DNA of 64,000 nt from assembly GCA_964462425.1 (NCBI GenBank), contig CAYWYD010000004.1:12173-76172 (forward strand), in the 5' to 3' direction. Under the pieces are notes generated by a model that was not told the DNA's origin, searched no databases, and saw only the letters and a program-made list of their open reading frames with translations. Shown here in pieces: positions 1-64,000 of this stretch. Position numbers and translations under genes: made by a program. Numbering within the stretch: the first letter of the stretch is position 1; every line of letters begins with the position of its first letter. The DNA comes from an uncultured Thermoplasmata archaeon. Lineage in GTDB: Archaea > Thermoplasmatota > Thermoplasmata > Halarchaeoplasmatales > Halarchaeoplasmataceae.

Positions 1-434
1 CGTCTTTTACCTTCCACCGAAACGATCAATACATCGTCTTTCACGTTCAGATCGATATCTTCCTTTTCAACGCCGGGGATATCCACGGTGACCTTTATCG
101 TCTCTCCGGTATCCTGGACATCTGTAAGAGGAGTCCATTCCGATTTCTCCACGTCTTCTTCCTCGCGGTGGAAATAGTCCTTAGCGTTGCCGAACTCGTC
201 TATCTTCGGTTTGCCGTCGGGGCCCTGTCTTATGGAGAAGCCGTAAACGAAGGGATCTTTCCCGGTCCTTTTTCTATTCCGATCGAGCATCTCTTCCGCT
301 AGTTTCTGCATTCTCTCAAATTCCTTATTCATATCGGTGAACTCGAACATATCGGAGAAGATATCACCGAATGGGTCTCTCCTTCTGCGTCTATCGTCCT
401 CATCTTCTTCATCCTCATCTTTTCCATAATTCAT
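1..434 (-). CDS. small heat-shock protein, Hsp20/alpha-crystallin family (C-terminal end runs off window start)
   Basis: Absent from the ORF track because there is no stop inside the window. Reverse-strand translation from the ATG at 432-434 gives MNYGKDEDEEDEDDRRRR...DYFHREEEDVEKSEWTPLTDVQDTGETIKVTVDIPGVEKEDIDLNVKDDVLIVSVEGKR, a typical alpha-crystallin domain core. It is paralogous to ORF 1141..1698. Confidence 0.7.
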   Translation of the reverse strand, partial: MNYGKDEDEEDEDDRRRRRDPFGDIFSDMFEFTDMNKEFERMQKLAEEMLDRNRKRTGKDPFVYGFSIRQGPDGKPKIDEFGNAKDYFHREEEDVEKSEWTPLTDVQDTGETIKVTVDIPGVEKEDIDLNVKDDVLIVSVEGKR

Positions 435-438
435 ATTA

Positions 439-1089
439 TCACCATATCTTGGTTTTCCTTTTCAGATCTAGTATTATTTTTTCGATCTCATCTTCTCGAA
501 CGTTGAAATATTCAGCTATCTTTTTAGGATCGGTCTCGCCTGAATCGAGAACATAGTAAAGGACCTCTCTTTTGCGGTAATTGTCGATATTGTCGTGTAT
601 ATAGCGATATGCTTCTGAAAGAGCCTTTTCCTTCAGTTTGAGCAGATATTTTCTCTTCTTCTCCAGCCGCTCGATCTCTTTTTCTATATTCTCGATTATC
701 TTCCTGTGTCCTTCGAGGAAACTTCCTTCGATAATCCCTTCGCCTATCTTTTCCTCGATCTCCTCGAAGTTCTCTATGTCCTCGTCCTCGAGATTTTCGA
801 CTTCAGTGCTGAACAATTGTGGCCCGATATCGATCCTGATTGAGAACTCCCTATTCAACGTGTAAGTCTTCGTCGGCGGTCCGCCCTTCTCGCTCTTGCA
901 TTCTTCCGACACCACCAACCCTTCGTCTTCCAGTTTTTCGAGATGTTTAGACACCGCCTGTTGACTCGTGTCTAGATTCCTCGAAAGGGCTAAAGGATAA
1001 TTTTCCTCTCTGCTCAAGAGGTGGAGTATCCTCCTTCTCGTCCTGTTCTGAAGGAGTTGTATCATTTCTTCGAACTCATCTTTATCCAT
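439..1089 (-). CDS. winged-helix (ArsR/Phr-like) transcriptional regulator with C-terminal charged coiled-coil
   Basis: N-terminal RRRILHLLSREENYPLALSRNLDTSQQAVSKHLEKLEDEGLV reads as an HTH/wing motif. The rest is a KE-rich helical region. It sits 4 bp upstream of one Hsp20 gene and 51 bp downstream of another on the same strand. Confidence 0.7.
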   Translation of the reverse strand: MDKDEFEEMIQLLQNRTRRRILHLLSREENYPLALSRNLDTSQQAVSKHLEKLEDEGLVVSEECKSEKGGPPTKTYTLNREFSIRIDIGPQLFSTEVENLEDEDIENFEEIEEKIGEGIIEGSFLEGHRKIIENIEKEIERLEKKRKYLLKLKEKALSEAYRYIHDNIDNYRKREVLYYVLDSGETDPKKIAEYFNVREDEIEKIILDLKRKTKIW

Positions 1090-1140
1090 TCAAACCACTT
1101 TTTATCCGCTGTAAATATGAAGGAAAGGGTTTTTGGGAGT

Positions 1141-1698
1141 CTATTCGATCTCGATCTTCTTTCCTTTCTTCTCCTCGGTCTCTTTTTTGGGCAGGTCTAT
1201 CGTCAGGATGCCGTTTTCCAGAGAAGCGCCGATCTCTTCCGGCTTCACTTCGTCCGGCAGCGGTAACTGTCTGTGGAAGGACGTGTATCCTCTCTCTTTT
1301 TTCAGATAATCTTCGCCTTCTTCTTCTCTTTCCTCCGTCTTTTCACCGTCTATCACTATATTATCGTCTCTAAGTTCTATCTCTATGTCGTCCTTGTCGA
1401 GACCGGGCATCTCGGCTTCGACTTGATACTTGTTCCCAAGATCTCTCAAGTCGGTCACCGGAGCTCTTCCAGAGGGCATTATACCGCTTCTTCTGGATCG
1501 TGATCTCCGTGGCCTGCCGAAGAATCTATCTAGAGTCCTATCCAGATCTTCGAAGACACTGTCGATCTCCCTGAAAGGACTGAAGAACCAATCGTCCGGA
1601 CTTTCCGCTAGTTCTCTATCGCGTCTTTTCGACCGTCTAGCTAGCCCTTCTTCCTCTTCTTCATCTTCTTTTTTTTCTTCTTCAGCCATTTTGATCAC
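1141..1698 (-). CDS. small heat-shock protein, Hsp20/alpha-crystallin family
   Basis: Contains ...YQVEAEMPGLDKDDIEIELRDDNIVIDGEK...SFHRQLPLPDEV...ASLENGILTIDLPKKE, the conserved Hsp20 core and GILTI motif. The N-terminal region is charged and low-complexity. Confidence 0.85.
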   Translation of the reverse strand: MIKMAEEEKKEDEEEEEGLARRSKRRDRELAESPDDWFFSPFREIDSVFEDLDRTLDRFFGRPRRSRSRRSGIMPSGRAPVTDLRDLGNKYQVEAEMPGLDKDDIEIELRDDNIVIDGEKTEEREEEGEDYLKKERGYTSFHRQLPLPDEVKPEEIGASLENGILTIDLPKKETEEKKGKKIEIE

Positions 1699-1734
1699 CT
1701 CGTCTTAACAACCTTAAGTTGTAATATCTTCATT

Positions 1735-1746
1735 TACTAATTAGTA
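1735..1746. promoter_or_regulatory. perfect 12-bp palindrome TACTAATTAGTA in the divergent promoter region upstream of the Hsp20 gene; candidate operator
   Basis: Read directly from the sequence. It lies about 37-48 bp upstream of the Hsp20 start at 1698/1689 and is adjacent to an ATATATAAAG TATA-like element at 1754-1763. Confidence 0.3.
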
Positions 1747-1842
1747 TGAAACTAATATATAAAGTTTTTCCATGATCTCCCAAAGTGTAGAAAGAAATGA
1801 GAGTAACAACGCTTTTATATCTACCAATATACTCAAAAGGCG

Positions 1843-2229
1843 ATGGATCTGAAAGATCTCGATTTCAAGGTGAAGATAAAGACCCCAAAGTTTCCCACGG
1901 AAGACAAGGAAAGAGTTGTTTCCTGTCTCTCGAATATATTTCCTAAAACCCAGTGGACTCTAGGCGAGGAAAAAATCGAAGGTGAATCCAATTATCTCAC
2001 TCGATTCAAGATGATACTGGAGGATATGCAGATAAGGGACACCGCTCGAGATCATATGAAAAGCAGGGTCACTGGAGACCGATGTTCATTCCTACTTTCT
2101 AAACAGGCCGCCTGCAGCGAAAAGATAAATTTTTCACAGGAGGAACAACCTTTAGGGGAAATAGAGGTAGATATAGTCTGCGACGAGATGATGAAACTTA
2201 TAGATATTCTCACAGAGGTAGAGGAGTGA
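1843..2229 (+). CDS. hypothetical protein (128 aa)
   Basis: Clean ORF in an AT-rich intergenic context, 1 bp upstream of the next plus-strand gene. I do not recognise a domain. Confidence 0.55.
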   Translation: MDLKDLDFKVKIKTPKFPTEDKERVVSCLSNIFPKTQWTLGEEKIEGESNYLTRFKMILEDMQIRDTARDHMKSRVTGDRCSFLLSKQAACSEKINFSQEEQPLGEIEVDIVCDEMMKLIDILTEVEE

Positions 2230-2230
2230 T

Positions 2231-2998
2231 ATGAACGGAATATTCGTTTCCAATCCAAAGTTCTCATTACGCCCCTTCGAAGAGGTGCTTGAAGATGTCG
2301 AGAAAGAATTTGAAGGGTGGGAGATCATCGCGGAAGAGTATCACGGATGGAAATGTAAAGAGGAGATAAAGGACGCTCTTTCGACTTCAGACCTTGAAGT
2401 TCAGATCCACTCTCCATTGAACGATATAAATATAGCCAGTATAAATCCCCGGATAAGAGAAGTCAGCGTTGAAGAAGTTAAACGATCGATAGAGATGGCT
2501 TCGATGATCGATGCTGAGGTCGTCACCGTCCATCCCGGGGTGTATTCTCCTTTGAGCCAGTATTTGGATTCCGTGCTCGAGATCTCTAAAGGATCTTTGA
2601 TAGAGTTGAAAAAAGCCGCTGAAGAGTTCTCCGTCACTCTGGCAGTGGAGAATCTTCCGGAGATGTGGATAACTTTCTGCAGTGAACCGGAGGAGATAGA
2701 AAAACTGGTTAGAGAGGTCGGTTCGGCTTTTTGTCTAGATATAGGCCACGCCTACATAGCGGATCGCTTGGATGATTTTCTTGAGCTCGATCTTCCTTTA
2801 GCGAATCTTCATCTTCACGACAATCACGGGGAAGAAGATGTCCACCTTCCTCTTGGCCAGGGTGATATAGAACTTGAGAAGGTTCTATCTTCTTTAAAAG
2901 ATTATAAAGGAGGTCTTGTTATAGAAGGTAGAGACTTGGAAGGACTGATCGAGAGCAGGGATCGTTTGAACGAGATTTTAGGTCGCAATACGGCATAA
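2231..2998 (+). CDS. sugar phosphate isomerase/epimerase (xylose-isomerase-like TIM barrel, AP endonuclease family 2 fold)
   Basis: Motifs VVTVHPG, LAVENLPE, LDIGHAYIA and LHLHDN.G are typical metal-binding strands of this family. Confidence 0.75.
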   Translation: MNGIFVSNPKFSLRPFEEVLEDVEKEFEGWEIIAEEYHGWKCKEEIKDALSTSDLEVQIHSPLNDINIASINPRIREVSVEEVKRSIEMASMIDAEVVTVHPGVYSPLSQYLDSVLEISKGSLIELKKAAEEFSVTLAVENLPEMWITFCSEPEEIEKLVREVGSAFCLDIGHAYIADRLDDFLELDLPLANLHLHDNHGEEDVHLPLGQGDIELEKVLSSLKDYKGGLVIEGRDLEGLIESRDRLNEILGRNTA

Positions 2999-3039
2999 AA
3001 AATAAATCATGAAGGGTATAATGGGAACGTGACAGAGAA

Positions 3040-4023
3040 ATGGATTGGTCAATCATATTGTATCTCGCAGCGGTGATTTTCTGTCTCTATATGAGCGGCC
3101 GCTTCTCAGGTAGTGAAACCGCATTGACCGCATTGAACAGGATAGAGATAAACAAGATGAAAGACAAGAACGAAAAGCATGCCGAAAAGATCGAATACCT
3201 CAAGCGAAACATGGATCAGACCATCACTACAATCTTGATAGGTAATAATGTCGTCAACGTTGCCGCACCCACCCTTGTCACTTTTATGGTCAAAGAAGCG
3301 ATCGGCAATTGGGCGATCTCGATAGCTAGCGGTATCCTGACATTGGTCCTGCTGATATTCGGTGAGATAACTCCTAAAGGTTTTTCTCTGAAAAATAAAG
3401 AGCGGTTCAGTAAAAACAACGCCGCATTGATCTACTACATGTCCATAATCCTAAAACCTCTCATCATAGCATTGAACAACATCTCGGACTACCTGATCAC
3501 GAAACTCGGAGGAGAGACCGAATCCGACGAGATGGAAGTTAGAGAAACTGACGTCATGCATCTGGCTACGATGCTTGAAGAGGAGGGTGAAATCAAAAAG
3601 ATAGAGAAAGAAATACTTCAAAGAGTGTTCTGGTTCGGAGATCAAAAGGTCAAAAACGTGAAGGTGCCTAAAGAAGAGACCTACGCCCTGGATTCCGATC
3701 TTTCTATCGAGGAGGTAGCGCAGTTCATCCAGCAGCACGGCTTTACTAGGCTACCCGTGACCAAACACGATTCGGACGACGTGATAGGCATCCTCTACAG
3801 CAAAGAAATACTTGGAAAAAAAGAGGGTAAAGTCAAGGATCACGTAAGAGAGCCTCACTTCGTGAGGAACCAAGATGATATCACGAAGGTCTTTCAGAGG
3901 ATGAGAAAGTACAGGATACATCAGGCAGTCGTCAGGGACGAGGATGGAAACTTCGACGGGATAATAACATTGGAAGATGTTTTGGAGGAGCTAGTGGGAG
4001 AGATATATGATGAATTTGATTGA
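3040..4023 (+). CDS. CNNM/DUF21 transmembrane domain + tandem CBS domain protein (CorC/HlyC-type putative Mg2+/Co2+ efflux)
   Basis: The N-terminus has about 4 TM helices with the DUF21 signature (SGSETALTALNRIE...). It is followed by a CBS pair (...VKVPKEETYALD...GFTRLPV...QAVVRDEDGNFDGIITLEDVLEELVGEI). Confidence 0.8.
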   Translation: MDWSIILYLAAVIFCLYMSGRFSGSETALTALNRIEINKMKDKNEKHAEKIEYLKRNMDQTITTILIGNNVVNVAAPTLVTFMVKEAIGNWAISIASGILTLVLLIFGEITPKGFSLKNKERFSKNNAALIYYMSIILKPLIIALNNISDYLITKLGGETESDEMEVRETDVMHLATMLEEEGEIKKIEKEILQRVFWFGDQKVKNVKVPKEETYALDSDLSIEEVAQFIQQHGFTRLPVTKHDSDDVIGILYSKEILGKKEGKVKDHVREPHFVRNQDDITKVFQRMRKYRIHQAVVRDEDGNFDGIITLEDVLEELVGEIYDEFD

Positions 4024-4082
4024 CTAAGCTGTGCGGGGCAAGATTAAATAAACTCCCGTACTATATTGATTTTGGAGAGTTT

Positions 4083-5423
4083 ATGAGTATGACTCATGAT
4101 GTGATCATAGTGGGGGCGGGTCCCGCTGGTCTTTTCGCCAGTTACGAACTGAGTGAAAAAGATCTAGATGTGTTAGTTGTAGATAAAGGGAAGGATATCC
4201 ATAAAAGGACAGAAGACAATATAATGTCTGGAGTAGGCGGAGCGGGCACTTATTCCGACGGTACGGTCAATCTTAGACCCGACATAGGTGGAAATTTACG
4301 GGATTACACGAAGAACGATAGTGAAGCATGGGAATTGATAGAATACATAGAAGATATCCTTTCGTCCCATGGCATGCCAGAGCCCAGGGAAGAAAATAGT
4401 GAGCAGGAGGAAAAACTGAGGAGAAGAGCTGCATCTTTAGGAGCTCGGTTTTACCCGATCAGGCAAGCCCACATCGGCTCGGATAAAGCTCCCGCGGTCA
4501 TCAGTTCTTTCAAGGAGGAATTGGAAGACCGGGGAGTTTCTTTCCAGACTGAGACCGAAGTAGAAGATATACTAATCGAGGACAGAAAATGCAAAGGTGT
4601 GATAACTGTCGAGGGCGAAGAGATACGTGCAGATAACACTGTTCTCGCACCAGGAAGAGTGGGGATAGAGTGGGTGCAGGACTTGACCGACCGATTACCG
4701 CTGAAGGCTGATTTTGCCCCTATAGACATAGGCGTTAGAGTGGAAGTGCCGAGTATAATCATGGATCCCGTGATAGAGGTTAATAGAGATCCAAAATTTC
4801 ATCTTTACACGAAGAGTTACGACGACTTCGTTAGGACTTTCTGTACCAACCACAGGGGTTTCGTTGTGGAGGAGAATTACGACGGTTTCATCGGAGTCAA
4901 CGGTCATTCTCTGAAGGATAAGGAATCGGATAAGACCAACTTCGCCTTTTTGGTGCGGACTCATCTTACAGAGCCGCTGGAAGATACGACCAAATATGGA
5001 AGGGCGATAGCCCAGTTAGCTACCACGATCGGCGGAGGAAAACCTATAGTTCAGAGGTTAGGGGATCTGAGAGACGGGCGAAGATCGACCCAGTCAAGGA
5101 TCGACAGGAATCCGGTACAACCAACCCTGAAAGATTACACCCCCGGAGATATCTCCATGGCATTACCGGAACGGGCGGTGATCGATATAAAAGAGGGATT
5201 AGGAATGCTGAACAAGATAATACCCGGAGTGGATTCTGGCGCGACGCTGCTTTATGCGCCGGAGATCAAATTCTACGCGAACCACCTTAGAGTGGATGAT
5301 GGTCTGCAGACTTCCATACCTGACCTTTACGCGGCAGGAGACGGTGCCGGCCTTTCTCACGATATAGTTAACGCGGCAGCGACCGGAATATTGGTTGGAA
5401 GAAGTATTCGCGATGAGTTCTGA
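4083..5423 (+). CDS. FAD-dependent dehydrogenase (COG2509-like NAD(FAD)-utilising dehydrogenase)
   Basis: Rossmann motif VIIVGAGPAGLFASYEL immediately follows the internal Met (MSMTHD). The ORF track offers an earlier start at 4020, which I consider less likely. C-terminal AAGDGAGLSHDIVNAAATG matches the FAD-binding end. Confidence 0.75.
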   Translation: MSMTHDVIIVGAGPAGLFASYELSEKDLDVLVVDKGKDIHKRTEDNIMSGVGGAGTYSDGTVNLRPDIGGNLRDYTKNDSEAWELIEYIEDILSSHGMPEPREENSEQEEKLRRRAASLGARFYPIRQAHIGSDKAPAVISSFKEELEDRGVSFQTETEVEDILIEDRKCKGVITVEGEEIRADNTVLAPGRVGIEWVQDLTDRLPLKADFAPIDIGVRVEVPSIIMDPVIEVNRDPKFHLYTKSYDDFVRTFCTNHRGFVVEENYDGFIGVNGHSLKDKESDKTNFAFLVRTHLTEPLEDTTKYGRAIAQLATTIGGGKPIVQRLGDLRDGRRSTQSRIDRNPVQPTLKDYTPGDISMALPERAVIDIKEGLGMLNKIIPGVDSGATLLYAPEIKFYANHLRVDDGLQTSIPDLYAAGDGAGLSHDIVNAAATGILVGRSIRDEF

Positions 5424-5524
5424 TTTTTGAGTTGATTAGAAACGTCCGAGTACCCGTACATGTTATTTTTAAGCTTTCTATCCCGGGAGAATCTATTTAA
5501 CTTTCTTTCGATTTTTCAAACAAG

Positions 5525-6808
5525 ATGACCTACAAGACTATCCAAGATACGATCCACGGAAGCGTGAAGTTCAGCGGTCCATTTTTGGACCTGATTGACT
5601 GCCCCGAAGTGCAGAGGTTGAGAGGGATAAAACAGCTAGGCCTTACCCATCTAGTGTTCCCCGGAGCGAACCACACTAGGTTGGAACATTCCATAGGCGC
5701 ATATCACGTGGCGGACAAGATGGCCCAACAGCTCGAGCTCTCTCAAGAGGAAAAGAAAACGGTCAAAGCCGCGGCGCTTCTTCACGACGTGGGCCACGCG
5801 CCTTTCAGTCATACTCTCGAATTCCTCCTCGAAGAGAAAGACGGGAAGGATCACATGGATATCACCCAGGAATTGATCAGAGGATCTAGAAAGATCGAAG
5901 ATAGAGAACACCCTAGCATACCGAAGATATTGGAAAACCACGGGATCGATCCTGAAGAAGTGGCGGAGCTGATAAAAGAGGAACCTGAAAGGATGAAGAT
6001 AACTGACCTCAACGTTCACGAAGGTCAGAAATACTTCGGAGAGGAAAAATATCTTTATCAGATGATACACAGCTCTCTAGACGTCGATCAGCTCGATTAT
6101 CTCCTGCGGGATTCCCACTACACCGGCGCTGCCCATGGGATCATCGATCTGGAGAGGCTTATCCAGACCGTCGAGATCCACAACGGCAATCTGGTGGTCT
6201 CGAAGGGAGGCGTTCCAGCGGTGGAGGGGATGCTGGTCGCTAGAGGATTGATGTACTCCTCCGTTTATTTTCACAAAACGGCTCGGATCGCCGAATTGAT
6301 GCTGACCAAGGCGGTCGACGAGTTGAAGCACCTACCGGAGAATATTTACGAGATGTCTGACAGGGAATTCTTGAATTTTTTAGAAAGTCGAGGAAAGTTT
6401 CAAGAGGAGATCGTCCAGCGGATCAAATACAGGCGTCTTTACAAGAAATGCATGACGTTGGACCAGGAACAATTGAAAAAAGCGGAAGGTCTGGATATGG
6501 AACGCCTCGATGATCTGGAGCGAATAAGAGAACTGGAAAAACGGATCGCTAGGCGGGAAAATACAGATGAGAACAAGATCCTGGTCGATGTACCTCACGA
6601 GGAGATAAAATTATCAGAACCCAGGTTATCCAAAACCGGTATTAAAATACTCGATGACGGCGATCTTGCCGAGCTTTCAAGTTACAGTCCTTTGGCTAGA
6701 GCTCTACAGAGGCGGCCAACTCAACCCTGGGCTCTGATGGTATCTTGTCCCTCCGAGATCAGGGAAAAGATTGGAGAAAAAGCGAGAAGGGAAATAATGG
6801 GTGATTGA
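5525..6808 (+). CDS. HD-domain phosphohydrolase (dNTP triphosphohydrolase-like, COG1078)
   Basis: HTRLEHSIGAYHVA...LLHDVGHAPFSH supplies the H..HD metal-binding motifs. The tail region also contains DQLDYLLRDSHYTG. Confidence 0.85.
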   Translation: MTYKTIQDTIHGSVKFSGPFLDLIDCPEVQRLRGIKQLGLTHLVFPGANHTRLEHSIGAYHVADKMAQQLELSQEEKKTVKAAALLHDVGHAPFSHTLEFLLEEKDGKDHMDITQELIRGSRKIEDREHPSIPKILENHGIDPEEVAELIKEEPERMKITDLNVHEGQKYFGEEKYLYQMIHSSLDVDQLDYLLRDSHYTGAAHGIIDLERLIQTVEIHNGNLVVSKGGVPAVEGMLVARGLMYSSVYFHKTARIAELMLTKAVDELKHLPENIYEMSDREFLNFLESRGKFQEEIVQRIKYRRLYKKCMTLDQEQLKKAEGLDMERLDDLERIRELEKRIARRENTDENKILVDVPHEEIKLSEPRLSKTGIKILDDGDLAELSSYSPLARALQRRPTQPWALMVSCPSEIREKIGEKARREIMGD

Positions 6809-6829
6809 TCGTCATCTCCAAATTGGAAG

Positions 6830-8377
6830 GTGAAGCAAAACCTTTTAAATGTGAGCTCTAATCTTCTTATAGATGGGATGAGTCTGACGGAGGACGAGCT
6901 CGAGGAAGAAAACGAAATCCTCACGGAGGATACGCAGGAATACGGTCGGGTCGGGGTGACTTTTGGTAACGTCGGCACGACTTCTATGAAGTTCAATGTC
7001 TCTTCTTCCGTGAACAAGGGCGAATACGTACAGATCGCTCATCCCAACGTCGGGTGGGTTCTCGGACAGATAGAGAGTGTAGAACGGCAGAGCGACCTCT
7101 CCGTGGATAAGGCTGAAGAGTTGAACGACGGCAAAGAAGTGGATATTGACGAAACAGTTGTCGCCAAAGTGAATATAATAGGCTACAGGGACGAAAAGAA
7201 TCTTTTGAGGGTCCCCGGCAACCCTTTCAGAGCCGGTGAACCAGTTTATTTGGCAGAGGAAGATCTGATAAGAGAAGTCTTAGGATTAAAAGAAAGCAGA
7301 GAGGGGGCATATATAGGAAAGCTGCGTGGGCACGACATCAAGGTGAACATGAACATCAACACCATCGCCCAGAAACATCTTTCCGTGCTTGCTAAGACAG
7401 GCAGCGGGAAGAGTTACACCGCCGGCGTCCTGATAGAGGAGATGCTTAAAAACGACGTCACTATGGTGATATTAGATCCCCACGGCGAATACCGTTCCAT
7501 AGCAAAGGCGGGCAATCCGAAAAGTTCTGAAGTTTTCGAGATAGAACCGAGAGGTTACGGGGATAAATTGACCGAATTTTCACCGAACCCCGAGATAAAT
7601 ACAGGGTCGCAGCCTTTGAGATTCACTTTTAAAAATATGGAGACCAAAGAGATCTTAAATATGTGTGACCTCAACAAGAGGAAGACCTATATCAACAGCC
7701 TAGAAAATGCTAAGTCAAAGTTGGCTCATTCAAAGGGAAGCTTCGGGGTGGGGGACGTGATAAACCTTCTAAAAAGTAACGAAGAGGATGTTTCGACCAC
7801 TTTGATAAAGGGGCTCGAGGAACTTCGGAATAAAAATATCTTCGCGGCTAAAGGCACGAGGATGGACGAGTTGGTCAACGAGGGAAGAGCTTCCATCGTA
7901 AATCTGAAAGGCACCCCTCCGGATATGCAGGGTTTCATCGTCGATAAGATAGCCAACTCGATATTTGAATTAAGAAAGAGGGATAAAATTCCCCCGCTGA
8001 TAATGTTCGCCGAAGAAGCCCATAACTTCTGTCCACAGAGAGGAAAAGTGAGATGTTCCGATACGTTTAGAACCCTAGCTTCAGAAGGTAGAAAATTCGG
8101 TCTAGGTCTAGGTATAATCACTCAAAGGCCCGCGAAAGTCGACAAAAACGTGCTCAGCCAGTGCAACACTCAGATAATATTGAAAGTCACCAATCCCAAC
8201 GATCTGAAAGCGATAGAAAAGTCCGTTGAGGGCATGACTAAGGGGATGAAAGATGAGATAAGTCGTCTTCCGGTGGGAGAAGCCATTTTGTCCGGAGCTG
8301 GTCTTTCCGAACCTCTCCTGGTTCAGGTTAGACCTCGCGAATCCAAAGATGGCGGAGAATCTATAGAGGTTATATGA
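6830..8377 (+). CDS. herA: HerA-family hexameric DNA helicase/translocase ATPase (HAS-barrel + RecA-like)
   Basis: Walker A AKTGSGKSYTAGVLIEEM; Walker B/DE motif PPLIMFAEEAHNFCP; the N-terminus has HAS-barrel-like beta strands. The start may instead be at the internal Met at 6878. Confidence 0.8.
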   Translation: MKQNLLNVSSNLLIDGMSLTEDELEEENEILTEDTQEYGRVGVTFGNVGTTSMKFNVSSSVNKGEYVQIAHPNVGWVLGQIESVERQSDLSVDKAEELNDGKEVDIDETVVAKVNIIGYRDEKNLLRVPGNPFRAGEPVYLAEEDLIREVLGLKESREGAYIGKLRGHDIKVNMNINTIAQKHLSVLAKTGSGKSYTAGVLIEEMLKNDVTMVILDPHGEYRSIAKAGNPKSSEVFEIEPRGYGDKLTEFSPNPEINTGSQPLRFTFKNMETKEILNMCDLNKRKTYINSLENAKSKLAHSKGSFGVGDVINLLKSNEEDVSTTLIKGLEELRNKNIFAAKGTRMDELVNEGRASIVNLKGTPPDMQGFIVDKIANSIFELRKRDKIPPLIMFAEEAHNFCPQRGKVRCSDTFRTLASEGRKFGLGLGIITQRPAKVDKNVLSQCNTQIILKVTNPNDLKAIEKSVEGMTKGMKDEISRLPVGEAILSGAGLSEPLLVQVRPRESKDGGESIEVI

Positions 8378-8390
8378 GGGGGTTATAACA

Positions 8391-8678
8391 GTGGTCTCTG
8401 AAGAAAGAGTGGAGGAATACATATCTAAAACCGAGGAAGCTTTGGATAAGATCGAGATGGTCCAGCCCGATCGATCACACTTCAAAGGATTGGCGGAAGA
8501 TTTTCTCGAGATGGTGGAAGCTTATCAGGAAGATGCGAAGCATTTTTACGAAGAAGGCGATCTGGTGAACGCCTTCGCCTGTATCAATTATGCGCACGGT
8601 TGGTTAGACGCTGGGGCCAGATTGGGACTCTTCGATACCGGGGGAGACGATCAACTTTTTACACTGGCGGAAGGATGA
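8391..8678 (+). CDS. small conserved archaeal protein (DUF357-like, approx. 95 aa)
   Basis: Acidic helical protein with a conserved-looking YAHGWLDAGARLG motif. The family assignment is from memory and uncertain. Confidence 0.5.
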   Translation: MVSEERVEEYISKTEEALDKIEMVQPDRSHFKGLAEDFLEMVEAYQEDAKHFYEEGDLVNAFACINYAHGWLDAGARLGLFDTGGDDQLFTLAEG

Positions 8679-8712
8679 GTAAATATGAATATAATTACAT
8701 CTTAGACGACTA

Positions 8713-9573
8713 TCAAACTACTCTCGCACCCTCGTTATCGATCTTCGTCACATAGACGTTCTCTTCTCCGACTTTCTCCTCTAACAAGTCCTTCAACTCC
8801 TCCGTATCTCCAAAAAAGAAGACCGAGTTGCCTATCATGGCCATGCTTCCCTTTCCGGCTTTCTTACCGGCTTCTAAAGCCGGCTTTATACTGTCCTTGA
8901 TGAATTCCGTTTCCTCGGCAAACCTCAACGAAAGATCCAAGAAATGTTCGAAATCGTAATCCGGTTCGAATTCTTCCATCAGCTCTTCTCCGACTGAATT
9001 TATCCATCCGACCATGAACGGATCGTTGAGAATATCGGGAGTCACCAACGGACTTCCGGCTACCGCTAGAACCACGTCTTTCTCTATCTTTTCGACTTTT
9101 ATCTCGCCGGAAGGCGGTAAACCCTTTTTGATCCTTACCTCGAAACCTCCATTGGTTTGTGCAAGAACGTCCCCCATCCCGGTCCTGCAGAACATCTCGG
9201 CCTTGTGAGCCGCCGAAAGGCCCGCATCAGGACTCTTTCCGACTTCCTTCAGCACGGCTAGAGCAGCCGAAAGTGCGCAGGCACCGCTCATACCGAAACC
9301 TTGACTGAAAGGTAGATCCGTTTCGATCTCGACGGTCCCTCCTTTTGCGAAGTTGTAAACGGTCTTTTCCACCACCAAAAAAGAACTCTGTTCACCGTTC
9401 ACTATGATATCCCAACCTTTTCCATCCACTTCTGCTTCCGCGTGAGCACCGAGCTCGACCGAAAAACCGGCACCTTTAGAACCCATCCTGGTATCGTTTT
9501 CGTAATTCTTACCCTCGAAAGGAAGGGTGAAAAAACCCGTTATGTGTGCTGGACAGAACGCTTCACTGCTCAT
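8713..9573 (-). CDS. GHMP-family kinase, probable archaeal pantoate kinase
   Basis: GHMP motifs ...MGSKGAGFSVELGAHAE... and GFGMSGACALSAALAV (ATP-binding loop). I place the start at internal MSSEAFCPAHITGFF (9573), which gives the classic 4-bp overlap with the CoaBC gene upstream. Pantoate kinase is the archaeal-specific CoA pathway enzyme. Confidence 0.65.
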   Translation of the reverse strand: MSSEAFCPAHITGFFTLPFEGKNYENDTRMGSKGAGFSVELGAHAEAEVDGKGWDIIVNGEQSSFLVVEKTVYNFAKGGTVEIETDLPFSQGFGMSGACALSAALAVLKEVGKSPDAGLSAAHKAEMFCRTGMGDVLAQTNGGFEVRIKKGLPPSGEIKVEKIEKDVVLAVAGSPLVTPDILNDPFMVGWINSVGEELMEEFEPDYDFEHFLDLSLRFAEETEFIKDSIKPALEAGKKAGKGSMAMIGNSVFFFGDTEELKDLLEEKVGEENVYVTKIDNEGARVV

Positions 9574-10751
9574 ACTATCTTCCTTTTCACTGCATCCAAT
9601 ATCTTTTCGGCTATTTCCCTTTTGGTACCTTCCACCCACTCGTTTCTGCTCGAGATATAGACGCTGTTCCAATCCGATCTTACGTCTTTCAAAGAATTAC
9701 CCATGACTATATCGGCTCTTCCTTCTTCCACCATCTTATCCGCTTTTTCTTTTGCTCTTTCTCTAGTGTCTTCTGCCTTGTAAGCGACCAGAAGATTTAC
9801 ATCATCTCGGATCTCGTCTATGAATTTGGGGGTGGGTTCCAACTCTAAAGATAAAGGTTCAGAAGACGATATCTTTTTCTCTCTTACCTCTTCGACGGAG
9901 AAGTCGGATAGTGCCGCAGGAACGATAACGGTCCCTTCTAGATCATCTGACATCTCGATCAGATCTTCGATGGTCTCGAAACTCCGATCGGGTATCCAAT
10001 GAGGAATTTCATAGTCAACGCTCCCGTACCACAACCTGACATCCGCTCCTCTCCTGTAAGCTCTCTTGGCGAGTTCTATCCCGCTTTTTCCCGAGGCTCT
10101 ATTCGTGATCACCCGCATGCTGTCGATAGGTTCTACTGATGAGCCGGTAACGACGGTGATTTTTTCCCCCTCGAGATCATTTTTCAATCCCCTTATGACT
10201 TCGTCCATGATCTGGTCCTTCTCGGCTACTTTCGCAGCCCCTTCTTCAATTCTAGGGCCTACGACGGTCACGTTCAACTTCCTTTTGATGTATTCGAGGT
10301 TATCCATGACGATAGGATGATCGTACATGGTCTGGTGCATCGCCGGAACCACCATTATAGGGATGTTGGATCCGACGCATGTCGTCGCGAAAGTAGTAAC
10401 TGGAGTATCGTCTATTCCTTTAGCTATCTTTGATATGGTGTTAGCGGTAGCTGGAGCTATAAGGAAAAGGTCGGCTTTATCCGGCACGTTTCCGCAGTGA
10501 CTGACGTGCTCCACCTGACCGGTAAGTTCCGTTATGACCTCGTTACCGGAAGCAAACTCTAACGAGTTGGGATGAACTATCTTTTCGCCCCATTCCGACA
10601 TGACGCAGTGGACTTCGGCGCCTTCACGCACGAGTTCTCTCACCAACTTCACACATTCTACGGCGGCGATGCTGCCGGTCACCCCGAGAATTATCTTCTT
10701 GCCAGAAAGATCAGTGCCTTTCGAACCTTTCAACTCTTCTGAAGGATGCAT
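9570..10751 (-). CDS. coaBC: bifunctional phosphopantothenoylcysteine decarboxylase / phosphopantothenoylcysteine synthetase
   Basis: N-terminal flavoprotein half KKIILGVTGSIAAVECVKLVRELVREGAEVHCVMSE. C-terminal CoaB half VTGSSVEPIDSMRVITNRASGKSG...LVAYKAE. Confidence 0.85.
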   Translation of the reverse strand: MHPSEELKGSKGTDLSGKKIILGVTGSIAAVECVKLVRELVREGAEVHCVMSEWGEKIVHPNSLEFASGNEVITELTGQVEHVSHCGNVPDKADLFLIAPATANTISKIAKGIDDTPVTTFATTCVGSNIPIMVVPAMHQTMYDHPIVMDNLEYIKRKLNVTVVGPRIEEGAAKVAEKDQIMDEVIRGLKNDLEGEKITVVTGSSVEPIDSMRVITNRASGKSGIELAKRAYRRGADVRLWYGSVDYEIPHWIPDRSFETIEDLIEMSDDLEGTVIVPAALSDFSVEEVREKKISSSEPLSLELEPTPKFIDEIRDDVNLLVAYKAEDTRERAKEKADKMVEEGRADIVMGNSLKDVRSDWNSVYISSRNEWVEGTKREIAEKILDAVKRKIV

Positions 10752-10837
10752 ATTGCTATAATAATCAAGCTAGTTATTATATTCTTTTCCCATCTATCCC
10801 TTCGACGATATCAAAATAGACGAAAAAAGAGCTGCAT

Positions 10838-11032
10838 CTATTCGAGCTTTTTGACGCTCGTAGCTCTAGGACCTCTATCGCTCTGTTCAGTATCGAACTC
10901 TACCACGTCCCCTTCGTTCAGGTAGTTGCCTTCGATCTCGCTTCTATGAACGAACAGGTCTTCATCACCCTCTTCAGGCTTGATGAATCCAAAGTTTTTC
11001 ATGGTATTGTAAAACTTAACTTCTCCTTTCAT
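10838..11032 (-). CDS. cold-shock domain protein (CspA family)
   Basis: GEVKFYNTMKNFGFIKPEEG.EDLFVH.SEI...GD.VEFD matches the RNP1/RNP2 motifs of CSD proteins. A GGAGGTGA Shine-Dalgarno sits 7 nt upstream of the ATG. Confidence 0.85.
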   Translation of the reverse strand: MKGEVKFYNTMKNFGFIKPEEGDEDLFVHRSEIEGNYLNEGDVVEFDTEQSDRGPRATSVKKLE

Positions 11033-11165
11033 ATCTAGTTCACCTCCTTCTTTTTCCTCTAGACTCCTCTAGCATATATACTTATGGGCGTTCTTTTGAA
11101 TGATCGTATAGGAGGATCACATAAGTCTTCAGAACTCTGTAACCCGATACGGGAAATACTGAAAA

Positions 11166-11176
11166 ATATTATATAC
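11166..11176 (+). promoter_or_regulatory. TATA-box-like element (ATATTATATAC) about 28 bp upstream of the ABC ATPase start codon; candidate archaeal promoter for a leaderless transcript
   Basis: AT-rich hexamer run at the canonical archaeal distance from the ATG at 11199. Confidence 0.35.
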
Positions 11177-11198
11177 TCATTTTCACTTAAAAAACCGC

Positions 11199-12116
11199 AT
11201 GACTTCGGTCATAAGCATCAAAGGCCTCATCAAAAGGTACGGTGAGCTGAAAGCCGTAGATTCACTCGATCTAGATATCGAAAAAGGTGAGATCTTCGGT
11301 TTTCTCGGGCCGAACGGCGCGGGTAAGACCACCACTATAAAGGCGATCATGGGTCTGTTGAGCCCCTCTGAAGGCTCGATAAGGGTGATGGGAAAGGATT
11401 TGAAGAAGGAGAAGAGAGTCGCAACTTCACGTGTAGGTTATCTCCCTGAGAATATAGACCTCTACGATAACCTGACCGGAAGAGAAACTCTAGAGTTCTT
11501 CGCGGATCTGAGAGACGTGAACACAAAGGAGGTTCAAGAGCTTCTAGAAAAACTTAACCTCACCCATGCGGCGGATAGAAAAGTCGGTGGCTACTCGAAG
11601 GGCATGGTTCAGAGACTAGCCTTCGGCCAAGCCCTATTAGGAAGACCTCCGCTTCTCATACTGGACGAACCCGCTTCGGGTCTAGACCCGGAAGGCACGG
11701 CCCAGATAAAAAAGATGGTCAAAGATTACGCCGATGATAACAAAACCGTATTCTTTTCCTCACATATACTGCCGAACGTTCAAGAAGTCGCGGATAGAGT
11801 CGGAATAATTGTAGGCGGAAGATTGAGAGCTTTGGATTCAGTCGACGAGTTGCGAAAAGAATTGGAGATGCCGGCAAGATTGAATGTCACCATTTCTCAG
11901 AACATAGAGAACGTGGGAAACGTACTAGAAAAGAGCAGCGCCGTACAAAAATTCCAAGGGAAGGGAAACAGGGTCACCGTGGTCTGTGATAACGAAGATA
12001 AAAAGAAAGTGTTAGATATCATAGAGGACAGCGGCGTTGACATCCTAGATTTCTCCACCGAAGAAAGTGATTTAGAGGAAATATTCATGAGATACATGGG
12101 AGGTGGGAGGGGGTAA
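11199..12116 (+). CDS. ABC transporter ATP-binding protein
   Basis: Walker A GPNGAGKTTT, signature-like YSKGMVQRLAFGQAL, Walker B LLILDEPASGLD, H-loop SSHIL. Confidence 0.9.
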   Translation: MTSVISIKGLIKRYGELKAVDSLDLDIEKGEIFGFLGPNGAGKTTTIKAIMGLLSPSEGSIRVMGKDLKKEKRVATSRVGYLPENIDLYDNLTGRETLEFFADLRDVNTKEVQELLEKLNLTHAADRKVGGYSKGMVQRLAFGQALLGRPPLLILDEPASGLDPEGTAQIKKMVKDYADDNKTVFFSSHILPNVQEVADRVGIIVGGRLRALDSVDELRKELEMPARLNVTISQNIENVGNVLEKSSAVQKFQGKGNRVTVVCDNEDKKKVLDIIEDSGVDILDFSTEESDLEEIFMRYMGGGRG

Positions 12117-12118
12117 CC

Positions 12119-12946
12119 ATGTCGGCTAGCAGGATAGATTCTATTGTAACCCTCGCCAAGAAGGAATTCATGGATAACATCAGAAACAAGTGGATCATCA
12201 TAGTCACCGGTCTTTTCATCGCATTGATCGTGATGATCTCGGTATATCAGGGGCATATTCAAGATAATGCCGGTTTTGAAGAGATCATATCCTATTCCAA
12301 CGAGCTGGTCGTCCTTTTCATCTCTATTGTAGCTATAATGCTGGGTTACAAAGCGATAACTAAAGAGGTCGAATCGAAATCTATCGGTTTGCTACTCACC
12401 TCGGAGTTAGATAGAAAGGACGTGATCATAGGTAAATTCACCGGTCTCGGCTCGGTACTCGCTTTCTCCATCATCGTGGGTCTAGGTATCGGTGGAGTGA
12501 TAATCGGTCTGACCTCAGGTTTCGAAGGAGGTCTAGATTACGTTTCTTTCGTCATCTTTTCTTTCCTTTTCAGCCTAGCCTTCCTCAGCATATCTTTTCT
12601 GATGTCCAGCTTCGTGACGAAGACCACTAGAGCGCTAGCCGGCGGTATTTTTATATGGATATTTTTCAACGTGATCTGGGATCTAGTCCTTTTCGTTTCA
12701 GCGATCGCGACTGGAACTGAACTTCCGACTCAAGGCGCGGTTCAACTGGAATTTCCCGACTGGTACTATATGGCTGGCGTTGGCAACCCCATAGATGTAC
12801 TTACATACGCAACGAACCGTGTCCTTGGAGGAGCATCTCATCTACCCGAAGTGTTGAGCATAGAATTGTTGACTATCGTTTTTCTACTTTGGATTGTGGT
12901 CCCGTTGAGTCTCGCGATGCTGTTCTTCGATAGTAACGATATCTAG
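12119..12946 (+). CDS. ABC-2 type transporter permease
   Basis: Six predicted TM helices. It starts 3 bp after the ATPase gene. Confidence 0.75.
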   Translation: MSASRIDSIVTLAKKEFMDNIRNKWIIIVTGLFIALIVMISVYQGHIQDNAGFEEIISYSNELVVLFISIVAIMLGYKAITKEVESKSIGLLLTSELDRKDVIIGKFTGLGSVLAFSIIVGLGIGGVIIGLTSGFEGGLDYVSFVIFSFLFSLAFLSISFLMSSFVTKTTRALAGGIFIWIFFNVIWDLVLFVSAIATGTELPTQGAVQLEFPDWYYMAGVGNPIDVLTYATNRVLGGASHLPEVLSIELLTIVFLLWIVVPLSLAMLFFDSNDI

Positions 12947-13049
12947 AGTTGAAGTAGATCAGCCTTCGATTATAACTTCACCATCATCGGATAATCTCAC
13001 ACCAATATTCTTATAAACAACATGAAATATCTGAGAGTAACCTATATTA

Positions 13050-14576
13050 TTGAAGAGGTACCGGATCATGACTATCCAGGCTGTCGCTCCAAAGACTGGA
13101 GAAGTAGTAAAGGAATATCGTGAAGCTACTGGAGAGGAGATAAAAAAAGCATATGAGAGTGCAAAAGAAGCATATCCTCGCTGGGCTAGAAGCTCTTTTC
13201 AAGAACGCACCGATAAACTCCAAAGCCTGAGGAAGGTCATCTTAGAGGATCGAGGGAGGATCGTAGATGTGTTGACTAAAGATACGGGAAAAGTAGATAT
13301 GGAGGCGCTGATGACCGATGTCCTCGCCACCTTAGAATTCACCAAGCACTACGAAACTAATACTGAAAAAGTATTGTCCAAAGAGAAGAGGAAAACTCCT
13401 TCCTTTATGAGGAAGAATGAATCCTATGTTGAGTATGAACCTATGGGTGTGGTCTCGATAATATCGCCCTGGAATTTTCCCCTTCAACTTTCCATGGTAC
13501 CTGCGGTAACCGCCTTAATGGCGGGCAACGCGGTCTTGCTAAAACCTTCAGAAGTAACCCCAATGGTGGGCGAGTTGATAAAAAAAATCTTTGATAGATC
13601 AGATATCGATTCAGACCTTATCCATGTTTTTCAGGGTGGAGAAAAGGTAGGGAAAAAATTGGTGAATATCGGACCGGATAAGATTTTTTTCACGGGAAGT
13701 ATACCCGTGGGCAAGAAGATCATGAAAAACGGAGCTGAGCATCTGACTCATGTCAGTCTAGAACTCGGTGGAAAGGATCCCATGATCGTCCTCGACGATG
13801 CGAACCTAGAGAGGGCCGTGAAAGGCGCGGTATTCGGAAGCTTTTCGAATGTAGGCCAGGCCTGCATGTCGATCGAGAGAGTTTATGTCCAGGAAAATAT
13901 CTACGATGAATTTATAGAAGATGCGGTCGAAGGGACTAAGAAACTAGAAGTCGGCCCCAGTAGCGATGCCGATATCGGACCGATGACAAAGGCCGAACAA
14001 GTAGATATCGTTGAAGAGCAGGTCGAAGATGCGAGAGAGAAGGGCGCGAAGGTCTTAGTTGGTGGGAAAAGAGATGGATTTTACTACTATCCCACCGTTC
14101 TCACCGATGTGGATCACGACATGAAGATTATGAAGGAGGAAACCTTCGGCCCCGTAATGCCCGTGATGCCCTTTAAAGATATGGAAGAAGCGATCGATCT
14201 TGCTAATGACACAAAATATGGGCTTAACTCTAGCGTTTGGTCGGACAATGTGAAAAAAGCCCAGCAGGTAGTGAGCAGACTCGATACCGGGAACGCATAC
14301 ATAAACGGCACTTTGAAAAATATCGGAAATCCGTATCTTCCATTCGGAGGTGTCAAAAAGAGTGGGATGGGAAGGTATCACGGACCTGAAGGATTGAAAA
14401 CTTTCTCACAGACGAAATCGGTCATGATCAACAAGAACAAAAAAGATGAATTCAACTGGTTTCCATACAGCAGAGATCTTAACCAAACAGTCGAGAAGGT
14501 TATCGATACATTCTACGGCGATATAGGTTTTTTCAAAAAGGTCAAGAATATGATCTCTATAATGAGAGATATGTAA
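13050..14576 (+). CDS. NAD(P)+-dependent aldehyde dehydrogenase
   Basis: ALDH glutamate motif LELGGKDP and catalytic Cys region [19 protein letters not shown]. The cofactor-binding region is FTGS.PVGKKIM. Confidence 0.9.
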
Positions 14577-14695
14577 CAAGCGCTGTGAAGTTTGAAGTAG
14601 AGATCAACTCTTTAGCGAATTTGGGATACCTTACAACCTTGAACTCTTCATTTCCTTGATTATAAATATTAGGTTTTTCATACCTTAGGAGTACG

Positions 14696-15955
14696 ATGGG
14701 GGCAAAACTACCTGACCAGAACCGGTCACTGTTCATAGTCGTATTCTCCTTTGGGTTGATAGGGCTTTTTCTATCAGTTGTTAGGTTGGACTTGCTTTGG
14801 TCCTTAATAAGTTCAAGCTATACAGGTCTTATCTACGGGATCTCAAGGATCAAACAAGAAGACCGTATACAGAGAGACATCTTCAAATGGACCCCTATCC
14901 CCTTATTTTTCGGCGTGACCGGTTTATCACCCTTTTTTGGTAGGATCTGGATTTTCGGAGACTTAGCTTTTGCAGCCATGGCTCCGATCCTCGGATTCAT
15001 GATCATATTGAATCTCACCTATCACACCGATTTCGAAACAAATCTATATTTCTCAGTTTCATTCATATTTCTATTCACCTTAGCGGCAGGGGCTATTCTA
15101 GTGACAGGTCAGTTTACCAGTGACCGATTCTTAAATACTGATATACTGGTCAGAAACGATCAGTTGATGATAGAATTACTAGTCATCACGATCTCCGGGA
15201 TCATAGGCGCCTACGCGTTCCGTTGGTATAGGAAAATTTACTATCTGAAGTGGGAAAGTTTCAGTATCCTGAACAGGATAAGGACTAGATTCGAGAATCG
15301 ATCAGAAAATCCACGAAGAGACCTAGTGAAGACTATTTATGCAATATTTGGTAAAAGAGATGATGATTTTCTTCTATTGACGTCGAAGATTTTACAGATC
15401 GGTATTATAGGACTCGTTGTCTCTAGTGCTTTTCTTCTGAATAAGTGGGCATTTACGGTCGGTATACTTTCTTTTGCTCTATCTATGATCCCCTACATAT
15501 TCTCTACAAAATTGAAGCGAAAGATTCCCGTGTCCTTTCAATTTTGGATTTCTTCTTCTTTATTCTTCTATCTAGCTGGTGAAACAGTTCGTTTCCAGAT
15601 CAAATTTAGGTGGTGGAACAATATCACCCATTTTTTGGCCGGCATAGTAGTCGGATTACTGATACTGATCTATCTGATATATATTGATCATATATCCCAG
15701 ACCCTTCATATCCCGCCATGGATGATCTTATTTTTGGTGATAACGTTCATCTTATCTGTAAGTGTGTTGTGGGAATTGTTCGAATTTTCTATCGATGTTT
15801 TGATCGGCATCGGGCTTCAAGGTGATTTTAAGGATACGATACTGGATATGATATTCAACACCATAGGTACTTTCTTCGCACTTCTACTCACCACGTTATT
15901 CACTTCTTACAGGGTTTTCAAACCCCTCGCTCGAAAGATCGATAGAGTCCTTTAG
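14696..15955 (+). CDS. polytopic integral membrane protein, unknown function
   Basis: 419 aa with at least 10 hydrophobic helices. I do not recognise a motif. Confidence 0.6.
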   Translation: MGAKLPDQNRSLFIVVFSFGLIGLFLSVVRLDLLWSLISSSYTGLIYGISRIKQEDRIQRDIFKWTPIPLFFGVTGLSPFFGRIWIFGDLAFAAMAPILGFMIILNLTYHTDFETNLYFSVSFIFLFTLAAGAILVTGQFTSDRFLNTDILVRNDQLMIELLVITISGIIGAYAFRWYRKIYYLKWESFSILNRIRTRFENRSENPRRDLVKTIYAIFGKRDDDFLLLTSKILQIGIIGLVVSSAFLLNKWAFTVGILSFALSMIPYIFSTKLKRKIPVSFQFWISSSLFFYLAGETVRFQIKFRWWNNITHFLAGIVVGLLILIYLIYIDHISQTLHIPPWMILFLVITFILSVSVLWELFEFSIDVLIGIGLQGDFKDTILDMIFNTIGTFFALLLTTLFTSYRVFKPLARKIDRVL

Positions 15956-15967
15956 AAGCAAGTTGAC

Positions 15968-17062
15968 CTATCCAATTTGATCGTTTATACTTTGAACCAC
16001 TTTCGAGAGCTGCTGAAAACCCTCTACAATCGAGGTAAAATCTTTACCGAATGTCAATCGGATGTGTGAATCGAACTCGCTGCCTTGAGAAAAGTAGCTT
16101 CCGGGTGCTACGAGGACACCCGCCTTTTTAGCTCTTTTTGCGAACTCTTCACCATCGATCTCCATCTTCAATCTGGGGAATGAAATTATACCGGAAGAAG
16201 GTTCTACCCATTCTATGGAAGAATTTCCGCTCACCCAGCCCCGGGCTAGGGACCTGCCTTTTTCAGCTGTTTCTCTTGCCCGCTCCAAAAGGCGACCCCT
16301 TTCTTCAAAGGCCATCAAACCTATCTCTAATGTAGGCGTGGGACCTTTTGGAGAGAGGTACGATTTAACGCTTTTTAGCTTCTCGATCAGTTCTTCATCC
16401 TTCGAAACCGCCCAGCCGAGCCTCAAACCACCGAGCCCGTAGATCTTAGATAGACTCGAAGTCACTATGACATTGTCCGAGATGGAAACACCACTTGAAC
16501 CATTCTCTACAAAATCCCTGTATATCTCATCAATCACAAGGTAGATGTCATTTTCTTCGATGAATTCGCTGAATTCTCTCAGATCCTTTGGATGCTGAAA
16601 AACCCCGCTGGGATTGTGTGGATTCGTCAAGACGATCATCTTCGTATCGCTGGAACATCTTTCCTTGATCCCATCTAGATCTATCTTAAAATCGTCTTTA
16701 TAGCTCCGTTTGAACGTTTTAACATCTACCCCTTTCAACTCCGGACCGATCTGAAGAGGAGTGTAACTAGGATCCTCGACCAGGACTTCATCTTCACTGT
16801 CAAGGAGCGCATCGACGATCAGTGAATTAGCGGCCTGGGCCCCCGCTGTAATAACCGTGCCGACATCCTCCTCATAGGTGTTCGCGATCTTGTCCTCCAA
16901 TCGCTCTTCGAGTTCATCTTCGGGATATCCTAAAGCCAAATGTTCTTCGAGGGCCCCCAACTCAGAAAGAGTGATCGCCTCCACACTGCTGGAAGCGAGG
17001 TTGTACTTCACGCCCTCGACGTCACTTAACCATTCTACAAGTGGAAACGAAAGGTCATCCAT
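15968..17062 (-). CDS. PLP-dependent aminotransferase, class I/II (HisC/CobD-like)
   Basis: PLP-lysine region VIVTSSLSKIYGLGGLRLGWAV. The fold-type I N-terminus contains LVLTNPHNPSG. Confidence 0.8.
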   Translation of the reverse strand: MDDLSFPLVEWLSDVEGVKYNLASSSVEAITLSELGALEEHLALGYPEDELEERLEDKIANTYEEDVGTVITAGAQAANSLIVDALLDSEDEVLVEDPSYTPLQIGPELKGVDVKTFKRSYKDDFKIDLDGIKERCSSDTKMIVLTNPHNPSGVFQHPKDLREFSEFIEENDIYLVIDEIYRDFVENGSSGVSISDNVIVTSSLSKIYGLGGLRLGWAVSKDEELIEKLKSVKSYLSPKGPTPTLEIGLMAFEERGRLLERARETAEKGRSLARGWVSGNSSIEWVEPSSGIISFPRLKMEIDGEEFAKRAKKAGVLVAPGSYFSQGSEFDSHIRLTFGKDFTSIVEGFQQLSKVVQSINDQIG

Positions 17063-17140
17063 CTGAAACTCCTCACTACCTTATACACTCTCTATATAAT
17101 ATTCTTTTTCTCTACTTCGCAAAAAAACGGTAGATCGATC

Positions 17141-17608
17141 CTAATCATCATCCAATTCTCGAGTCATCACCTTTTTTTTCTCGTGGAACTCCTGCTTCTC
17201 GTAGAATTCCAAAGCTCTTTCATTTTCGGACAGCGTTTCCAATTTCATTATGTCTACACCGTCCTCCTTCGCATCCAATCTTTCCTTCTCCATGAGTTCT
17301 TCGCCGATCCCCTGTCCAAAGTGATCTGGGTGTATAACTACAGTAAGGATCTCCCTGACTTTATCGGAACTCACCACATCTTGGAATGTGGTGGAGTGCA
17401 AAAATCCGAGGATTCTCTCCTCTCCTTCCTCTTCATCGAAAGCACCTATCATCCTATCGTTCACGATCCGGTGCTGTAGGAATTTTTTTAGAGATCTTTC
17501 ATCATAAGAGATGCCGGCATCGTCCCATACGGGTCCCATAGATGTTTTTTTGAGTTCGACTATCTTCGGGATGTCCTCTCCCTTGATCCTGCGAAGATTC
17601 AGCTGCAC
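17141..17608 (-). CDS. GNAT family N-acetyltransferase
   Basis: Acetyl-CoA binding motif VVIHPDHFGQGIGEELM (Q/RxxGxG/A). Confidence 0.75.
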   Translation of the reverse strand: MQLNLRRIKGEDIPKIVELKKTSMGPVWDDAGISYDERSLKKFLQHRIVNDRMIGAFDEEEGEERILGFLHSTTFQDVVSSDKVREILTVVIHPDHFGQGIGEELMEKERLDAKEDGVDIMKLETLSENERALEFYEKQEFHEKKKVMTRELDDD

Positions 17609-17675
17609 AATTCTATTTAGACGGCAAGAAGTATTAGATTTTAACGGTTGAAATCAATCCATTTATTAAACCCCT

Positions 17676-18347
17676 TTGATATCACCATCTATGGAAATGG
17701 ATGTGATCCCATCTCTTTCAATGATGGAGTCCAAACCCGTGATCGTGAAAGATGGAGAGTACCAGCCATACCTAAAAAAGGGGTATAAGCTCGGTCTTCA
17801 AGAAATTTTGAACGAACTAGAAGAATATAATAGACTTTATTTGTTAGACCTCGACGGTATAGAATTTAACAGGCCACAGACCGAAGCTCTCCGTAAGATG
17901 AGTACAAGGAAGAAGATTTGGGCCGATGTCGGCGCGAGGGATTCAGCCGGGATAACGGACGCTTTCATCGCTGGAGCGGATAGAGCAGTCCTCTCTACCA
18001 AAACGATCTCTTCCAAAAAGGCTATATTGAACTCGATAGAATTGAGTGATAAACTAATCCTTTCTATAGATTATAAGGGTAAGATCATTTCTCCCTCAGA
18101 AGAGATAAGGAAAATGGGTGTCAAAGAGATAAGTCAATTCTGCCTGGACGAAGGTATCGATACCATAGTTCTCACGGACCTCTCCGACGATAAGTTCGAG
18201 AGACAATATCTCCAACTCTTACCTACTGGAGATTACGACCTTTTCGTCGGCGGGATCTCTCGTAAAAGACTCGATGATATCAGCCATCCTAATCTGAAAG
18301 GTTTGATCCTTGACCTACAGGAGGCGATAAGATACAAGACGAGTTGA
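17676..18347 (+). CDS. HisA/HisF-family (beta/alpha)8-barrel protein
   Basis: LYLLDLDGIEFNRPQ resembles the HisA LHLVDLDGA strand. ADVGARDSAGITDAFIAGADRAVLSTKTI resembles the GGGIRS...GADRV region. The match is divergent. Confidence 0.5.
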   Translation: MISPSMEMDVIPSLSMMESKPVIVKDGEYQPYLKKGYKLGLQEILNELEEYNRLYLLDLDGIEFNRPQTEALRKMSTRKKIWADVGARDSAGITDAFIAGADRAVLSTKTISSKKAILNSIELSDKLILSIDYKGKIISPSEEIRKMGVKEISQFCLDEGIDTIVLTDLSDDKFERQYLQLLPTGDYDLFVGGISRKRLDDISHPNLKGLILDLQEAIRYKTS

Positions 18348-18805
18348 AGACAGCGCTGGCTGTTCTCTTCCAACAAGGCGGTAAAGAGATCGATAAAGAG
18401 GATTTCATCTATATCCAATCCGCCGACCTAGACTGGTACTCTTCCGATGAGGCAAGGAAGTTACTAGATAAAGCTGTAGCCTCGGGTTTGGTGACTATCG
18501 AATCTGATTCCGTGAAAGCTGAGTTCGATTTCGGGGATATAGATATACCTATCGGTTTCGAGCCTACTAAAGATATTTTGAAGGAAAAGGGAGAGATCGA
18601 TCTTTTTCCCCAGATTCTAAATGAAGTGGTCGATCACAGTGGGTTCTCTAGGCAGGAGATCATGTCACTAGTCAATAAAAAACAGGACGAACTCGACCTT
18701 GAGATCAAAACGGCATTACTGCTGGTAGCTCATGAGAAGGATATAGATATCTCGGATAGAGATGACTACATAGAAAAGGTCGCCGAGAATATAAAGGGTT
18801 CCTGA
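18344..18805 (+). CDS. hypothetical acidic protein (153 aa), conserved-archaeal-looking
   Basis: ORF overlaps the upstream gene by 4 bp, which suggests co-transcription. No motif recognised. Confidence 0.55.
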   Translation: MKTALAVLFQQGGKEIDKEDFIYIQSADLDWYSSDEARKLLDKAVASGLVTIESDSVKAEFDFGDIDIPIGFEPTKDILKEKGEIDLFPQILNEVVDHSGFSRQEIMSLVNKKQDELDLEIKTALLLVAHEKDIDISDRDDYIEKVAENIKGS

Positions 18806-18850
18806 GTGAGTTCACTTCGTTCTCGAGAGGTCCTGTAGTCCGTTTTTAGC

Positions 18851-20692
18851 TCATTCGATAAATCTCATCCTGAGCCTGTACTCGTTGTATTGCCGTTTCT
18901 TTTCTATATCGTATCCCATCTTTTCGAAAACACCCAGCATCTTTTTATTGTCGGCTAGCACTTCAGCAGTGAATCCGTACAGACCCTGACCCTTCGCTAT
19001 AACAGTAAGGTGTTCGAGAAGTGCAGTGCCTATACCCCGCCCCTGATATTCATCCCTCACCATCACCGAGACCTCCGCTACGTTCTGGCCTTCTTTGATC
19101 CTGTAATCCGCCTCAGCTACCATCCTGTCCGGACCTTCGATCTCAGGATCTATCACGACGATAGCCATCTCTTTATTATAATTTATCTGCACGAACTCTT
19201 GTCTTCTTTCATGCGGCATGTCTTTACGGGTGCTCATGAACCGCTTGTACCTGCTCTCGTCCGAGAGCGAGTAAAAGAGATCTTTCAATAATTCATCGTC
19301 CGTGGGCTTCATCGGTCTGAAAAGATATTCTTTACCCTCTATCTCTTTATAGTCCTCGTATTCATCGGGATACCTTCCTCCTTCTCCAGCAACCAACATC
19401 TGGTCTTCATAGACGAGATCGTGTTCTTTAGCTTCTTTCAGCAGCTTCTCCCTGAATTTCGGGTGGGCTATATTGATAAGCTCCATAGCGCGCTGCCTAA
19501 TGTTCTTTCCCTTGAGATAAGCCAAACCGTATTCCGTGACGATATACTCGACGTCTCCCCTAGTGGTCACCACACCGGCTCCTTCATCCAAGGAGGGTAC
19601 TATCCTAGAGACCTCGCCGTCCTGAGCCGTGGAAGACAATGCGATTATCGATTTCCCGTCTTCGGCGTAACCTGCGCCCCGCATGAAATCCGCGTGACCA
19701 CCGATCCCGCTGTAGAAACTGTAGCCGAGAGAATCTGCGCAGACCTGTCCAGTGAGATCTACCTGTAAAGCCGTGTTTATAGCGGTCATCTTGTAGTTCT
19801 TAGCGATAGTGAACGGATCATTCGTATAATCAGTAGGGTGAAGTTCGATCTCGGGGTTATCATCTACGAACTCATAAAGATCTTTGGTTCCCATCAAGAA
19901 AGATGCGATGTTCTTACCGGGGTTGATGCTCTTCTGTTTGTTCGTTATAGTCCCGTTCTGGATCAATTCCGCGAGATCCTCGGAAAGCATCTCCGTATGT
20001 ATGCCCAGATTTTCCTTTTCATCGAGATGAGATAGTAAAGCGTTGGGGATCTCCCCATAACCCACCTGAAGGGTGGCCCCGTCTTCTATCAAGGGACTAA
20101 CGTTTTCGGCTATCTTTTTTGCCTTCTCCGTAGGGACTATCGGATCGAATTCCAAAAGTTCCTCCTCGTGATGAACGATGTGATCCACATCGTCCACGTG
20201 GATAAAGGCGTCTCCGTGCACTCTCGGCATATTCGGGTTGACCTGAGCGATGACCATCTTAGAGTTCTGTACCGCAGCACGTATTATATCGACCGCGATC
20301 CCGAAACTCATCCACCCGTGTTTGTCCGGCGGCGAGACCTGTACAAGTGAGGCGTCGAGAGGTATCCTACCATTTTTGAAAAGTTTTGGAATATCTCTCA
20401 TAAATATAGGGGTGTAATCGGCCCTTCCTTTAGCGACCGCATCCCTGGTATTGTCGTCTACGAAAAAAGCGTTATGTCTGAAACGATCTTTGAATTTATC
20501 TTCCGTATAAGGCGCAACACCTAAAGTCTGGATGTGAAAAATCTCAGTATCATAAAATTGATCGGCAAGGCCCATAAGTTCTTTCACGAGATACTGGGGT
20601 TCGGACGCACCCGAACCTACAAAGATCCTATCTCCTCTCCCTATATTCTTCAATGCCTTTTCGGCCTCTACATAATCAACGTCATATGGCAT
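18851..20692 (-). CDS. acetyl-CoA hydrolase/transferase family protein fused to a C-terminal GNAT acetyltransferase domain
   Basis: The first roughly 430 aa match the Ach1/CoA-transferase family (GSGASEPQ..., ...SGIGGHADFMRGA..., EYIVTEYG). The C-terminal roughly 170 aa form a GNAT domain (VMVRDEYQGRGIGTALLEHL). Confidence 0.8.
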   Translation of the reverse strand: MPYDVDYVEAEKALKNIGRGDRIFVGSGASEPQYLVKELMGLADQFYDTEIFHIQTLGVAPYTEDKFKDRFRHNAFFVDDNTRDAVAKGRADYTPIFMRDIPKLFKNGRIPLDASLVQVSPPDKHGWMSFGIAVDIIRAAVQNSKMVIAQVNPNMPRVHGDAFIHVDDVDHIVHHEEELLEFDPIVPTEKAKKIAENVSPLIEDGATLQVGYGEIPNALLSHLDEKENLGIHTEMLSEDLAELIQNGTITNKQKSINPGKNIASFLMGTKDLYEFVDDNPEIELHPTDYTNDPFTIAKNYKMTAINTALQVDLTGQVCADSLGYSFYSGIGGHADFMRGAGYAEDGKSIIALSSTAQDGEVSRIVPSLDEGAGVVTTRGDVEYIVTEYGLAYLKGKNIRQRAMELINIAHPKFREKLLKEAKEHDLVYEDQMLVAGEGGRYPDEYEDYKEIEGKEYLFRPMKPTDDELLKDLFYSLSDESRYKRFMSTRKDMPHERRQEFVQINYNKEMAIVVIDPEIEGPDRMVAEADYRIKEGQNVAEVSVMVRDEYQGRGIGTALLEHLTVIAKGQGLYGFTAEVLADNKKMLGVFEKMGYDIEKKRQYNEYRLRMRFIE

Positions 20693-20744
20693 GATGATCC
20701 TCCCCGTAAATTCTATCGGATACCTTTAAAGGTTCCGTTGTATC

Positions 20745-21773
20745 TCATATCTCGATATCTAACCTAGGAGCTACCTCGTCTTTAATATTTTTGATCTTGA
20801 AGTCGTCTTCGATGGTGGTGATGGTCTCCATCTCTTCTATCCTTCTAGCGGCTTCGTAAGTATCCAAGGGTACCGATATCAAAGGTATATTTGCTCTATC
20901 GGCTCTCGATATTATATTGCTCGGCGGGATGATATCGTTTGTCAAAACTAGACCGGAGGTACCTTCATCCAGTGCAGCAAGGATTATATCGGTTCTGTCT
21001 CCACCGGTGACGATCAACTTTCGACTCTCCTGAAATGCTGGACTCCTCACCATCTCATCGGCGCTCATAGCCCCTACATAAATATTTTCGACTATATTAT
21101 CCAAACCGTCCTGTCCAGCCACGACTTTTCCGAAGAGCATGTCGCTTATAAAGCTCATCCTGGTGAGATCGAGGCTAGATATCTCCGGGATTATGCCGAG
21201 CACTTCTAGACCTAGGTCATCTATATCTTCGACGATGAAATCTTTCGCCTCTTCTACAGAATCGACGCGGTTCAAAACCACTCCCCGCAGGTCCGCCCCC
21301 ATCTTTTCGAAGTACTGTGTCGCGGTGGTCAGTTTGTCCAAGACCTCGGTATCGCTGTCCGAGGAGACGAGTATCACTTCAGAACCCGTCATCTTCGAAA
21401 GAGAGACGGGGTCGAGATTTATCGAAGAGCCGAATCCCCAGTGCTTCCCTGTTTCTATTATGAGACCTTCCTTCTCCTCGGATAGCTCTTCTATCCTCTC
21501 CTGGAGCTTTTTCTCTATGGTGTCTTTCTGGTAAGCGTATTTTATCTTAGAATGGTCGAACCCGATACAGAACTTTTCGTAATCTGTTTCCAGTGAAAGT
21601 ACCTTCTTGAACAATTTAGCGTCATAGTCAATGAGTCTCTTTTTCTTGTATATCGGCCTGTCACCGAAGGGTTTGAAATAACTTAGAGGGCTGTCTTCTC
21701 CAAGAGCTAATCCCAAACCGATAGTAGTTTTTCCCGCATCTTTTTCCGTCGAAGATATAATGAGATTTTTCAT
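20745..21773 (-). CDS. PtaN-like protein: CobQ/BioD-type P-loop domain + DRTGG domain (homologue of the phosphotransacetylase N-terminal regulatory region)
   Basis: P-loop SSTEKDAGKTTIGLGL. DRTGG signature LIVTGGDRTDIILAAL. Confidence 0.7.
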   Translation of the reverse strand: MKNLIISSTEKDAGKTTIGLGLALGEDSPLSYFKPFGDRPIYKKKRLIDYDAKLFKKVLSLETDYEKFCIGFDHSKIKYAYQKDTIEKKLQERIEELSEEKEGLIIETGKHWGFGSSINLDPVSLSKMTGSEVILVSSDSDTEVLDKLTTATQYFEKMGADLRGVVLNRVDSVEEAKDFIVEDIDDLGLEVLGIIPEISSLDLTRMSFISDMLFGKVVAGQDGLDNIVENIYVGAMSADEMVRSPAFQESRKLIVTGGDRTDIILAALDEGTSGLVLTNDIIPPSNIISRADRANIPLISVPLDTYEAARRIEEMETITTIEDDFKIKNIKDEVAPRLDIEI

Positions 21774-23956
21774 TTCATATCACCACTTTTAAGATTAATC
21801 GCAACGTCTACAGACTTACATCCCTTACCTTGATTTAGGGCTTTTATAGGATTTAAATCTATCTCGGAGATAGCATCTACTTGGTCCATCAGTAGAGAGG
21901 TTCTATGTACGGTTTCCGCTAGAGCGTCGAGATCCTTTCTTTTTTGGCCTCTAGCCCCGACCAAGACAGGGAAGGCGTTTATCTCTCCTATCATCCTCTT
22001 AGCTTCTCTACCAGTTATAGGCGCGACCCTGAATTCGACATCTTCCAATATCTCCACGTAAACTCCTCCCAGCCCGAACATCACAACCGGTCCAAATGAC
22101 CCGTCGGTGGTTCCTCCAATTATGACTTCCTCTCCCTCCTCGACCATCTCCGCCACCGAGATGCCTTTGATATGTGCGTTGGGATATTTGTTCCTGCAGT
22201 TCGAATATATCGCCTGATACGCGTCGATAACTTCCTCTTTATTTTGAAGATCAAGTGCGAGCCCTCCAGCATCGCTCTTGTGTACTATGTCTTCGGAAAC
22301 CACCTTTAAAACAACTGGATAGCCGATCTCTTCCGCGGTCTCGACACACTCCTCTAGACTGTGGACGACCTTTCCGTCAGCCATGGGGATACCCGCTAGG
22401 TCCAATATGCGCCTCGCTTCATCTTCCAAGAGAGTAGTTCTTCCTTCATCGATAATCGGTTCCAGTATATCCTTTATCCCCTCGAAGTCCATATCGTCGG
22501 GTATTTCGAGAGGCGGCATCTTTTCTCTTCTTTCTATAAATCTTTTTTTCCGGAAGAGAGCACCCATCGAACTTAGGGCGTCTTCAGTTTCGACAAAGGC
22601 GGGAACCTCGTTTTTGTGCAGGTACTCCACGCACTCGTCGACGAACTCACCGCCGCTGAAGGTGAAAACCATCGGTTTCTCTTCTTTATATTCCTGATGA
22701 AGTTCTTCCATGACCCGGGCGGTCTCCATGGGATCGGTTGTGCCAGTCTCGCAGTACAGCCCGATGACCGCGCCGACCTCGTCGCTCTCTAAAGCGGCTC
22801 TCATCGCCCTTTCGTACTCCTCTCTCCCCGCTTGTCCTGTAATATCTATCGGATTCTTTGTGGAGCCGAAAGGAGGTATACTGTCTTCAAAGGTCTCTTT
22901 CAAGAATGTTTGATCGTCTAAGAGTTTAACCCCATAGTCCTCAGCCGCGTCGGTGGCTAAAACACCTATGCCCCCGCCGTTAGTTATTATGACTGTTTTC
23001 TCATTCTGTGGAAGTGGTGTGCTGCTTAAAGTTCTAGACCAAGAGAAAGCTTCACGAAGATCGTTTGCTCGAAGAACACCTCCCTGTTTGAAGGCCGAGG
23101 AAAAGATTTTATCGCTGCCGGCTAAAGAACCGGTATGAGAAGCTACGGCGGTCGCCCCTTTCTCCGACCTTCCGGCTTTAAGAGCGACAACAGCCTTCTC
23201 TTTAGATATCTCTTTAACGGTCTCAAGGAACTCTCTGCCGTTATCCAAACCCTCCATATATATCATTATGACGTCGGTCAACGAGTCGTGGGCGAAGTAT
23301 TCGAGAAGGTCTATATCGTCGATGTCTGATTTGTTTCCAACGCTGACGATAGAAGAAAGTCCGAGATGCTGCTGAGAGGTCATCCCTATCATGGCGATAC
23401 CGAGAGCGCCGCTCTGGGAGATTAATGCTATGTTTCCTTTGCGGACGTCGGTAGGTCCGAAGGTAGCATTAAGCTCGTTACTACCCGAATATACACCGAA
23501 CACGTTGGGTCCAAGCAAGCGTATCCCGTGCTCTTCCGCTACCTCGACGAGTTCACGTTCCATCTTGTCCTCTCCGATCTCGGAAAAACCGGATGAAATT
23601 ATGATCGCATGCTCGATATCCTTCTCTCCGCATTTCTCCAAAACACCTTTAACGGCCTTAGCAGGCACGACGATGATCGCGAGGTCAACACCATCTGGAA
23701 TCTCATCGAGAGAAGTTTTAAACTCCATGCCTAGAGCTTCCCCGCCTTTGAGATTAACGGGATATATATCTCCCTCGTAGTCTGAATTTACTACGTTATG
23801 AAGAAGAGTGTGACCAACTTTTCCTTCTTTAGAAGAGGCACCGATTATAGCTATTGAACTCGGATTAAATAGACCCTCGAGAGGACGTTCTTGGGAAGAC
23901 ATCGAAAAGGATGAAAAAAGAGGTTGGTAATTAATTTTTCGTGAATTCGAACCCAT
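21770..23956 (-). CDS. ADP-forming acetyl-CoA synthetase / NDP-forming acyl-CoA synthetase (fused alpha-beta)
   Basis: CoA-binding domain (SIAIIGASSKEGKVGHTLLHNV), succinyl-CoA-ligase-like domain, and a C-terminal ATP-grasp domain (GYPVVLKVVSEDIVHKSDAGGLALD). The start may be the internal MSSQERPLEG. Confidence 0.85.
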   Translation of the reverse strand: MGSNSRKINYQPLFSSFSMSSQERPLEGLFNPSSIAIIGASSKEGKVGHTLLHNVVNSDYEGDIYPVNLKGGEALGMEFKTSLDEIPDGVDLAIIVVPAKAVKGVLEKCGEKDIEHAIIISSGFSEIGEDKMERELVEVAEEHGIRLLGPNVFGVYSGSNELNATFGPTDVRKGNIALISQSGALGIAMIGMTSQQHLGLSSIVSVGNKSDIDDIDLLEYFAHDSLTDVIMIYMEGLDNGREFLETVKEISKEKAVVALKAGRSEKGATAVASHTGSLAGSDKIFSSAFKQGGVLRANDLREAFSWSRTLSSTPLPQNEKTVIITNGGGIGVLATDAAEDYGVKLLDDQTFLKETFEDSIPPFGSTKNPIDITGQAGREEYERAMRAALESDEVGAVIGLYCETGTTDPMETARVMEELHQEYKEEKPMVFTFSGGEFVDECVEYLHKNEVPAFVETEDALSSMGALFRKKRFIERREKMPPLEIPDDMDFEGIKDILEPIIDEGRTTLLEDEARRILDLAGIPMADGKVVHSLEECVETAEEIGYPVVLKVVSEDIVHKSDAGGLALDLQNKEEVIDAYQAIYSNCRNKYPNAHIKGISVAEMVEEGEEVIIGGTTDGSFGPVVMFGLGGVYVEILEDVEFRVAPITGREAKRMIGEINAFPVLVGARGQKRKDLDALAETVHRTSLLMDQVDAISEIDLNPIKALNQGKGCKSVDVAINLKSGDMK

Positions 23957-23960
23957 CGGC

Positions 23961-25124
23961 TTATTCTTCTTCCAGTTTCTCCTCTAGTTCCTCTATCCTC
24001 TCTTTCAGTTCCTCTATCTCTTCTTCTTTTTCTTTTCTGGTCGGAGCCAACATGTCTTGGTAGCCTTCTTTGACGGAATCCAGCGCCTTCTCGATCATGC
24101 CCGTATAGTCTTCCTCTATTTTTTCCCTAAGTTCCTCGAACTTTTTCAACATCTCGGGTTTCTCTTTACCCATCTCTTTCCAGAAAGCCTCGTAAAGATG
24201 ATCGTGCTCTTCGAATCCTTTTGCCAATCGCTCTTCGATTTCCTCCGATATGGAGGACCACATCTCTTCCATACCTTCCATCTCTCCGGCGTGTTCGACC
24301 GCCATCGCCGTCAGTTCTTCGGTGAACTCCTCTTTGAACTCGTCCCATGTCTCGTAGACCATCTCTTCCCTGTCCTCCATGAAGGTCCTAGCATCTTCCA
24401 GTTCTTCCCTGATCTCTTCGACCATGTCGAACCAAAGAGGATATAGGTCCTTGAGGTCTTCGTTGGGATTCGCTATCATCCGACGACTTTTCTTCGAATG
24501 ATCCTTGATGATATCCAAGATATTGTCTTTCTTCAACTTCAGTTCTATCGGGATCTCGGAAAGGTGCAGGTTCATCTCTTTCATGAAGCCTTTCCACAGC
24601 TCATTCAACTTTTCAACTTCTTCCCGTGGTATGTTAGTGTCTTCCAACGCATCTATATTCTTTTGGAATTTTCTCGTCCTCTCTTTCCACATCTCCTCTA
24701 CGTCCTCCCAGTATTTTTGAGGAGATATCCTGAAATCCTTGAATCCTTTTTCTACTTCTTCCTGGAGATCTTCCCAGAATTCTTCCATGTCGGCCGTATC
24801 TCCCGAGGTGAAGGTCATCAGTAATTTCGAAGGAGAGAAAAGGTCTTCCATGGAACCTTTCTCTTCACCACTCTCTACCTCGCTCTTCTCTTCTTCATCG
24901 GCTTCTATCTCTTCCTGGATATCCTCCGAGATTATCTTCTCGGCCAGCTCATTTTTTGTCCACGTTGATTTTGCCTCGACACCGGCATCTTTTAAGAGTG
25001 CCAGCATCTCGTCTTTTAAAAATTCATCATCTAACGCTTCTTTAAGCCCATCTTCTTCTTTTTCCTCGTCATACGTGCTTATGAATCTCTTTCTCAATTT
25101 ATCTATATCTGTCATCAATACCAC
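23961..25124 (-). CDS. hypothetical highly acidic coiled-coil protein (387 aa)
   Basis: E/K/D-rich heptad-like sequence throughout (EEIEELKERIEELEEKLEEE at the C-terminus). No domain recognised. Only 4 bp upstream of the ACD gene. Confidence 0.55.
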   Translation of the reverse strand: MVLMTDIDKLRKRFISTYDEEKEEDGLKEALDDEFLKDEMLALLKDAGVEAKSTWTKNELAEKIISEDIQEEIEADEEEKSEVESGEEKGSMEDLFSPSKLLMTFTSGDTADMEEFWEDLQEEVEKGFKDFRISPQKYWEDVEEMWKERTRKFQKNIDALEDTNIPREEVEKLNELWKGFMKEMNLHLSEIPIELKLKKDNILDIIKDHSKKSRRMIANPNEDLKDLYPLWFDMVEEIREELEDARTFMEDREEMVYETWDEFKEEFTEELTAMAVEHAGEMEGMEEMWSSISEEIEERLAKGFEEHDHLYEAFWKEMGKEKPEMLKKFEELREKIEEDYTGMIEKALDSVKEGYQDMLAPTRKEKEEEIEELKERIEELEEKLEEE

Positions 25125-25182
25125 TCCTCTATCTGCTACATATGATGTAAAAGATGTTTAAATACTTTTTCAATAAGAAATC

Positions 25183-25620
25183 TTATTCCTCTTCGACAGG
25201 ACATTCCTCGTAGCTGCAGGAAGGGATCTCGTTTCCGTGTGGACAGGTAGGAGGTGCTCCCAACCTATCACATATCTCGTCCACCATCCCCGTGTCGAAG
25301 ATGTGTTCCAATTCACATGCTTTCTCGTGGATTTCTTCCTTCGGGATGGTAAAGAACTCGTCCAAAAATACTTCGAGGACTCTATGTGTCCTGACTATCC
25401 TTTTACCACCTTTCCTACCTTTCTCGGTCAGTTCCACGCCGTAATAGGGACGGTATTCTATGAGATCTTCTTCATCCAATTTTTGAAGTACTTCGGTGAC
25501 GGAAGGAGACGAGATGCCGAGATGTTCGGCTATCTGACCGGTCTTTATCTTGTCCTCTTCTCTATTTGAAGAGAGCTTGTAAAGGGTCTCTAGGTACTCC
25601 TCTTTGGTTTCTTTGTTCAT
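25183..25620 (-). CDS. DtxR/MntR-family metal-dependent transcriptional repressor
   Basis: N-terminal HTH (EEYLETLYKLS...IKTGQIAEHLGISSPSVTEVLQKLDEEDLIEY) plus metal-binding/dimerisation domain (LTEKG...RTHRVLEVFL). The start is set at internal MNKETKEE so the gene does not overlap the tRNA. Confidence 0.8.
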   Translation of the reverse strand: MNKETKEEYLETLYKLSSNREEDKIKTGQIAEHLGISSPSVTEVLQKLDEEDLIEYRPYYGVELTEKGRKGGKRIVRTHRVLEVFLDEFFTIPKEEIHEKACELEHIFDTGMVDEICDRLGAPPTCPHGNEIPSCSYEECPVEEE

Positions 25621-25680
25621 CGCGGCAGTAAAGAGGAAAGACGGGTTATTAATCGTTTTCCTTTCTGACAAAACAGAAGA

Positions 25681-25755
25681 TAGCGGGGAGTGGATTTGAA
25701 CCACTGATCTCCGGGTTATGAGCCCGACGGAATCTCCTGGCTATCCTACCCCGCT
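25681..25755 (-). tRNA. tRNA-Met (anticodon CAU), initiator-like
   Basis: Reverse complement AGCGGGGTAGGATAGCCAGGAGATTCCGTCGGGCTCATAACCCGGAGATCAGTGGTTCAAATCCACTCCCCGCTA folds as a cloverleaf. It has a 7-bp acceptor stem with an A1:U72 pair, a GGG:CCC anticodon stem with a CTCATAA loop, a TTCAAAT T-loop and discriminator A. No CCA is encoded. Confidence 0.8.
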
Positions 25756-25919
25756 GTCAAGAAACCACAACTTCTTTCTGGAATTCCCATACAATCATGT
25801 ATTTTATAAATCTTTCCTTTGGATTTAAGAGATGTTTCTGCGAAAGAAAGCACGGTTCCTCTCGCATCACAGTTATTCTCACGACCCAAAGCATATTTAG
25901 AAAAATACCATATTCTAAG

Positions 25920-26537
25920 ATGATGAAATTCGAATTAGACGATAGGTCTATCCTGCTCTCCTTCATCGCAGCTTTTATCTCTCTTACTATCTTAGTGATT
26001 TCAAGTTATGTAGCTGGAGTTGATCAACATATCCTTTCAGTGATATTCGAATCTTCCCAGGGGAGTCTTTTCGAGGTCATGAGATATGTTACATACCTGG
26101 GGGACGTACTTGTGGTATTACCCGGGGCGGGGATCGTAATGTATTACTTCTACCGATCAGAAGAGAGGTCACTTTCTATTTATTATGGAAGTATGGTAGT
26201 ATCTTCGCTGATCTTGTCTTGGGTGATAAAATATTTGGTCCGAAGATCTCGACCCGAGATGGGCCTGTCTCCTCCTACCATAGTTTACAGTTACCCGAGC
26301 GGGCATACTATAGGAGCTTTCATGTTGTTCGTAGGATTCTACGTCTTTTACTCGATGATATACAGGGGGAAGCATCGCTGGGATCTACTCTCAGTTTGTG
26401 TAGTGATCCCAATGGTTATCGGCCTTTCAAGGATGATACTGGGCCTTCATTACCTGACAGATATCCTCGGAAGTATCCTTCTTGGCGGAGCGATGGTGAC
26501 TTTGTTCAAGATCTTGGTAGAGCGCGAGCGGAAATGA
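25920..26537 (+). CDS. PAP2-superfamily membrane phosphatase
   Basis: PAP2 motifs KYLVRRSRP, SYPSGHT and SRMILGLHYLTD, with multiple TM helices. The start is set at internal MMKFELDD. Confidence 0.8.
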   Translation: MMKFELDDRSILLSFIAAFISLTILVISSYVAGVDQHILSVIFESSQGSLFEVMRYVTYLGDVLVVLPGAGIVMYYFYRSEERSLSIYYGSMVVSSLILSWVIKYLVRRSRPEMGLSPPTIVYSYPSGHTIGAFMLFVGFYVFYSMIYRGKHRWDLLSVCVVIPMVIGLSRMILGLHYLTDILGSILLGGAMVTLFKILVERERK

Positions 26538-26584
26538 GAATCATGGATAGGATATCCTCTTGATTTCTACAAAAAAGTCCAACT

Positions 26585-28288
26585 TTAGTCCCGCTTGAAC
26601 CATTTCTCCATATCTCTTTCCGTAAAACTGACGATGGTCGGTCTTCCATGAGGGCATGTGAAGGGATTCTCCGTTTTTCCCAGGTCCTCTAGAAGCTCTT
26701 TAGCCTTTGTTATCGAGAGTTGATCGCCCGCCGTAACCGACGAATGACAGGCCATGTACTTGATCATCTCCTCTCTCCTCTCGTCCAGGCTGTTCTCTTT
26801 CTGCTCTATAAGTTCGTCTAATATCGAATGCAGCACCTCTTTTTCCTGCACCTCTCCGAAAAGGACCGGGATACCTCTGATCCTGAAAGTCGTCTTACCG
26901 AAATGATCTAGGTCGAATCCCAGTTTCTCCAGCAGTTCCTCGTTCGCCCGCAGTACCGCGGCCTCCTTCGGCTGAAGTTCTACCGTCCGGGGAGAAACGA
27001 GCCGTTGACTGTCCACCTCGTCTTTCATTTTGCTTTTCAAGTCTTCATAATTTATCCTCTCGTGGGCCGCATGCTGATCGACGACCGCCATGCCCGTTGG
27101 AGTCTCTGCTATGATGTAAGTGTCCTTCAAGGTCCCGACCACCCTCATATGTGAGAGCTTGGATTCTTCCACTTCGCTCTCCTCGTCCATCTCCAACCTG
27201 GACTGGGTGGTCATGTCTTCTTTTTTCTCCTCTTTCTCTTCCTCGGCACTAGATACCGTTTCTTTCTTTTTCCCTTCTGCATTCCCGGAAGGTACGAGAT
27301 CTTCTTCGAGAAGAGCGGAATTGACAGCTTCAGAGATCTTTTCCCTCACATTCTCCTTTTCGAATAACCTGATCTTGATCTTTGTCGGGTGAACGTTGAC
27401 GTCTATCTTTTTTTGATCTATCTCGAGGTCGAGAAAAGCTAGCGGGTATCTCCCCTTCTTCAGCAGAGTATCGTATCCGTCGACGATGCCGTCTTTCAAA
27501 GCCTTATTCCTCACGTACCTCGAGTTGACGTAAGTGAATATATGCTTTCGATTCGACCGAGTGATCTCCGGTTTACTGACATAACCTTTGAGCTTGAAAC
27601 CTTCCTCTTCCTTCTCCACTTCCACCATCTTTTTGGCTATCTCTTTCCCGTAGATCGATTTTATATTCTCGAGCATAGAACCCGACTTGGGAACAAAAGT
27701 GAGTTCGTTCCCGTTATGCTCTAACGAAAATTGAACATCGGGATTCGCTATAGCATATCGAGTCACGACCTCGCTGATGTGGGCCAGTTCCGTATTAGTT
27801 TTCTTCAGATATTTTTTTCTAGCAGGTGTATTGTAAAAGAGGTCTTCGACTTTGATCGTAGTACCTACCGCGCAGCCGGTCTCTTCGACTTCCTGGGTGT
27901 CGCCTCCGTGAATAACAAACTGAGTTCCCTCCAGCTGATCCTCGGTTCTAGTCACCGTCATGACTTTTGAGACTGCGGCGATACTGGGAAGCGCTTCCCC
28001 TCTGAAACCCAGGCTCGAGAGATCGTCTAGATCTTCGATCTCGTCTATCTTGCTGGTCGCGTGTTTCTTAAAGGCAAGTTTTACTTCCTCTCTCTCCATC
28101 CCTCTCCCGTTATCGCTGACCTTTATCTTTTTCTTGCCCCCTTCTTCCACTTCGACTTTGATCTCGTCGGCCCCGGCATCTAGAGAATTTTCTATCAGCT
28201 CTTTGACCACTGAAGCCGGCCTCTCGATGACTTCGCCGGCAGCTATCTGGTTCACGGTATTTTCCGATAAGATCTTGATCCTGCTCAT
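26585..28288 (-). CDS. mutL: DNA mismatch repair protein MutL
   Basis: GHKL ATPase N-terminus MSRIKILSENTVNQIAAGEVIERPASVVKELIENSLDAGA. The C-terminal dimerisation domain carries endonuclease-like motifs. It starts 2 bp after the MutS stop codon. Confidence 0.9.
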   Translation of the reverse strand: MSRIKILSENTVNQIAAGEVIERPASVVKELIENSLDAGADEIKVEVEEGGKKKIKVSDNGRGMEREEVKLAFKKHATSKIDEIEDLDDLSSLGFRGEALPSIAAVSKVMTVTRTEDQLEGTQFVIHGGDTQEVEETGCAVGTTIKVEDLFYNTPARKKYLKKTNTELAHISEVVTRYAIANPDVQFSLEHNGNELTFVPKSGSMLENIKSIYGKEIAKKMVEVEKEEEGFKLKGYVSKPEITRSNRKHIFTYVNSRYVRNKALKDGIVDGYDTLLKKGRYPLAFLDLEIDQKKIDVNVHPTKIKIRLFEKENVREKISEAVNSALLEEDLVPSGNAEGKKKETVSSAEEEKEEKKEDMTTQSRLEMDEESEVEESKLSHMRVVGTLKDTYIIAETPTGMAVVDQHAAHERINYEDLKSKMKDEVDSQRLVSPRTVELQPKEAAVLRANEELLEKLGFDLDHFGKTTFRIRGIPVLFGEVQEKEVLHSILDELIEQKENSLDERREEMIKYMACHSSVTAGDQLSITKAKELLEDLGKTENPFTCPHGRPTIVSFTERDMEKWFKRD

Positions 28289-28290
28289 CT

Positions 28291-30915
28291 TCAATCCTCC
28301 AGTTCCTTTTTCAACTTCCAAAGCTCGTTCATCGCATCCATAGGCGTCATATTCTCCACGTCGGTCTTCTTCAACCTCTCTATCACGGGATGTGAATCCG
28401 TGCTCGTTTCCGTTTCTTTCTCTTCCTCAACGTCGAAGACCATCTGTTTTAGCTGGGGACCTCCCCGCTCTTTCATCTCTATCGTGTGGTCCTCTTCGAT
28501 CTGTTTCAAAACTTCGCCGGACCTTTCCACCACGGGCTCGGGCAGACCGGCGAGAGAAGCGACGTGGACACCATAACTTTCGTCGGTACTCCCATCTCTG
28601 ACCTTTCGCAGAAAAGTGATGCCGTCTCCCGTGTCTTTGGCAGCGACATGCAAATTTTTTACGCTGTCCAGCGATCTTTCCAGCTCCGTTATCTCGTGAT
28701 AGTGTGTGGCGAACAGCGTTTTAGCTTTGATCTCCGTGCTTATGTATTCAGTTACGGCCCACGCTATACTGAGGCCATCGAAGGTACTCGTGCCGCTCCC
28801 GATCTCATCCAGCAGTATAAGGCTGTTCTTAGATGCGTTGTGTAAAATATTTGCGAGTTCGACCATCTCCACCATGAAAGTGGAACGACCCTTGGTCAGA
28901 TCGTCTAAGGCTCCCACCCTGGTAAATATCCTATCCACCACTCCTATAGTAGCTTCCTCCGCTGGAACGAAGCAGCCGACCTGGGCCATGAGAGTTATAA
29001 GGGCAACCTGTCTCATATACGTTGATTTGCCGGACATGTTAGGGCCGGTTATGATAAGAAAGCGGTTATTGACATCGTCGAGATACGCGTTGTTGGGAAC
29101 AAAATTTTCCTGGATAGTGTTCTCGACGACAGGATGTCGTCCCTCTTTTATGTCTATCTTTCCGCCGGGGAAGACCTCCGGTCTGTTGTAATTATATCTG
29201 ATCGCCATATGAGCGAATGTCGCCAGGACATCCAATTCGGCGATAGCTTCCGAAGTCTGTTGGAACCTGTCTGCCTCCTCGCCGACCTTTCCCCTCACCT
29301 TTTTGAAAAGTTCGTATTCATAGGCCTCCATCTTCTCTTCCGAGCTTATTATCTCTTCTTCCTTCTCCTTCAATTCTTCTGTATAATACCTCTCGGCGTT
29401 CTTCAAGGTCTGCTTTCTAGAGTAGTTCTCCGGCACATTGTCCGTCTTGCTTTTCGGCACTTCTAGATAATAACCGTGTACCTTGTTGTATCCCACTTTC
29501 AGTTTATCTATGCCGGTCCTTTCTCTCTCCCTCTCTTCCAGTGAATTTATCCATTCCTTCCCCTCCTTCGCCTTTCTTTTCAGCTCGTCTAGTTCTTCAT
29601 CGAATCCATCCTTTATTATCCCGCCCTCTTTGATCGTAGCGGGTGGATCCTCCACTATAGCGGAGTCGATCTTCTCTCTTATGTCTGTAAGGGAATCTAT
29701 CCTTTCCTCCACCTCTCCAAGTTTGCTTTTTTCCTCTTCATTCTCTTCTTCCGATATATTCTCTTTCAGCATCTCCTTCACGGGCTTTATCTTCGAGAGA
29801 GCGTCTTCTATCGCCAGGAGATCTCTCGCGTCGGCGTTGCCGTAGACCACTCTACTGATCAATCTTTCCAGGTCGTAAAGGCCGTCGAGTTCGTCTCTAA
29901 GATCGTCACGAAGGAAAATGCTTTCATTCAACACCTCTACAGCATCAAGCCTTCTCTCTATCCGGTCGACGTCGAGCAGAGGCTGCTGAAGCCAATTTCT
30001 CATCTTCCTGGAACCCATCGCCGTAACGGTATCATCGAGTATATTCAGCAAAGTGCCTTCCTTGCTCCTGTCTCTTAAGCTTCTGAATATCTCGAGGTTT
30101 TTCAAGGTGGTGGCGTCGAGCGTCATGTACCGGTCGGGAGAGTAGAAACGTAAACGTCTGATGTTGTCCATAGCTCTTTTCTGAGTCTCTTTGAGATAGT
30201 CGAGAGCCGCGCCAGCGGCCTTCACCGCGTCGTCCTTACCTTCCAATCCAAGTGGAGACAAAGAATCGGTGCCAAAGTGATCTAGAAGATTATCTTTAGC
30301 GGTGTAAAACGCTTCACTTTTATGGGTGTGGATCATCATCTCGTGTTCTTGTTCAAGTTCAGATAGGAAATCCTCGTCTTCGTACTTTGACTTCGGTAGT
30401 ATACACTCGGTCGGCTCGTACCTTAGAAGTTCAGATAACATATCACTCTTATCTTCAACTTCGGTCACGAAAAAGTCACCGGTAGAAACGTCTACGGCCG
30501 CTATTCCGTACTTTTCTTCACCGTGGATACACATCAAAAAGTTGTTTCTAGCCCCTTCTATCATCCCCTCGTCTATCACGGTCCCCGGAGTGACCACTCT
30601 CATCACCTCTCTATCCACTATCCCGGTCGTTTCACTTGGATCTTGAGTCTGCTCGGCTATCGCCACGGTATAACCATTGTTGATCAACCGCTGTAGGTAG
30701 CTCTCTACGGAATGATAGGGGACTCCCGCCATAGGTATCGGATCGTCTTCATCCTTATCTCTCGTGGTCAAAGTTATATCTAATTCATCGGAAGCCGTTT
30801 CTGCATCCTCCTCGAACATCTCGTAGAAGTCGCCCATCCTGAAGAATACGATGGAATCGGGATAGTTGTCTTTTATCTCATAATACTGCTTCATCATCGG
30901 CGTGGGGTCGCTCAA
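28291..30915 (-). CDS. mutS: DNA mismatch repair protein MutS (bacterial MutS1 type)
   Basis: N-terminal mismatch-binding TPMMKQYYEIK..GDFYEMF, Walker A ITGPNMSGKSTYMRQV, and ...LLDEIGSGTSTFDG... . Confidence 0.9.
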   Translation of the reverse strand: MSDPTPMMKQYYEIKDNYPDSIVFFRMGDFYEMFEEDAETASDELDITLTTRDKDEDDPIPMAGVPYHSVESYLQRLINNGYTVAIAEQTQDPSETTGIVDREVMRVVTPGTVIDEGMIEGARNNFLMCIHGEEKYGIAAVDVSTGDFFVTEVEDKSDMLSELLRYEPTECILPKSKYEDEDFLSELEQEHEMMIHTHKSEAFYTAKDNLLDHFGTDSLSPLGLEGKDDAVKAAGAALDYLKETQKRAMDNIRRLRFYSPDRYMTLDATTLKNLEIFRSLRDRSKEGTLLNILDDTVTAMGSRKMRNWLQQPLLDVDRIERRLDAVEVLNESIFLRDDLRDELDGLYDLERLISRVVYGNADARDLLAIEDALSKIKPVKEMLKENISEEENEEEKSKLGEVEERIDSLTDIREKIDSAIVEDPPATIKEGGIIKDGFDEELDELKRKAKEGKEWINSLEERERERTGIDKLKVGYNKVHGYYLEVPKSKTDNVPENYSRKQTLKNAERYYTEELKEKEEEIISSEEKMEAYEYELFKKVRGKVGEEADRFQQTSEAIAELDVLATFAHMAIRYNYNRPEVFPGGKIDIKEGRHPVVENTIQENFVPNNAYLDDVNNRFLIITGPNMSGKSTYMRQVALITLMAQVGCFVPAEEATIGVVDRIFTRVGALDDLTKGRSTFMVEMVELANILHNASKNSLILLDEIGSGTSTFDGLSIAWAVTEYISTEIKAKTLFATHYHEITELERSLDSVKNLHVAAKDTGDGITFLRKVRDGSTDESYGVHVASLAGLPEPVVERSGEVLKQIEEDHTIEMKERGGPQLKQMVFDVEEEKETETSTDSHPVIERLKKTDVENMTPMDAMNELWKLKKELED

Positions 30916-30976
30916 GTCTTCTTACCTCCGGGATCTTGAAACTTCTACTATCACTATCGAGCGATTGTAGAGGAAG

Positions 30977-31774
30977 TTATAAACTTTTTTTGAAGTTTCG
31001 ATCTTCTCTCAGTTCATAGATCTTGGTCTTCACGTCCTCTATGACCTGAGAATACGGGACCACTTTCGGTATTAATTTCTCTATGTCTCTCAGATACTCT
31101 TCTTTAGACGGGTACGAATCCCAAGAGAAATCATCCTCAAGGTCATATCCCTCTAAAAGGGTCTCCAATTTCTTCTCGAACAATTCAGGAGAAACTGTTA
31201 TACCACTCGTCAAAAGATACCAAACATCGTACAGGTCTCTACCTTTAGACCTTGTGAACATAGTGAGGATCTTCTCAACGAGGAGCTCATCTTCATCCAT
31301 GACCTGAACTAGAAATTTCTTCCTAGTCTCAGGATATTCAGAATCTATCAATGTCCATCGTGGTTCCCGCAATGTTCCACCTCTTTCTCCCGCATCAAGT
31401 CTGAATTTATTCTGTGTCTGGTTCGTTCCCTCATATAGGGGGCCGTGAAACCATATTTCACTAGTATAAGCTTTTTCAAACAGCTCTTCCTTGATGAAAC
31501 CGTTTTCGATACCGATCTTTTCAAATCCCATGAGGATGTTTTCCACTTCCTCTTTGAACTGCTCAGGAGCTATTGTCAAATTGAGATCTATATCCTCACT
31601 GAATCGATCTGTTCCGTAGAGATATCTAAGACTGGTTCCTCCTTTGAAAACAGCGCTGTCGTATCTCCTGTAGTAATTGAACAAAAATAACTTTATCAGA
31701 TAATCTTTCTCCTGCTGGTAAAGGTGAAGTGATGTTTTCTTGCTGACATCTTTCAACTTGTCTCGCGATATCAT
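30977..31774 (-). CDS. AbiEii/DUF1814-like nucleotidyltransferase (putative type IV toxin)
   Basis: N-terminal FKGGTSLRYLYGTDRFSEDIDLNL matches the GS and DxD motifs of the AbiEii Pol-beta-like nucleotidyltransferase. 4-bp overlap with the upstream gene. Confidence 0.65.
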   Translation of the reverse strand: MISRDKLKDVSKKTSLHLYQQEKDYLIKLFLFNYYRRYDSAVFKGGTSLRYLYGTDRFSEDIDLNLTIAPEQFKEEVENILMGFEKIGIENGFIKEELFEKAYTSEIWFHGPLYEGTNQTQNKFRLDAGERGGTLREPRWTLIDSEYPETRKKFLVQVMDEDELLVEKILTMFTRSKGRDLYDVWYLLTSGITVSPELFEKKLETLLEGYDLEDDFSWDSYPSKEEYLRDIEKLIPKVVPYSQVIEDVKTKIYELREDRNFKKSL

Positions 31775-32556
31775 AAAAAGTCCTCAATATCTCTATTTAT
31801 CTTTATCTTCCAATCGCTGTTATGAGCTTCTACAGGGCCTCCATTAGGATCCAACAGGATAAAGCTCTTTGATCTATTTTCCTTCAGCTTGTTGATCAGT
31901 TCCTCATCAACTAAACCGAGCCTCTCTAAAAGAAAACCCATCCGAGAGACCAACGATTTATTACCAAATCTGATTATATATTCCCCAAATGTATCTATAT
32001 CCAGCCCATCATATCCGTTTTTCAAGCATTTTATATATTCTTCCAGACCTCCACATCTGTCCGGAATGAACAAGGAATCCACCAAAGCCTTTTCTTCATC
32101 GGCTATTATCACACCATCCCGATCATCATATCCAAAAAATCTTTCTGGCTTAAAGGTCGATATCTCCACCTTTTTCTCTCTTACTTTCATATCATGGAAC
32201 TGCTTAGTCGAGACTAACTGTATAAGATTGACCTGCTGTTCAGTAAACCCGTGATATGATAGTGCGTTCCAAAAACTGATGTAAGATGGCTTCACAGCGT
32301 CAGTCATAACCTCGAATATCCTATCGAAGAGATTTTCCTCGAGTGTATAGGTGTCCTTTTTTATCCTGACGATATGTCCTTTTTTATTCAGAGTCGAAAG
32401 CGTATTGTGGATACGAGTTGTTTTCCAACCGGACAAGGCCTTTATTTCTTCTACACCGAAGATGAGAAGATCCTCGGACCTTATAGATTCTACCACATAT
32501 GCTTCGTTCTCGGATAAGGAGCTATAATTTATACCCGGATTTTGTTGTTTATCCAT
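31771..32556 (-). CDS. AbiEi-like putative antitoxin / wHTH transcriptional regulator
   Basis: N-terminal winged-helix-like region (...EEIKALSGWKTTRIHNTLSTLNKKGHIVRIKKDTYTL) and its position immediately upstream of the AbiEii-like gene. Confidence 0.5.
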   Translation of the reverse strand: MDKQQNPGINYSSLSENEAYVVESIRSEDLLIFGVEEIKALSGWKTTRIHNTLSTLNKKGHIVRIKKDTYTLEENLFDRIFEVMTDAVKPSYISFWNALSYHGFTEQQVNLIQLVSTKQFHDMKVREKKVEISTFKPERFFGYDDRDGVIIADEEKALVDSLFIPDRCGGLEEYIKCLKNGYDGLDIDTFGEYIIRFGNKSLVSRMGFLLERLGLVDEELINKLKENRSKSFILLDPNGGPVEAHNSDWKIKINRDIEDFL

Positions 32557-32635
32557 TATTTGAGCATATGCTTTATAGTAAATATCATTTTTGGTTGGAT
32601 GTTTTTAAAATATCCAATATTTCCTCCTTCCCGTG

Positions 32636-34237
32636 TCAAGTGAACTTTTCCAATGAACTCTGTTCTCTAACTTCCTGGTCCATCAGTTCATCCAAAACCT
32701 TTTCCGGATCCTCGCTACTCTCCAATTTTTCTTTCAACCTGTAGACGTGGTCGAACATCTTCATCTCAGCATCTTTACTTTTCCAGTAAAAAGCCTCGTC
32801 CTTGGTATCTTGAGTTATCAGGATGTAGACTTCGCCAGGCCTGTTATCTCTCCCGGTCCTTCCTTTCCTCTGTATCGAACGGATCGCCGAGGGAACGGGC
32901 TCATAAAAGATGACGAGTTCCGTCGCCGGTATATCGAGACCCTCTTCGCCTATTCTCGTACAGATAAGAACGTTGTACTCGCCCTCTTTATACTTTTCAA
33001 GCGTCTCTTTCTGCTCGGCCTGGCTCATCCCCTCGTCATGTTTCTTGTCCGCCTGCCCCACCAGAGACGTTGGTCTTATACCTTCTAGATGATCCAACTC
33101 TTCCAATAGGTGATCGACGGTGTCACGATACTGAGCGAACACCATGGCTCTTCCGTCACCCACTTCGTCTCTCAATATCCTCTTGACCTCGGTCAACTTT
33201 GGATTCACTTCCACGGGCATGGCTTTCAGGTCCAGCAATTCTTCACTCAAACGATCGAATTCTTTTTTCTTTTTCACATACTTGGAAGAGCGATCATCGT
33301 CCTCTTTCAGTTGAAGTAGATATCTATAGGCGGCGTCTATCCCCTGGGTCATAAGTAACTCTTTCAGATGTGTCACTTTGATAGATGCGGAAGTGAGTGA
33401 GAGAGCGTGAAAGAGATATCCTTTGTTCCCTTTTCCGCTTTTGACACGTTTTTGGAGGTCCTCTTGTACCTCTATCAAGGCGGTTTTCCCCACGTTTTCA
33501 GCGTTCATATTCCTCGCACGCTGTGAATAATCGCTTAGATCGTTAAGGAACTCTTCAAGCATGGAGTTCAACCACTCCTCCATCTTCGCTATCTCGTCGG
33601 GCTTCTCTATCTCGATCCACTCGAAGTATTTATCGGAAACATAGGGCTTTACGTCCTCATCGTCTTCCGTCCTCACTTCTATAGATTCAATTCCAAGGTT
33701 GTAACAGACCTCGATCAGTTTTTCGTAGGAGCCGCCTGGGGAGGCGGTAAGCCCCAGGTACTGCATCTCGTTTTTACAGGCCTTAGCTATCTCCGCATAA
33801 GCGTAATCTCCCACCGCTCTGTGTACCTCGTCGAAGACGATCAGCCCGAACTTCGACCGCGGTATCAGATGAAGATCGTTGTTGACGGTCTGAGGGGTAG
33901 CGATAAAGACTTGATGATCTTTTTCCCACAGTTCCTCCCTATCCTTTCGATCGTAGAGTTCTCCGGTTATCAAGATGAAATCCTCGTCCTCGAGTAAAGT
34001 GTTCTCAGCAAGAAAGTCGAGATGCTGCTGGCACAATGGCTTCGTAGGAGCCATCATCAGGACATTTTCATCCCTCTCTACGAAATCACAGATGAGATAG
34101 AGAGCTATAGCTGTTTTTCCAAGACCAGTAGGCAGCACTACCAAAGAATCTTCATCATAGATCTCGCTGAAGATGTTGAGCTGGTATTCTCTCTCTTCGA
34201 TCAGATCTTCATCGATCGGAGAAGGTATCTCGACCAT
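32636..34237 (-). CDS. hef: Hef/FANCM-type SF2 DEAH-box helicase (no ERCC4 nuclease domain evident)
   Basis: Motif I LPTGLGKTAIAL, Ia MMAPTKPLCQQH, II DEVHRAV, VI QRKGRTGR. The start is taken at the internal MVEIPSP; the ORF track extends to 34303. Confidence 0.75.
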   Translation of the reverse strand: MVEIPSPIDEDLIEEREYQLNIFSEIYDEDSLVVLPTGLGKTAIALYLICDFVERDENVLMMAPTKPLCQQHLDFLAENTLLEDEDFILITGELYDRKDREELWEKDHQVFIATPQTVNNDLHLIPRSKFGLIVFDEVHRAVGDYAYAEIAKACKNEMQYLGLTASPGGSYEKLIEVCYNLGIESIEVRTEDDEDVKPYVSDKYFEWIEIEKPDEIAKMEEWLNSMLEEFLNDLSDYSQRARNMNAENVGKTALIEVQEDLQKRVKSGKGNKGYLFHALSLTSASIKVTHLKELLMTQGIDAAYRYLLQLKEDDDRSSKYVKKKKEFDRLSEELLDLKAMPVEVNPKLTEVKRILRDEVGDGRAMVFAQYRDTVDHLLEELDHLEGIRPTSLVGQADKKHDEGMSQAEQKETLEKYKEGEYNVLICTRIGEEGLDIPATELVIFYEPVPSAIRSIQRKGRTGRDNRPGEVYILITQDTKDEAFYWKSKDAEMKMFDHVYRLKEKLESSEDPEKVLDELMDQEVREQSSLEKFT

Positions 34238-34381
34238 CGCTGTTTGAATAACTTTAGAACGGTATAAATCTTTACCCGAGTGCAACAAAAGTGATAGATT
34301 CAATCCGTTTTGATAGAATTAGTGATAGAATTGTACTTCACCCTTATATATCCCGAAGAAGGATGAATTAAACGTGATAAT

Positions 34382-35950
34382 ATGAAAGCAAAAATGAAGA
34401 AAGCTATGTCTATGTTGATAGCGAGCGTCTTGATCCTATCGTTTGTTACAGTGGTAACCGGGACGACTAGTGCTATCGGGGAGAAAGGCTGGAGTATAAC
34501 TATCGATCACGATGAGCCTACAGATATGTTCGAAGGTGGAAATCATACCGATTTCGTCTTTGAGAACGAAGACGGAAGAGAAGATGCCCGTTTTGGAGTT
34601 ATATGGGGAACTGAAGAAAACCCGAATTCGATCATAATGACCACCAACCAGAAGAGATACCTGGGCAGAGTCTCAGTAGAAGGCGAGGCTAAACAAGGGT
34701 CTGATTCCGAGGAAATAGACGAAGAACGCTTCATCAAGATCGGTTCTATGTTCGGTGTAAAGATAGGCAATATCTACGAATACGAAACACTAGAAAACGA
34801 GAGCGTCGCGCCTTTCACGGTTGATCAAAGCGGTGAAGTCGATTCTAGTCTTGGCGCCTTCAAATATGTGAATCTCAGAGAAGCTACCTGGGAACCTAGT
34901 GAGGTCGAGGAGATAGATGGAGACGGATCCACTACAAACTGGAAGATGAGTCTGACCGCCGAGGATTTACCCTATGAACCTATAGCAAGCGAAGAACTCG
35001 ATCCGGAGTTCGAAGATGAAAAGTTAGATCAGATCAAATTCACCTTCCATCTAAGCGCGACGATAGAAGAACGAGAGGATGTCGAGATCCCCCAGTTTTC
35101 GGCCGAAGTAGAAAGTCAATGGTCTCGTGGCGATCATAATTCTGATAATAAATACGGCGGCCATAGACTGCAGCACATGGAAAGAAAGGGAACACAGAAC
35201 GGAACTGCTCTCGTAGGTAGTTACGACATAAAATGGGACAAGGAGATAAAAGGCTGGGACTTCGACCCTGAAAATGAGAATCCCTCTTTGCTCCTAGGAT
35301 TCCAAAATTTCTTTGGAAACCGTATAAAGGACATGGAACAGTGGCACAAGGAGTTCATGCACCAGAGCGGTGAAAATGTACGGATGGAAACTAGAGATAG
35401 CCAGGAGGGTGAATTCAGAGCCGAATTTGCCGTAGAGCAGAAGTTCCAAGAGCGAAAACTAATCCGGAACCGGATCGAATACGGTGGAGATTGGTCTCGG
35501 GCCGGTATGTTCAGCTGGGTCTCGAATGTAACGGTCGATGGAGAACAAAAAGAGGCGACGGCTCAGTTATTCGGTGGCGCTCCTTGGATGTATCCGTTCG
35601 GCGTACGAATGAACGAGTCGGGACTGCCCGACTTCGAGATGCCGGAATACATGGGCTTCATGAGCTGGGGCGGTCTGAATTATCCCGGTGGAGAAGAGAT
35701 TTTCCACGACCCCGCATTATCTGGCGAGGCATATCTAGACATGAGTGTCGAAGAGGAACCGGACAGCCTGTTCGGAAGATTGAAAGGGAATCTCACTACG
35801 GTGCTCTCATTCATCCTGGTAGGGGCAGCGATAGTGATAGTCATAGGAGCGGCCCTTTACAGGAGAAAGGATAAAGGATCAGCAAGAAAAGAGAGAAACG
35901 ATAGGGAGAACGAAGAAGACTGGTCGGAATACTATGACAGGAACCGGTAA
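34382..35950 (+). CDS. secreted, C-terminally membrane-anchored protein of unknown function
   Basis: N-terminal signal peptide MKAKMKKAMSMLIASVLILSFVTVVTGTTSA. C-terminal TM LTTVLSFILVGAAIVIVIGAALY followed by a charged tail. Confidence 0.65.
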   Translation: MKAKMKKAMSMLIASVLILSFVTVVTGTTSAIGEKGWSITIDHDEPTDMFEGGNHTDFVFENEDGREDARFGVIWGTEENPNSIIMTTNQKRYLGRVSVEGEAKQGSDSEEIDEERFIKIGSMFGVKIGNIYEYETLENESVAPFTVDQSGEVDSSLGAFKYVNLREATWEPSEVEEIDGDGSTTNWKMSLTAEDLPYEPIASEELDPEFEDEKLDQIKFTFHLSATIEEREDVEIPQFSAEVESQWSRGDHNSDNKYGGHRLQHMERKGTQNGTALVGSYDIKWDKEIKGWDFDPENENPSLLLGFQNFFGNRIKDMEQWHKEFMHQSGENVRMETRDSQEGEFRAEFAVEQKFQERKLIRNRIEYGGDWSRAGMFSWVSNVTVDGEQKEATAQLFGGAPWMYPFGVRMNESGLPDFEMPEYMGFMSWGGLNYPGGEEIFHDPALSGEAYLDMSVEEEPDSLFGRLKGNLTTVLSFILVGAAIVIVIGAALYRRKDKGSARKERNDRENEEDWSEYYDRNR

Positions 35951-36028
35951 AAGTTGATATCTAAAACCCCTTTCCCTTTTTATATATATATCACAACTAG
36001 TTATCTGAGAAGATTGCTTACCATCATT

Positions 36029-36556
36029 TCACACTGAAAAGTCTTCCCAAGCATCGACGAAATTTTCCACTACATCTTCAGGGGGACTATATTCTAAAAG
36101 TAAGTGCGATATATGTTGTTTATCCACGACCTCATATGAACGTCCATCCTTCTTTAATACATCTTTTTTTTCGAGTTTTTTAAGATGATAAGAAAGAGTC
36201 GAAGCGGGTAGGTCCAACTCATCACTTATCTCCTTATGTCTTGCTTCTCCTCCGTTATTTAACAGGTATAGTACTATACCTAAAGGTTTCTCCTTCCTTA
36301 ACAAGCCTAACAGCCTCTTCTCCCTAGGGTTCAGTCGCTCACCTCTAGGATATTCATTCGGGTAATATCTCTTATAGCCTTCTTCCTCGAGCTTATTTAC
36401 AGCTTTCATCTCCTCGAGCTTTTGAAGATGATATTTGACTAGATTTAGATCCCTCTCCGTTTTTCTTCCTATCGCTTTCATGTTGAGGCCGGGATATTTT
36501 TTGATGACCTTAAAAATCTCTTTTCTAGTCTCCAGCTCCAGCTCAGGTTCTCCCAT
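36029..36556 (-). CDS. transcriptional regulator with two tandem winged-helix HTH domains
   Basis: Two repeats of an HTH pattern (IFKVIKKYPGLNMKAIGRKTERDLNLVKYHLQKLEE...; LGIVLYLLNNGGEARHKEISDELDLPASTLSYHLKKLEKKDVL). Last gene of the minus-strand surface-protein array. Confidence 0.65.
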   Translation of the reverse strand: MGEPELELETRKEIFKVIKKYPGLNMKAIGRKTERDLNLVKYHLQKLEEMKAVNKLEEEGYKRYYPNEYPRGERLNPREKRLLGLLRKEKPLGIVLYLLNNGGEARHKEISDELDLPASTLSYHLKKLEKKDVLKKDGRSYEVVDKQHISHLLLEYSPPEDVVENFVDAWEDFSV

Positions 36557-36560
36557 GTAT

Positions 36561-36839
36561 CTACCTCTTGAGAGAAGTCAGATAGAACAGGCTAAGGATT
36601 ATATTATCGAGCACCAATACGGGAAGCCAGAAGGAAAAATCTACCTCGATGGGATTTATATAGGAATTATAGGAAAGCCAAACACCCTTGATGAAGAATG
36701 ATAAAAAAGCAAACATTATGAAAAGAAATTTACTGTTTCTGGTTCTCCTGTATCCGATGATGGCTATGATCGTTAAAGCTAATGAAAGAACAGTCATTAT
36801 CCCTAAAACCGCATTGTAAGCTATTTCGACATTTGTCAT
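36561..36839 (-). CDS. small membrane protein (92 aa, 3 TM)
   Basis: Hydrophobic helices. Start codon 4 bp after the stop of... correction: its stop is 4 bp upstream of the regulator start codon, on the same strand. Confidence 0.45.
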   Translation of the reverse strand: MTNVEIAYNAVLGIMTVLSLALTIIAIIGYRRTRNSKFLFIMFAFLSFFIKGVWLSYNSYINPIEVDFSFWLPVLVLDNIILSLFYLTSLKR

Positions 36840-36878
36840 TTTGATTCACCGATAAATAAGAAAAGAAAAGGGGTTTTA

Positions 36879-38810
36879 TTATTTTCCTTTCTTGGTGATC
36901 CAAACGGTAGCTAGTACAACCAGCGCCACTATGAAGACCACCGGTAGATAGTACTGAGGCTTTACCAGCGATCCTATCCCCGTCTCAGCCCTAGAGACCT
37001 CTATGCTGTGTGTCGAAAAGTGTGGGACCATCACTAAGACCTCTATTTTCTCCGAACCGATGCTTACCAGGTACTCCGCGTCGTCGGATGAATCTGTAAG
37101 ATCTTTATAATCATCGGCCATGTCGATCTCTTCTTCATCAAATGTCACTTCTATTTCTTCAGCCTTTTCAGCGTCTAGCGCGTCTTTGTAGATCCTTAGA
37201 GCTACGACCTTTCCTTCTTCTCCAAGCGTGTCAGATGATACTGTCACTCGTACTCTTTCGTTTTGCTGGGCCTGTGTCATGATCTGCATGTCGGCATAGC
37301 TCACCGATGTCTCTGAGATTCTATCTCCGTCTCTGTCCACTATGACTTCTCCTCCTACTTTACCTTGAGAGATGCCATCTGAGATGTTCTTGTCCATCTC
37401 CCGTTCCCTTTCGCGCTCTCTTTCACGTTCTCTTTCTTCTCCTTCAAACCCTGTCATCCTGAACACTAGGAAGAGGTCATCTTCGAAGGTGTAGTTGACA
37501 ACCCCATCACCAATATCGATATCTAAAGATTTGTTCCATGGCTCCTCTCCTTCGGAGACCGAAAGTAGCTTAGCTGTGCGATTGCCATGAGACAAGATCA
37601 AATTAGGCCCTTCTTGTTCAACCACCTCTAGATCACCTAGGTCGAAGCTCACTTTACGGGGAGTATCTTTTCTGTTCTCTGTTTCTATGTCGAGGAGTTC
37701 ACCGGTATAGCCATCGATCTTCAACCCGTATATCTTTTCGTCTCCTACGATCTCTATTTCATAAGAGGGATAAGCTTCATCGCCTTCTACTTCGAGTTCT
37801 AGACTCTCAAGAGTACCGTTAGCTATCCCATATGCGACCTCGAGTGCCTCCTCATGACCTATCAATTGATCCCATTCTGGCGTCACGTCCTCATCCTCAT
37901 CGTAATCATTCATTTCGGATCCAAGGACCTCACCAGTATACGCATCGACTGCTATTTGATGTACCTTTTCATCTTCTACGATCTCCATATGGTAGAGGTA
38001 TCTATCTTCGTCTTCTTCAAGCTCGAAATCGGTCAAGGTTCCATTGACATTTTCAAACGCGATATCCAGCGCTTCTTCTCTGCCTATCAGTTGATCCCAT
38101 TCCGGCGTTAAATCGCTCTCGTAGTCTGATCTAGCATCGATCTTCATCAGGGCGGGCGCCACGTCATATATCTTGATCCCTGTATCCTCGCCCTCGATCT
38201 CATAGATAGCTCCGTCGGTTTCGTTCTCCTCGATGACCATATCTGGAATTATCACATTCTCGAAAAGGAAGAACTCGGTATTATTCATCTGCAGCGTGTA
38301 ATTGGCTATCCCGTTTTCTAGCAATTCAAAGGAAGTAAAAGTGCCTTCGGTTCTATTCCAGGAACCAACGCCTCCTTCGTCATCATCCTCATCGTCGTCC
38401 TCTTCACCTTCTTCACCTTCCTCACCTTCTTCATCGCCGTCTTCGTCGTCCTCTTCGCCTTCATCGTCGTCTTCCTCATCCTCATCATCGCCGTCGTTCT
38501 CTCCATCGTCTTCCTCGCCTTCGCTATCATCTTCATCACTTTCACTGTCATTACCTTCATCGGTTTCTTCACTTTCGCTGTCTTCCCCTTCCTCTTCATC
38601 GCCATCGTCGGTTTCATTGTCATCGTGTTCTCCTTCTTCATCCTCGCCGGCACTGTCGTCACCACTATCATCACTTTCGTCGGCATCATCCCTGGCCATT
38701 GAAGGTCCTAGTTGACTATCTCCTCTAAAAGCTATACTCAATCCCGATGTCACCAGGAAAATCGCCATTAACCCTACTAACGCTATCGTTACCAATCTTT
38801 TCGTTCTCAT
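36879..38810 (-). CDS. secreted membrane-anchored protein with two PepSY-like repeats, a poly-D/E tract of about 125 aa and an (ER)n repeat
   Basis: Signal anchor MRTKRLVTIALVGLMAIFLV. Acidic tract DDADESDDSGDD...EDDDEDDDEGG. Two repeats TPEWDQLIG.EEAL..A..........L...ELE.E.....Y..EI.......H.I..D.YTGE.L, which match the PepSY pattern. EREREREREREREM. C-terminal TM YYLPVVFIVALVVLATVWITKKGK. Confidence 0.7.
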   Translation of the reverse strand: MRTKRLVTIALVGLMAIFLVTSGLSIAFRGDSQLGPSMARDDADESDDSGDDSAGEDEEGEHDDNETDDGDEEEGEDSESEETDEGNDSESDEDDSEGEEDDGENDGDDEDEEDDDEGEEDDEDGDEEGEEGEEGEEDDDEDDDEGGVGSWNRTEGTFTSFELLENGIANYTLQMNNTEFFLFENVIIPDMVIEENETDGAIYEIEGEDTGIKIYDVAPALMKIDARSDYESDLTPEWDQLIGREEALDIAFENVNGTLTDFELEEDEDRYLYHMEIVEDEKVHQIAVDAYTGEVLGSEMNDYDEDEDVTPEWDQLIGHEEALEVAYGIANGTLESLELEVEGDEAYPSYEIEIVGDEKIYGLKIDGYTGELLDIETENRKDTPRKVSFDLGDLEVVEQEGPNLILSHGNRTAKLLSVSEGEEPWNKSLDIDIGDGVVNYTFEDDLFLVFRMTGFEGEEREREREREREREMDKNISDGISQGKVGGEVIVDRDGDRISETSVSYADMQIMTQAQQNERVRVTVSSDTLGEEGKVVALRIYKDALDAEKAEEIEVTFDEEEIDMADDYKDLTDSSDDAEYLVSIGSEKIEVLVMVPHFSTHSIEVSRAETGIGSLVKPQYYLPVVFIVALVVLATVWITKKGK

Positions 38811-38968
38811 CTTATCACATATGAAAAAGGGTTATTCCTTATTTATAAGGGTTATTTCACCATTTTCGAACAAACATAAATCTAGACTCCGATTGACGAT
38901 CTTTTAAGGAGAACCTCGATCCTGAATTACTTGACTTGGTAAACGACACTCCTCCATTTCATCATATT

Positions 38969-39319
38969 TCAGATATTCATATCGAAGCCTTTAGGATAAA
39001 AGATCGAGAGTACGAACAGCGCCACTAAACCTAAACCTCCAGCCCAGCTCAGCAGTAACACAACCGAAGGAAAGGTGACGATCGTGAAAACCATGTAAAG
39101 AAGGTATATTATCAGCAGTATCGTACCCACTGTTAGGAAAAGGTAGGCGGACTCTTTTTTACCAGTGTCCCAGTCCGAAACGCCGGAGGGATATCTCAAG
39201 CCTATATATCCAAGGAGGACAAAGGTCAATATGAACAAAGACCAGAAGGGATTCGTACCTAGTGAGAGTAGAACGATGAATACGATGACCGATAAAAAGA
39301 TCAGCACGCGATCTCTCAT
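38969..39319 (-). CDS. small polytopic membrane protein (116 aa, 4 TM)
   Basis: Hydrophobic helices throughout. Its start codon directly abuts the stop of the AAA gene upstream. Confidence 0.5.
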   Translation of the reverse strand: MRDRVLIFLSVIVFIVLLSLGTNPFWSLFILTFVLLGYIGLRYPSGVSDWDTGKKESAYLFLTVGTILLIIYLLYMVFTIVTFPSVVLLLSWAGGLGLVALFVLSIFYPKGFDMNI

Positions 39320-42300
39320 CTATTTACTCTCCTCCTTGGACTCCTCAAAACTCTCCACCGACTCCAACATATCTTCGGAGAGCGAAGGCGAAGTCTCCTC
39401 TATGACTTCTTCCAACATCTCCTGACTTATCTTGGCTTTCTTCTTTTTGGATTTACTTACGGCCTTGATCTTCGCTTCTTCAACGCAGCTCTTGATATCA
39501 CTGGACGTGAAACCTTCGGTCATCTCCGCAAGTTTTCCATAGTCCAAATCAGCTTCCGTTGGCACGGTATCGAGTTCGTTGATGAACAGCTCGCTCCTTC
39601 TTTCAAAGTCCGGCGGCGGGACGTGGATCGTCTTTTCGAATCTTCCTCTCTGGAAGAGTGCATCCTTGATCTTGTCAGGGTAGTGACTGGTCGCTATCAA
39701 ACCTATGTCCTCTTCCTCTTCTAGATCGTCAATCAAGTTGAGTAGAGCGGCTAGAGCCTTCGGAGCCGACATCCCTGAGATCTCTACACCGGCTATTTTC
39801 TCTAGTTCAGTTATCACTATGACTGAAGGTGCGATATCTCTCATATCCTTGAACAGTTTTTTTATCGTCCCTCTACCTTCCTCGGACACACCCTCTTTGA
39901 ACTCTCTCCCAGAGATCACTCTCATCGATATTCCTACTTTGTTGCCCGACGCTTTTATCAAGCTCAGTTTTTGACATCCTCTAGGACCATAGAGCAGCAG
40001 ATTTTTCGTCCCCGAGATGTCGAATTCTTCGATCAATTTGGACTCCGTCAGCGGTAAGAGGAATTCGTCTTTGATCGCACGCTTCGCCTCAGATAAATCC
40101 GGGATCTGGTCCAAAGTGACTCCTCGTTCCATCTCAGGTCTCTTGACCTCGTGCATCTTTCTCTCGTACTTGGACCTGACCTTCTGGTACTCCTCTCTCA
40201 TTGAAGGCGTGATGCTTGGACTCATCTGTTTCAGAACTTCGTTTATATCGTCTTCAGTGATGTGCTCGACTCCTCCACTGTCTAGAGATTTTCTCATGGC
40301 GAAGGTCGCGCTCTCCTTTGCCAGGTTGGCCAGATCCGCTCCAGAGAACCCTTCAGTCTTACGGGCCACCTTATCGAAGTCAACACTAGATGAGATCGGT
40401 TTATCCCTGAGATGTATGTTCAAGATCTCTTTTCTCTCCTCTTTATCCGGAGGTGGCACGTAGATTATCTTATCGAACCTTCCCGGCCTTAACAGCGCGG
40501 GATCGACCATATCCGGCTTGTTGGTGGATCCGACCATGATGATACCTTCGGCTCTATCCATCCCGTCTAATTCCGATAAAAGTAAGGAGAGAAGCCTCGG
40601 CGTGACGTCGTCCGCTGAATACATATCTCTTTTCTTCGCTATCGCGTCTATCTCGTCGAAGAATATGATACACGGCTTCCTTTCTCGGGCCGCTTTGAAC
40701 AGCTTCATCATGCTTTCCTCGCTCTCTCCGTACCACCGGGACATCACGTCGCCGCACTTCACGTTGATCATCTCGACATCTAGTTCAGTAGCTAAAGCTT
40801 TCATCAATAGAGTTTTACCACATCCGGGAGGTCCATAGAGAAGGACGCCTTTAGACGTCTCTACACCGAATTTTTCTGATATCTCCGGCCGCAATAGTGG
40901 CATTAATATACTTTCTTTAACATCCTGTTTCACGTCCTCTAATCCTCCAACACTCTCGAAGGGCGTTTCACCTAAATCTACCATCTCAGCTACCCGAGTA
41001 CCTACGTCGGAAACGCCTAACTGTCCTCTATAGTACTCTTTGAAAAGGCTCTTGGTCATGTGGCCTAATCCCTGGCTCAGATAAGCTAATGCGATGCCAC
41101 CTGCTAGGAACCCGGCGGCGAGTCCTATATCAAGACCGCTTATCCCGGATAAATAATCGAAGTAGATCAATCCTATAAGCGGAGAAGCCCCAAGGAGGAG
41201 AGAACTACTGACAGCGATCTTCCAATTTTTCTTCGAAGGATACTTCAACCATTCACTTATCTTATCATATTTCGGTCCTTTGGTCTCAACCATCCTCGAT
41301 ATCAGATAAAGTGCGATACACCACAGCAGTATCTGGAAGAACGGAAGTATCGAAGCTCCGAAATTGTTGGATAAAACCGTTTCGATTATACCCGCGTTAG
41401 CTCCGCTTATGCTGCCGAGCGCACTCCCTAGCGAACTAGGTCGGAAAGATGAAACGATAGGTTTATCGAACCGCATAAAAGCGCTCTCGTGAGGGTACGA
41501 AGTGACGAGTCCGATGAGCTCAAGATTGCCGCTCGACGAAGTCATCACCAAAAATGTTCCCGCTACCGCCGTCGAGATGATAGCTAGGAAAGAACTGAAC
41601 AGTATGACCGACATCACCGGAACCAGGAAAACCGCTCCGAATCTCGCCAAAAACAAGATAGAGAATACGAGAAATCCGAACCTCCAGTCAAAGAAGGAAG
41701 CCAGTAAAATAAGGAGAGAAAATACCAAAAAGACTAGACCAAATTCCGGTGATTGATACGCCGCAGCGCCTGTAACGAGAAGGCTGAGTATCAGAAGGGC
41801 GTTGAAGGGGAACTTGTAAGCGATAGCGCCGATCACTACGGATAGGACCAATATCATCCACCATGGGTAGAAGGGTGCAAAAATCAACCCCACCAAAGAA
41901 AGGAGGAAAAAGCCCGCAGGTACCAAGAATTCAGGTTCCCGGGTCTCTTCCATGATCTTATCCCAGAGATCGTCCATCATCGGATAAGAACTGCCTCTAT
42001 CTCTTCCTTCTCCCTCTTTAAGATCCACTCTTTTTGCCTGCTTCTTCTTGTAAACCCATCCTAGACAAAGGATCGGAACGATTATAGCAGCTACAAGGCC
42101 GCCCAGTACGGGAATCTGTGGAAATGAGATCATCCCGTGTTTCAAGGTCTCTTCGGGTTCCATATCGAACTGGAATATCCCTTCATCTTCGGTTTCCTCT
42201 CCGGTCAATTGTATGTTTCTCGAACTAGTTTCTCCTTCGTACTCCACGATTACCAGATAGTTCCCGGCGGAGAGCGGTTCATCGACGGTGACCTGCCCTT

Positions 42301-43225
42301 CTTCCGTAGTACCTTCAAACAAAACCTCCCCATCACTGGTTTCAACACGGACCACTGCACCGTCTATGTATCTGTCGTTCAGATCGTCATAAGCAACTAT
42401 AACGGGTTGGATAAGCTGTTCTCCAGCCTGGACCGTGTATGTTTCGTTTTCGGACGTGATAGCGTTATCATAGATATCATATGCTTCAACATAAAAAGTC
42501 ACAGTGGTGTTCTCGGGATAGGCGGGGATAGTAGCTACCCATTCCCCGTTATCTTCTTCGAACACTTCTGTAGCGTCCTGAGGTTCGCGCTCGGGCTGAT
42601 CGATCGTAGCCCAAATCCGAGCTGAATCTATCTCGACTTCCTGTTCCTCAGCCTCCTGTGTCTTGACGAGAGTTATATTAACCTGCTGGTCCGAGGTCGG
42701 GTTCATGGGCTCATAACTGAAATCTAGATTGTCTTCGAATTGATCCGAGATCCAGGCGCCTTTTTCGCTGACCGTGTAAGTAAAATTCTCTGAACGATAC
42801 CAGTCTATCTCATCCAAAGTCGCGTTGACCCAGAACCTGACTTCCGTGTTAGGCGTATGATATTCCGGCTCGATAACAGCGTTCATTAAAGTTCCATTTT
42901 CCCCTGCTTCCATAAGGTACCCACCGATTTCGGAGAAATTCTCTTCTCCTTCCTCTCTATACTGAAACCTGAGGTGGGCTTGCGAGATATTTTCATCCTC
43001 TATGCTTTCCACGGTAACCTCGACACCGTGATCTGGGTCCGGTTGTTGGGGCGTATACTCTAGTTCGAATAGATCATCGAATTCCTGCTCTTGATAATTC
43101 AGTCCTGGGTCATCTCCTTCTACGAATCCCAGTAAAGCTCCTGAAAAGACTCCAAGCAGGAGCAAACCGACCAACAAACATACGACCAATTTATTTCCAT
43201 CTAATTCTATATCCATATATATCAA
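39320..43225 (-). CDS. large polytopic membrane protein with extracytoplasmic N-terminal domain and C-terminal CDC48-like double AAA+ ATPase (active D1, degenerate D2)
   Basis: Signal anchor (LVVCLLVGLLLLGVFSGALLGFV). Acidic N-terminal ectodomain of about 330 aa with a prealbumin-like beta region. About 8 TM helices between aa 360 and 720. D1 has Walker A LLYGPPGCGKTLL, Walker B CIIFFDEIDAI, and SRH GSTNKPDMVDPALLRPGRFD. D2 reads LLLYGPRGCQKLSL (Lys followed by Leu rather than Ser/Thr) with GRFEKTIHVPPP. Confidence 0.8.
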   Translation of the reverse strand: MIYMDIELDGNKLVVCLLVGLLLLGVFSGALLGFVEGDDPGLNYQEQEFDDLFELEYTPQQPDPDHGVEVTVESIEDENISQAHLRFQYREEGEENFSEIGGYLMEAGENGTLMNAVIEPEYHTPNTEVRFWVNATLDEIDWYRSENFTYTVSEKGAWISDQFEDNLDFSYEPMNPTSDQQVNITLVKTQEAEEQEVEIDSARIWATIDQPEREPQDATEVFEEDNGEWVATIPAYPENTTVTFYVEAYDIYDNAITSENETYTVQAGEQLIQPVIVAYDDLNDRYIDGAVVRVETSDGEVLFEGTTEEGQVTVDEPLSAGNYLVIVEYEGETSSRNIQLTGEETEDEGIFQFDMEPEETLKHGMISFPQIPVLGGLVAAIIVPILCLGWVYKKKQAKRVDLKEGEGRDRGSSYPMMDDLWDKIMEETREPEFLVPAGFFLLSLVGLIFAPFYPWWMILVLSVVIGAIAYKFPFNALLILSLLVTGAAAYQSPEFGLVFLVFSLLILLASFFDWRFGFLVFSILFLARFGAVFLVPVMSVILFSSFLAIISTAVAGTFLVMTSSSGNLELIGLVTSYPHESAFMRFDKPIVSSFRPSSLGSALGSISGANAGIIETVLSNNFGASILPFFQILLWCIALYLISRMVETKGPKYDKISEWLKYPSKKNWKIAVSSSLLLGASPLIGLIYFDYLSGISGLDIGLAAGFLAGGIALAYLSQGLGHMTKSLFKEYYRGQLGVSDVGTRVAEMVDLGETPFESVGGLEDVKQDVKESILMPLLRPEISEKFGVETSKGVLLYGPPGCGKTLLMKALATELDVEMINVKCGDVMSRWYGESEESMMKLFKAARERKPCIIFFDEIDAIAKKRDMYSADDVTPRLLSLLLSELDGMDRAEGIIMVGSTNKPDMVDPALLRPGRFDKIIYVPPPDKEERKEILNIHLRDKPISSSVDFDKVARKTEGFSGADLANLAKESATFAMRKSLDSGGVEHITEDDINEVLKQMSPSITPSMREEYQKVRSKYERKMHEVKRPEMERGVTLDQIPDLSEAKRAIKDEFLLPLTESKLIEEFDISGTKNLLLYGPRGCQKLSLIKASGNKVGISMRVISGREFKEGVSEEGRGTIKKLFKDMRDIAPSVIVITELEKIAGVEISGMSAPKALAALLNLIDDLEEEEDIGLIATSHYPDKIKDALFQRGRFEKTIHVPPPDFERRSELFINELDTVPTEADLDYGKLAEMTEGFTSSDIKSCVEEAKIKAVSKSKKKKAKISQEMLEEVIEETSPSLSEDMLESVESFEESKEESK

Positions 43226-44625
43226 CTCTCGTTCAAGGTGTAACCTAAACTACTCTCTTCTTTCTTCTCATCATCTTCTTTAGATTTCTTTCCGGCTCTC
43301 ATGCCTACTCCTTCTTTTTCTTCCACACTGACTTGGTCTTTTAAAGCTTCACCCAATCCAAGACCCACGAAAGGAGCGAAAATGGCCTGATAACCCGCGG
43401 TTTGAGCCACTGGCTGTAAAGACGCCTGCGGTAGCACTGAGGCCGTACCTACAGGGGGTGAAGGCATGGGAAAGATCTCGGGTGGCGGAGGGGGTGGTGC
43501 CGCCGCCGGTGGTGGAGGCGGAGGGGGTGGTGGAGCCGTTGTTTGTATAATCCCGTATATCGAGTGATCCGGGAGCGGGGTAAAATTGTTCTGTCCGTCC
43601 CAAGGCCTGACGTAATACAGGCCGGCCTGCTCGGTGAAGACGGAGTGGTGACCCCTTTTAGTAGTGCTGATATTGAAACTCACTTCCCAACTATCGCCCA
43701 ATCTCATGGTATCGTTAAGATCCCATTCCACCACTGTTTTAGCATCCGTAGATATATTATCAGGGGTTTTAGAAAAGTAAGAAGTATTCAACTGGATATG
43801 GTCTTTGAATTCAGTTCTGACCTCTATATTTTCTCCGGTCAGGTCGGTATAAAATTGATCTGAAATGTTCAGGTACGTATCTACCAATTGATCCGGGTCT
43901 TCGACATAATGATATTCCCCTCCAGTTTTACTAGCCATCCAATTGAGGAGATCGTCGTTCACATCATCTCCCATCCCTATGGTGAACATGGTGACGTTAT
44001 TATCAATGACGCGGTTCATGGTTTCTCGGGTCACGTTATAAGTTGGATTCCCATCCGAGAGGAATATCTCCAATTGCTGTTTCTCTGGATCACCGTATTC
44101 TATCAACTCGTCGGTAGCTTTATCGATGGATTCTTCATAATTTGTCCGACCGCCAGGTTCCTGCCCCATCTCGAGACTTTCTTTCACGCTTTCATAATCT
44201 TGAGATAGAGGATGCTCTAAGGTGGCGTTCGTCGCTAACTTTATCACGCCGGCTCTATCCGGTGGTACCATGTTTTCAACGTAGGCTTGAGTGGCTTCTA
44301 TCCTCTCATGATTGGGATCCCAGATGGCGGATCTCTGCGAAAAATCAACTACCAGCATTGTATCCTGTGGATCAAACTTCAGAGCTTTCTGACCTGTGGC
44401 CTTGAAGCTGAGATTAATCTGAACTTCATCCGGCTCTTCGTTCTCCTGAAGAGGCCATACTCTATCGCTGCTTCCCTCGACCGTTATATCGAAATATGGA
44501 TTAGGATCGTAGGAGTCTTCAAAAGACTTCTCAGCCTGAACATTCGCCGAGTTAAGCAGACAAACGGCTAAGAAGATGACCGAAATCCAGAGGGTGACTT
44601 TATTTCTCCTAAACATCGAGTGCAT
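43222..44625 (-). CDS. secreted von Willebrand factor A (vWA) domain protein with polyproline linker
   Basis: Signal peptide VTLWISVIFLAVCLLNSANVQA. vWA-like motifs LVVDFSQRS, GGRTN, FLSDGNPT and MFTIGMGDDVNDDLLNWMASKTGGEYHYV. PPPPPPPPPAAAPPPPPP tract. Overlaps the downstream AAA gene by 4 bp. Confidence 0.75.
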   Translation of the reverse strand: MHSMFRRNKVTLWISVIFLAVCLLNSANVQAEKSFEDSYDPNPYFDITVEGSSDRVWPLQENEEPDEVQINLSFKATGQKALKFDPQDTMLVVDFSQRSAIWDPNHERIEATQAYVENMVPPDRAGVIKLATNATLEHPLSQDYESVKESLEMGQEPGGRTNYEESIDKATDELIEYGDPEKQQLEIFLSDGNPTYNVTRETMNRVIDNNVTMFTIGMGDDVNDDLLNWMASKTGGEYHYVEDPDQLVDTYLNISDQFYTDLTGENIEVRTEFKDHIQLNTSYFSKTPDNISTDAKTVVEWDLNDTMRLGDSWEVSFNISTTKRGHHSVFTEQAGLYYVRPWDGQNNFTPLPDHSIYGIIQTTAPPPPPPPPPAAAPPPPPPEIFPMPSPPVGTASVLPQASLQPVAQTAGYQAIFAPFVGLGLGEALKDQVSVEEKEGVGMRAGKKSKEDDEKKEESSLGYTLNES

Positions 44626-44631
44626 TGCACC

Positions 44632-47600
44632 TCATTCCTTGTCAGAAGGTAAATCCGCTTCCATCACGGAATCCATCAAACCCTTTTCTTCCCCTCCATC
44701 CCCTCCTTTTCCACCTTTCTCTGATTTCAAGGATAAGCCCATCTCCTTCAATTTTTCTTCTAGATGTTCAGCTCTTTTCTCCCCGATTCCTTTTATATTC
44801 TTCAACTCGTCCTTCGTCTTATTGGTGAGTTCCTCCACCGAGGTTATCTCTTGATTCTTCAATCTAGCTTCGACTCTGCCGTTCAAATTCAGCACTTCTA
44901 TCGAATGCCCTTGATCTTCTTTTTCCTCCACTGTTTCCTGTTTTCCTGTTTCCTTTTCCACTTGCTCTTCTTGCTTTTCTTTCTCTTTTCTTTTGGTTTT
45001 TTTCATAGGCCTAGCTTTCTTTTTCTTGACCTTTCTTTCACTCGGGGAGGCCCCACGGCTTTCTCCTTTCTCTTCTTCTTTTGAGCTGAGGGGAGAGGAT
45101 ATCCAACCGGATTCTTTTTCTTCTTCTTCCTCTTTTTCTCCTTCTTCTCCCTCCTTTTCCTCTCTTTTTATCCTCTCTCGAACTTCGTTTCTTCCGAGAT
45201 AAAGGATGAAAACGATCAGTATCAATATCAGGAGGAAACTTATCCCCGGTATATTGTTCTGGAATATTCCCCAATAGTCTGGAGGATTGTCCACTTCAAC
45301 GGTACCCGAATACTGATTGACGTTTCCCGCGCTGTCTTCGATCCTGATTACATAGGTATGTTCTCCGTCATCTTCCTCGGCAGCTTCCCACTGGTACATG
45401 TATGTATTATTTTTGACCAGCATCATGTCTTGCCATCCTCTCCCGTCTATGTTGATCTGTACATTTTCAACACCGGCTAAACTGGACACGTTCAACGAGA
45501 AAGTAGTAGAGCCCTGCACGCTGGTCTCGTTCAAGATGTTCTCTACAGGGCCGGTCATCTCTATCATCGGTCCTGCGTTATCCACGGTTATCTCAAATTG
45601 GCTGCCCCTTTCGTGCCCTGCGACGTCTACAACAGTTACATTCACGTCGAAGACTCCTCTACCATCTTCACCAGTAAGTTTGGTAGATTGTAAAAGATAA
45701 CTGTACTTGTTTTCTTCGGCAGTCTTTTCCATCGGGAACGGCCCGATATTTCCTTCGAACTCAATCATCACTTCCTGTACTTCGGAATCGACGAAGACTT
45801 TGATCTCGTGCTCTCCACTGATCACCTCTTCCCTTCTTGGGCTATGGAGTCGTATGGTAGGAGCTACATTATCCACTATAACTGTCACTTTTCTCGTCGT
45901 GATGTGTCCGGCTTCGTCGGTTGCTCTTACCGTTATGGTGTGTTCTCCATCGCTCAACCTTGTAGTGTTGAGTTCCTCAGAAATAGGTACAAATCCCGTA
46001 TCATCCACTGAGTACATGACACCCTTCATGAATTCATCCTCGGAAGTGACGTTGAGTTCCACCGTATCCCTGATGTACTCGCCATTTCTAGGAGAGTTGA
46101 TATCCAGCTCTGGTGCGTTGTTGTCAACGTGGAAACTTATAGTGTTAGTTCTGTGCATATTCCCTATAGGGTCTGTGGCAGTAGCATTAAATGTGTAAGT
46201 TCCGTCTGCGAGGTTCCTCGTATCTATCTCGTAAACATAATATCCGCTCTCTCTATCGAAGGAGAGTTCAAGAGTCTCATTGAATAGATGAGCTTCTACA
46301 CTCTCCACTTCTACTTCGTGTCTTGCGTTCACTCTAAATTGGAACCAGTCCTCCACGAATTGTTCCTCTATAGGACTGACTATAGAGGCCTCAGGTTCAG
46401 TATTGATAACCGTCACTCTTATCGTTCGCACTACGCTGTTGCCGGCTTGGTCCGTTGCCATGATATCTAAACTGTGCTCACCGTCGGAATAACCCGTGGT
46501 ATTCCATGGGACGATGATCGGGGTCCATCCTCCGTCGTCCACGCTGTAATAAGCCGGTCCCGGGAAAGCATCTTCAACTTCGGCATCTACTTCGACCTGA
46601 CCGGAAACGTATTCCCCGTGCCTCGGAGAATTTATAGTGAGCGAAGGATCGTGATTGACGACTCGGAACTCTATGGTCTCAGTGATATTCATCTTTCCCG
46701 ATAGATCGGTAGCGGATGCGGTCACGTTCCAATAACCGTCTTCCTGTTCCAGCGTCGTATCGAGTGTAGCTTCATGATATCCCGTACTGGGGTTGTAAGT
46801 CGCTTCTATCGTCCAATTCCCCGTATGGGGTTCGTCACTTACCAGAGCATAGATGTCGAGCACAACTGTCTCTATCCCGACCTTGTCGGCGGCACGTATT
46901 TGGAAAGTCAGATCTCCTTCGATGAATTGATCGGAAACCGGGTTCAATATCTCTACTTTGGGCTCGTGGTTATCGACGGTGACCTCGATCTCGTTTAGAG
47001 TCACATGCCCCACGTCGTCTCTAGCCCTTATCGCGATCGTGTGTTCGCCGTCCACTATCGTCGTGGTGTCCCACTCTGCTATCCACCCTCTCCCTAATTC
47101 GTATATGTTCAGCTCTTCCTCACTTAATTCTATACGGTATTCTCTCTTCCCATCTTCGGAAACAAACCATTTCCCGTCCTCCTCAGAAAGATTCGCATCC
47201 TCTTCAACCTCGTAACCTTTGTCTTCGAAGGCTTGCCGTAATGTCTCATTTATAACTCCTTCTTCCAAGCACTCCTCATATTCTGTTCTATTCAGGCTGA
47301 ACGAATACTCGTCTCTTTCTCTTTCCATCGAACTCCAAGTTCGCTCGTTTATCCTATACTCCACTTCGGGTATGAAGGGGTCGTCATCTATTTCGGCCGT
47401 GATATTCACCGTTCCTGAGACAAAGTCACCCTGTAAAGGTTCAAGATATTCGACCTCTGGAGGACTGTTGTCGATGAAGAAGTCTACCTCCCCAAGATCC
47501 GTCCGGAAACCAGCTTTGTCTATCACGGTAGCGTTAAATCGAGCTTCCCCATCAGTATATCGGAAGGTAGCGACCTCGAACATGTAAGAACCGGTAGTTA

Positions 47601-50600
47601 CGTCATAATACATCTCCTGCGTCTCCAATTCATCGATATCGGAGGCGTTTTCTCCTTCAACCTCTAAGAAGTTGATCATCACTCTTTCAACACCGACTTC
47701 ATCATCCGCATTGATTTGGAATCTAATCCTTTCATCGACGAAATCGCTTTCGGAAGGTGTTACGATCTCTCCCTCCGGTCCGGTGTTATCAAAGATCACT
47801 TCTACCGATTGCCTAGTTCTCAGACCACCACGGTCGATAGCTTCGAACTGGATTGTGTGTGCTCCGTCAGTGAAATTTGAGGTCTCTATTATAGACGTCC
47901 ATTCCTCATTCCCTTCCTCGTCCATAGCATGCCATCCACTATCGCCCACTCTGTATCTCACGCCAGAGAGGAATTTATCTTCAGCCCGAACTCTCACCTC
48001 GTCTTTTCCGGTCATAATCTTTCCCGCTTCAGGTCCTACTATAGAAAGTGTAGGTTCTTCGTTGTTGACATGGAAATTTATCGGATCTAATTCAATTTCC
48101 CATCCGGCATTATCCTTGATGGTAGCTGAAATGTTGTAAGTACCATCCTCTATAGTGGTGGTTACCAAGACAAGCTCGTACATCCCCGTTCCAGAATTAT
48201 ATTCAGCCGTATAGGTCTGATTGAACACATCAACCTTCACCTGGTCTATACCGTTTTCATCCTCTGCGGAGATCTGGAATATGAAACTACCACTTACGTA
48301 CTCTCCTCCAAAGGGCGAAGCTATCGAGCCGCCCGGTTTTTCATTATCAACGATTATATCGATAGAGTCCATCGTCTGGTGGCCTATCTCATCCACAGAG
48401 CGAACCTCGATCCGGTGGTGTCCTTCACTGAATTTGGTAGTGTTCCAATAGGCGGTTGAATAGTTCTCTTCTATATCCATCTCGTTCCAGCTACCCCCGT
48501 CTATCCTATAGTGGGAGTTCTTCAAAAATTTATCATGAGTGGTAGCGTTTATTTCTATTTCACGGTCGATATAATCACCCTGGTTGGGAGCTACGATATC
48601 TACCGCTGGATTCGTATTATCAACAGAGAAGTTGACCGCGTCTACCACCGTTTCCTTCCCGGAATCATCTTTTACCGTAGCTTCGATAGCGTGATCTCCA
48701 TCTTCCACAGTGGTGGTTATGATACTCTTTTCATAAAAGCCAGTACCTTGATTAAATCCTGCGGTATAATTCTCTCCGAAAACATTTATGCTTACAACAT
48801 CCACACCGTTCTCGTCATTAGCAGAGACCTGGAATGTATATGTACCCTGGATGTCTGCATCGGGATTGGGTGATATTATGGATGCGGTTGGATTTTCATT
48901 ATCCACGATCACGTTAATATTCTGCATGGTGCTCTTACCCGAGTCGTCCATAGCTCTCACGTGAATCTGGTGTTCTCCCTCGCTGTAATCGCTGGTATTC
49001 CATTCGTAGGTCCATAAATTGTTTGATTCTTCCATCGCCTCCCAGGTACCTTCATCTATCCGTGCTTCGGCGGAATCGAGATACATGTCAGTGATATTCG
49101 TCTCGACAGATACATTCCCGGAGACATACGAATTGGGAGTCGGATTCACAATAGATACTGCCGGTGCACTATTGTCCACGCTGAAGGTTACATCACTTGT
49201 GGTATATGTCCATCCCACTTCATCTTCTATAGTAGCGTTTACAGTATACTCTCCGTCGTCTATCGAATTGGTGTCGATGCTGTACTCATAATAACCTGTT
49301 CCTTCGTTGTAAGTCGCGGGATAGATCCCACTAAAGACTTTTATCTCGACACTTTTTACCCCCACCTCATCGCTCGCTGTTATACGGAACGTGTACTCTC
49401 CGCTGATGAACTCTCCATTTAGAGGTTCGACTACAGTTCCTGTCGGGGCGGTGTTGTCGACCTTTACATCTCTACTGACTTCAGTTTCATGTCCGACCTC
49501 GTCTACCGCCCTAAATGTCAAAGTGTGGGGTCCGTCGGGGACCGCGGTCGTGTCCCAGTCGGCTGTATAGTTGTCTAACGTTGTATTTTCTTCCATGGTC
49601 TCCCAAGCACCGTCATCAACTCTATATTCGACAGTTTCGAGGAAGTCGCTCTCTACTTCCGCCTTCAAGGTATGTGTATTTTGGAGTATCTGGCCCGCCT
49701 GTGGAGAATGGATGGTCATGGAGGGAGGTGCATTAGCAACTTGGAAATCGACAGACTGATTCTGGCTGCTGTGCCCAACTCTATCCCATCCCTGCATATG
49801 GGCCGTATAATTCCCGTCGGAGACAGTAGAGGTTCTAAACGTCCTTTCATAATATCCGGTTACTTCGTTAAATACCATCGATGTAGTCGATCCAAATACG
49901 GTTATATTCACTCTATCCATTTTGACGGTATCCTCCGCAAGAGCCTGGAATTTATACTGACCCTGGATCGTTTCTCCATTAACTGGTGAAACGATATCCA
50001 AACTGGGAGGATTATTATCTACGTAAACCGTAGTCGAAGACTGTCCAGACAGCCCGGCTTTATCGGTAGCCTCGATAGTAATATCATGTAATCCGTCGCT
50101 TACAGAGGTAGTATCCCATTGAGCGAGCCAGGATATTGAATTCCCCCCCTCATTATCGATGATCATAGGCTGCCAAGCCTGCTCATCTATTCTGTACTGA
50201 ACGTCGCTAATCTTCTCACTAGTATTGACCCTGATTTCGATCGCGTCATTCACATACTCGTGATCTGATGGAGAAAGTATCGTAGGGTTTGGAGGTGTGT
50301 TTTTAGTCTCAAAGGTCACTGGTTTAGAAGTGTAGCGAGCTCCATCCGTACCCACTACTGTAGCTTTGACCGTAGAGATACCATCAGGATATCCAGTGGT
50401 GTCTACATCTCTTTCCCACAATCCGGATGTAGTAGAATAAGCTCCAGATAAAGTACCGAGTGTTGATAGGTTCCCCCCGAAAGTAAACCTTACTTCATCG
50501 ATAGTTCCCCCATCATATGAAGCATCGGCTTGGAAAGTATATTGGCCCGAGATTAGTTCATCCTCTATAGGAGAGTACATCCCCGCGTTTAAACCCGTGG

Positions 50601-52152
50601 TGACTTCAAGTTCTACCGTAGTGTTATGCGTCTTTCCACCCCCTTCACCTTTGACGATCAACTCGTAGGTATCCGGTTGTAGGTCCGTAGAGGGATGAAC
50701 ATTCAAGGATGTTTCATTCGGATATGGGGAATTGAGAGTCGATGTTCCGAAATCCCAGGTCAGTTCACCGTTGGGTGAAGGAGAGACGCTATCTACCGAA
50801 AGATCGACTGGATCGTTGAAATTGTTTATCGCGCTCACATTCATCTCGTAACTGAAATCGGTTCCTACGCCCACTTTTTGATAGTCCGGTCTCCCGTCGA
50901 TATAGAAATTTTCTTGATCCTCGATGATCAGATCGACTTCCGAGGAATGATTCGATCCAGAATCTGCTGTGCTGTTAGCCCAAATCCTTAACGGATATTC
51001 TCCTGGGCTGGCATTGGTTGCTTCGATGAAAACTTTAGTTTCGTTGACAGTGTTTCCATCAGGATGTACCTTATTTTCGTCCAGATAGGCATTGACACCG
51101 GTCGGTGCCCCTCCCAACCATTGAAGATCTAGATCTATCGGATTAACCGCACCTTCGGCAGTAATCTCGACATCATATTCCGTATTTATCTCGGGACTTA
51201 TCAGACGAGTTTTAGGAGAAGCACTTATCCCGTGATCTCCTGAGAGAAGGATATCATATTCCTGGTGGTCAGGATTGTCTCTGTTGTGGTTCAAAACCAC
51301 GATCCCATACCACCCAGTTTGTTCTGGGGTGAAGTTGACTATCTCCTCTTCTACTCCATTCACCTCATCAACCACACCGCTAGCTAATGATTCCTGAGGG
51401 ATGGCGGAATGATTTCGGACTATATGGTAGCTCAAATGGTTATCTTCTGTAGCTTCTGTAGTGGGCAGACTTAGATCATATGTGCCTTCTTTGTATAAAA
51501 ATGAAGAGTAAACATTCAGAAGTGGAGGATGACCATCAGTATTATCTATTGATCCAAAGAAATTTCCATCCTTGGTACCATCATCCCTCTCACCGGCGAT
51601 CAACGCGCTAGTTCTCGTTTCTCCGATCTGTAGAGGCCCGGGAGAATCTGGGTTATCATCATACAGCTCCCCGGAATGCGAATCCGATTCGATCGCGTAA
51701 TTCATATGGTCATCTCCACTATAATTCTCTCCCTCAAATGGTAAAATTCTTGAAAAATAGGCCGTTTCAGATTCGGGATCGGGTTGTCTCACCACAACCG
51801 TATCCATTTTCCCCAAGCCTCTATAAGAGGAAACGACTTCTCTATCAAAATCATAATCTTCATACAGTTCAAGATCAAAATCGCCGGTTACATCCGTACT
51901 ATCTTCTGGCAATAGAGCAATTCCTGTATAATGCCCATTAGCATAGATCTTATCCCTGTTTGGAACCATTTCTTCACTGGGATCAAAAAAACCTCCCGAT
52001 GGCACTTGGATATATTGATTATCCGGTTCGTGGTTATTCAGCGTATAGGATTTCCCTCCAGTAAGAGCACTCGCTAGAGGAGTCAGGAGCATAATATTGA
52101 CTACAAGCAGGCCTACTATAACCAAAACAGCTATCCGCCTCGATGCTTTCAT
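44632..52152 (-). CDS. giant (about 2506 aa) type-I membrane surface protein built from roughly 18-20 tandem Ig-like repeats of about 100 aa, with cytoplasmic tail containing a helix-hairpin-helix motif
   Basis: Signal peptide MKASRRIAVLVIVGLLVVNIMLLTPLASA. The ORF track extends to a GTG at 52164; the ATG at 52150-52152 is preferred. Two alternating repeat types (VDN..P...I.SP..G..I.G.Y.F...A.D..GV..V...VFG..Y.A.YN.GTGYYE... and V.VDN..P...I..P......V.G.V.V...I.D..L....YR.D.G.W..M...........W.T.....G.H......A.D..G). TM ISFLLILILIVFILYLG. K/E-rich tail with LTNKTKDELKNIKGIGEKRAEHL. Confidence 0.8.
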   Translation of the reverse strand: MKASRRIAVLVIVGLLVVNIMLLTPLASALTGGKSYTLNNHEPDNQYIQVPSGGFFDPSEEMVPNRDKIYANGHYTGIALLPEDSTDVTGDFDLELYEDYDFDREVVSSYRGLGKMDTVVVRQPDPESETAYFSRILPFEGENYSGDDHMNYAIESDSHSGELYDDNPDSPGPLQIGETRTSALIAGERDDGTKDGNFFGSIDNTDGHPPLLNVYSSFLYKEGTYDLSLPTTEATEDNHLSYHIVRNHSAIPQESLASGVVDEVNGVEEEIVNFTPEQTGWYGIVVLNHNRDNPDHQEYDILLSGDHGISASPKTRLISPEINTEYDVEITAEGAVNPIDLDLQWLGGAPTGVNAYLDENKVHPDGNTVNETKVFIEATNASPGEYPLRIWANSTADSGSNHSSEVDLIIEDQENFYIDGRPDYQKVGVGTDFSYEMNVSAINNFNDPVDLSVDSVSPSPNGELTWDFGTSTLNSPYPNETSLNVHPSTDLQPDTYELIVKGEGGGKTHNTTVELEVTTGLNAGMYSPIEDELISGQYTFQADASYDGGTIDEVRFTFGGNLSTLGTLSGAYSTTSGLWERDVDTTGYPDGISTVKATVVGTDGARYTSKPVTFETKNTPPNPTILSPSDHEYVNDAIEIRVNTSEKISDVQYRIDEQAWQPMIIDNEGGNSISWLAQWDTTSVSDGLHDITIEATDKAGLSGQSSTTVYVDNNPPSLDIVSPVNGETIQGQYKFQALAEDTVKMDRVNITVFGSTTSMVFNEVTGYYERTFRTSTVSDGNYTAHMQGWDRVGHSSQNQSVDFQVANAPPSMTIHSPQAGQILQNTHTLKAEVESDFLETVEYRVDDGAWETMEENTTLDNYTADWDTTAVPDGPHTLTFRAVDEVGHETEVSRDVKVDNTAPTGTVVEPLNGEFISGEYTFRITASDEVGVKSVEIKVFSGIYPATYNEGTGYYEYSIDTNSIDDGEYTVNATIEDEVGWTYTTSDVTFSVDNSAPAVSIVNPTPNSYVSGNVSVETNITDMYLDSAEARIDEGTWEAMEESNNLWTYEWNTSDYSEGEHQIHVRAMDDSGKSTMQNINVIVDNENPTASIISPNPDADIQGTYTFQVSANDENGVDVVSINVFGENYTAGFNQGTGFYEKSIITTTVEDGDHAIEATVKDDSGKETVVDAVNFSVDNTNPAVDIVAPNQGDYIDREIEINATTHDKFLKNSHYRIDGGSWNEMDIEENYSTAYWNTTKFSEGHHRIEVRSVDEIGHQTMDSIDIIVDNEKPGGSIASPFGGEYVSGSFIFQISAEDENGIDQVKVDVFNQTYTAEYNSGTGMYELVLVTTTIEDGTYNISATIKDNAGWEIELDPINFHVNNEEPTLSIVGPEAGKIMTGKDEVRVRAEDKFLSGVRYRVGDSGWHAMDEEGNEEWTSIIETSNFTDGAHTIQFEAIDRGGLRTRQSVEVIFDNTGPEGEIVTPSESDFVDERIRFQINADDEVGVERVMINFLEVEGENASDIDELETQEMYYDVTTGSYMFEVATFRYTDGEARFNATVIDKAGFRTDLGEVDFFIDNSPPEVEYLEPLQGDFVSGTVNITAEIDDDPFIPEVEYRINERTWSSMERERDEYSFSLNRTEYEECLEEGVINETLRQAFEDKGYEVEEDANLSEEDGKWFVSEDGKREYRIELSEEELNIYELGRGWIAEWDTTTIVDGEHTIAIRARDDVGHVTLNEIEVTVDNHEPKVEILNPVSDQFIEGDLTFQIRAADKVGIETVVLDIYALVSDEPHTGNWTIEATYNPSTGYHEATLDTTLEQEDGYWNVTASATDLSGKMNITETIEFRVVNHDPSLTINSPRHGEYVSGQVEVDAEVEDAFPGPAYYSVDDGGWTPIIVPWNTTGYSDGEHSLDIMATDQAGNSVVRTIRVTVINTEPEASIVSPIEEQFVEDWFQFRVNARHEVEVESVEAHLFNETLELSFDRESGYYVYEIDTRNLADGTYTFNATATDPIGNMHRTNTISFHVDNNAPELDINSPRNGEYIRDTVELNVTSEDEFMKGVMYSVDDTGFVPISEELNTTRLSDGEHTITVRATDEAGHITTRKVTVIVDNVAPTIRLHSPRREEVISGEHEIKVFVDSEVQEVMIEFEGNIGPFPMEKTAEENKYSYLLQSTKLTGEDGRGVFDVNVTVVDVAGHERGSQFEITVDNAGPMIEMTGPVENILNETSVQGSTTFSLNVSSLAGVENVQINIDGRGWQDMMLVKNNTYMYQWEAAEEDDGEHTYVIRIEDSAGNVNQYSGTVEVDNPPDYWGIFQNNIPGISFLLILILIVFILYLGRNEVRERIKREEKEGEEGEKEEEEEKESGWISSPLSSKEEEKGESRGASPSERKVKKKKARPMKKTKRKEKEKQEEQVEKETGKQETVEEKEDQGHSIEVLNLNGRVEARLKNQEITSVEELTNKTKDELKNIKGIGEKRAEHLEEKLKEMGLSLKSEKGGKGGDGGEEKGLMDSVMEADLPSDKE

Positions 52153-52358
52153 AAAAAACACCACATTAATTCACTACAATATTCCCATGATTTAAGTTTT
52201 TCTTTAACAATTTTCGAATGTTGTATTCCGGAAAAATTTCGTTAAGTTGTTCGGAAAATACACATATCTCCGAATAAACAGTAGAACTCCTCGATATATT
52301 TGAGGAAAATAATCTGAGAAAAAATAATAAAAAAAAGAAAAGGATTTTTGACCTGTTT

Positions 52359-55300
52359 TTACTCCTCCTCACCGAATCTTTCTTTAAATTCCTCATCGAG
52401 TTCTTCATCAAGTACTTCCTGGTCAACGGGTTCTTCCTCTTCAACAAATTGCTCTTCGTACGGTTTCTCTTCTGGTCCTACTTCCCCGTAATCCTCGGAA
52501 TAATCTTCGGTAGGTTCTTCAGTAAATTCTTCTTCCTGAGGTCCCTGGTCAAAGGTTTGTTCTCCTTCATCAGATGGTGGAGGAGGTTCCTCGTACAATC
52601 CCTCCATCTGCTCGTCCGCCGGTCCTTCATCCTTTTCCCTGCGGAGTAAAACCAATACCAGCACGATTATGGCCGCTATGATGAGGATGAGTATCAACCA
52701 CCAATAACCACATAAAACAGACATCACACCGCCAGCTCCATCGTCATCAGCTAGAGTAGTAACTTGTACCGCGTCACTTTGATCGTCGTCGCTCGCGACC
52801 TCAAGTTCGTATTCACCTTCTGCCTGAGGTTCCCATGTGAATTTGTCTTGCTTTTCTTCTCCAGGCCCAAGAGTAAGGGCTACAGAGTCTACCGAGACAC
52901 CGTCCACATAGAAAACTATCTGTTGAGTATCTTCAACACCACCTGTATTCGTGACTTTGTATTCTAAACTGACTTCTTCGCCTTTTTTAACTTCGTCTTC
53001 GTAGTTGGTGATCTCGACCGAGAAGTATGCTGAGGCCGGTTCCTCTTCGAAGTGAGCCGTTACCTCCTTGTCACTATCCAGAGTTATAGTTATCTCCGGA
53101 TCTTCCTCTCCATCTTCGGGATAATCGCCTACCCAGTGACTGAACTGCCAATCAAGGTCGGGTACAGCTTCGATAGTGACTTCTTCTCCCATAGGATGGG
53201 TATATGTGTCAGGTGTAGGATCTGTACTTCCACCTTCTTCCGCGTTTATAACCAGTTCATATTCCGTTCCAACTTCTTCGAATTCTGCCGTGATAGTGTA
53301 GTTACCTTCCATCGTTATCGTTGTTTCGTTAGCTCCCGTATCATCGATGTTTTCAACGTCACCTATCCATTCGCTGAATTCATAACCTTCATCAGCTAAC
53401 GCCTCTAAATCCACGACTTCGCTTGAATTGTATTCGAAAGTCCTTTCTCCTGGCACCACCACTTCTCCGCCCTCTGCCGAGTTTATGGTGAGTTCGTATT
53501 TTACAACGGAACTTTCTTCCCCGAAATGAGCCGTTACGTTCTTATCGCTGTTCATCGTTACAGCTATCTCGTTTTCCGTTCCTTCGTAATCCCCGGTCCA
53601 CTCGACGAAGTACCAACCTTCACCCGCCATTGCCGTGATATTCACTTCTTCGCCTTCTTGGTAGTTGTGCATACCCTCGGAGGGTTCTGTGGTGCCTTCT
53701 CCTTCGATGTTGATAGTTAGAGTGTACTCTTCAGGCTGTTCAGATTCTACCGTCAGAGTTGCTTCATCGGTGAAATCTTCTCCTTCATAAGTGTATGTTC
53801 CAGTTACCGTCCACTCGCCGACATTTTCAGAGGTGTATACATTATCGTTCCAGCTACCACCTGCCCCAGACTCTATAGACCACACCGTATCCCCAGTAAT
53901 CTCGTACTCGCTATTCTCCACATCGTAGGCAGTGGCAGTATATTCCTGTGAAGACCCGGCAGTCAGGTTAGATTCTTGCGGAGAAATTTCGATATGATCG
54001 ATATCGGCAGCTTCAACGGTCAATAACGCCTCATCAGTTAAGGTGGTACCGTTAGATGTGTAAGTTCCGTTCACGGTCCAATTACCCTCGTTCTCAGATG
54101 TGTAGGTATTCTCATTCCAGCTACCACCTGCCCCAGCCTCTATAGACCAATCGACTTCTCCGGTAACTTCAAAATCGTTATTATATGTATCATATGCTGT
54201 AGCTGTGTAGCTGATACTGTTGCCCGGGAGTATAGATACTTCATTTGGTTCTATCTCTATACTCTCAGCCTCCGAAGGTTCTACTATCACTGTAGTCGGG
54301 TCGGAAGTGAGTCCTTCATAAGTCGCTGTTACCTCGTAATCCCCGACCGTTCCTCGAGAGAAAACACCGGCCGTAGCGTTCTCCCAATCGAACGCAGCAA
54401 CATCGTCTGTTATCAATTCATCATCTTGATCATAAGCTTCTGCATTGAACTGTAATTCTTTTCCCGCTTCTATCGTCTGATCGGTATCCGGATAAATCAA
54501 AACCTCGGCTACATTAGTGGTATCGAAATCGGCAGTTATGGAATACTCACCTTCGATCCTTATAGTGGTTTGATTAGCTGTAGTATCGTCTATTGTTTCA
54601 TTGTCTCCTGTCCACTCGACGAAGTAGTAGTCTTGAGCGGCTACAGCTTCAAGATCAACTATCTCCCCTGAGTTGTACTCGAACGTGTCTTCCCCGGGCT
54701 CGCTCACGGAACCACCATCTGTCGAGGATACGGTTAGATTGTAAGTAGTTATCTCGAACCCCGCAGTGATTGAATAATTATCTAGCATCTCTATATCCGT
54801 CTGATTCGACTCAGTACTTCCAATCGTTCCGGTATCTCCCGTCCACTCGACGAAATGGTAATCCGGATCTGCTACCGCCTCGAGATTCACTATCTCTCCG
54901 TCTTGGTAACCGAAGGTCCCTTCTCCCGGTACCGCAACGTTACCTCCTCCCGTCGAATCAATCGTCAAAGTGTAATCAGTCTCCGCGAACTCGGCTGTTA
55001 TGGAATAGTTATCCTGCATCTCTATACTCGTTTGATTTGATTCCTTATCGACTATAGTTCCGGTATCTCCCGTCCAATTGACGAAGTGATAGCCATCGTC
55101 CGGGATCGCCTCTAGATCCACGACTTCACCCGGAATGTAAGAAAAGGTCCCTTCTCCCGGTACCGCAACGTTACCTCCTCCCGTCGAATCAATCGTCAAA
55201 GTGTAAGAGATCACGGTCACCGTGGTGATCGGAGAGGTCATGCCGTCATATGTTGCTGTCACGTTGTAGTCTCCAGCAGTGGTCTCGTAGAAGACCCCCT

Positions 55301-58300
55301 GCGTCGCATTCTCCCATCCAAAATCATCAACATTGTCCGTTATCAAATTGCCGTACGTATCCTTGGCCTCTGCATCAAACAACAGTTCTTCTCCAGCGTA
55401 CACTACCTGATCCGCTTCCGGATAGATCGAGACGGTATCTACTGCTCCTGGCTCTACCGTTAATGAGGCGTTATCGGTAAAGATCACTCCGGTTGCATTT
55501 TCGTATTCACCCGTGATATTCCACTCGCCCGCCTCTTCGACCGTTGTTACGTTATCAGTCCAAGATGAACGATCTGTAGGCTCAACATTATCAGACCAAG
55601 TCGTCCCGCCAGTAACGTCGAACCCATTGTCCCATTTGTCATATGCTGTAGCGGTGTATCCCTGAGTCGCTCCAGCTGTGATCGACGCTGTCTGCGGGGA
55701 TACCTCTATATCTTCCGCATCTGCCGGCTCCACTGTAACAGTAACAACACTTGAGGTCACGCCTTGATAGGTCGCGGTCACGTCATAATCGCCCGCTACG
55801 GTTTCGTAGAAAACTCCGATATCGGCGTTCTGCCAGTTGAAATCTTCTGGATTATCGGTGATCAAATTACCGCTTCCATCATAAGCCTCAGCATCGAACT
55901 CTAATTCCTTTCCAGCCTCTATTAATTGGTCAGTATCAGGATAGATCAGTACATTAGACACGTCGGTAGTACCAAAATTGGCCATTATCGAATAATTGTC
56001 ATTCATCGTTATCGTAGTTTGATTAGACGTTGTATCTCCTATAGTATTATTGTCGCCTGTCCATTCAACGAAATAATAACCTTCGTCGGGTCTCGCTTCG
56101 AGATCTACAACCTGACCAGCACCGTACTCAAAAGTGTCCTCTCCAGGAGTCGTCACATTACCTCCAACGGTCGAATCTATCGTCAATGTGTAATTGATAT
56201 CGGTGAATTCAGCCGTTATCGAATAATTGTCATTCATCGTTATCGTGGTCTGATTAGACGTGGTATCTCCTATCGTATTATTGTCGCCCGTCCATTCAAC
56301 GAAATAATAACCTTCGTCAGGTCTCGCTTCGAGATCTACAACCTTACCAGAAGTGTACTCGAACGTGTCCTCTCCAGGGGTCGACACACTACCTCCGGCG
56401 GTCGAATTTACCGTGAGATTATAAGTTTCTTGAACAGTTTCCCCAGTCACTTCGATATCAATATGATCAGCAGATTCGGTACCCCAATTGCCTGCAGAAT
56501 CCTGACCTCTAACCCAGTACCGGTAAGTTCCTCCAGTTGCCCAGTGATCCGGGACTGTTAAACTTTCAGCTTCTGCTATTTCGGTTGAACTGCTGCCGGA
56601 TATCGTCATGCCTGAAGCTTGGGACCAATCTATAGTGCTAGGGTCAGTGACGGTGGTATCCGTTTCGACATACTCCGCCGTCTGTATCCCGCTCCGACCG
56701 GTCATAGTATCATCAATACTAGCGGTCAGATTGAAATTATTGTCAGTCGACATATTCACGGGATTCGGATTTGAGGACACATGAGAGGTATCAGGTCCTT
56801 GAGTGTCGGGTTCCGATTTCCAGTCGGAATGTAGAATAGACAAAAAGACTTCGTGGTCTACATCACGTGTGGTTCCTTGAGATGAATGATAAGCCACATA
56901 GGCATAACTTGTACCATCTATCGTCTGGGAAGCCATATTCGGATTCAATTTCCTGTAATTATCGCGAGTCACATAATCGACCGTTACGCTACTATATTTA
57001 TCATTACTCCTTGCGACATTTATGTTAGGAACATCGAATGGAGTATCGGTCTCTAGATAAGAAGTCCATATCCAGCCGTCATTTCCAGCCGTTTTTCCTA
57101 AAATGTCAGCTCCGCTCATGTCTTCCTGTGAGACAGCCTTTCCCGCTACATTATCATATGATGTAAAATCGCTCTCTGCTGGGGGATTCGTTGAAGAGTA
57201 ATCCCCTGTAACATAAGAGGTAGTCAGATCATTGAAATCACCTGCGTTATCGTAAATGCAGCTCATATATACTTCGTTCGTCCCACTGTTGTTATAGTGA
57301 GCTGCCATCGGGAACTGGTGATTGTCGACAGGATCACCGGTAAGATCTCCGGCCACTTTCACTTCACTACTCCACCCGTCGTTGTCCTGTAACATCGTCA
57401 CGACCATCCTTTGATTTCCACTGCTATCTCTATAATAGAAGAAATGCCAATTTACGTCGTTCTGGTCCGTAACGCCGTTAGGGAAGAAATAAAAGTAACC
57501 GCTACTTCCATCAGCTCCCGGAACATCATTAGCACTATTCCAGGTCTCTCCTCCATCACTAGAGGTGACATATGCGATTCCAATATTGCTGGCTTTTCCA
57601 CTCGAATCCATATCAAGGTGTTCAAAAACATATGTCAGTTCTCCATCAGCGGTACCATCGTCTCTGAACAGCATGTATGAACCCCTCTTCATGTTGACGG
57701 TATCGGTCCCATAATTGTTATCTATCTGGACTGGTCCGTTCCACGTATCGTAGGCTCCGGTATCCGCCCATGCGGCTTTGGCTTCGTACTCGTCTCCGCC
57801 GCTTCCGGGTGTCTGCCCGTTCCAGTAGACAACCACTCGATCCTGATAAGTTCCCGAATCGATGTGCTGTAATTGCACGTAATTCGGATCGACCGTTGGA
57901 TTGGTAGACATCGGATTGAATGGGCCTTGCCATTGTATGGGTTCGCCATTTGTATCCAGCTCTGAATATTTCACCCTGACCTGTTTACCGTCTGGTGTGA
58001 CCATCTGATATGCGGCGAATATCCAGTTCGTTCCCCCTGAATCAGCAAATGTGATTATCTCAGGGAACATCTCATCCGCATCTGATTCCGCGAGCTTCTT
58101 CCTCTCGGGCAGCGGTTCAGTCAATATCTGGATGGTCATCTGTATGGTGTCAGAAGCGGATGGACTCGAAGGATCATCCTGAGAAACTGCGGTTATCTCG
58201 AATTCGATGACCTGTTCAGCCAATCCTGTGTTGGCCGTGATCATAACGTCTGTATTGGCTTTCTCAGTGCTTTCCAGTGAAAAACTTGATTGTGGACTAT

Positions 58301-60797
58301 ATGAAACAGTTAAGTCAGCTGGAGAAGAGTCACTTACTTCTATGGTATCCGGATTAGTACCCCAGTTGGTAATTTCCACCGGAAGATGTGTAGTTCCTCC
58401 CGAGGCAAGGCTTTGGGTAGTTGGATAATCCGTAGTAAGATCGACATTATAATCGTCCTGCGGGCCAAAATCCGCAGAGGTTACTAAAGCAAAATCTGCA
58501 TTAGAAGGAATACTATCAGCTTGAACCGTGAGTGTCCATGTGCCTGGTTCAGGATCCTTAATTTCTATCCTTTGCACCGTATTGACCGTGTCTATCGTCG
58601 AACTTCCCGGGGTAGTCCAACCGTTTTGATCATAGTTATCCACTCCTGAATAGTAAGTATTTCCATTCGGTGACTCAGCGTACATGTGAAGTTGCCTGTT
58701 CATCTCCATACCGGAGCTGTCCAACCAGTTGAGCGTAGCCTTGAAGGGCTCGTCGTTAGATGCGATCTCGAGGTTCATCCCTCCATCTGCTGCTGCATCC
58801 CAAGTACCAGTCTGATCAAAAGTCCCTTCAGCGAACTGATTGCTTCTCGGGGCTGATGGGAATAAGGATTTCCTCAGATTGGGCCGGCCCCAACCCTGAG
58901 CGTACCCAGGATACTCATAGAGATCTGGGTCCATCCTCTCGGCACCATTTATCATCGTAGCTTTTACTAAAGGATTAGTCGGATTTTGAATGCCATGCAT
59001 CTCTTTATAATACTCCCGGATCAAAACAGCCATCCCCGCTGCATGGGGTCCTGCCATCGAGGTGCCCTGCATGTACTGATAATCTGGGATCCCATCTGAC
59101 CCTTCTCCCGGTATAGACGTATCATACTCATCTACTTCCGTGATATAAGAGCTCTGATTCTGACCGTCATTGGCTTCATGTTCTCCTCTAGCTAGTGCGG
59201 AAATCATCGCGGTGCCTGTAGTCACCACATCTGGTTTTATCCTGCCATTAGAAAAACTAGGTCCACCTCTACTGCTGAAATCAGCAACATAATCAGGATT
59301 ATCGGCATTGTGATACTCGCCAGGTCTATAATTCTGACTCGCACCTACAGCTATAGTGTTCTTCGCCATCGGCCTGGGCGTCATAGTATGTTCATCGGGT
59401 CCCTCGTTTCCGGCGGAGAACATGATTATATTCTCAGGAGCGCCATTCATAGCACTGCTAGAATAGGGATCCATCCTATCATCTACATCTATCGAATTCG
59501 AGTCATAATCCGCTGGATTTTGCGCTCCCCAACTGTTCTGGAAGACTCTAGCACCGTCGGATTCCTGTCCGTCCCAGTATCCATGACTGGTGGATAACCC
59601 TCCAAAAGAACTAGTACATCCATCGAGAGAGAATTCCACCTCGGGAGCGACACCTGCGGCTTCCCCGTGATGCCATTCCCTAGTTGATGGGTCTAAGCCC
59701 ATATGATTTTTCCAGTTATACTCGTTACCTCCCACAATACCAGCGACATGGGTCCCATGAGCAACACCTGAGTTTTGTCCATCTGGATCTGAAGAACCAG
59801 TCTGGTCCGTGTATCTTATCACCCTATCTCCACCGGAACCTTTAAAGAAATCTGGATTTCCATCGTCTCCATTATAAATCTCACCTTCATCGAAGCCCGT
59901 ATCCTGGATACCGACCACCTCGCCTTCACCAGTCAATTCAACGGGGAGTCCGCTCCAGGAAGGGTACCACCCAGATTGGATCTCATGGATTTCATTAGCT
60001 GCGTTATCCTTGGTTTCGGGATAGCTGTACGGATCTATCCTTCTTACCTCTTCTAATCCAGCTATATCCGGGATCCGTAAAGGATCAACATTCACAATAG
60101 GACCTGTCGAAGTCTCTCTTTCGATGTCTATTCCCATCTTTTTTAGCTTTTCTCCGATCTCATTATCGGCTTCCTGATCCCATCCAGTAATCTTCACTAA
60201 TTCTTTTTCTTCCTCAGAACCGATCAAATCATCAGAAACTTTGTATCCAGAGTAATATGGACCTACCCATTCAACTATATCTAGCTCTTTAACTTGGGAT
60301 TTTGTCTCTTGATCCATACGCACTAACAGAGCATAATTAGCCACCTCTCGTTCTACCGAAGCACCGGTCTCGCTTATCTGTTCTTTCCACTCCATAGATT
60401 TGGCGGGCCCTACAAACTGTACAATATATGCTCCAGTTTTTTCGCTGTATTCCGCTGGTAAATCCGGAGTTCCTTCTCTCCTGTCAAAGGACTCTCTTAT
60501 CGTATCTAAATATATATCGTATCTAGAATCATCAATCCCCTCGCGGTCAGAAATTCTTTTTATATCCTCAGCTCGCCTTTCGGGGACCTCTACGAGATAT
60601 CTCCCATTCTCATAGTCCACTAAGATTTCCGTGTTTTCCTTTATATATTCCACATTTTGTTCATTTCCGACTTCAACAAGTACCTTTGTTTTTTCTCTTT
60701 CATCAATTCCCATCGCAGTAACCGTCAATGTCGAGAAAACCAGTATGGCAACCGCAAATATTGAGACAATAATCTTTCCTTTTAGAATTTCCATCAT
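52359..60797 (-). CDS. giant (2812 aa) membrane-anchored subtilisin-like serine protease (peptidase S8) with InlB-B-repeat-like, Big2-like and CARDB-like domains
   Basis: Signal peptide MMEILKGKIIVSIFAVAILVFSTLTVTAMG. Catalytic triad motifs VVGIQDTGFDEG, HGTHVAGIVGG and GTSMAGPHAAGMAVL. At least 12 repeats of Y.LT..S..GG.V..PGE.TF.Y..G..VDLEA.PD.GY.FVEWTGD. Big2-like VTVEP...I.ISP....L.AG.SQ.YTA.AYD. CARDB-like YKVTNTGGVEDTQQIVFYVDGV. TM WWLILILIIAAIIVLVLVLL. Acidic tail. A GGAGGA Shine-Dalgarno sits 8 nt upstream of the ATG. Confidence 0.85.
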   Translation of the reverse strand: MMEILKGKIIVSIFAVAILVFSTLTVTAMGIDEREKTKVLVEVGNEQNVEYIKENTEILVDYENGRYLVEVPERRAEDIKRISDREGIDDSRYDIYLDTIRESFDRREGTPDLPAEYSEKTGAYIVQFVGPAKSMEWKEQISETGASVEREVANYALLVRMDQETKSQVKELDIVEWVGPYYSGYKVSDDLIGSEEEKELVKITGWDQEADNEIGEKLKKMGIDIERETSTGPIVNVDPLRIPDIAGLEEVRRIDPYSYPETKDNAANEIHEIQSGWYPSWSGLPVELTGEGEVVGIQDTGFDEGEIYNGDDGNPDFFKGSGGDRVIRYTDQTGSSDPDGQNSGVAHGTHVAGIVGGNEYNWKNHMGLDPSTREWHHGEAAGVAPEVEFSLDGCTSSFGGLSTSHGYWDGQESDGARVFQNSWGAQNPADYDSNSIDVDDRMDPYSSSAMNGAPENIIMFSAGNEGPDEHTMTPRPMAKNTIAVGASQNYRPGEYHNADNPDYVADFSSRGGPSFSNGRIKPDVVTTGTAMISALARGEHEANDGQNQSSYITEVDEYDTSIPGEGSDGIPDYQYMQGTSMAGPHAAGMAVLIREYYKEMHGIQNPTNPLVKATMINGAERMDPDLYEYPGYAQGWGRPNLRKSLFPSAPRSNQFAEGTFDQTGTWDAAADGGMNLEIASNDEPFKATLNWLDSSGMEMNRQLHMYAESPNGNTYYSGVDNYDQNGWTTPGSSTIDTVNTVQRIEIKDPEPGTWTLTVQADSIPSNADFALVTSADFGPQDDYNVDLTTDYPTTQSLASGGTTHLPVEITNWGTNPDTIEVSDSSPADLTVSYSPQSSFSLESTEKANTDVMITANTGLAEQVIEFEITAVSQDDPSSPSASDTIQMTIQILTEPLPERKKLAESDADEMFPEIITFADSGGTNWIFAAYQMVTPDGKQVRVKYSELDTNGEPIQWQGPFNPMSTNPTVDPNYVQLQHIDSGTYQDRVVVYWNGQTPGSGGDEYEAKAAWADTGAYDTWNGPVQIDNNYGTDTVNMKRGSYMLFRDDGTADGELTYVFEHLDMDSSGKASNIGIAYVTSSDGGETWNSANDVPGADGSSGYFYFFPNGVTDQNDVNWHFFYYRDSSGNQRMVVTMLQDNDGWSSEVKVAGDLTGDPVDNHQFPMAAHYNNSGTNEVYMSCIYDNAGDFNDLTTSYVTGDYSSTNPPAESDFTSYDNVAGKAVSQEDMSGADILGKTAGNDGWIWTSYLETDTPFDVPNINVARSNDKYSSVTVDYVTRDNYRKLNPNMASQTIDGTSYAYVAYHSSQGTTRDVDHEVFLSILHSDWKSEPDTQGPDTSHVSSNPNPVNMSTDNNFNLTASIDDTMTGRSGIQTAEYVETDTTVTDPSTIDWSQASGMTISGSSSTEIAEAESLTVPDHWATGGTYRYWVRGQDSAGNWGTESADHIDIEVTGETVQETYNLTVNSTAGGSVSTPGEDTFEYTSGKVVDLEARPDEGYYFVEWTGDNNTIGDTTSNQTTITMNDNYSITAEFTDINYTLTIDSTVGGNVTTPGEDTFEYGAGQVVDLEARPDEGYYFVEWTGDNNTIGDTTSNQTTITMNDNYSIMANFGTTDVSNVLIYPDTDQLIEAGKELEFDAEAYDGSGNLITDNPEDFNWQNADIGVFYETVAGDYDVTATYQGVTSSVVTVTVEPADAEDIEVSPQTASITAGATQGYTATAYDKWDNGFDVTGGTTWSDNVEPTDRSSWTDNVTTVEEAGEWNITGEYENATGVIFTDNASLTVEPGAVDTVSIYPEADQVVYAGEELLFDAEAKDTYGNLITDNVDDFGWENATQGVFYETTAGDYNVTATYDGMTSPITTVTVISYTLTIDSTGGGNVAVPGEGTFSYIPGEVVDLEAIPDDGYHFVNWTGDTGTIVDKESNQTSIEMQDNYSITAEFAETDYTLTIDSTGGGNVAVPGEGTFGYQDGEIVNLEAVADPDYHFVEWTGDTGTIGSTESNQTDIEMLDNYSITAGFEITTYNLTVSSTDGGSVSEPGEDTFEYNSGEIVDLEAVAAQDYYFVEWTGDNETIDDTTANQTTIRIEGEYSITADFDTTNVAEVLIYPDTDQTIEAGKELQFNAEAYDQDDELITDDVAAFDWENATAGVFSRGTVGDYEVTATYEGLTSDPTTVIVEPSEAESIEIEPNEVSILPGNSISYTATAYDTYNNDFEVTGEVDWSIEAGAGGSWNENTYTSENEGNWTVNGTYTSNGTTLTDEALLTVEAADIDHIEISPQESNLTAGSSQEYTATAYDVENSEYEITGDTVWSIESGAGGSWNDNVYTSENVGEWTVTGTYTYEGEDFTDEATLTVESEQPEEYTLTINIEGEGTTEPSEGMHNYQEGEEVNITAMAGEGWYFVEWTGDYEGTENEIAVTMNSDKNVTAHFGEESSVVKYELTINSAEGGEVVVPGERTFEYNSSEVVDLEALADEGYEFSEWIGDVENIDDTGANETTITMEGNYTITAEFEEVGTEYELVINAEEGGSTDPTPDTYTHPMGEEVTIEAVPDLDWQFSHWVGDYPEDGEEDPEITITLDSDKEVTAHFEEEPASAYFSVEITNYEDEVKKGEEVSLEYKVTNTGGVEDTQQIVFYVDGVSVDSVALTLGPGEEKQDKFTWEPQAEGEYELEVASDDDQSDAVQVTTLADDDGAGGVMSVLCGYWWLILILIIAAIIVLVLVLLRREKDEGPADEQMEGLYEEPPPPSDEGEQTFDQGPQEEEFTEEPTEDYSEDYGEVGPEEKPYEEQFVEEEEPVDQEVLDEELDEEFKERFGEEE
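54200..56440 (-). repeat. intragenic in-frame tandem DNA repeats with 231-bp (77-codon) period, several units >90% identical
   Basis: Example: 55985-56215 vs 56216-56440 (ttatcgaataattgtcattcatcgttatcgt...ccattcaacgaaataataaccttcgtc...). A 66-bp exact copy occurs at 54913 vs 55144 (aaggtcccttctcccggtaccgcaacgttacctcctcccgtcgaatcaatcgtcaaagtgtaa). These encode the InlB-B-like modules. Confidence 0.8.
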
Positions 60798-60813
60798 TTT
60801 TTTGTCCTCCTAA

Positions 60814-63800
60814 TTAAAATAAAGAAAGGGATTTGGTTGTAGCCAAAGTTTTATCTGCCACATTCCTTACTTTTCCAATCTCACTAAGTCCTCCTTCGCC
60901 CTCGGGAATAACACTCTTTTCTGTCACTAGCCCTGTATCGTCTAACTCAGCTGATCGCTTTTTTGCCTGTACTTCTTCTACGATGACAGTCGTCGAAGAA
61001 CTCACGCCATTATAAGTTGCACTAACGGTGTATTCATCGGGTGTGTCGTAGTAGAAAACGCCTCTAGTGGCGTTCTCCCATTCGAACTCTTCCACATTAT
61101 CGGCTATGATATTGCCGAGAGTATCATAGGCTACAGCGGAGAATTCGATCTTCTCGCCGGAAGTTATGGTTTGATCTGCGGAAGGTGTCAGTTCAACTGT
61201 ATCTATAGTAGCGGGGTTGACCGTCAATAAACTCGTATCTGTCATTCCATTGTAATCTCCTGAAACGGTCCAATCACCTGTTATTTCAGAAGTATAGTCA
61301 CTCCCAGTCCAGCTACCTCCTGCTCCGTTTTCTATAGTCCAGGTCGTATCGCCTGTCATGTCTCCGATCTCGTTCTTGTATTTGTCGTAGGCTACTGCAG
61401 TGTAGGTCACGCTGTTCCCAGCCGTTACTGTTTCTTTCTCAGGACTAATCTCTATCCGATTCGCCTCTCCAGGTTCTACGGTTACTCCTGTTGGGGCCGA
61501 GGTAACGCTCTGATAAGTAGCTGTAACTTCGTAATCTCCTGCTTTTCGGCGGTTGAACACACCTCTCGTCGCGCTTTGCCAATTGAAATCGATCCTATCG
61601 TCCGTTATCAAGTTACCTCCTTGGTCGTATGCCGCTGCAGAAAACACTAGGTCGTTCCCAGCTTTTACTGTCTGATCTTGAGAGGGGGTTATTTCAACGT
61701 TGTCCACTTCTATAGTGGCAAACTCTGCAGTTATCGTATAATTTCCCTGCATCGTTATCGTAGTCTGGTTAGCCGTCGTATCATCTATCGTATTATTGTC
61801 GCCCATCCATTCAACGAAATAATAACCTTCTTCGGACCTCGCATCGAGGTCTACCATCTCACCAGAAGTGTACTCAAATGTGGCCTCGCCGGGCGTCGTC
61901 ACGTTACCTCCAGCGGTCGAATCAATAGTGAGTGTATAATTTTGTGTTCCTGACTCCGTAGTGAACGACCATGTAGCTGATGTGGTAGTCAAACTTCCGT
62001 CGTCTGCCACCACGTACCAATCGTAGGTAGTATTTGTAGCTAGTCCCGGCCACGTAACCGATGTAGTACCGTTCGTCACTCCGGTGTTCTGTCCTATCTG
62101 ACTACCATCTGAATCATCGTAGAATGTCACTGTCATGGAGTCACCGTCGGGATCTGAAACATCTACGCTCAGCGTCGGATCAGTGCTTATACCCGTCGCT
62201 CCACCCCCTGGGGATGGATTCGTCGGTTCTGCCGGCGCGGAGTTATTCGATTCACCGGGCTCAGGGACCGCATTGGTATTGCCGTCCTCATTACCTATAT
62301 CATCTTCCGCCCTTACAACGTACCACCATCTAATTCCGTCCGGTTCACCTTTATCTTGATCCCGGTAACTGTTAGTGCCCGCCGAGACACTGGTTAAATA
62401 ATTGCTACTATCCCAGGGTCCTGTTTCACTATCTGACCTATAAATATTATACTGAACTACGTCGTTCTCTCCGGCTCCGTCATCAGGGGATAAAGTCCAA
62501 TTCACTAAGTTGTCTTCCGTTCCATTCACGGCCGTGCCTTCAAGGAAGGCGTTATCCACGTACCAATCATTTAAGTCGTATGCATATCCATCAACCGTGA
62601 AACTAACGTAGAATGTGTCGGAACCCATATCAGTAGTTTCTATAGTGACTTCCTCCGTAGTTGGTCCTAGATTTCCATCGCCTGAAGTGTGGGACCACGA
62701 AGTATCATGCCAATTTGTTCCATCTGAGCTTGTCTGTATCTTTATAGTCACCGTATCCGTAGAACTCCCATAATCGTCATAATAATTGTCCCACTGGAAG
62801 TCAAGAGAATCCATACCGGTTGTATCGACTGGACCCCCATATAACCTCCATGTATCTGTACTATCTACGTAATCGAATCGTGCTTCTGGGGATGTCCCGC
62901 CAGCATTATTTGTACTGGATTGCTGCCACTGGCTTCCAGATTGAGACCAATTGGTTGGTGGGAACCCTCCATCAAAACTCTGATTGAGGAAAACTTGATT
63001 CTGGAGTCCAGACCACTCTACGTTAAGATCCGACGGACTAGCCACGCTACCGTCTACACTTGCAGTATCTGTCTTCGTAGCCGAAGAACCATCACCTATA
63101 TCCGCATCATCATAATAGGCGGTGATCGTATCTCCATCAGAAACCTGAAGGACTCCAGTGCTGTCCGTGGCTGATATATCTATTGAACCCTCGAAGATCC
63201 CATCATCCGTCTCTGTCAAAGTTACAGTTTCTCCTGAAGTTTCTGTATCACTGTCTACATCGATATCGAGACTCCCGCTTCCAGTGAGATCACCATCCTT
63301 GACAGTTAAATTAACATTATCTTCACTACTATAAGTGTCCTTTCCTATAGAAATAGTCCCGTTCGAAGGAGCCCTATTCACTCCGCCGCTTACAGTTAAA
63401 GCGAAGGGCTGAGTACTCTCGGGCACTTGGTGAGCACTCACCGTCAGCTCATAATTACCTTCTTGGATTCCATTTTGATTTGGTAAAAGTAAAATATCTT
63501 CTTCAACGTTCAATCCGTCAAACTCAGCAGTCCTCTGCCCGCTCCACGGATTGTCAGTCGGATTAGGCTCAGAATAACCCGGATTGTTTCCCGTGAACGC
63601 GTTCCCTACATACCTCGTACCATCTGGAGCCTCCAATTCAAGATCAAGATCATTGACTATCGCGGGATCACTCGAATCGGATCCTGAAGAACCCGGATAA
63701 TCGGTCCAGGCTAAAGTCACTTCCAATTCCTGAGTCGGATCATCTACGCCGAACTTCATGCTCCAACTTTCACCGGTATCGAGTTCACGGCTTTCGTTCC

Positions 63801-64000
63801 ATGAATCATAAGCTATCAGGTCTCTCGCATCTCCATCAAAATTTAGAACTCTGTCCAATTTGCTCCTGCCATAGCCTTGATCTCCATTAGGGAACCTATT
63901 ATCGTTATTATAAGCTCCACTCCCGGTTATTTCCACAGCACCATTGATTATTGTTGATCTAACAAGAGCATTACTCGGGTTGAAACCGTCCGCATCGGTC
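60814..64000 (-). CDS. second giant subtilisin-like protease paralogue (C-terminal >1060 aa present; N-terminal catalytic domain continues beyond window end)
   Basis: The frame stays open through 64000 upstream of the GTG annotated as the start in the ORF track (in-frame ...TDADGFNPSNALVRSTIINGAVEITGSG...). The visible N-terminal part GDQGYGRSKLDRVL aligns with the end of the S8 domain in the 2812-aa paralogue (GYAQGWGRPNLRKSL). It has the same InlB-B-like and Big2-like repeats and ends in a hydrophobic stretch. The stop lies 16 bp before the next gene's ATG. Confidence 0.75.
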   Translation of the reverse strand, partial: TDADGFNPSNALVRSTIINGAVEITGSGAYNNDNRFPNGDQGYGRSKLDRVLNFDGDARDLIAYDSWNESRELDTGESWSMKFGVDDPTQELEVTLAWTDYPGSSGSDSSDPAIVNDLDLELEAPDGTRYVGNAFTGNNPGYSEPNPTDNPWSGQRTAEFDGLNVEEDILLLPNQNGIQEGNYELTVSAHQVPESTQPFALTVSGGVNRAPSNGTISIGKDTYSSEDNVNLTVKDGDLTGSGSLDIDVDSDTETSGETVTLTETDDGIFEGSIDISATDSTGVLQVSDGDTITAYYDDADIGDGSSATKTDTASVDGSVASPSDLNVEWSGLQNQVFLNQSFDGGFPPTNWSQSGSQWQQSSTNNAGGTSPEARFDYVDSTDTWRLYGGPVDTTGMDSLDFQWDNYYDDYGSSTDTVTIKIQTSSDGTNWHDTSWSHTSGDGNLGPTTEEVTIETTDMGSDTFYVSFTVDGYAYDLNDWYVDNAFLEGTAVNGTEDNLVNWTLSPDDGAGENDVVQYNIYRSDSETGPWDSSNYLTSVSAGTNSYRDQDKGEPDGIRWWYVVRAEDDIGNEDGNTNAVPEPGESNNSAPAEPTNPSPGGGATGISTDPTLSVDVSDPDGDSMTVTFYDDSDGSQIGQNTGVTNGTTSVTWPGLATNTTYDWYVVADDGSLTTTSATWSFTTESGTQNYTLTIDSTAGGNVTTPGEATFEYTSGEMVDLDARSEEGYYFVEWMGDNNTIDDTTANQTTITMQGNYTITAEFATIEVDNVEITPSQDQTVKAGNDLVFSAAAYDQGGNLITDDRIDFNWQSATRGVFNRRKAGDYEVTATYQSVTSAPTGVTVEPGEANRIEISPEKETVTAGNSVTYTAVAYDKYKNEIGDMTGDTTWTIENGAGGSWTGSDYTSEITGDWTVSGDYNGMTDTSLLTVNPATIDTVELTPSADQTITSGEKIEFSAVAYDTLGNIIADNVEEFEWENATRGVFYYDTPDEYTVSATYNGVSSSTTVIVEEVQAKKRSAELDDTGLVTEKSVIPEGEGGLSEIGKVRNVADKTLATTKSLSLF
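61700..61960 (-). repeat. copy of the same 231-bp repeat module inside the neighbouring protease paralogue (direct orientation, about 5.5 kb from the copies at 56.2-56.4 kb)
   Basis: tccattcaacgaaataataaccttc at 61806 matches 56291. The flanking approx. 200 bp are highly similar. Confidence 0.7.

What the first reader, a model, noticed from the sequence alone, without database searches (positions are those of the whole stretch)
54200..56440. 231-bp in-frame tandem DNA repeats with >90% identity inside the protease gene, with a further copy in the neighbouring paralogue
Adjacent units such as 55985-56215 and 56216-56440 are almost identical at the nucleotide level, and a 66-bp stretch is exactly duplicated 231 bp apart (54913 vs 55144). 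Another copy lies in the next gene (about 61700-61960) in direct orientation. Nucleotide identity this high indicates recent expansion or gene conversion. It provides a substrate for repeat-number variation and for deletion or fusion between the two protease genes, giving phase- or antigenic-variation-like behaviour.
Basis: seen in the sequence. Interest (0 to 1): 0.55.

Follow-up and report, generated by a model that had tools for sequence, protein, structure and literature searches.

The report
Duplicated stalk domains in archaeal protease
The 231-bp repeats are ordinary duplicated 77-residue stalk domains (InlB B-repeat type) in a giant membrane-anchored surface protease of a salt-loving archaeon; most copies are old and diverged, so nothing here shows phase or antigenic variation.

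Summary
The repeat is real but overstated. On the minus strand, a 2812-aa gene (52359-60797) encodes a signal peptide, an S8 subtilase, a conserved 820-aa middle region, and a stalk. The stalk has 8 Flg_new_2 (divergent InlB B-repeat) units of 77 aa (231 nt) interleaved with 6 Ig-like domains. CARDB, a transmembrane helix and an acidic tail follow.

Only one adjacent pair (A1 56193-56423, A2 55962-56192) is highly similar: 90% over 203 nt and 84% over the full unit (dS 0.26-0.43). The copy in the upstream S8 paralogue (61708-61938) is 80-82% identical to A1/A2. B1/B2 are 76% identical, and the other 11 of 15 pairs are 60-67% with saturated synonymous sites.

The array is not contiguous: 2 units, 756 nt of Ig domains, then 3 units. 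The exact repeat is 63 nt, not 66 (54913-54975 = 55144-55206). It sits in an otherwise saturated pair (P ≤1e-5), which marks a short gene-conversion tract.

The closest genome (Ca. Saliniplasma, 75% aa) lacks the repeat block altogether. In 111 other Flg_new_2 proteins, 71% contain a unit pair ≥80% identical, so this is typical of the family. No close strain was available to test length variation. I file it as a new member of a known kind, of low interest.

The parts
52359..60797 (-). g2: 2812-aa surface S8 protease gene that contains the repeats
   Evidence: ORF, translation, Pfam Peptidase_S8 + 8x Flg_new_2 + CARDB
60708..60797 (-). N-terminal signal peptide / hydrophobic leader (aa 1-30)
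   Evidence: Hydrophobic window at aa 1-20; cleavage is inferred
58887..59930 (-). Peptidase_S8 catalytic domain (aa 290-637) with motifs DTG (D299), HGTH (H347), GTSMA (S580)
   Evidence: Pfam 115 bits against cutoff 21.8; motif positions
56424..58886 (-). Conserved middle region (aa 638-1458), co-conserved with the protease domain in about 36 Thermoplasmatota homologues
   Evidence: Homologues cover 94-100% of aa 1-1458 at 32-52% identity; 75% identity in L001
56193..56423 (-). Flg_new_2 unit A1 (aa 1459-1535)
   Evidence: AF2 model pLDDT 98, all-beta
55962..56192 (-). Flg_new_2 unit A2 (aa 1536-1612); 84% nt and 80.5% aa identical to A1
55206..55961 (-). Three Ig-like domains I1-I3 that interrupt the unit array
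   Evidence: Domain boundaries and identities; PDB sequence hit to LigA Ig-like domain, E 7e-7; only sub-threshold Pfam Big_3 hit
54975..55205 (-). Flg_new_2 unit B1
54744..54974 (-). Flg_new_2 unit B2 (76% nt identical to B1)
55144..55206 (-). 63-nt exact tract, copy 1 (start of B1): inferred gene-conversion tract
   Evidence: Exact match length and shuffle test P <=1e-5; dS 0.06 against pS 0.69 in the rest of the unit
54913..54975 (-). 63-nt exact tract, copy 2 (start of B2)
54513..54743 (-). Flg_new_2 unit B3
53739..54512 (-). Three Ig-like domains I4-I6 (267-nt period for I5/I6)
   Evidence: (families D3, D4)
53037..53726 (-). Three diverged Flg_new_2 units C1-C3
52782..53021 (-). CARDB domain (aa 2593-2672)
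   Evidence: Pfam 38.5 bits against cutoff 22.7
52644..52727 (-). C-terminal transmembrane helix (aa 2691-2718), followed by a 94-aa acidic tail (52362-52643)
   Evidence: Hydropathy and sequence; topology is inferred
60814..64000 (-). g3: upstream S8 paralogue, 5' end outside the window
   Evidence: Translation; 76% nt match to L001:13503-14470 inside an S8 gene
61708..61938 (-). Flg_new_2 unit G3 in g3, 80% nt identical to A1 and A2, direct orientation
60970..61707 (-). Three Ig-like domains J1-J3 in g3, same order as I1-I3 (49-60% aa, 53-57% nt)

Best explanation
The 231-nt repeats are domain-level duplications of a 77-residue all-beta module (Pfam Flg_new_2, the divergent InlB B-repeat or 'Listeria-Bacteroides repeat'). 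This module, with Ig-like domains and a CARDB domain, forms the membrane-proximal stalk of a giant archaeal surface subtilase.

Inferred layout: a signal peptide exports the protein and a C-terminal helix anchors it. The sequon-rich, probably N-glycosylated stalk then holds the N-terminal S8 protease and its 820-aa accessory region away from the membrane.

The stalk has a higher-order pattern of [Flg_new_2]n followed by [Ig a-b-a]. This block occurs once in the upstream paralogue and twice (plus a terminal Flg_new_2 triplet) in this gene. It was built by successive unequal recombination events of different ages. Most units are old, with saturated dS. The A1/A2/G3 group is younger: it arose by duplication and one exchange between the paralogues, after the split from the nearest sequenced genus. 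A short gene-conversion tract (at least 63 nt) has since been copied between B1 and B2.

All copies are under purifying selection (dN/dS 0.13-0.30), so they are maintained as functional domains. The repeats are best read as a fairly stable structural spacer or adhesion module, not a hypervariable switch.

Shown here: repeat anatomy, domain identities, divergence values and the conversion tract. Inferred: topology, glycosylation, stalk function and the recombination mechanism.
For: - Domain architecture: Pfam Flg_new_2 at 318 bits in 8 stretches, Peptidase_S8 and CARDB; TIGR02543 List_Bact_rpt.
- Exactly 9 units in the window by a custom HMM.
- AF2 model of the unit: pLDDT 98, seven beta strands.
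- Identity and dS matrices. Flanking Ig-like domains are only 55-62% nt identical.
- The 63-nt tract has P <=1e-5.
- The orthologue in Ca. Saliniplasma sp. is 75% aa identical over 1456 codons with pS 0.735. It has a wholly different C-terminal half and no tandem repeat.
- A1, A2 and G3 are closer to each other than to any of 811 units from other proteins.
- 71% of 111 other Flg_new_2-array proteins contain a unit pair at least 80% aa identical, median best pair 84%.
- Several hits combine Flg_new_2 with Peptidase_S8.
- 34 of 38 N-x-S/T sequons lie in the stalk; shuffles give 14.4 +/- 3.3.
- Leader, transmembrane helix and acidic tail.
- Flg_new proteins in archaea are regarded as adhesin-like surface proteins with a beta-grasp-like fold (PMC9723798).
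Against: - No experimental or population data exist for this gene. Stalk function, glycosylation and topology are inferred.
- Foldseek did not give a significant match to the InlB B-repeat structure (2y5p at rank 4, E 0.84, TM about 0.5).
- If the window comes from a short-read assembly, perfectly identical extra units could have been collapsed. The true array could then be longer and younger than it looks.
- The lower dS in the A1/A2 core (0.26) than in its 5' part (0.43) could reflect partial homogenisation. The run-length test for that pair is not significant (P 0.1-0.2).
Confidence: 0.8

Rival explanations
1. Periscope-type or contingency behaviour. The similar units recombine often enough that the population carries stalks of different length, or g3-g2 fusion alleles. 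This would change how far the protease projects or what viruses and neighbouring cells see.
For: - The repeats are direct and in-frame, with perfect tracts of 31 nt (A1/A2), 63 nt (B1/B2) and 25 nt (A/G3).
- A1/A2 just reach the 80% aa and >50-residue screen used to nominate Periscope Proteins.
- The layout matches the class: N-terminal functional domain, C-terminal anchor.
- The C-terminal half differs completely between relatives.
- In L001, four tandem S8 paralogues share a 520-760-nt 3' segment at 88-98% nt identity. Recombination between such genes therefore does occur in this lineage.
Against: - Only two of eight units reach 80% aa identity, and the array-wide median is 54%.
- Synonymous divergence is 0.26-0.43 for the best pair and saturated for most pairs. 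The same population sampled elsewhere differs by only 0.09%. Homogenisation is therefore rare on the strain timescale.
- Confirmed Periscope Proteins have 82-100% identical adjacent domains, and the greatest variation goes with the highest identity (PMC8201768).
- Bacterial-type MutS and MutL are encoded in the window. From general knowledge, these oppose recombination between 10-20% diverged sequences.
- No length variants could be found.
Confidence: 0.12
2. Assembly artefact. The high-identity core of A1/A2, the 63-nt identical tract, or both, result from consensus mixing or repeat collapse in a metagenome assembly and are not the true genomic sequence.
For: - The lineage is known only from metagenome bins (L001 is a MAG).
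- An independent short-read assembly of the same population breaks inside the neighbouring repeat-rich gene g1. Repeats do therefore disturb assembly here.
Against: - The gene is one intact 2812-codon ORF with all units in frame.
- Differences between units follow a coding pattern, with dN/dS 0.13-0.30.
- The tract boundaries coincide with a unit start.
- Repeats that are 84-90% identical are not normally collapsed.
Confidence: 0.05
3. The similarity of A1, A2 and G3 reflects strong constraint on an old sequence (protein plus codon usage), not a younger origin.
For: The A1/A2 core (codons 27-70) has dN 0.02 and carries conserved sequons (NNT, NQT, NYS), so protein-level constraint is strong.
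Against: - Constraint on the protein does not lower synonymous divergence. pS is 0.22-0.33 for A1/A2 against at least 0.69 for the equally constrained B and C units.
- The same motifs in B and C units use different codons (family D2).
Confidence: 0.03

Closest known systems
Flg_new / Flg_new_2 (Listeria-Bacteroides repeat, InlB B-repeat) arrays in surface and adhesin-like proteins, including S8 and C1 peptidases
   Same: The same Pfam family, at a score far above threshold. The units are tandem and 70-80 aa long. The protein is extracellular and multidomain. Many database proteins combine this repeat with Peptidase_S8. Internal unit pairs of at least 80% aa identity are the norm.
   Different: This protein is unusually long (2812 aa). 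It interleaves the units with Ig-like triplets. It is anchored by a C-terminal transmembrane helix with an acidic tail. It belongs to a halophilic Thermoplasmatota lineage, not to gut Methanomassiliicoccales or bacteria.
Periscope Proteins (SasG/Aap, Rib/alpha C, Sgo_0707 SHIRT; PMC8201768, PMC9704523)
   Same: A surface-anchored protein with an N-terminal functional domain and a stalk of tandem folded domains. One adjacent pair reaches the 80% aa screening threshold. Homologous recombination between repeats is the proposed mechanism.
   Different: Periscope stalks are long runs of 82-100% identical units, with length variation documented between near-identical strains. Here only two units qualify, most units are 55-65% identical, the array is interrupted by other domains, and no variation has been observed. 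The class has been described in bacteria only: 'archaea' does not occur in either paper.
Conserved giant S8 protease family of Thermoplasmatota (hits P0001-P0036; L001:5326-11700)
   Same: The N-terminal 1458 aa (leader, propeptide-like region, S8 domain, middle region) are collinear at 32-75% identity. Tandem S8 paralogues are also present in L001.
   Different: The relatives read in full (P0001-P0004, P0006, P0008 and the two L001 paralogues) carry other C-terminal modules and end in a ~150-170-aa 'WNFVSFNL...W(T/S)VEY'-type domain or a diverged form of it. The window protein instead has the Flg_new_2/Ig stalk, CARDB and a transmembrane anchor.

Membership tests
Pfam PF18998 Flg_new_2 (divergent InlB B-repeat) / TIGR02543 List_Bact_rpt | Profile HMM match above the curated cutoff | tested here: met
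   Flg_new_2 scores 318.2 bits against cutoff 23.6, with 8 stretches in g2; 46.4 bits in g3. TIGR02543 scores 28.6 against 20.95.
Pfam PF18998 Flg_new_2 (divergent InlB B-repeat) / TIGR02543 List_Bact_rpt | Fold like the solved InlB B-repeat (beta-grasp-like, PDB 2y5p) | tested here: inconclusive
   The AF2 model has pLDDT 98 and seven strands. In Foldseek, 2y5p ranks 4th with E 0.84 and TM 0.49-0.51. No PDB hit has E <=0.001.
Peptidase S8 (subtilase) | Profile match and Asp-His-Ser catalytic motifs in the canonical order | tested here: met
   Pfam 115.2 bits against 21.8, aa 290-637. DTG at 299, HGTH at 347, NSWG at 421, GTSMAGP at 578.
Peptidase S8 (subtilase) | Proteolytic activity | not testable with these tools
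   Needs expression and an enzyme assay.
Periscope Proteins (PMC8201768) | [quoted passage not shown] | tested here: inconclusive
   A1/A2 are 77 aa and 80.5% identical, which is borderline, and there are only two such copies. All other adjacent pairs are 60-75% identical.
Periscope Proteins (PMC8201768) | High DNA identity along the whole stalk | tested here: not met
   Across the five best-conserved g2 units, nt identity is 60-67% for most pairs, 76% for B1/B2 and 84% for A1/A2. The array is interrupted by Ig-like domains.
Periscope Proteins (PMC8201768) | Repeat-number variation among near-identical (at least 90%) homologues or strains | not testable with these tools
   No homologue above 75% identity was found in any collection. 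The one near-identical contig (L002) does not reach the gene.
Periscope Proteins (PMC8201768) | Cell-surface attachment with a distal functional domain | tested here: met
   By sequence inference only: N-terminal leader, N-terminal S8 domain, C-terminal transmembrane helix.
Phase-variable contingency locus | Repeat changes that switch expression on and off (frameshift or promoter spacing) | tested here: not met
   The unit is 231 nt (77 codons), so any gain or loss stays in frame. No short homopolymer or oligonucleotide repeat lies in or upstream of the gene.

The most novel reading that the evidence does not exclude
This could be an archaeal counterpart of bacterial Periscope Proteins. Halophilic Thermoplasmatota would keep tandem arrays of giant surface S8 proteases, and recombination between repeats and between neighbouring paralogues would reshuffle, lengthen or shorten their stalk and anchor modules. 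The evidence in favour is the G3/A exchange here, the 63-nt conversion tract, and the 88-98% identical 3' segments shared by four paralogues in L001. The result would be population-level variation in protease projection or surface identity.
Probability: 0.12. Interest if true: 0.45.

Novelty: new member of a known kind. Interest (0 to 1): 0.15.

Why it matters
This result mainly clears up the finding. The repeat is a normal by-product of how modular surface proteins grow, not a variation switch.

It has modest value in two ways. First, it documents a very large, probably glycosylated, membrane-anchored subtilase in the little-studied halophilic order Halarchaeoplasmatales. Second, it shows that the C-terminal stalk and anchor modules of this protease family are swapped and homogenised between tandem paralogues. 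If long reads ever showed length polymorphism, the Periscope concept would extend to archaea.

Tried and rejected
- Exact-protein look-ups of g2 and g1 found nothing on record.
- A metagenome scan with the N-terminal query, and a degenerate DNA pattern for the EGYYFVEWTGDNNT motif, both found nothing. No strain-level comparison was therefore possible.
- The genome scan gave one relative, at 75% identity.
- The two protein searches found nothing above 52% identity for the N-terminal part and 65% for the repeat part.
- The first AF2 run, with a 9-row alignment, failed (pLDDT 54). A 50-row alignment fixed it.
- Foldseek against the PDB gave no significant hit.
- Run-length tests for conversion in A1/A2, A1/G3 and A2/G3 were not significant (P 0.1-0.2).
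- The sigma-70 promoter and terminator scan is uninformative for an archaeon.
- The antisense ORF 55926-56561 was dismissed as a by-product of the repeat; it has no support.
- I considered guessing the cut C-terminal product of a Logan contig to recover g2 from ERR5414701. I did not try it, because it could not reveal copy-number variation.
Full report
**Observation**

All relevant genes lie on the minus strand:
- g1: 44632-52164, 2510 aa.
- g2: 52359-60797, 2812 aa.
- g3: 60814 to beyond 64000, cut by the window edge.

Tandem Repeats Finder reports one long-period repeat in the whole window: 55981-56414, period 231, 1.9 copies, 90% matches, score 728. The period is 77 codons and is in frame with g2.

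I cut the units at their protein boundaries (Y-x-L-T...):

| Unit | Window coordinates | Gene |
|---|---|---|
| A1 | 56193-56423 | g2 |
| A2 | 55962-56192 | g2 |
| B1 | 54975-55205 | g2 |
| B2 | 54744-54974 | g2 |
| B3 | 54513-54743 | g2 |
| C1-C3 (more diverged) | 53037-53726 | g2 |
| G3 | 61708-61938 | g3 |

A profile built from these units finds exactly nine copies in the six-frame translation of the window.

In-register nucleotide identity:
- A1/A2: 84% over 231 nt; 90% over the 203-nt blastn core.
- A1/G3 and A2/G3: 80% over 231 nt; 82% over 211-214 nt.
- B1/B2: 76%.
- All other pairs: 60-67%.

The stretch 54200-56440 is not a continuous array. Two units are followed by 756 nt encoding three Ig-like domains, then three units, then more Ig-like domains. 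However, '>90%' applies to one pair only.

**What the gene is**

From N-terminus to C-terminus, g2 encodes:
- a hydrophobic N-terminal leader;
- a Peptidase_S8 domain (aa 290-637, 115 bits) with the DTG, HGTH and GTSMA motifs;
- an 820-aa middle region;
- eight Flg_new_2 units (PF18998, divergent InlB B-repeat; 318 bits) and six Ig-like domains between them;
- a CARDB domain, one transmembrane helix (aa 2691-2718) and a 94-aa acidic tail.

The Ig-like domains have only sub-threshold Pfam Big hits. One of them matches the LigA Ig-like domain in the PDB by sequence, E 7e-7.

The protein is very acidic (pI 4.05). The best genomic relative is a MAG of Candidatus Saliniplasma (Thermoplasmata, Ca. 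Halarchaeoplasmatales). The host is therefore most likely a halophilic member of the Thermoplasmatota.

An AlphaFold2 model of unit A1 with a 50-row alignment is confident (pLDDT 98) and all-beta with seven strands. Foldseek places the InlB B-repeat structure 2y5p fourth, but without significance (E 0.84, TM about 0.5). Family membership therefore rests on the profile match, and the fold test is inconclusive.

Of 38 N-x-S/T sequons, 34 lie in the Flg_new_2/Ig region. That is 3.0 per 100 aa, against about 0.3 in the protease and middle regions. Shuffles of the stalk sequence give 14.4 +/- 3.3. This fits an exposed, glycosylated stalk, although glycosylation itself is inferred.

g3 begins in the window with the tail of an S8 domain. 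It is 76% identical at nucleotide level to part of L001:11808-15842, which carries Peptidase_S8.

**Age of the copies**

Nei-Gojobori estimates:

| Pair | dS | dN/dS or note |
|---|---|---|
| A1/A2 | 0.41 overall (0.26 in codons 27-70, 0.43 in codons 1-26) | 0.30 |
| A1/G3, A2/G3 | 0.56-0.63 | 0.25-0.29 |
| B1/B2 | 0.78 overall | 0.25 |
| the other 12 pairs | saturated or above 2.4 | 0.13 where measurable |

Two calibrators put these values in context. The g2 orthologue in L001 is 75% identical in protein with pS 0.735, which is saturated. A Logan contig from run ERR5414701 is 99.91% identical to window 38616-45192, with 6 mismatches in 6577 nt.

The A1/A2/G3 group is thus younger than the split from the nearest sequenced genus. 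Its copies nonetheless differ from each other by 10-20% at the nucleotide level, more than 100 times the divergence between the two samples of this population. That is not 'recent' in the sense of a contingency locus.

**Gene conversion**

B1 and B2 are a mosaic. Codons 1-21 have dS 0.06, and 63 nt are identical. Codons 22-77 have pS 0.69. A run that long, given 56 differences in 231 sites, occurred in 0 of 100,000 site shuffles and 1 of 100,000 codon shuffles. A short conversion tract copied between two old units is the simplest reading.

The same test is not significant for A1/A2, A1/G3 or A2/G3 (P 0.1-0.2).

A1, A2 and G3 are closer to each other (74-81% aa in register) than to any of 811 units from 120 other proteins (best 70-71%). 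The Ig-like domains that flank them are only 49-65% aa and 55-62% nt identical between the corresponding positions. The unit was therefore duplicated or exchanged within this genome, including between the two paralogues, later than the surrounding block was formed.

**Comparison with relatives**

The N-terminal 1458 aa are conserved end to end in about 36 Thermoplasmatota proteins at 32-52% identity, and at 75% in L001.

The C-terminal parts differ completely. The L001 orthologue (2124 aa) has no Flg_new_2 unit and no tandem repeat. It has two ~95-aa domains, a jelly-roll-like region, an Fn3-like region and a ~170-aa terminal domain. The repeat block is therefore a lineage-specific stalk.

In L001, four consecutive genes share 520-760 nt of their 3' ends at 88-98% nucleotide identity, while the rest of the proteins are under 30% identical. 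Three of them carry Peptidase_S8; the first is only a 3' fragment at the contig end. Recombination between tandem paralogues is therefore a feature of this gene family, and is stronger there than in the window.

**How ordinary it is**

The repeat region finds more than 1270 proteins at E <=1e-10, many with Peptidase_S8 or other enzymes attached. I cut the units in 111 of the top hits. The median of the best within-protein unit pair is 84% aa. In 71% of proteins at least one pair is 80% or more identical, and in 17% at least one pair reaches 90%.

The window protein scores 80.5% for its best pair and 54% for its median pair. That is at or below the family norm.

Flg_new-type repeats in archaea have already been described as putative adhesin-like surface proteins (PMC9723798).

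**Comparison with known variable systems**

[quoted passage not shown] Their number varies between strains, and the greatest variation goes with the highest repeat identity. The screening rule is repeats longer than 50 residues at 80% identity or more (PMC8201768; PMC9704523).

g2 shares the layout: a distal functional domain, a stalk and an anchor. One pair just reaches the screen. The stalk as a whole fails the high-identity criterion, and strain variation cannot be tested with the data at hand.

Phase variation in the strict sense is excluded. Any unit gain or loss stays in frame, and no short repeat is present.

A crossover between G3 and A1 or A2 (5515 or 5746 nt apart, direct orientation) would give an in-frame g3-g2 fusion carrying the g2 anchor. 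That is possible in principle, since the longest perfect run is 25 nt, but nothing suggests it happens. The window also encodes MutS and MutL. From general knowledge, these disfavour recombination between sequences this diverged.

**Verdict**

The feature is a real but ordinary domain-level repeat in the stalk of a new, very large archaeal surface subtilase. It carries one clear short gene-conversion tract and evidence of module exchange with the neighbouring paralogue.

The 'gene conversion' idea is supported locally. 'Recent expansion' holds only in a relative sense. The 'phase/antigenic variation' reading has no supporting evidence.

Two caveats remain. No strain or read data were available, and a short-read assembly could hide identical extra copies.

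Noticed in passing
L001:1-760, 4540-5221, 11212-11862, 15124-15884: In the Ca. Saliniplasma MAG, four consecutive genes end in a 520-760-nt segment that is 88-98% identical at nucleotide level. It encodes a ~170-aa 'WNFVSFNL...WSVEY' C-terminal domain. Three of the genes carry Peptidase_S8; the first is a 3' fragment at the contig end. The rest of the proteins are under 30% identical, so this is strong concerted evolution of a terminal domain of unknown function.
   Followed up: partly
window 44632-45600 (C-terminus of g1, 44632-52164, minus strand): The 2510-aa Big_7/Big_13 surface protein g1 has a transmembrane helix. After it come a Lys/Glu-rich tail and a helix-hairpin-helix domain like the RNA polymerase alpha C-terminal domain (Pfam RNA_pol_A_CTD 33 bits, HHH_5). 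Other halophile hits (P0091, P0108) also join repeat arrays to HhH domains. A nucleic-acid-binding module on the cytoplasmic side of a giant surface protein is unexplained.
   Followed up: partly
window 53037-56423 (stalk of g2): N-glycosylation sequons are concentrated in the Flg_new_2/Ig stalk: 34 of 38 in the protein, against 14.4 +/- 3.3 in shuffles. NQT and NYS/T sit at fixed positions in most units.
   Followed up: partly
window 26585-30915: Adjacent bacterial-type mutL (26585-28321) and mutS (28291-30915) genes, with all MutS domains I-V, in this archaeal window.
   Followed up: no
L002 = window 38616-45192: A Logan contig from run ERR5414701 is 99.91% identical to the window (6 mismatches in 6577 nt) and ends inside g1. 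The same population is therefore present in another public data set that could be mined for read-level variation.
   Followed up: partly
window 39320-44625: A 1301-aa protein with two AAA modules (Cdc48-like) and a 467-aa VWA-domain protein lie directly downstream of the surface-protein genes on the same strand. The pair is conserved as neighbours in L002.
   Followed up: no
window 60814-60970 (3' end of g3): g3 ends 16 nt before the g2 start codon. It has no transmembrane helix or recognisable anchor after its last Ig-like domain, unlike g2 and unlike its relatives in L001. It may be released, or may depend on g2 for attachment.
   Followed up: no
window 38374-38551: A cluster of short imperfect 9-42-nt tandem repeats lies inside the PepSY-domain gene 36879-38810. 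It probably encodes an acidic low-complexity linker.
   Followed up: no
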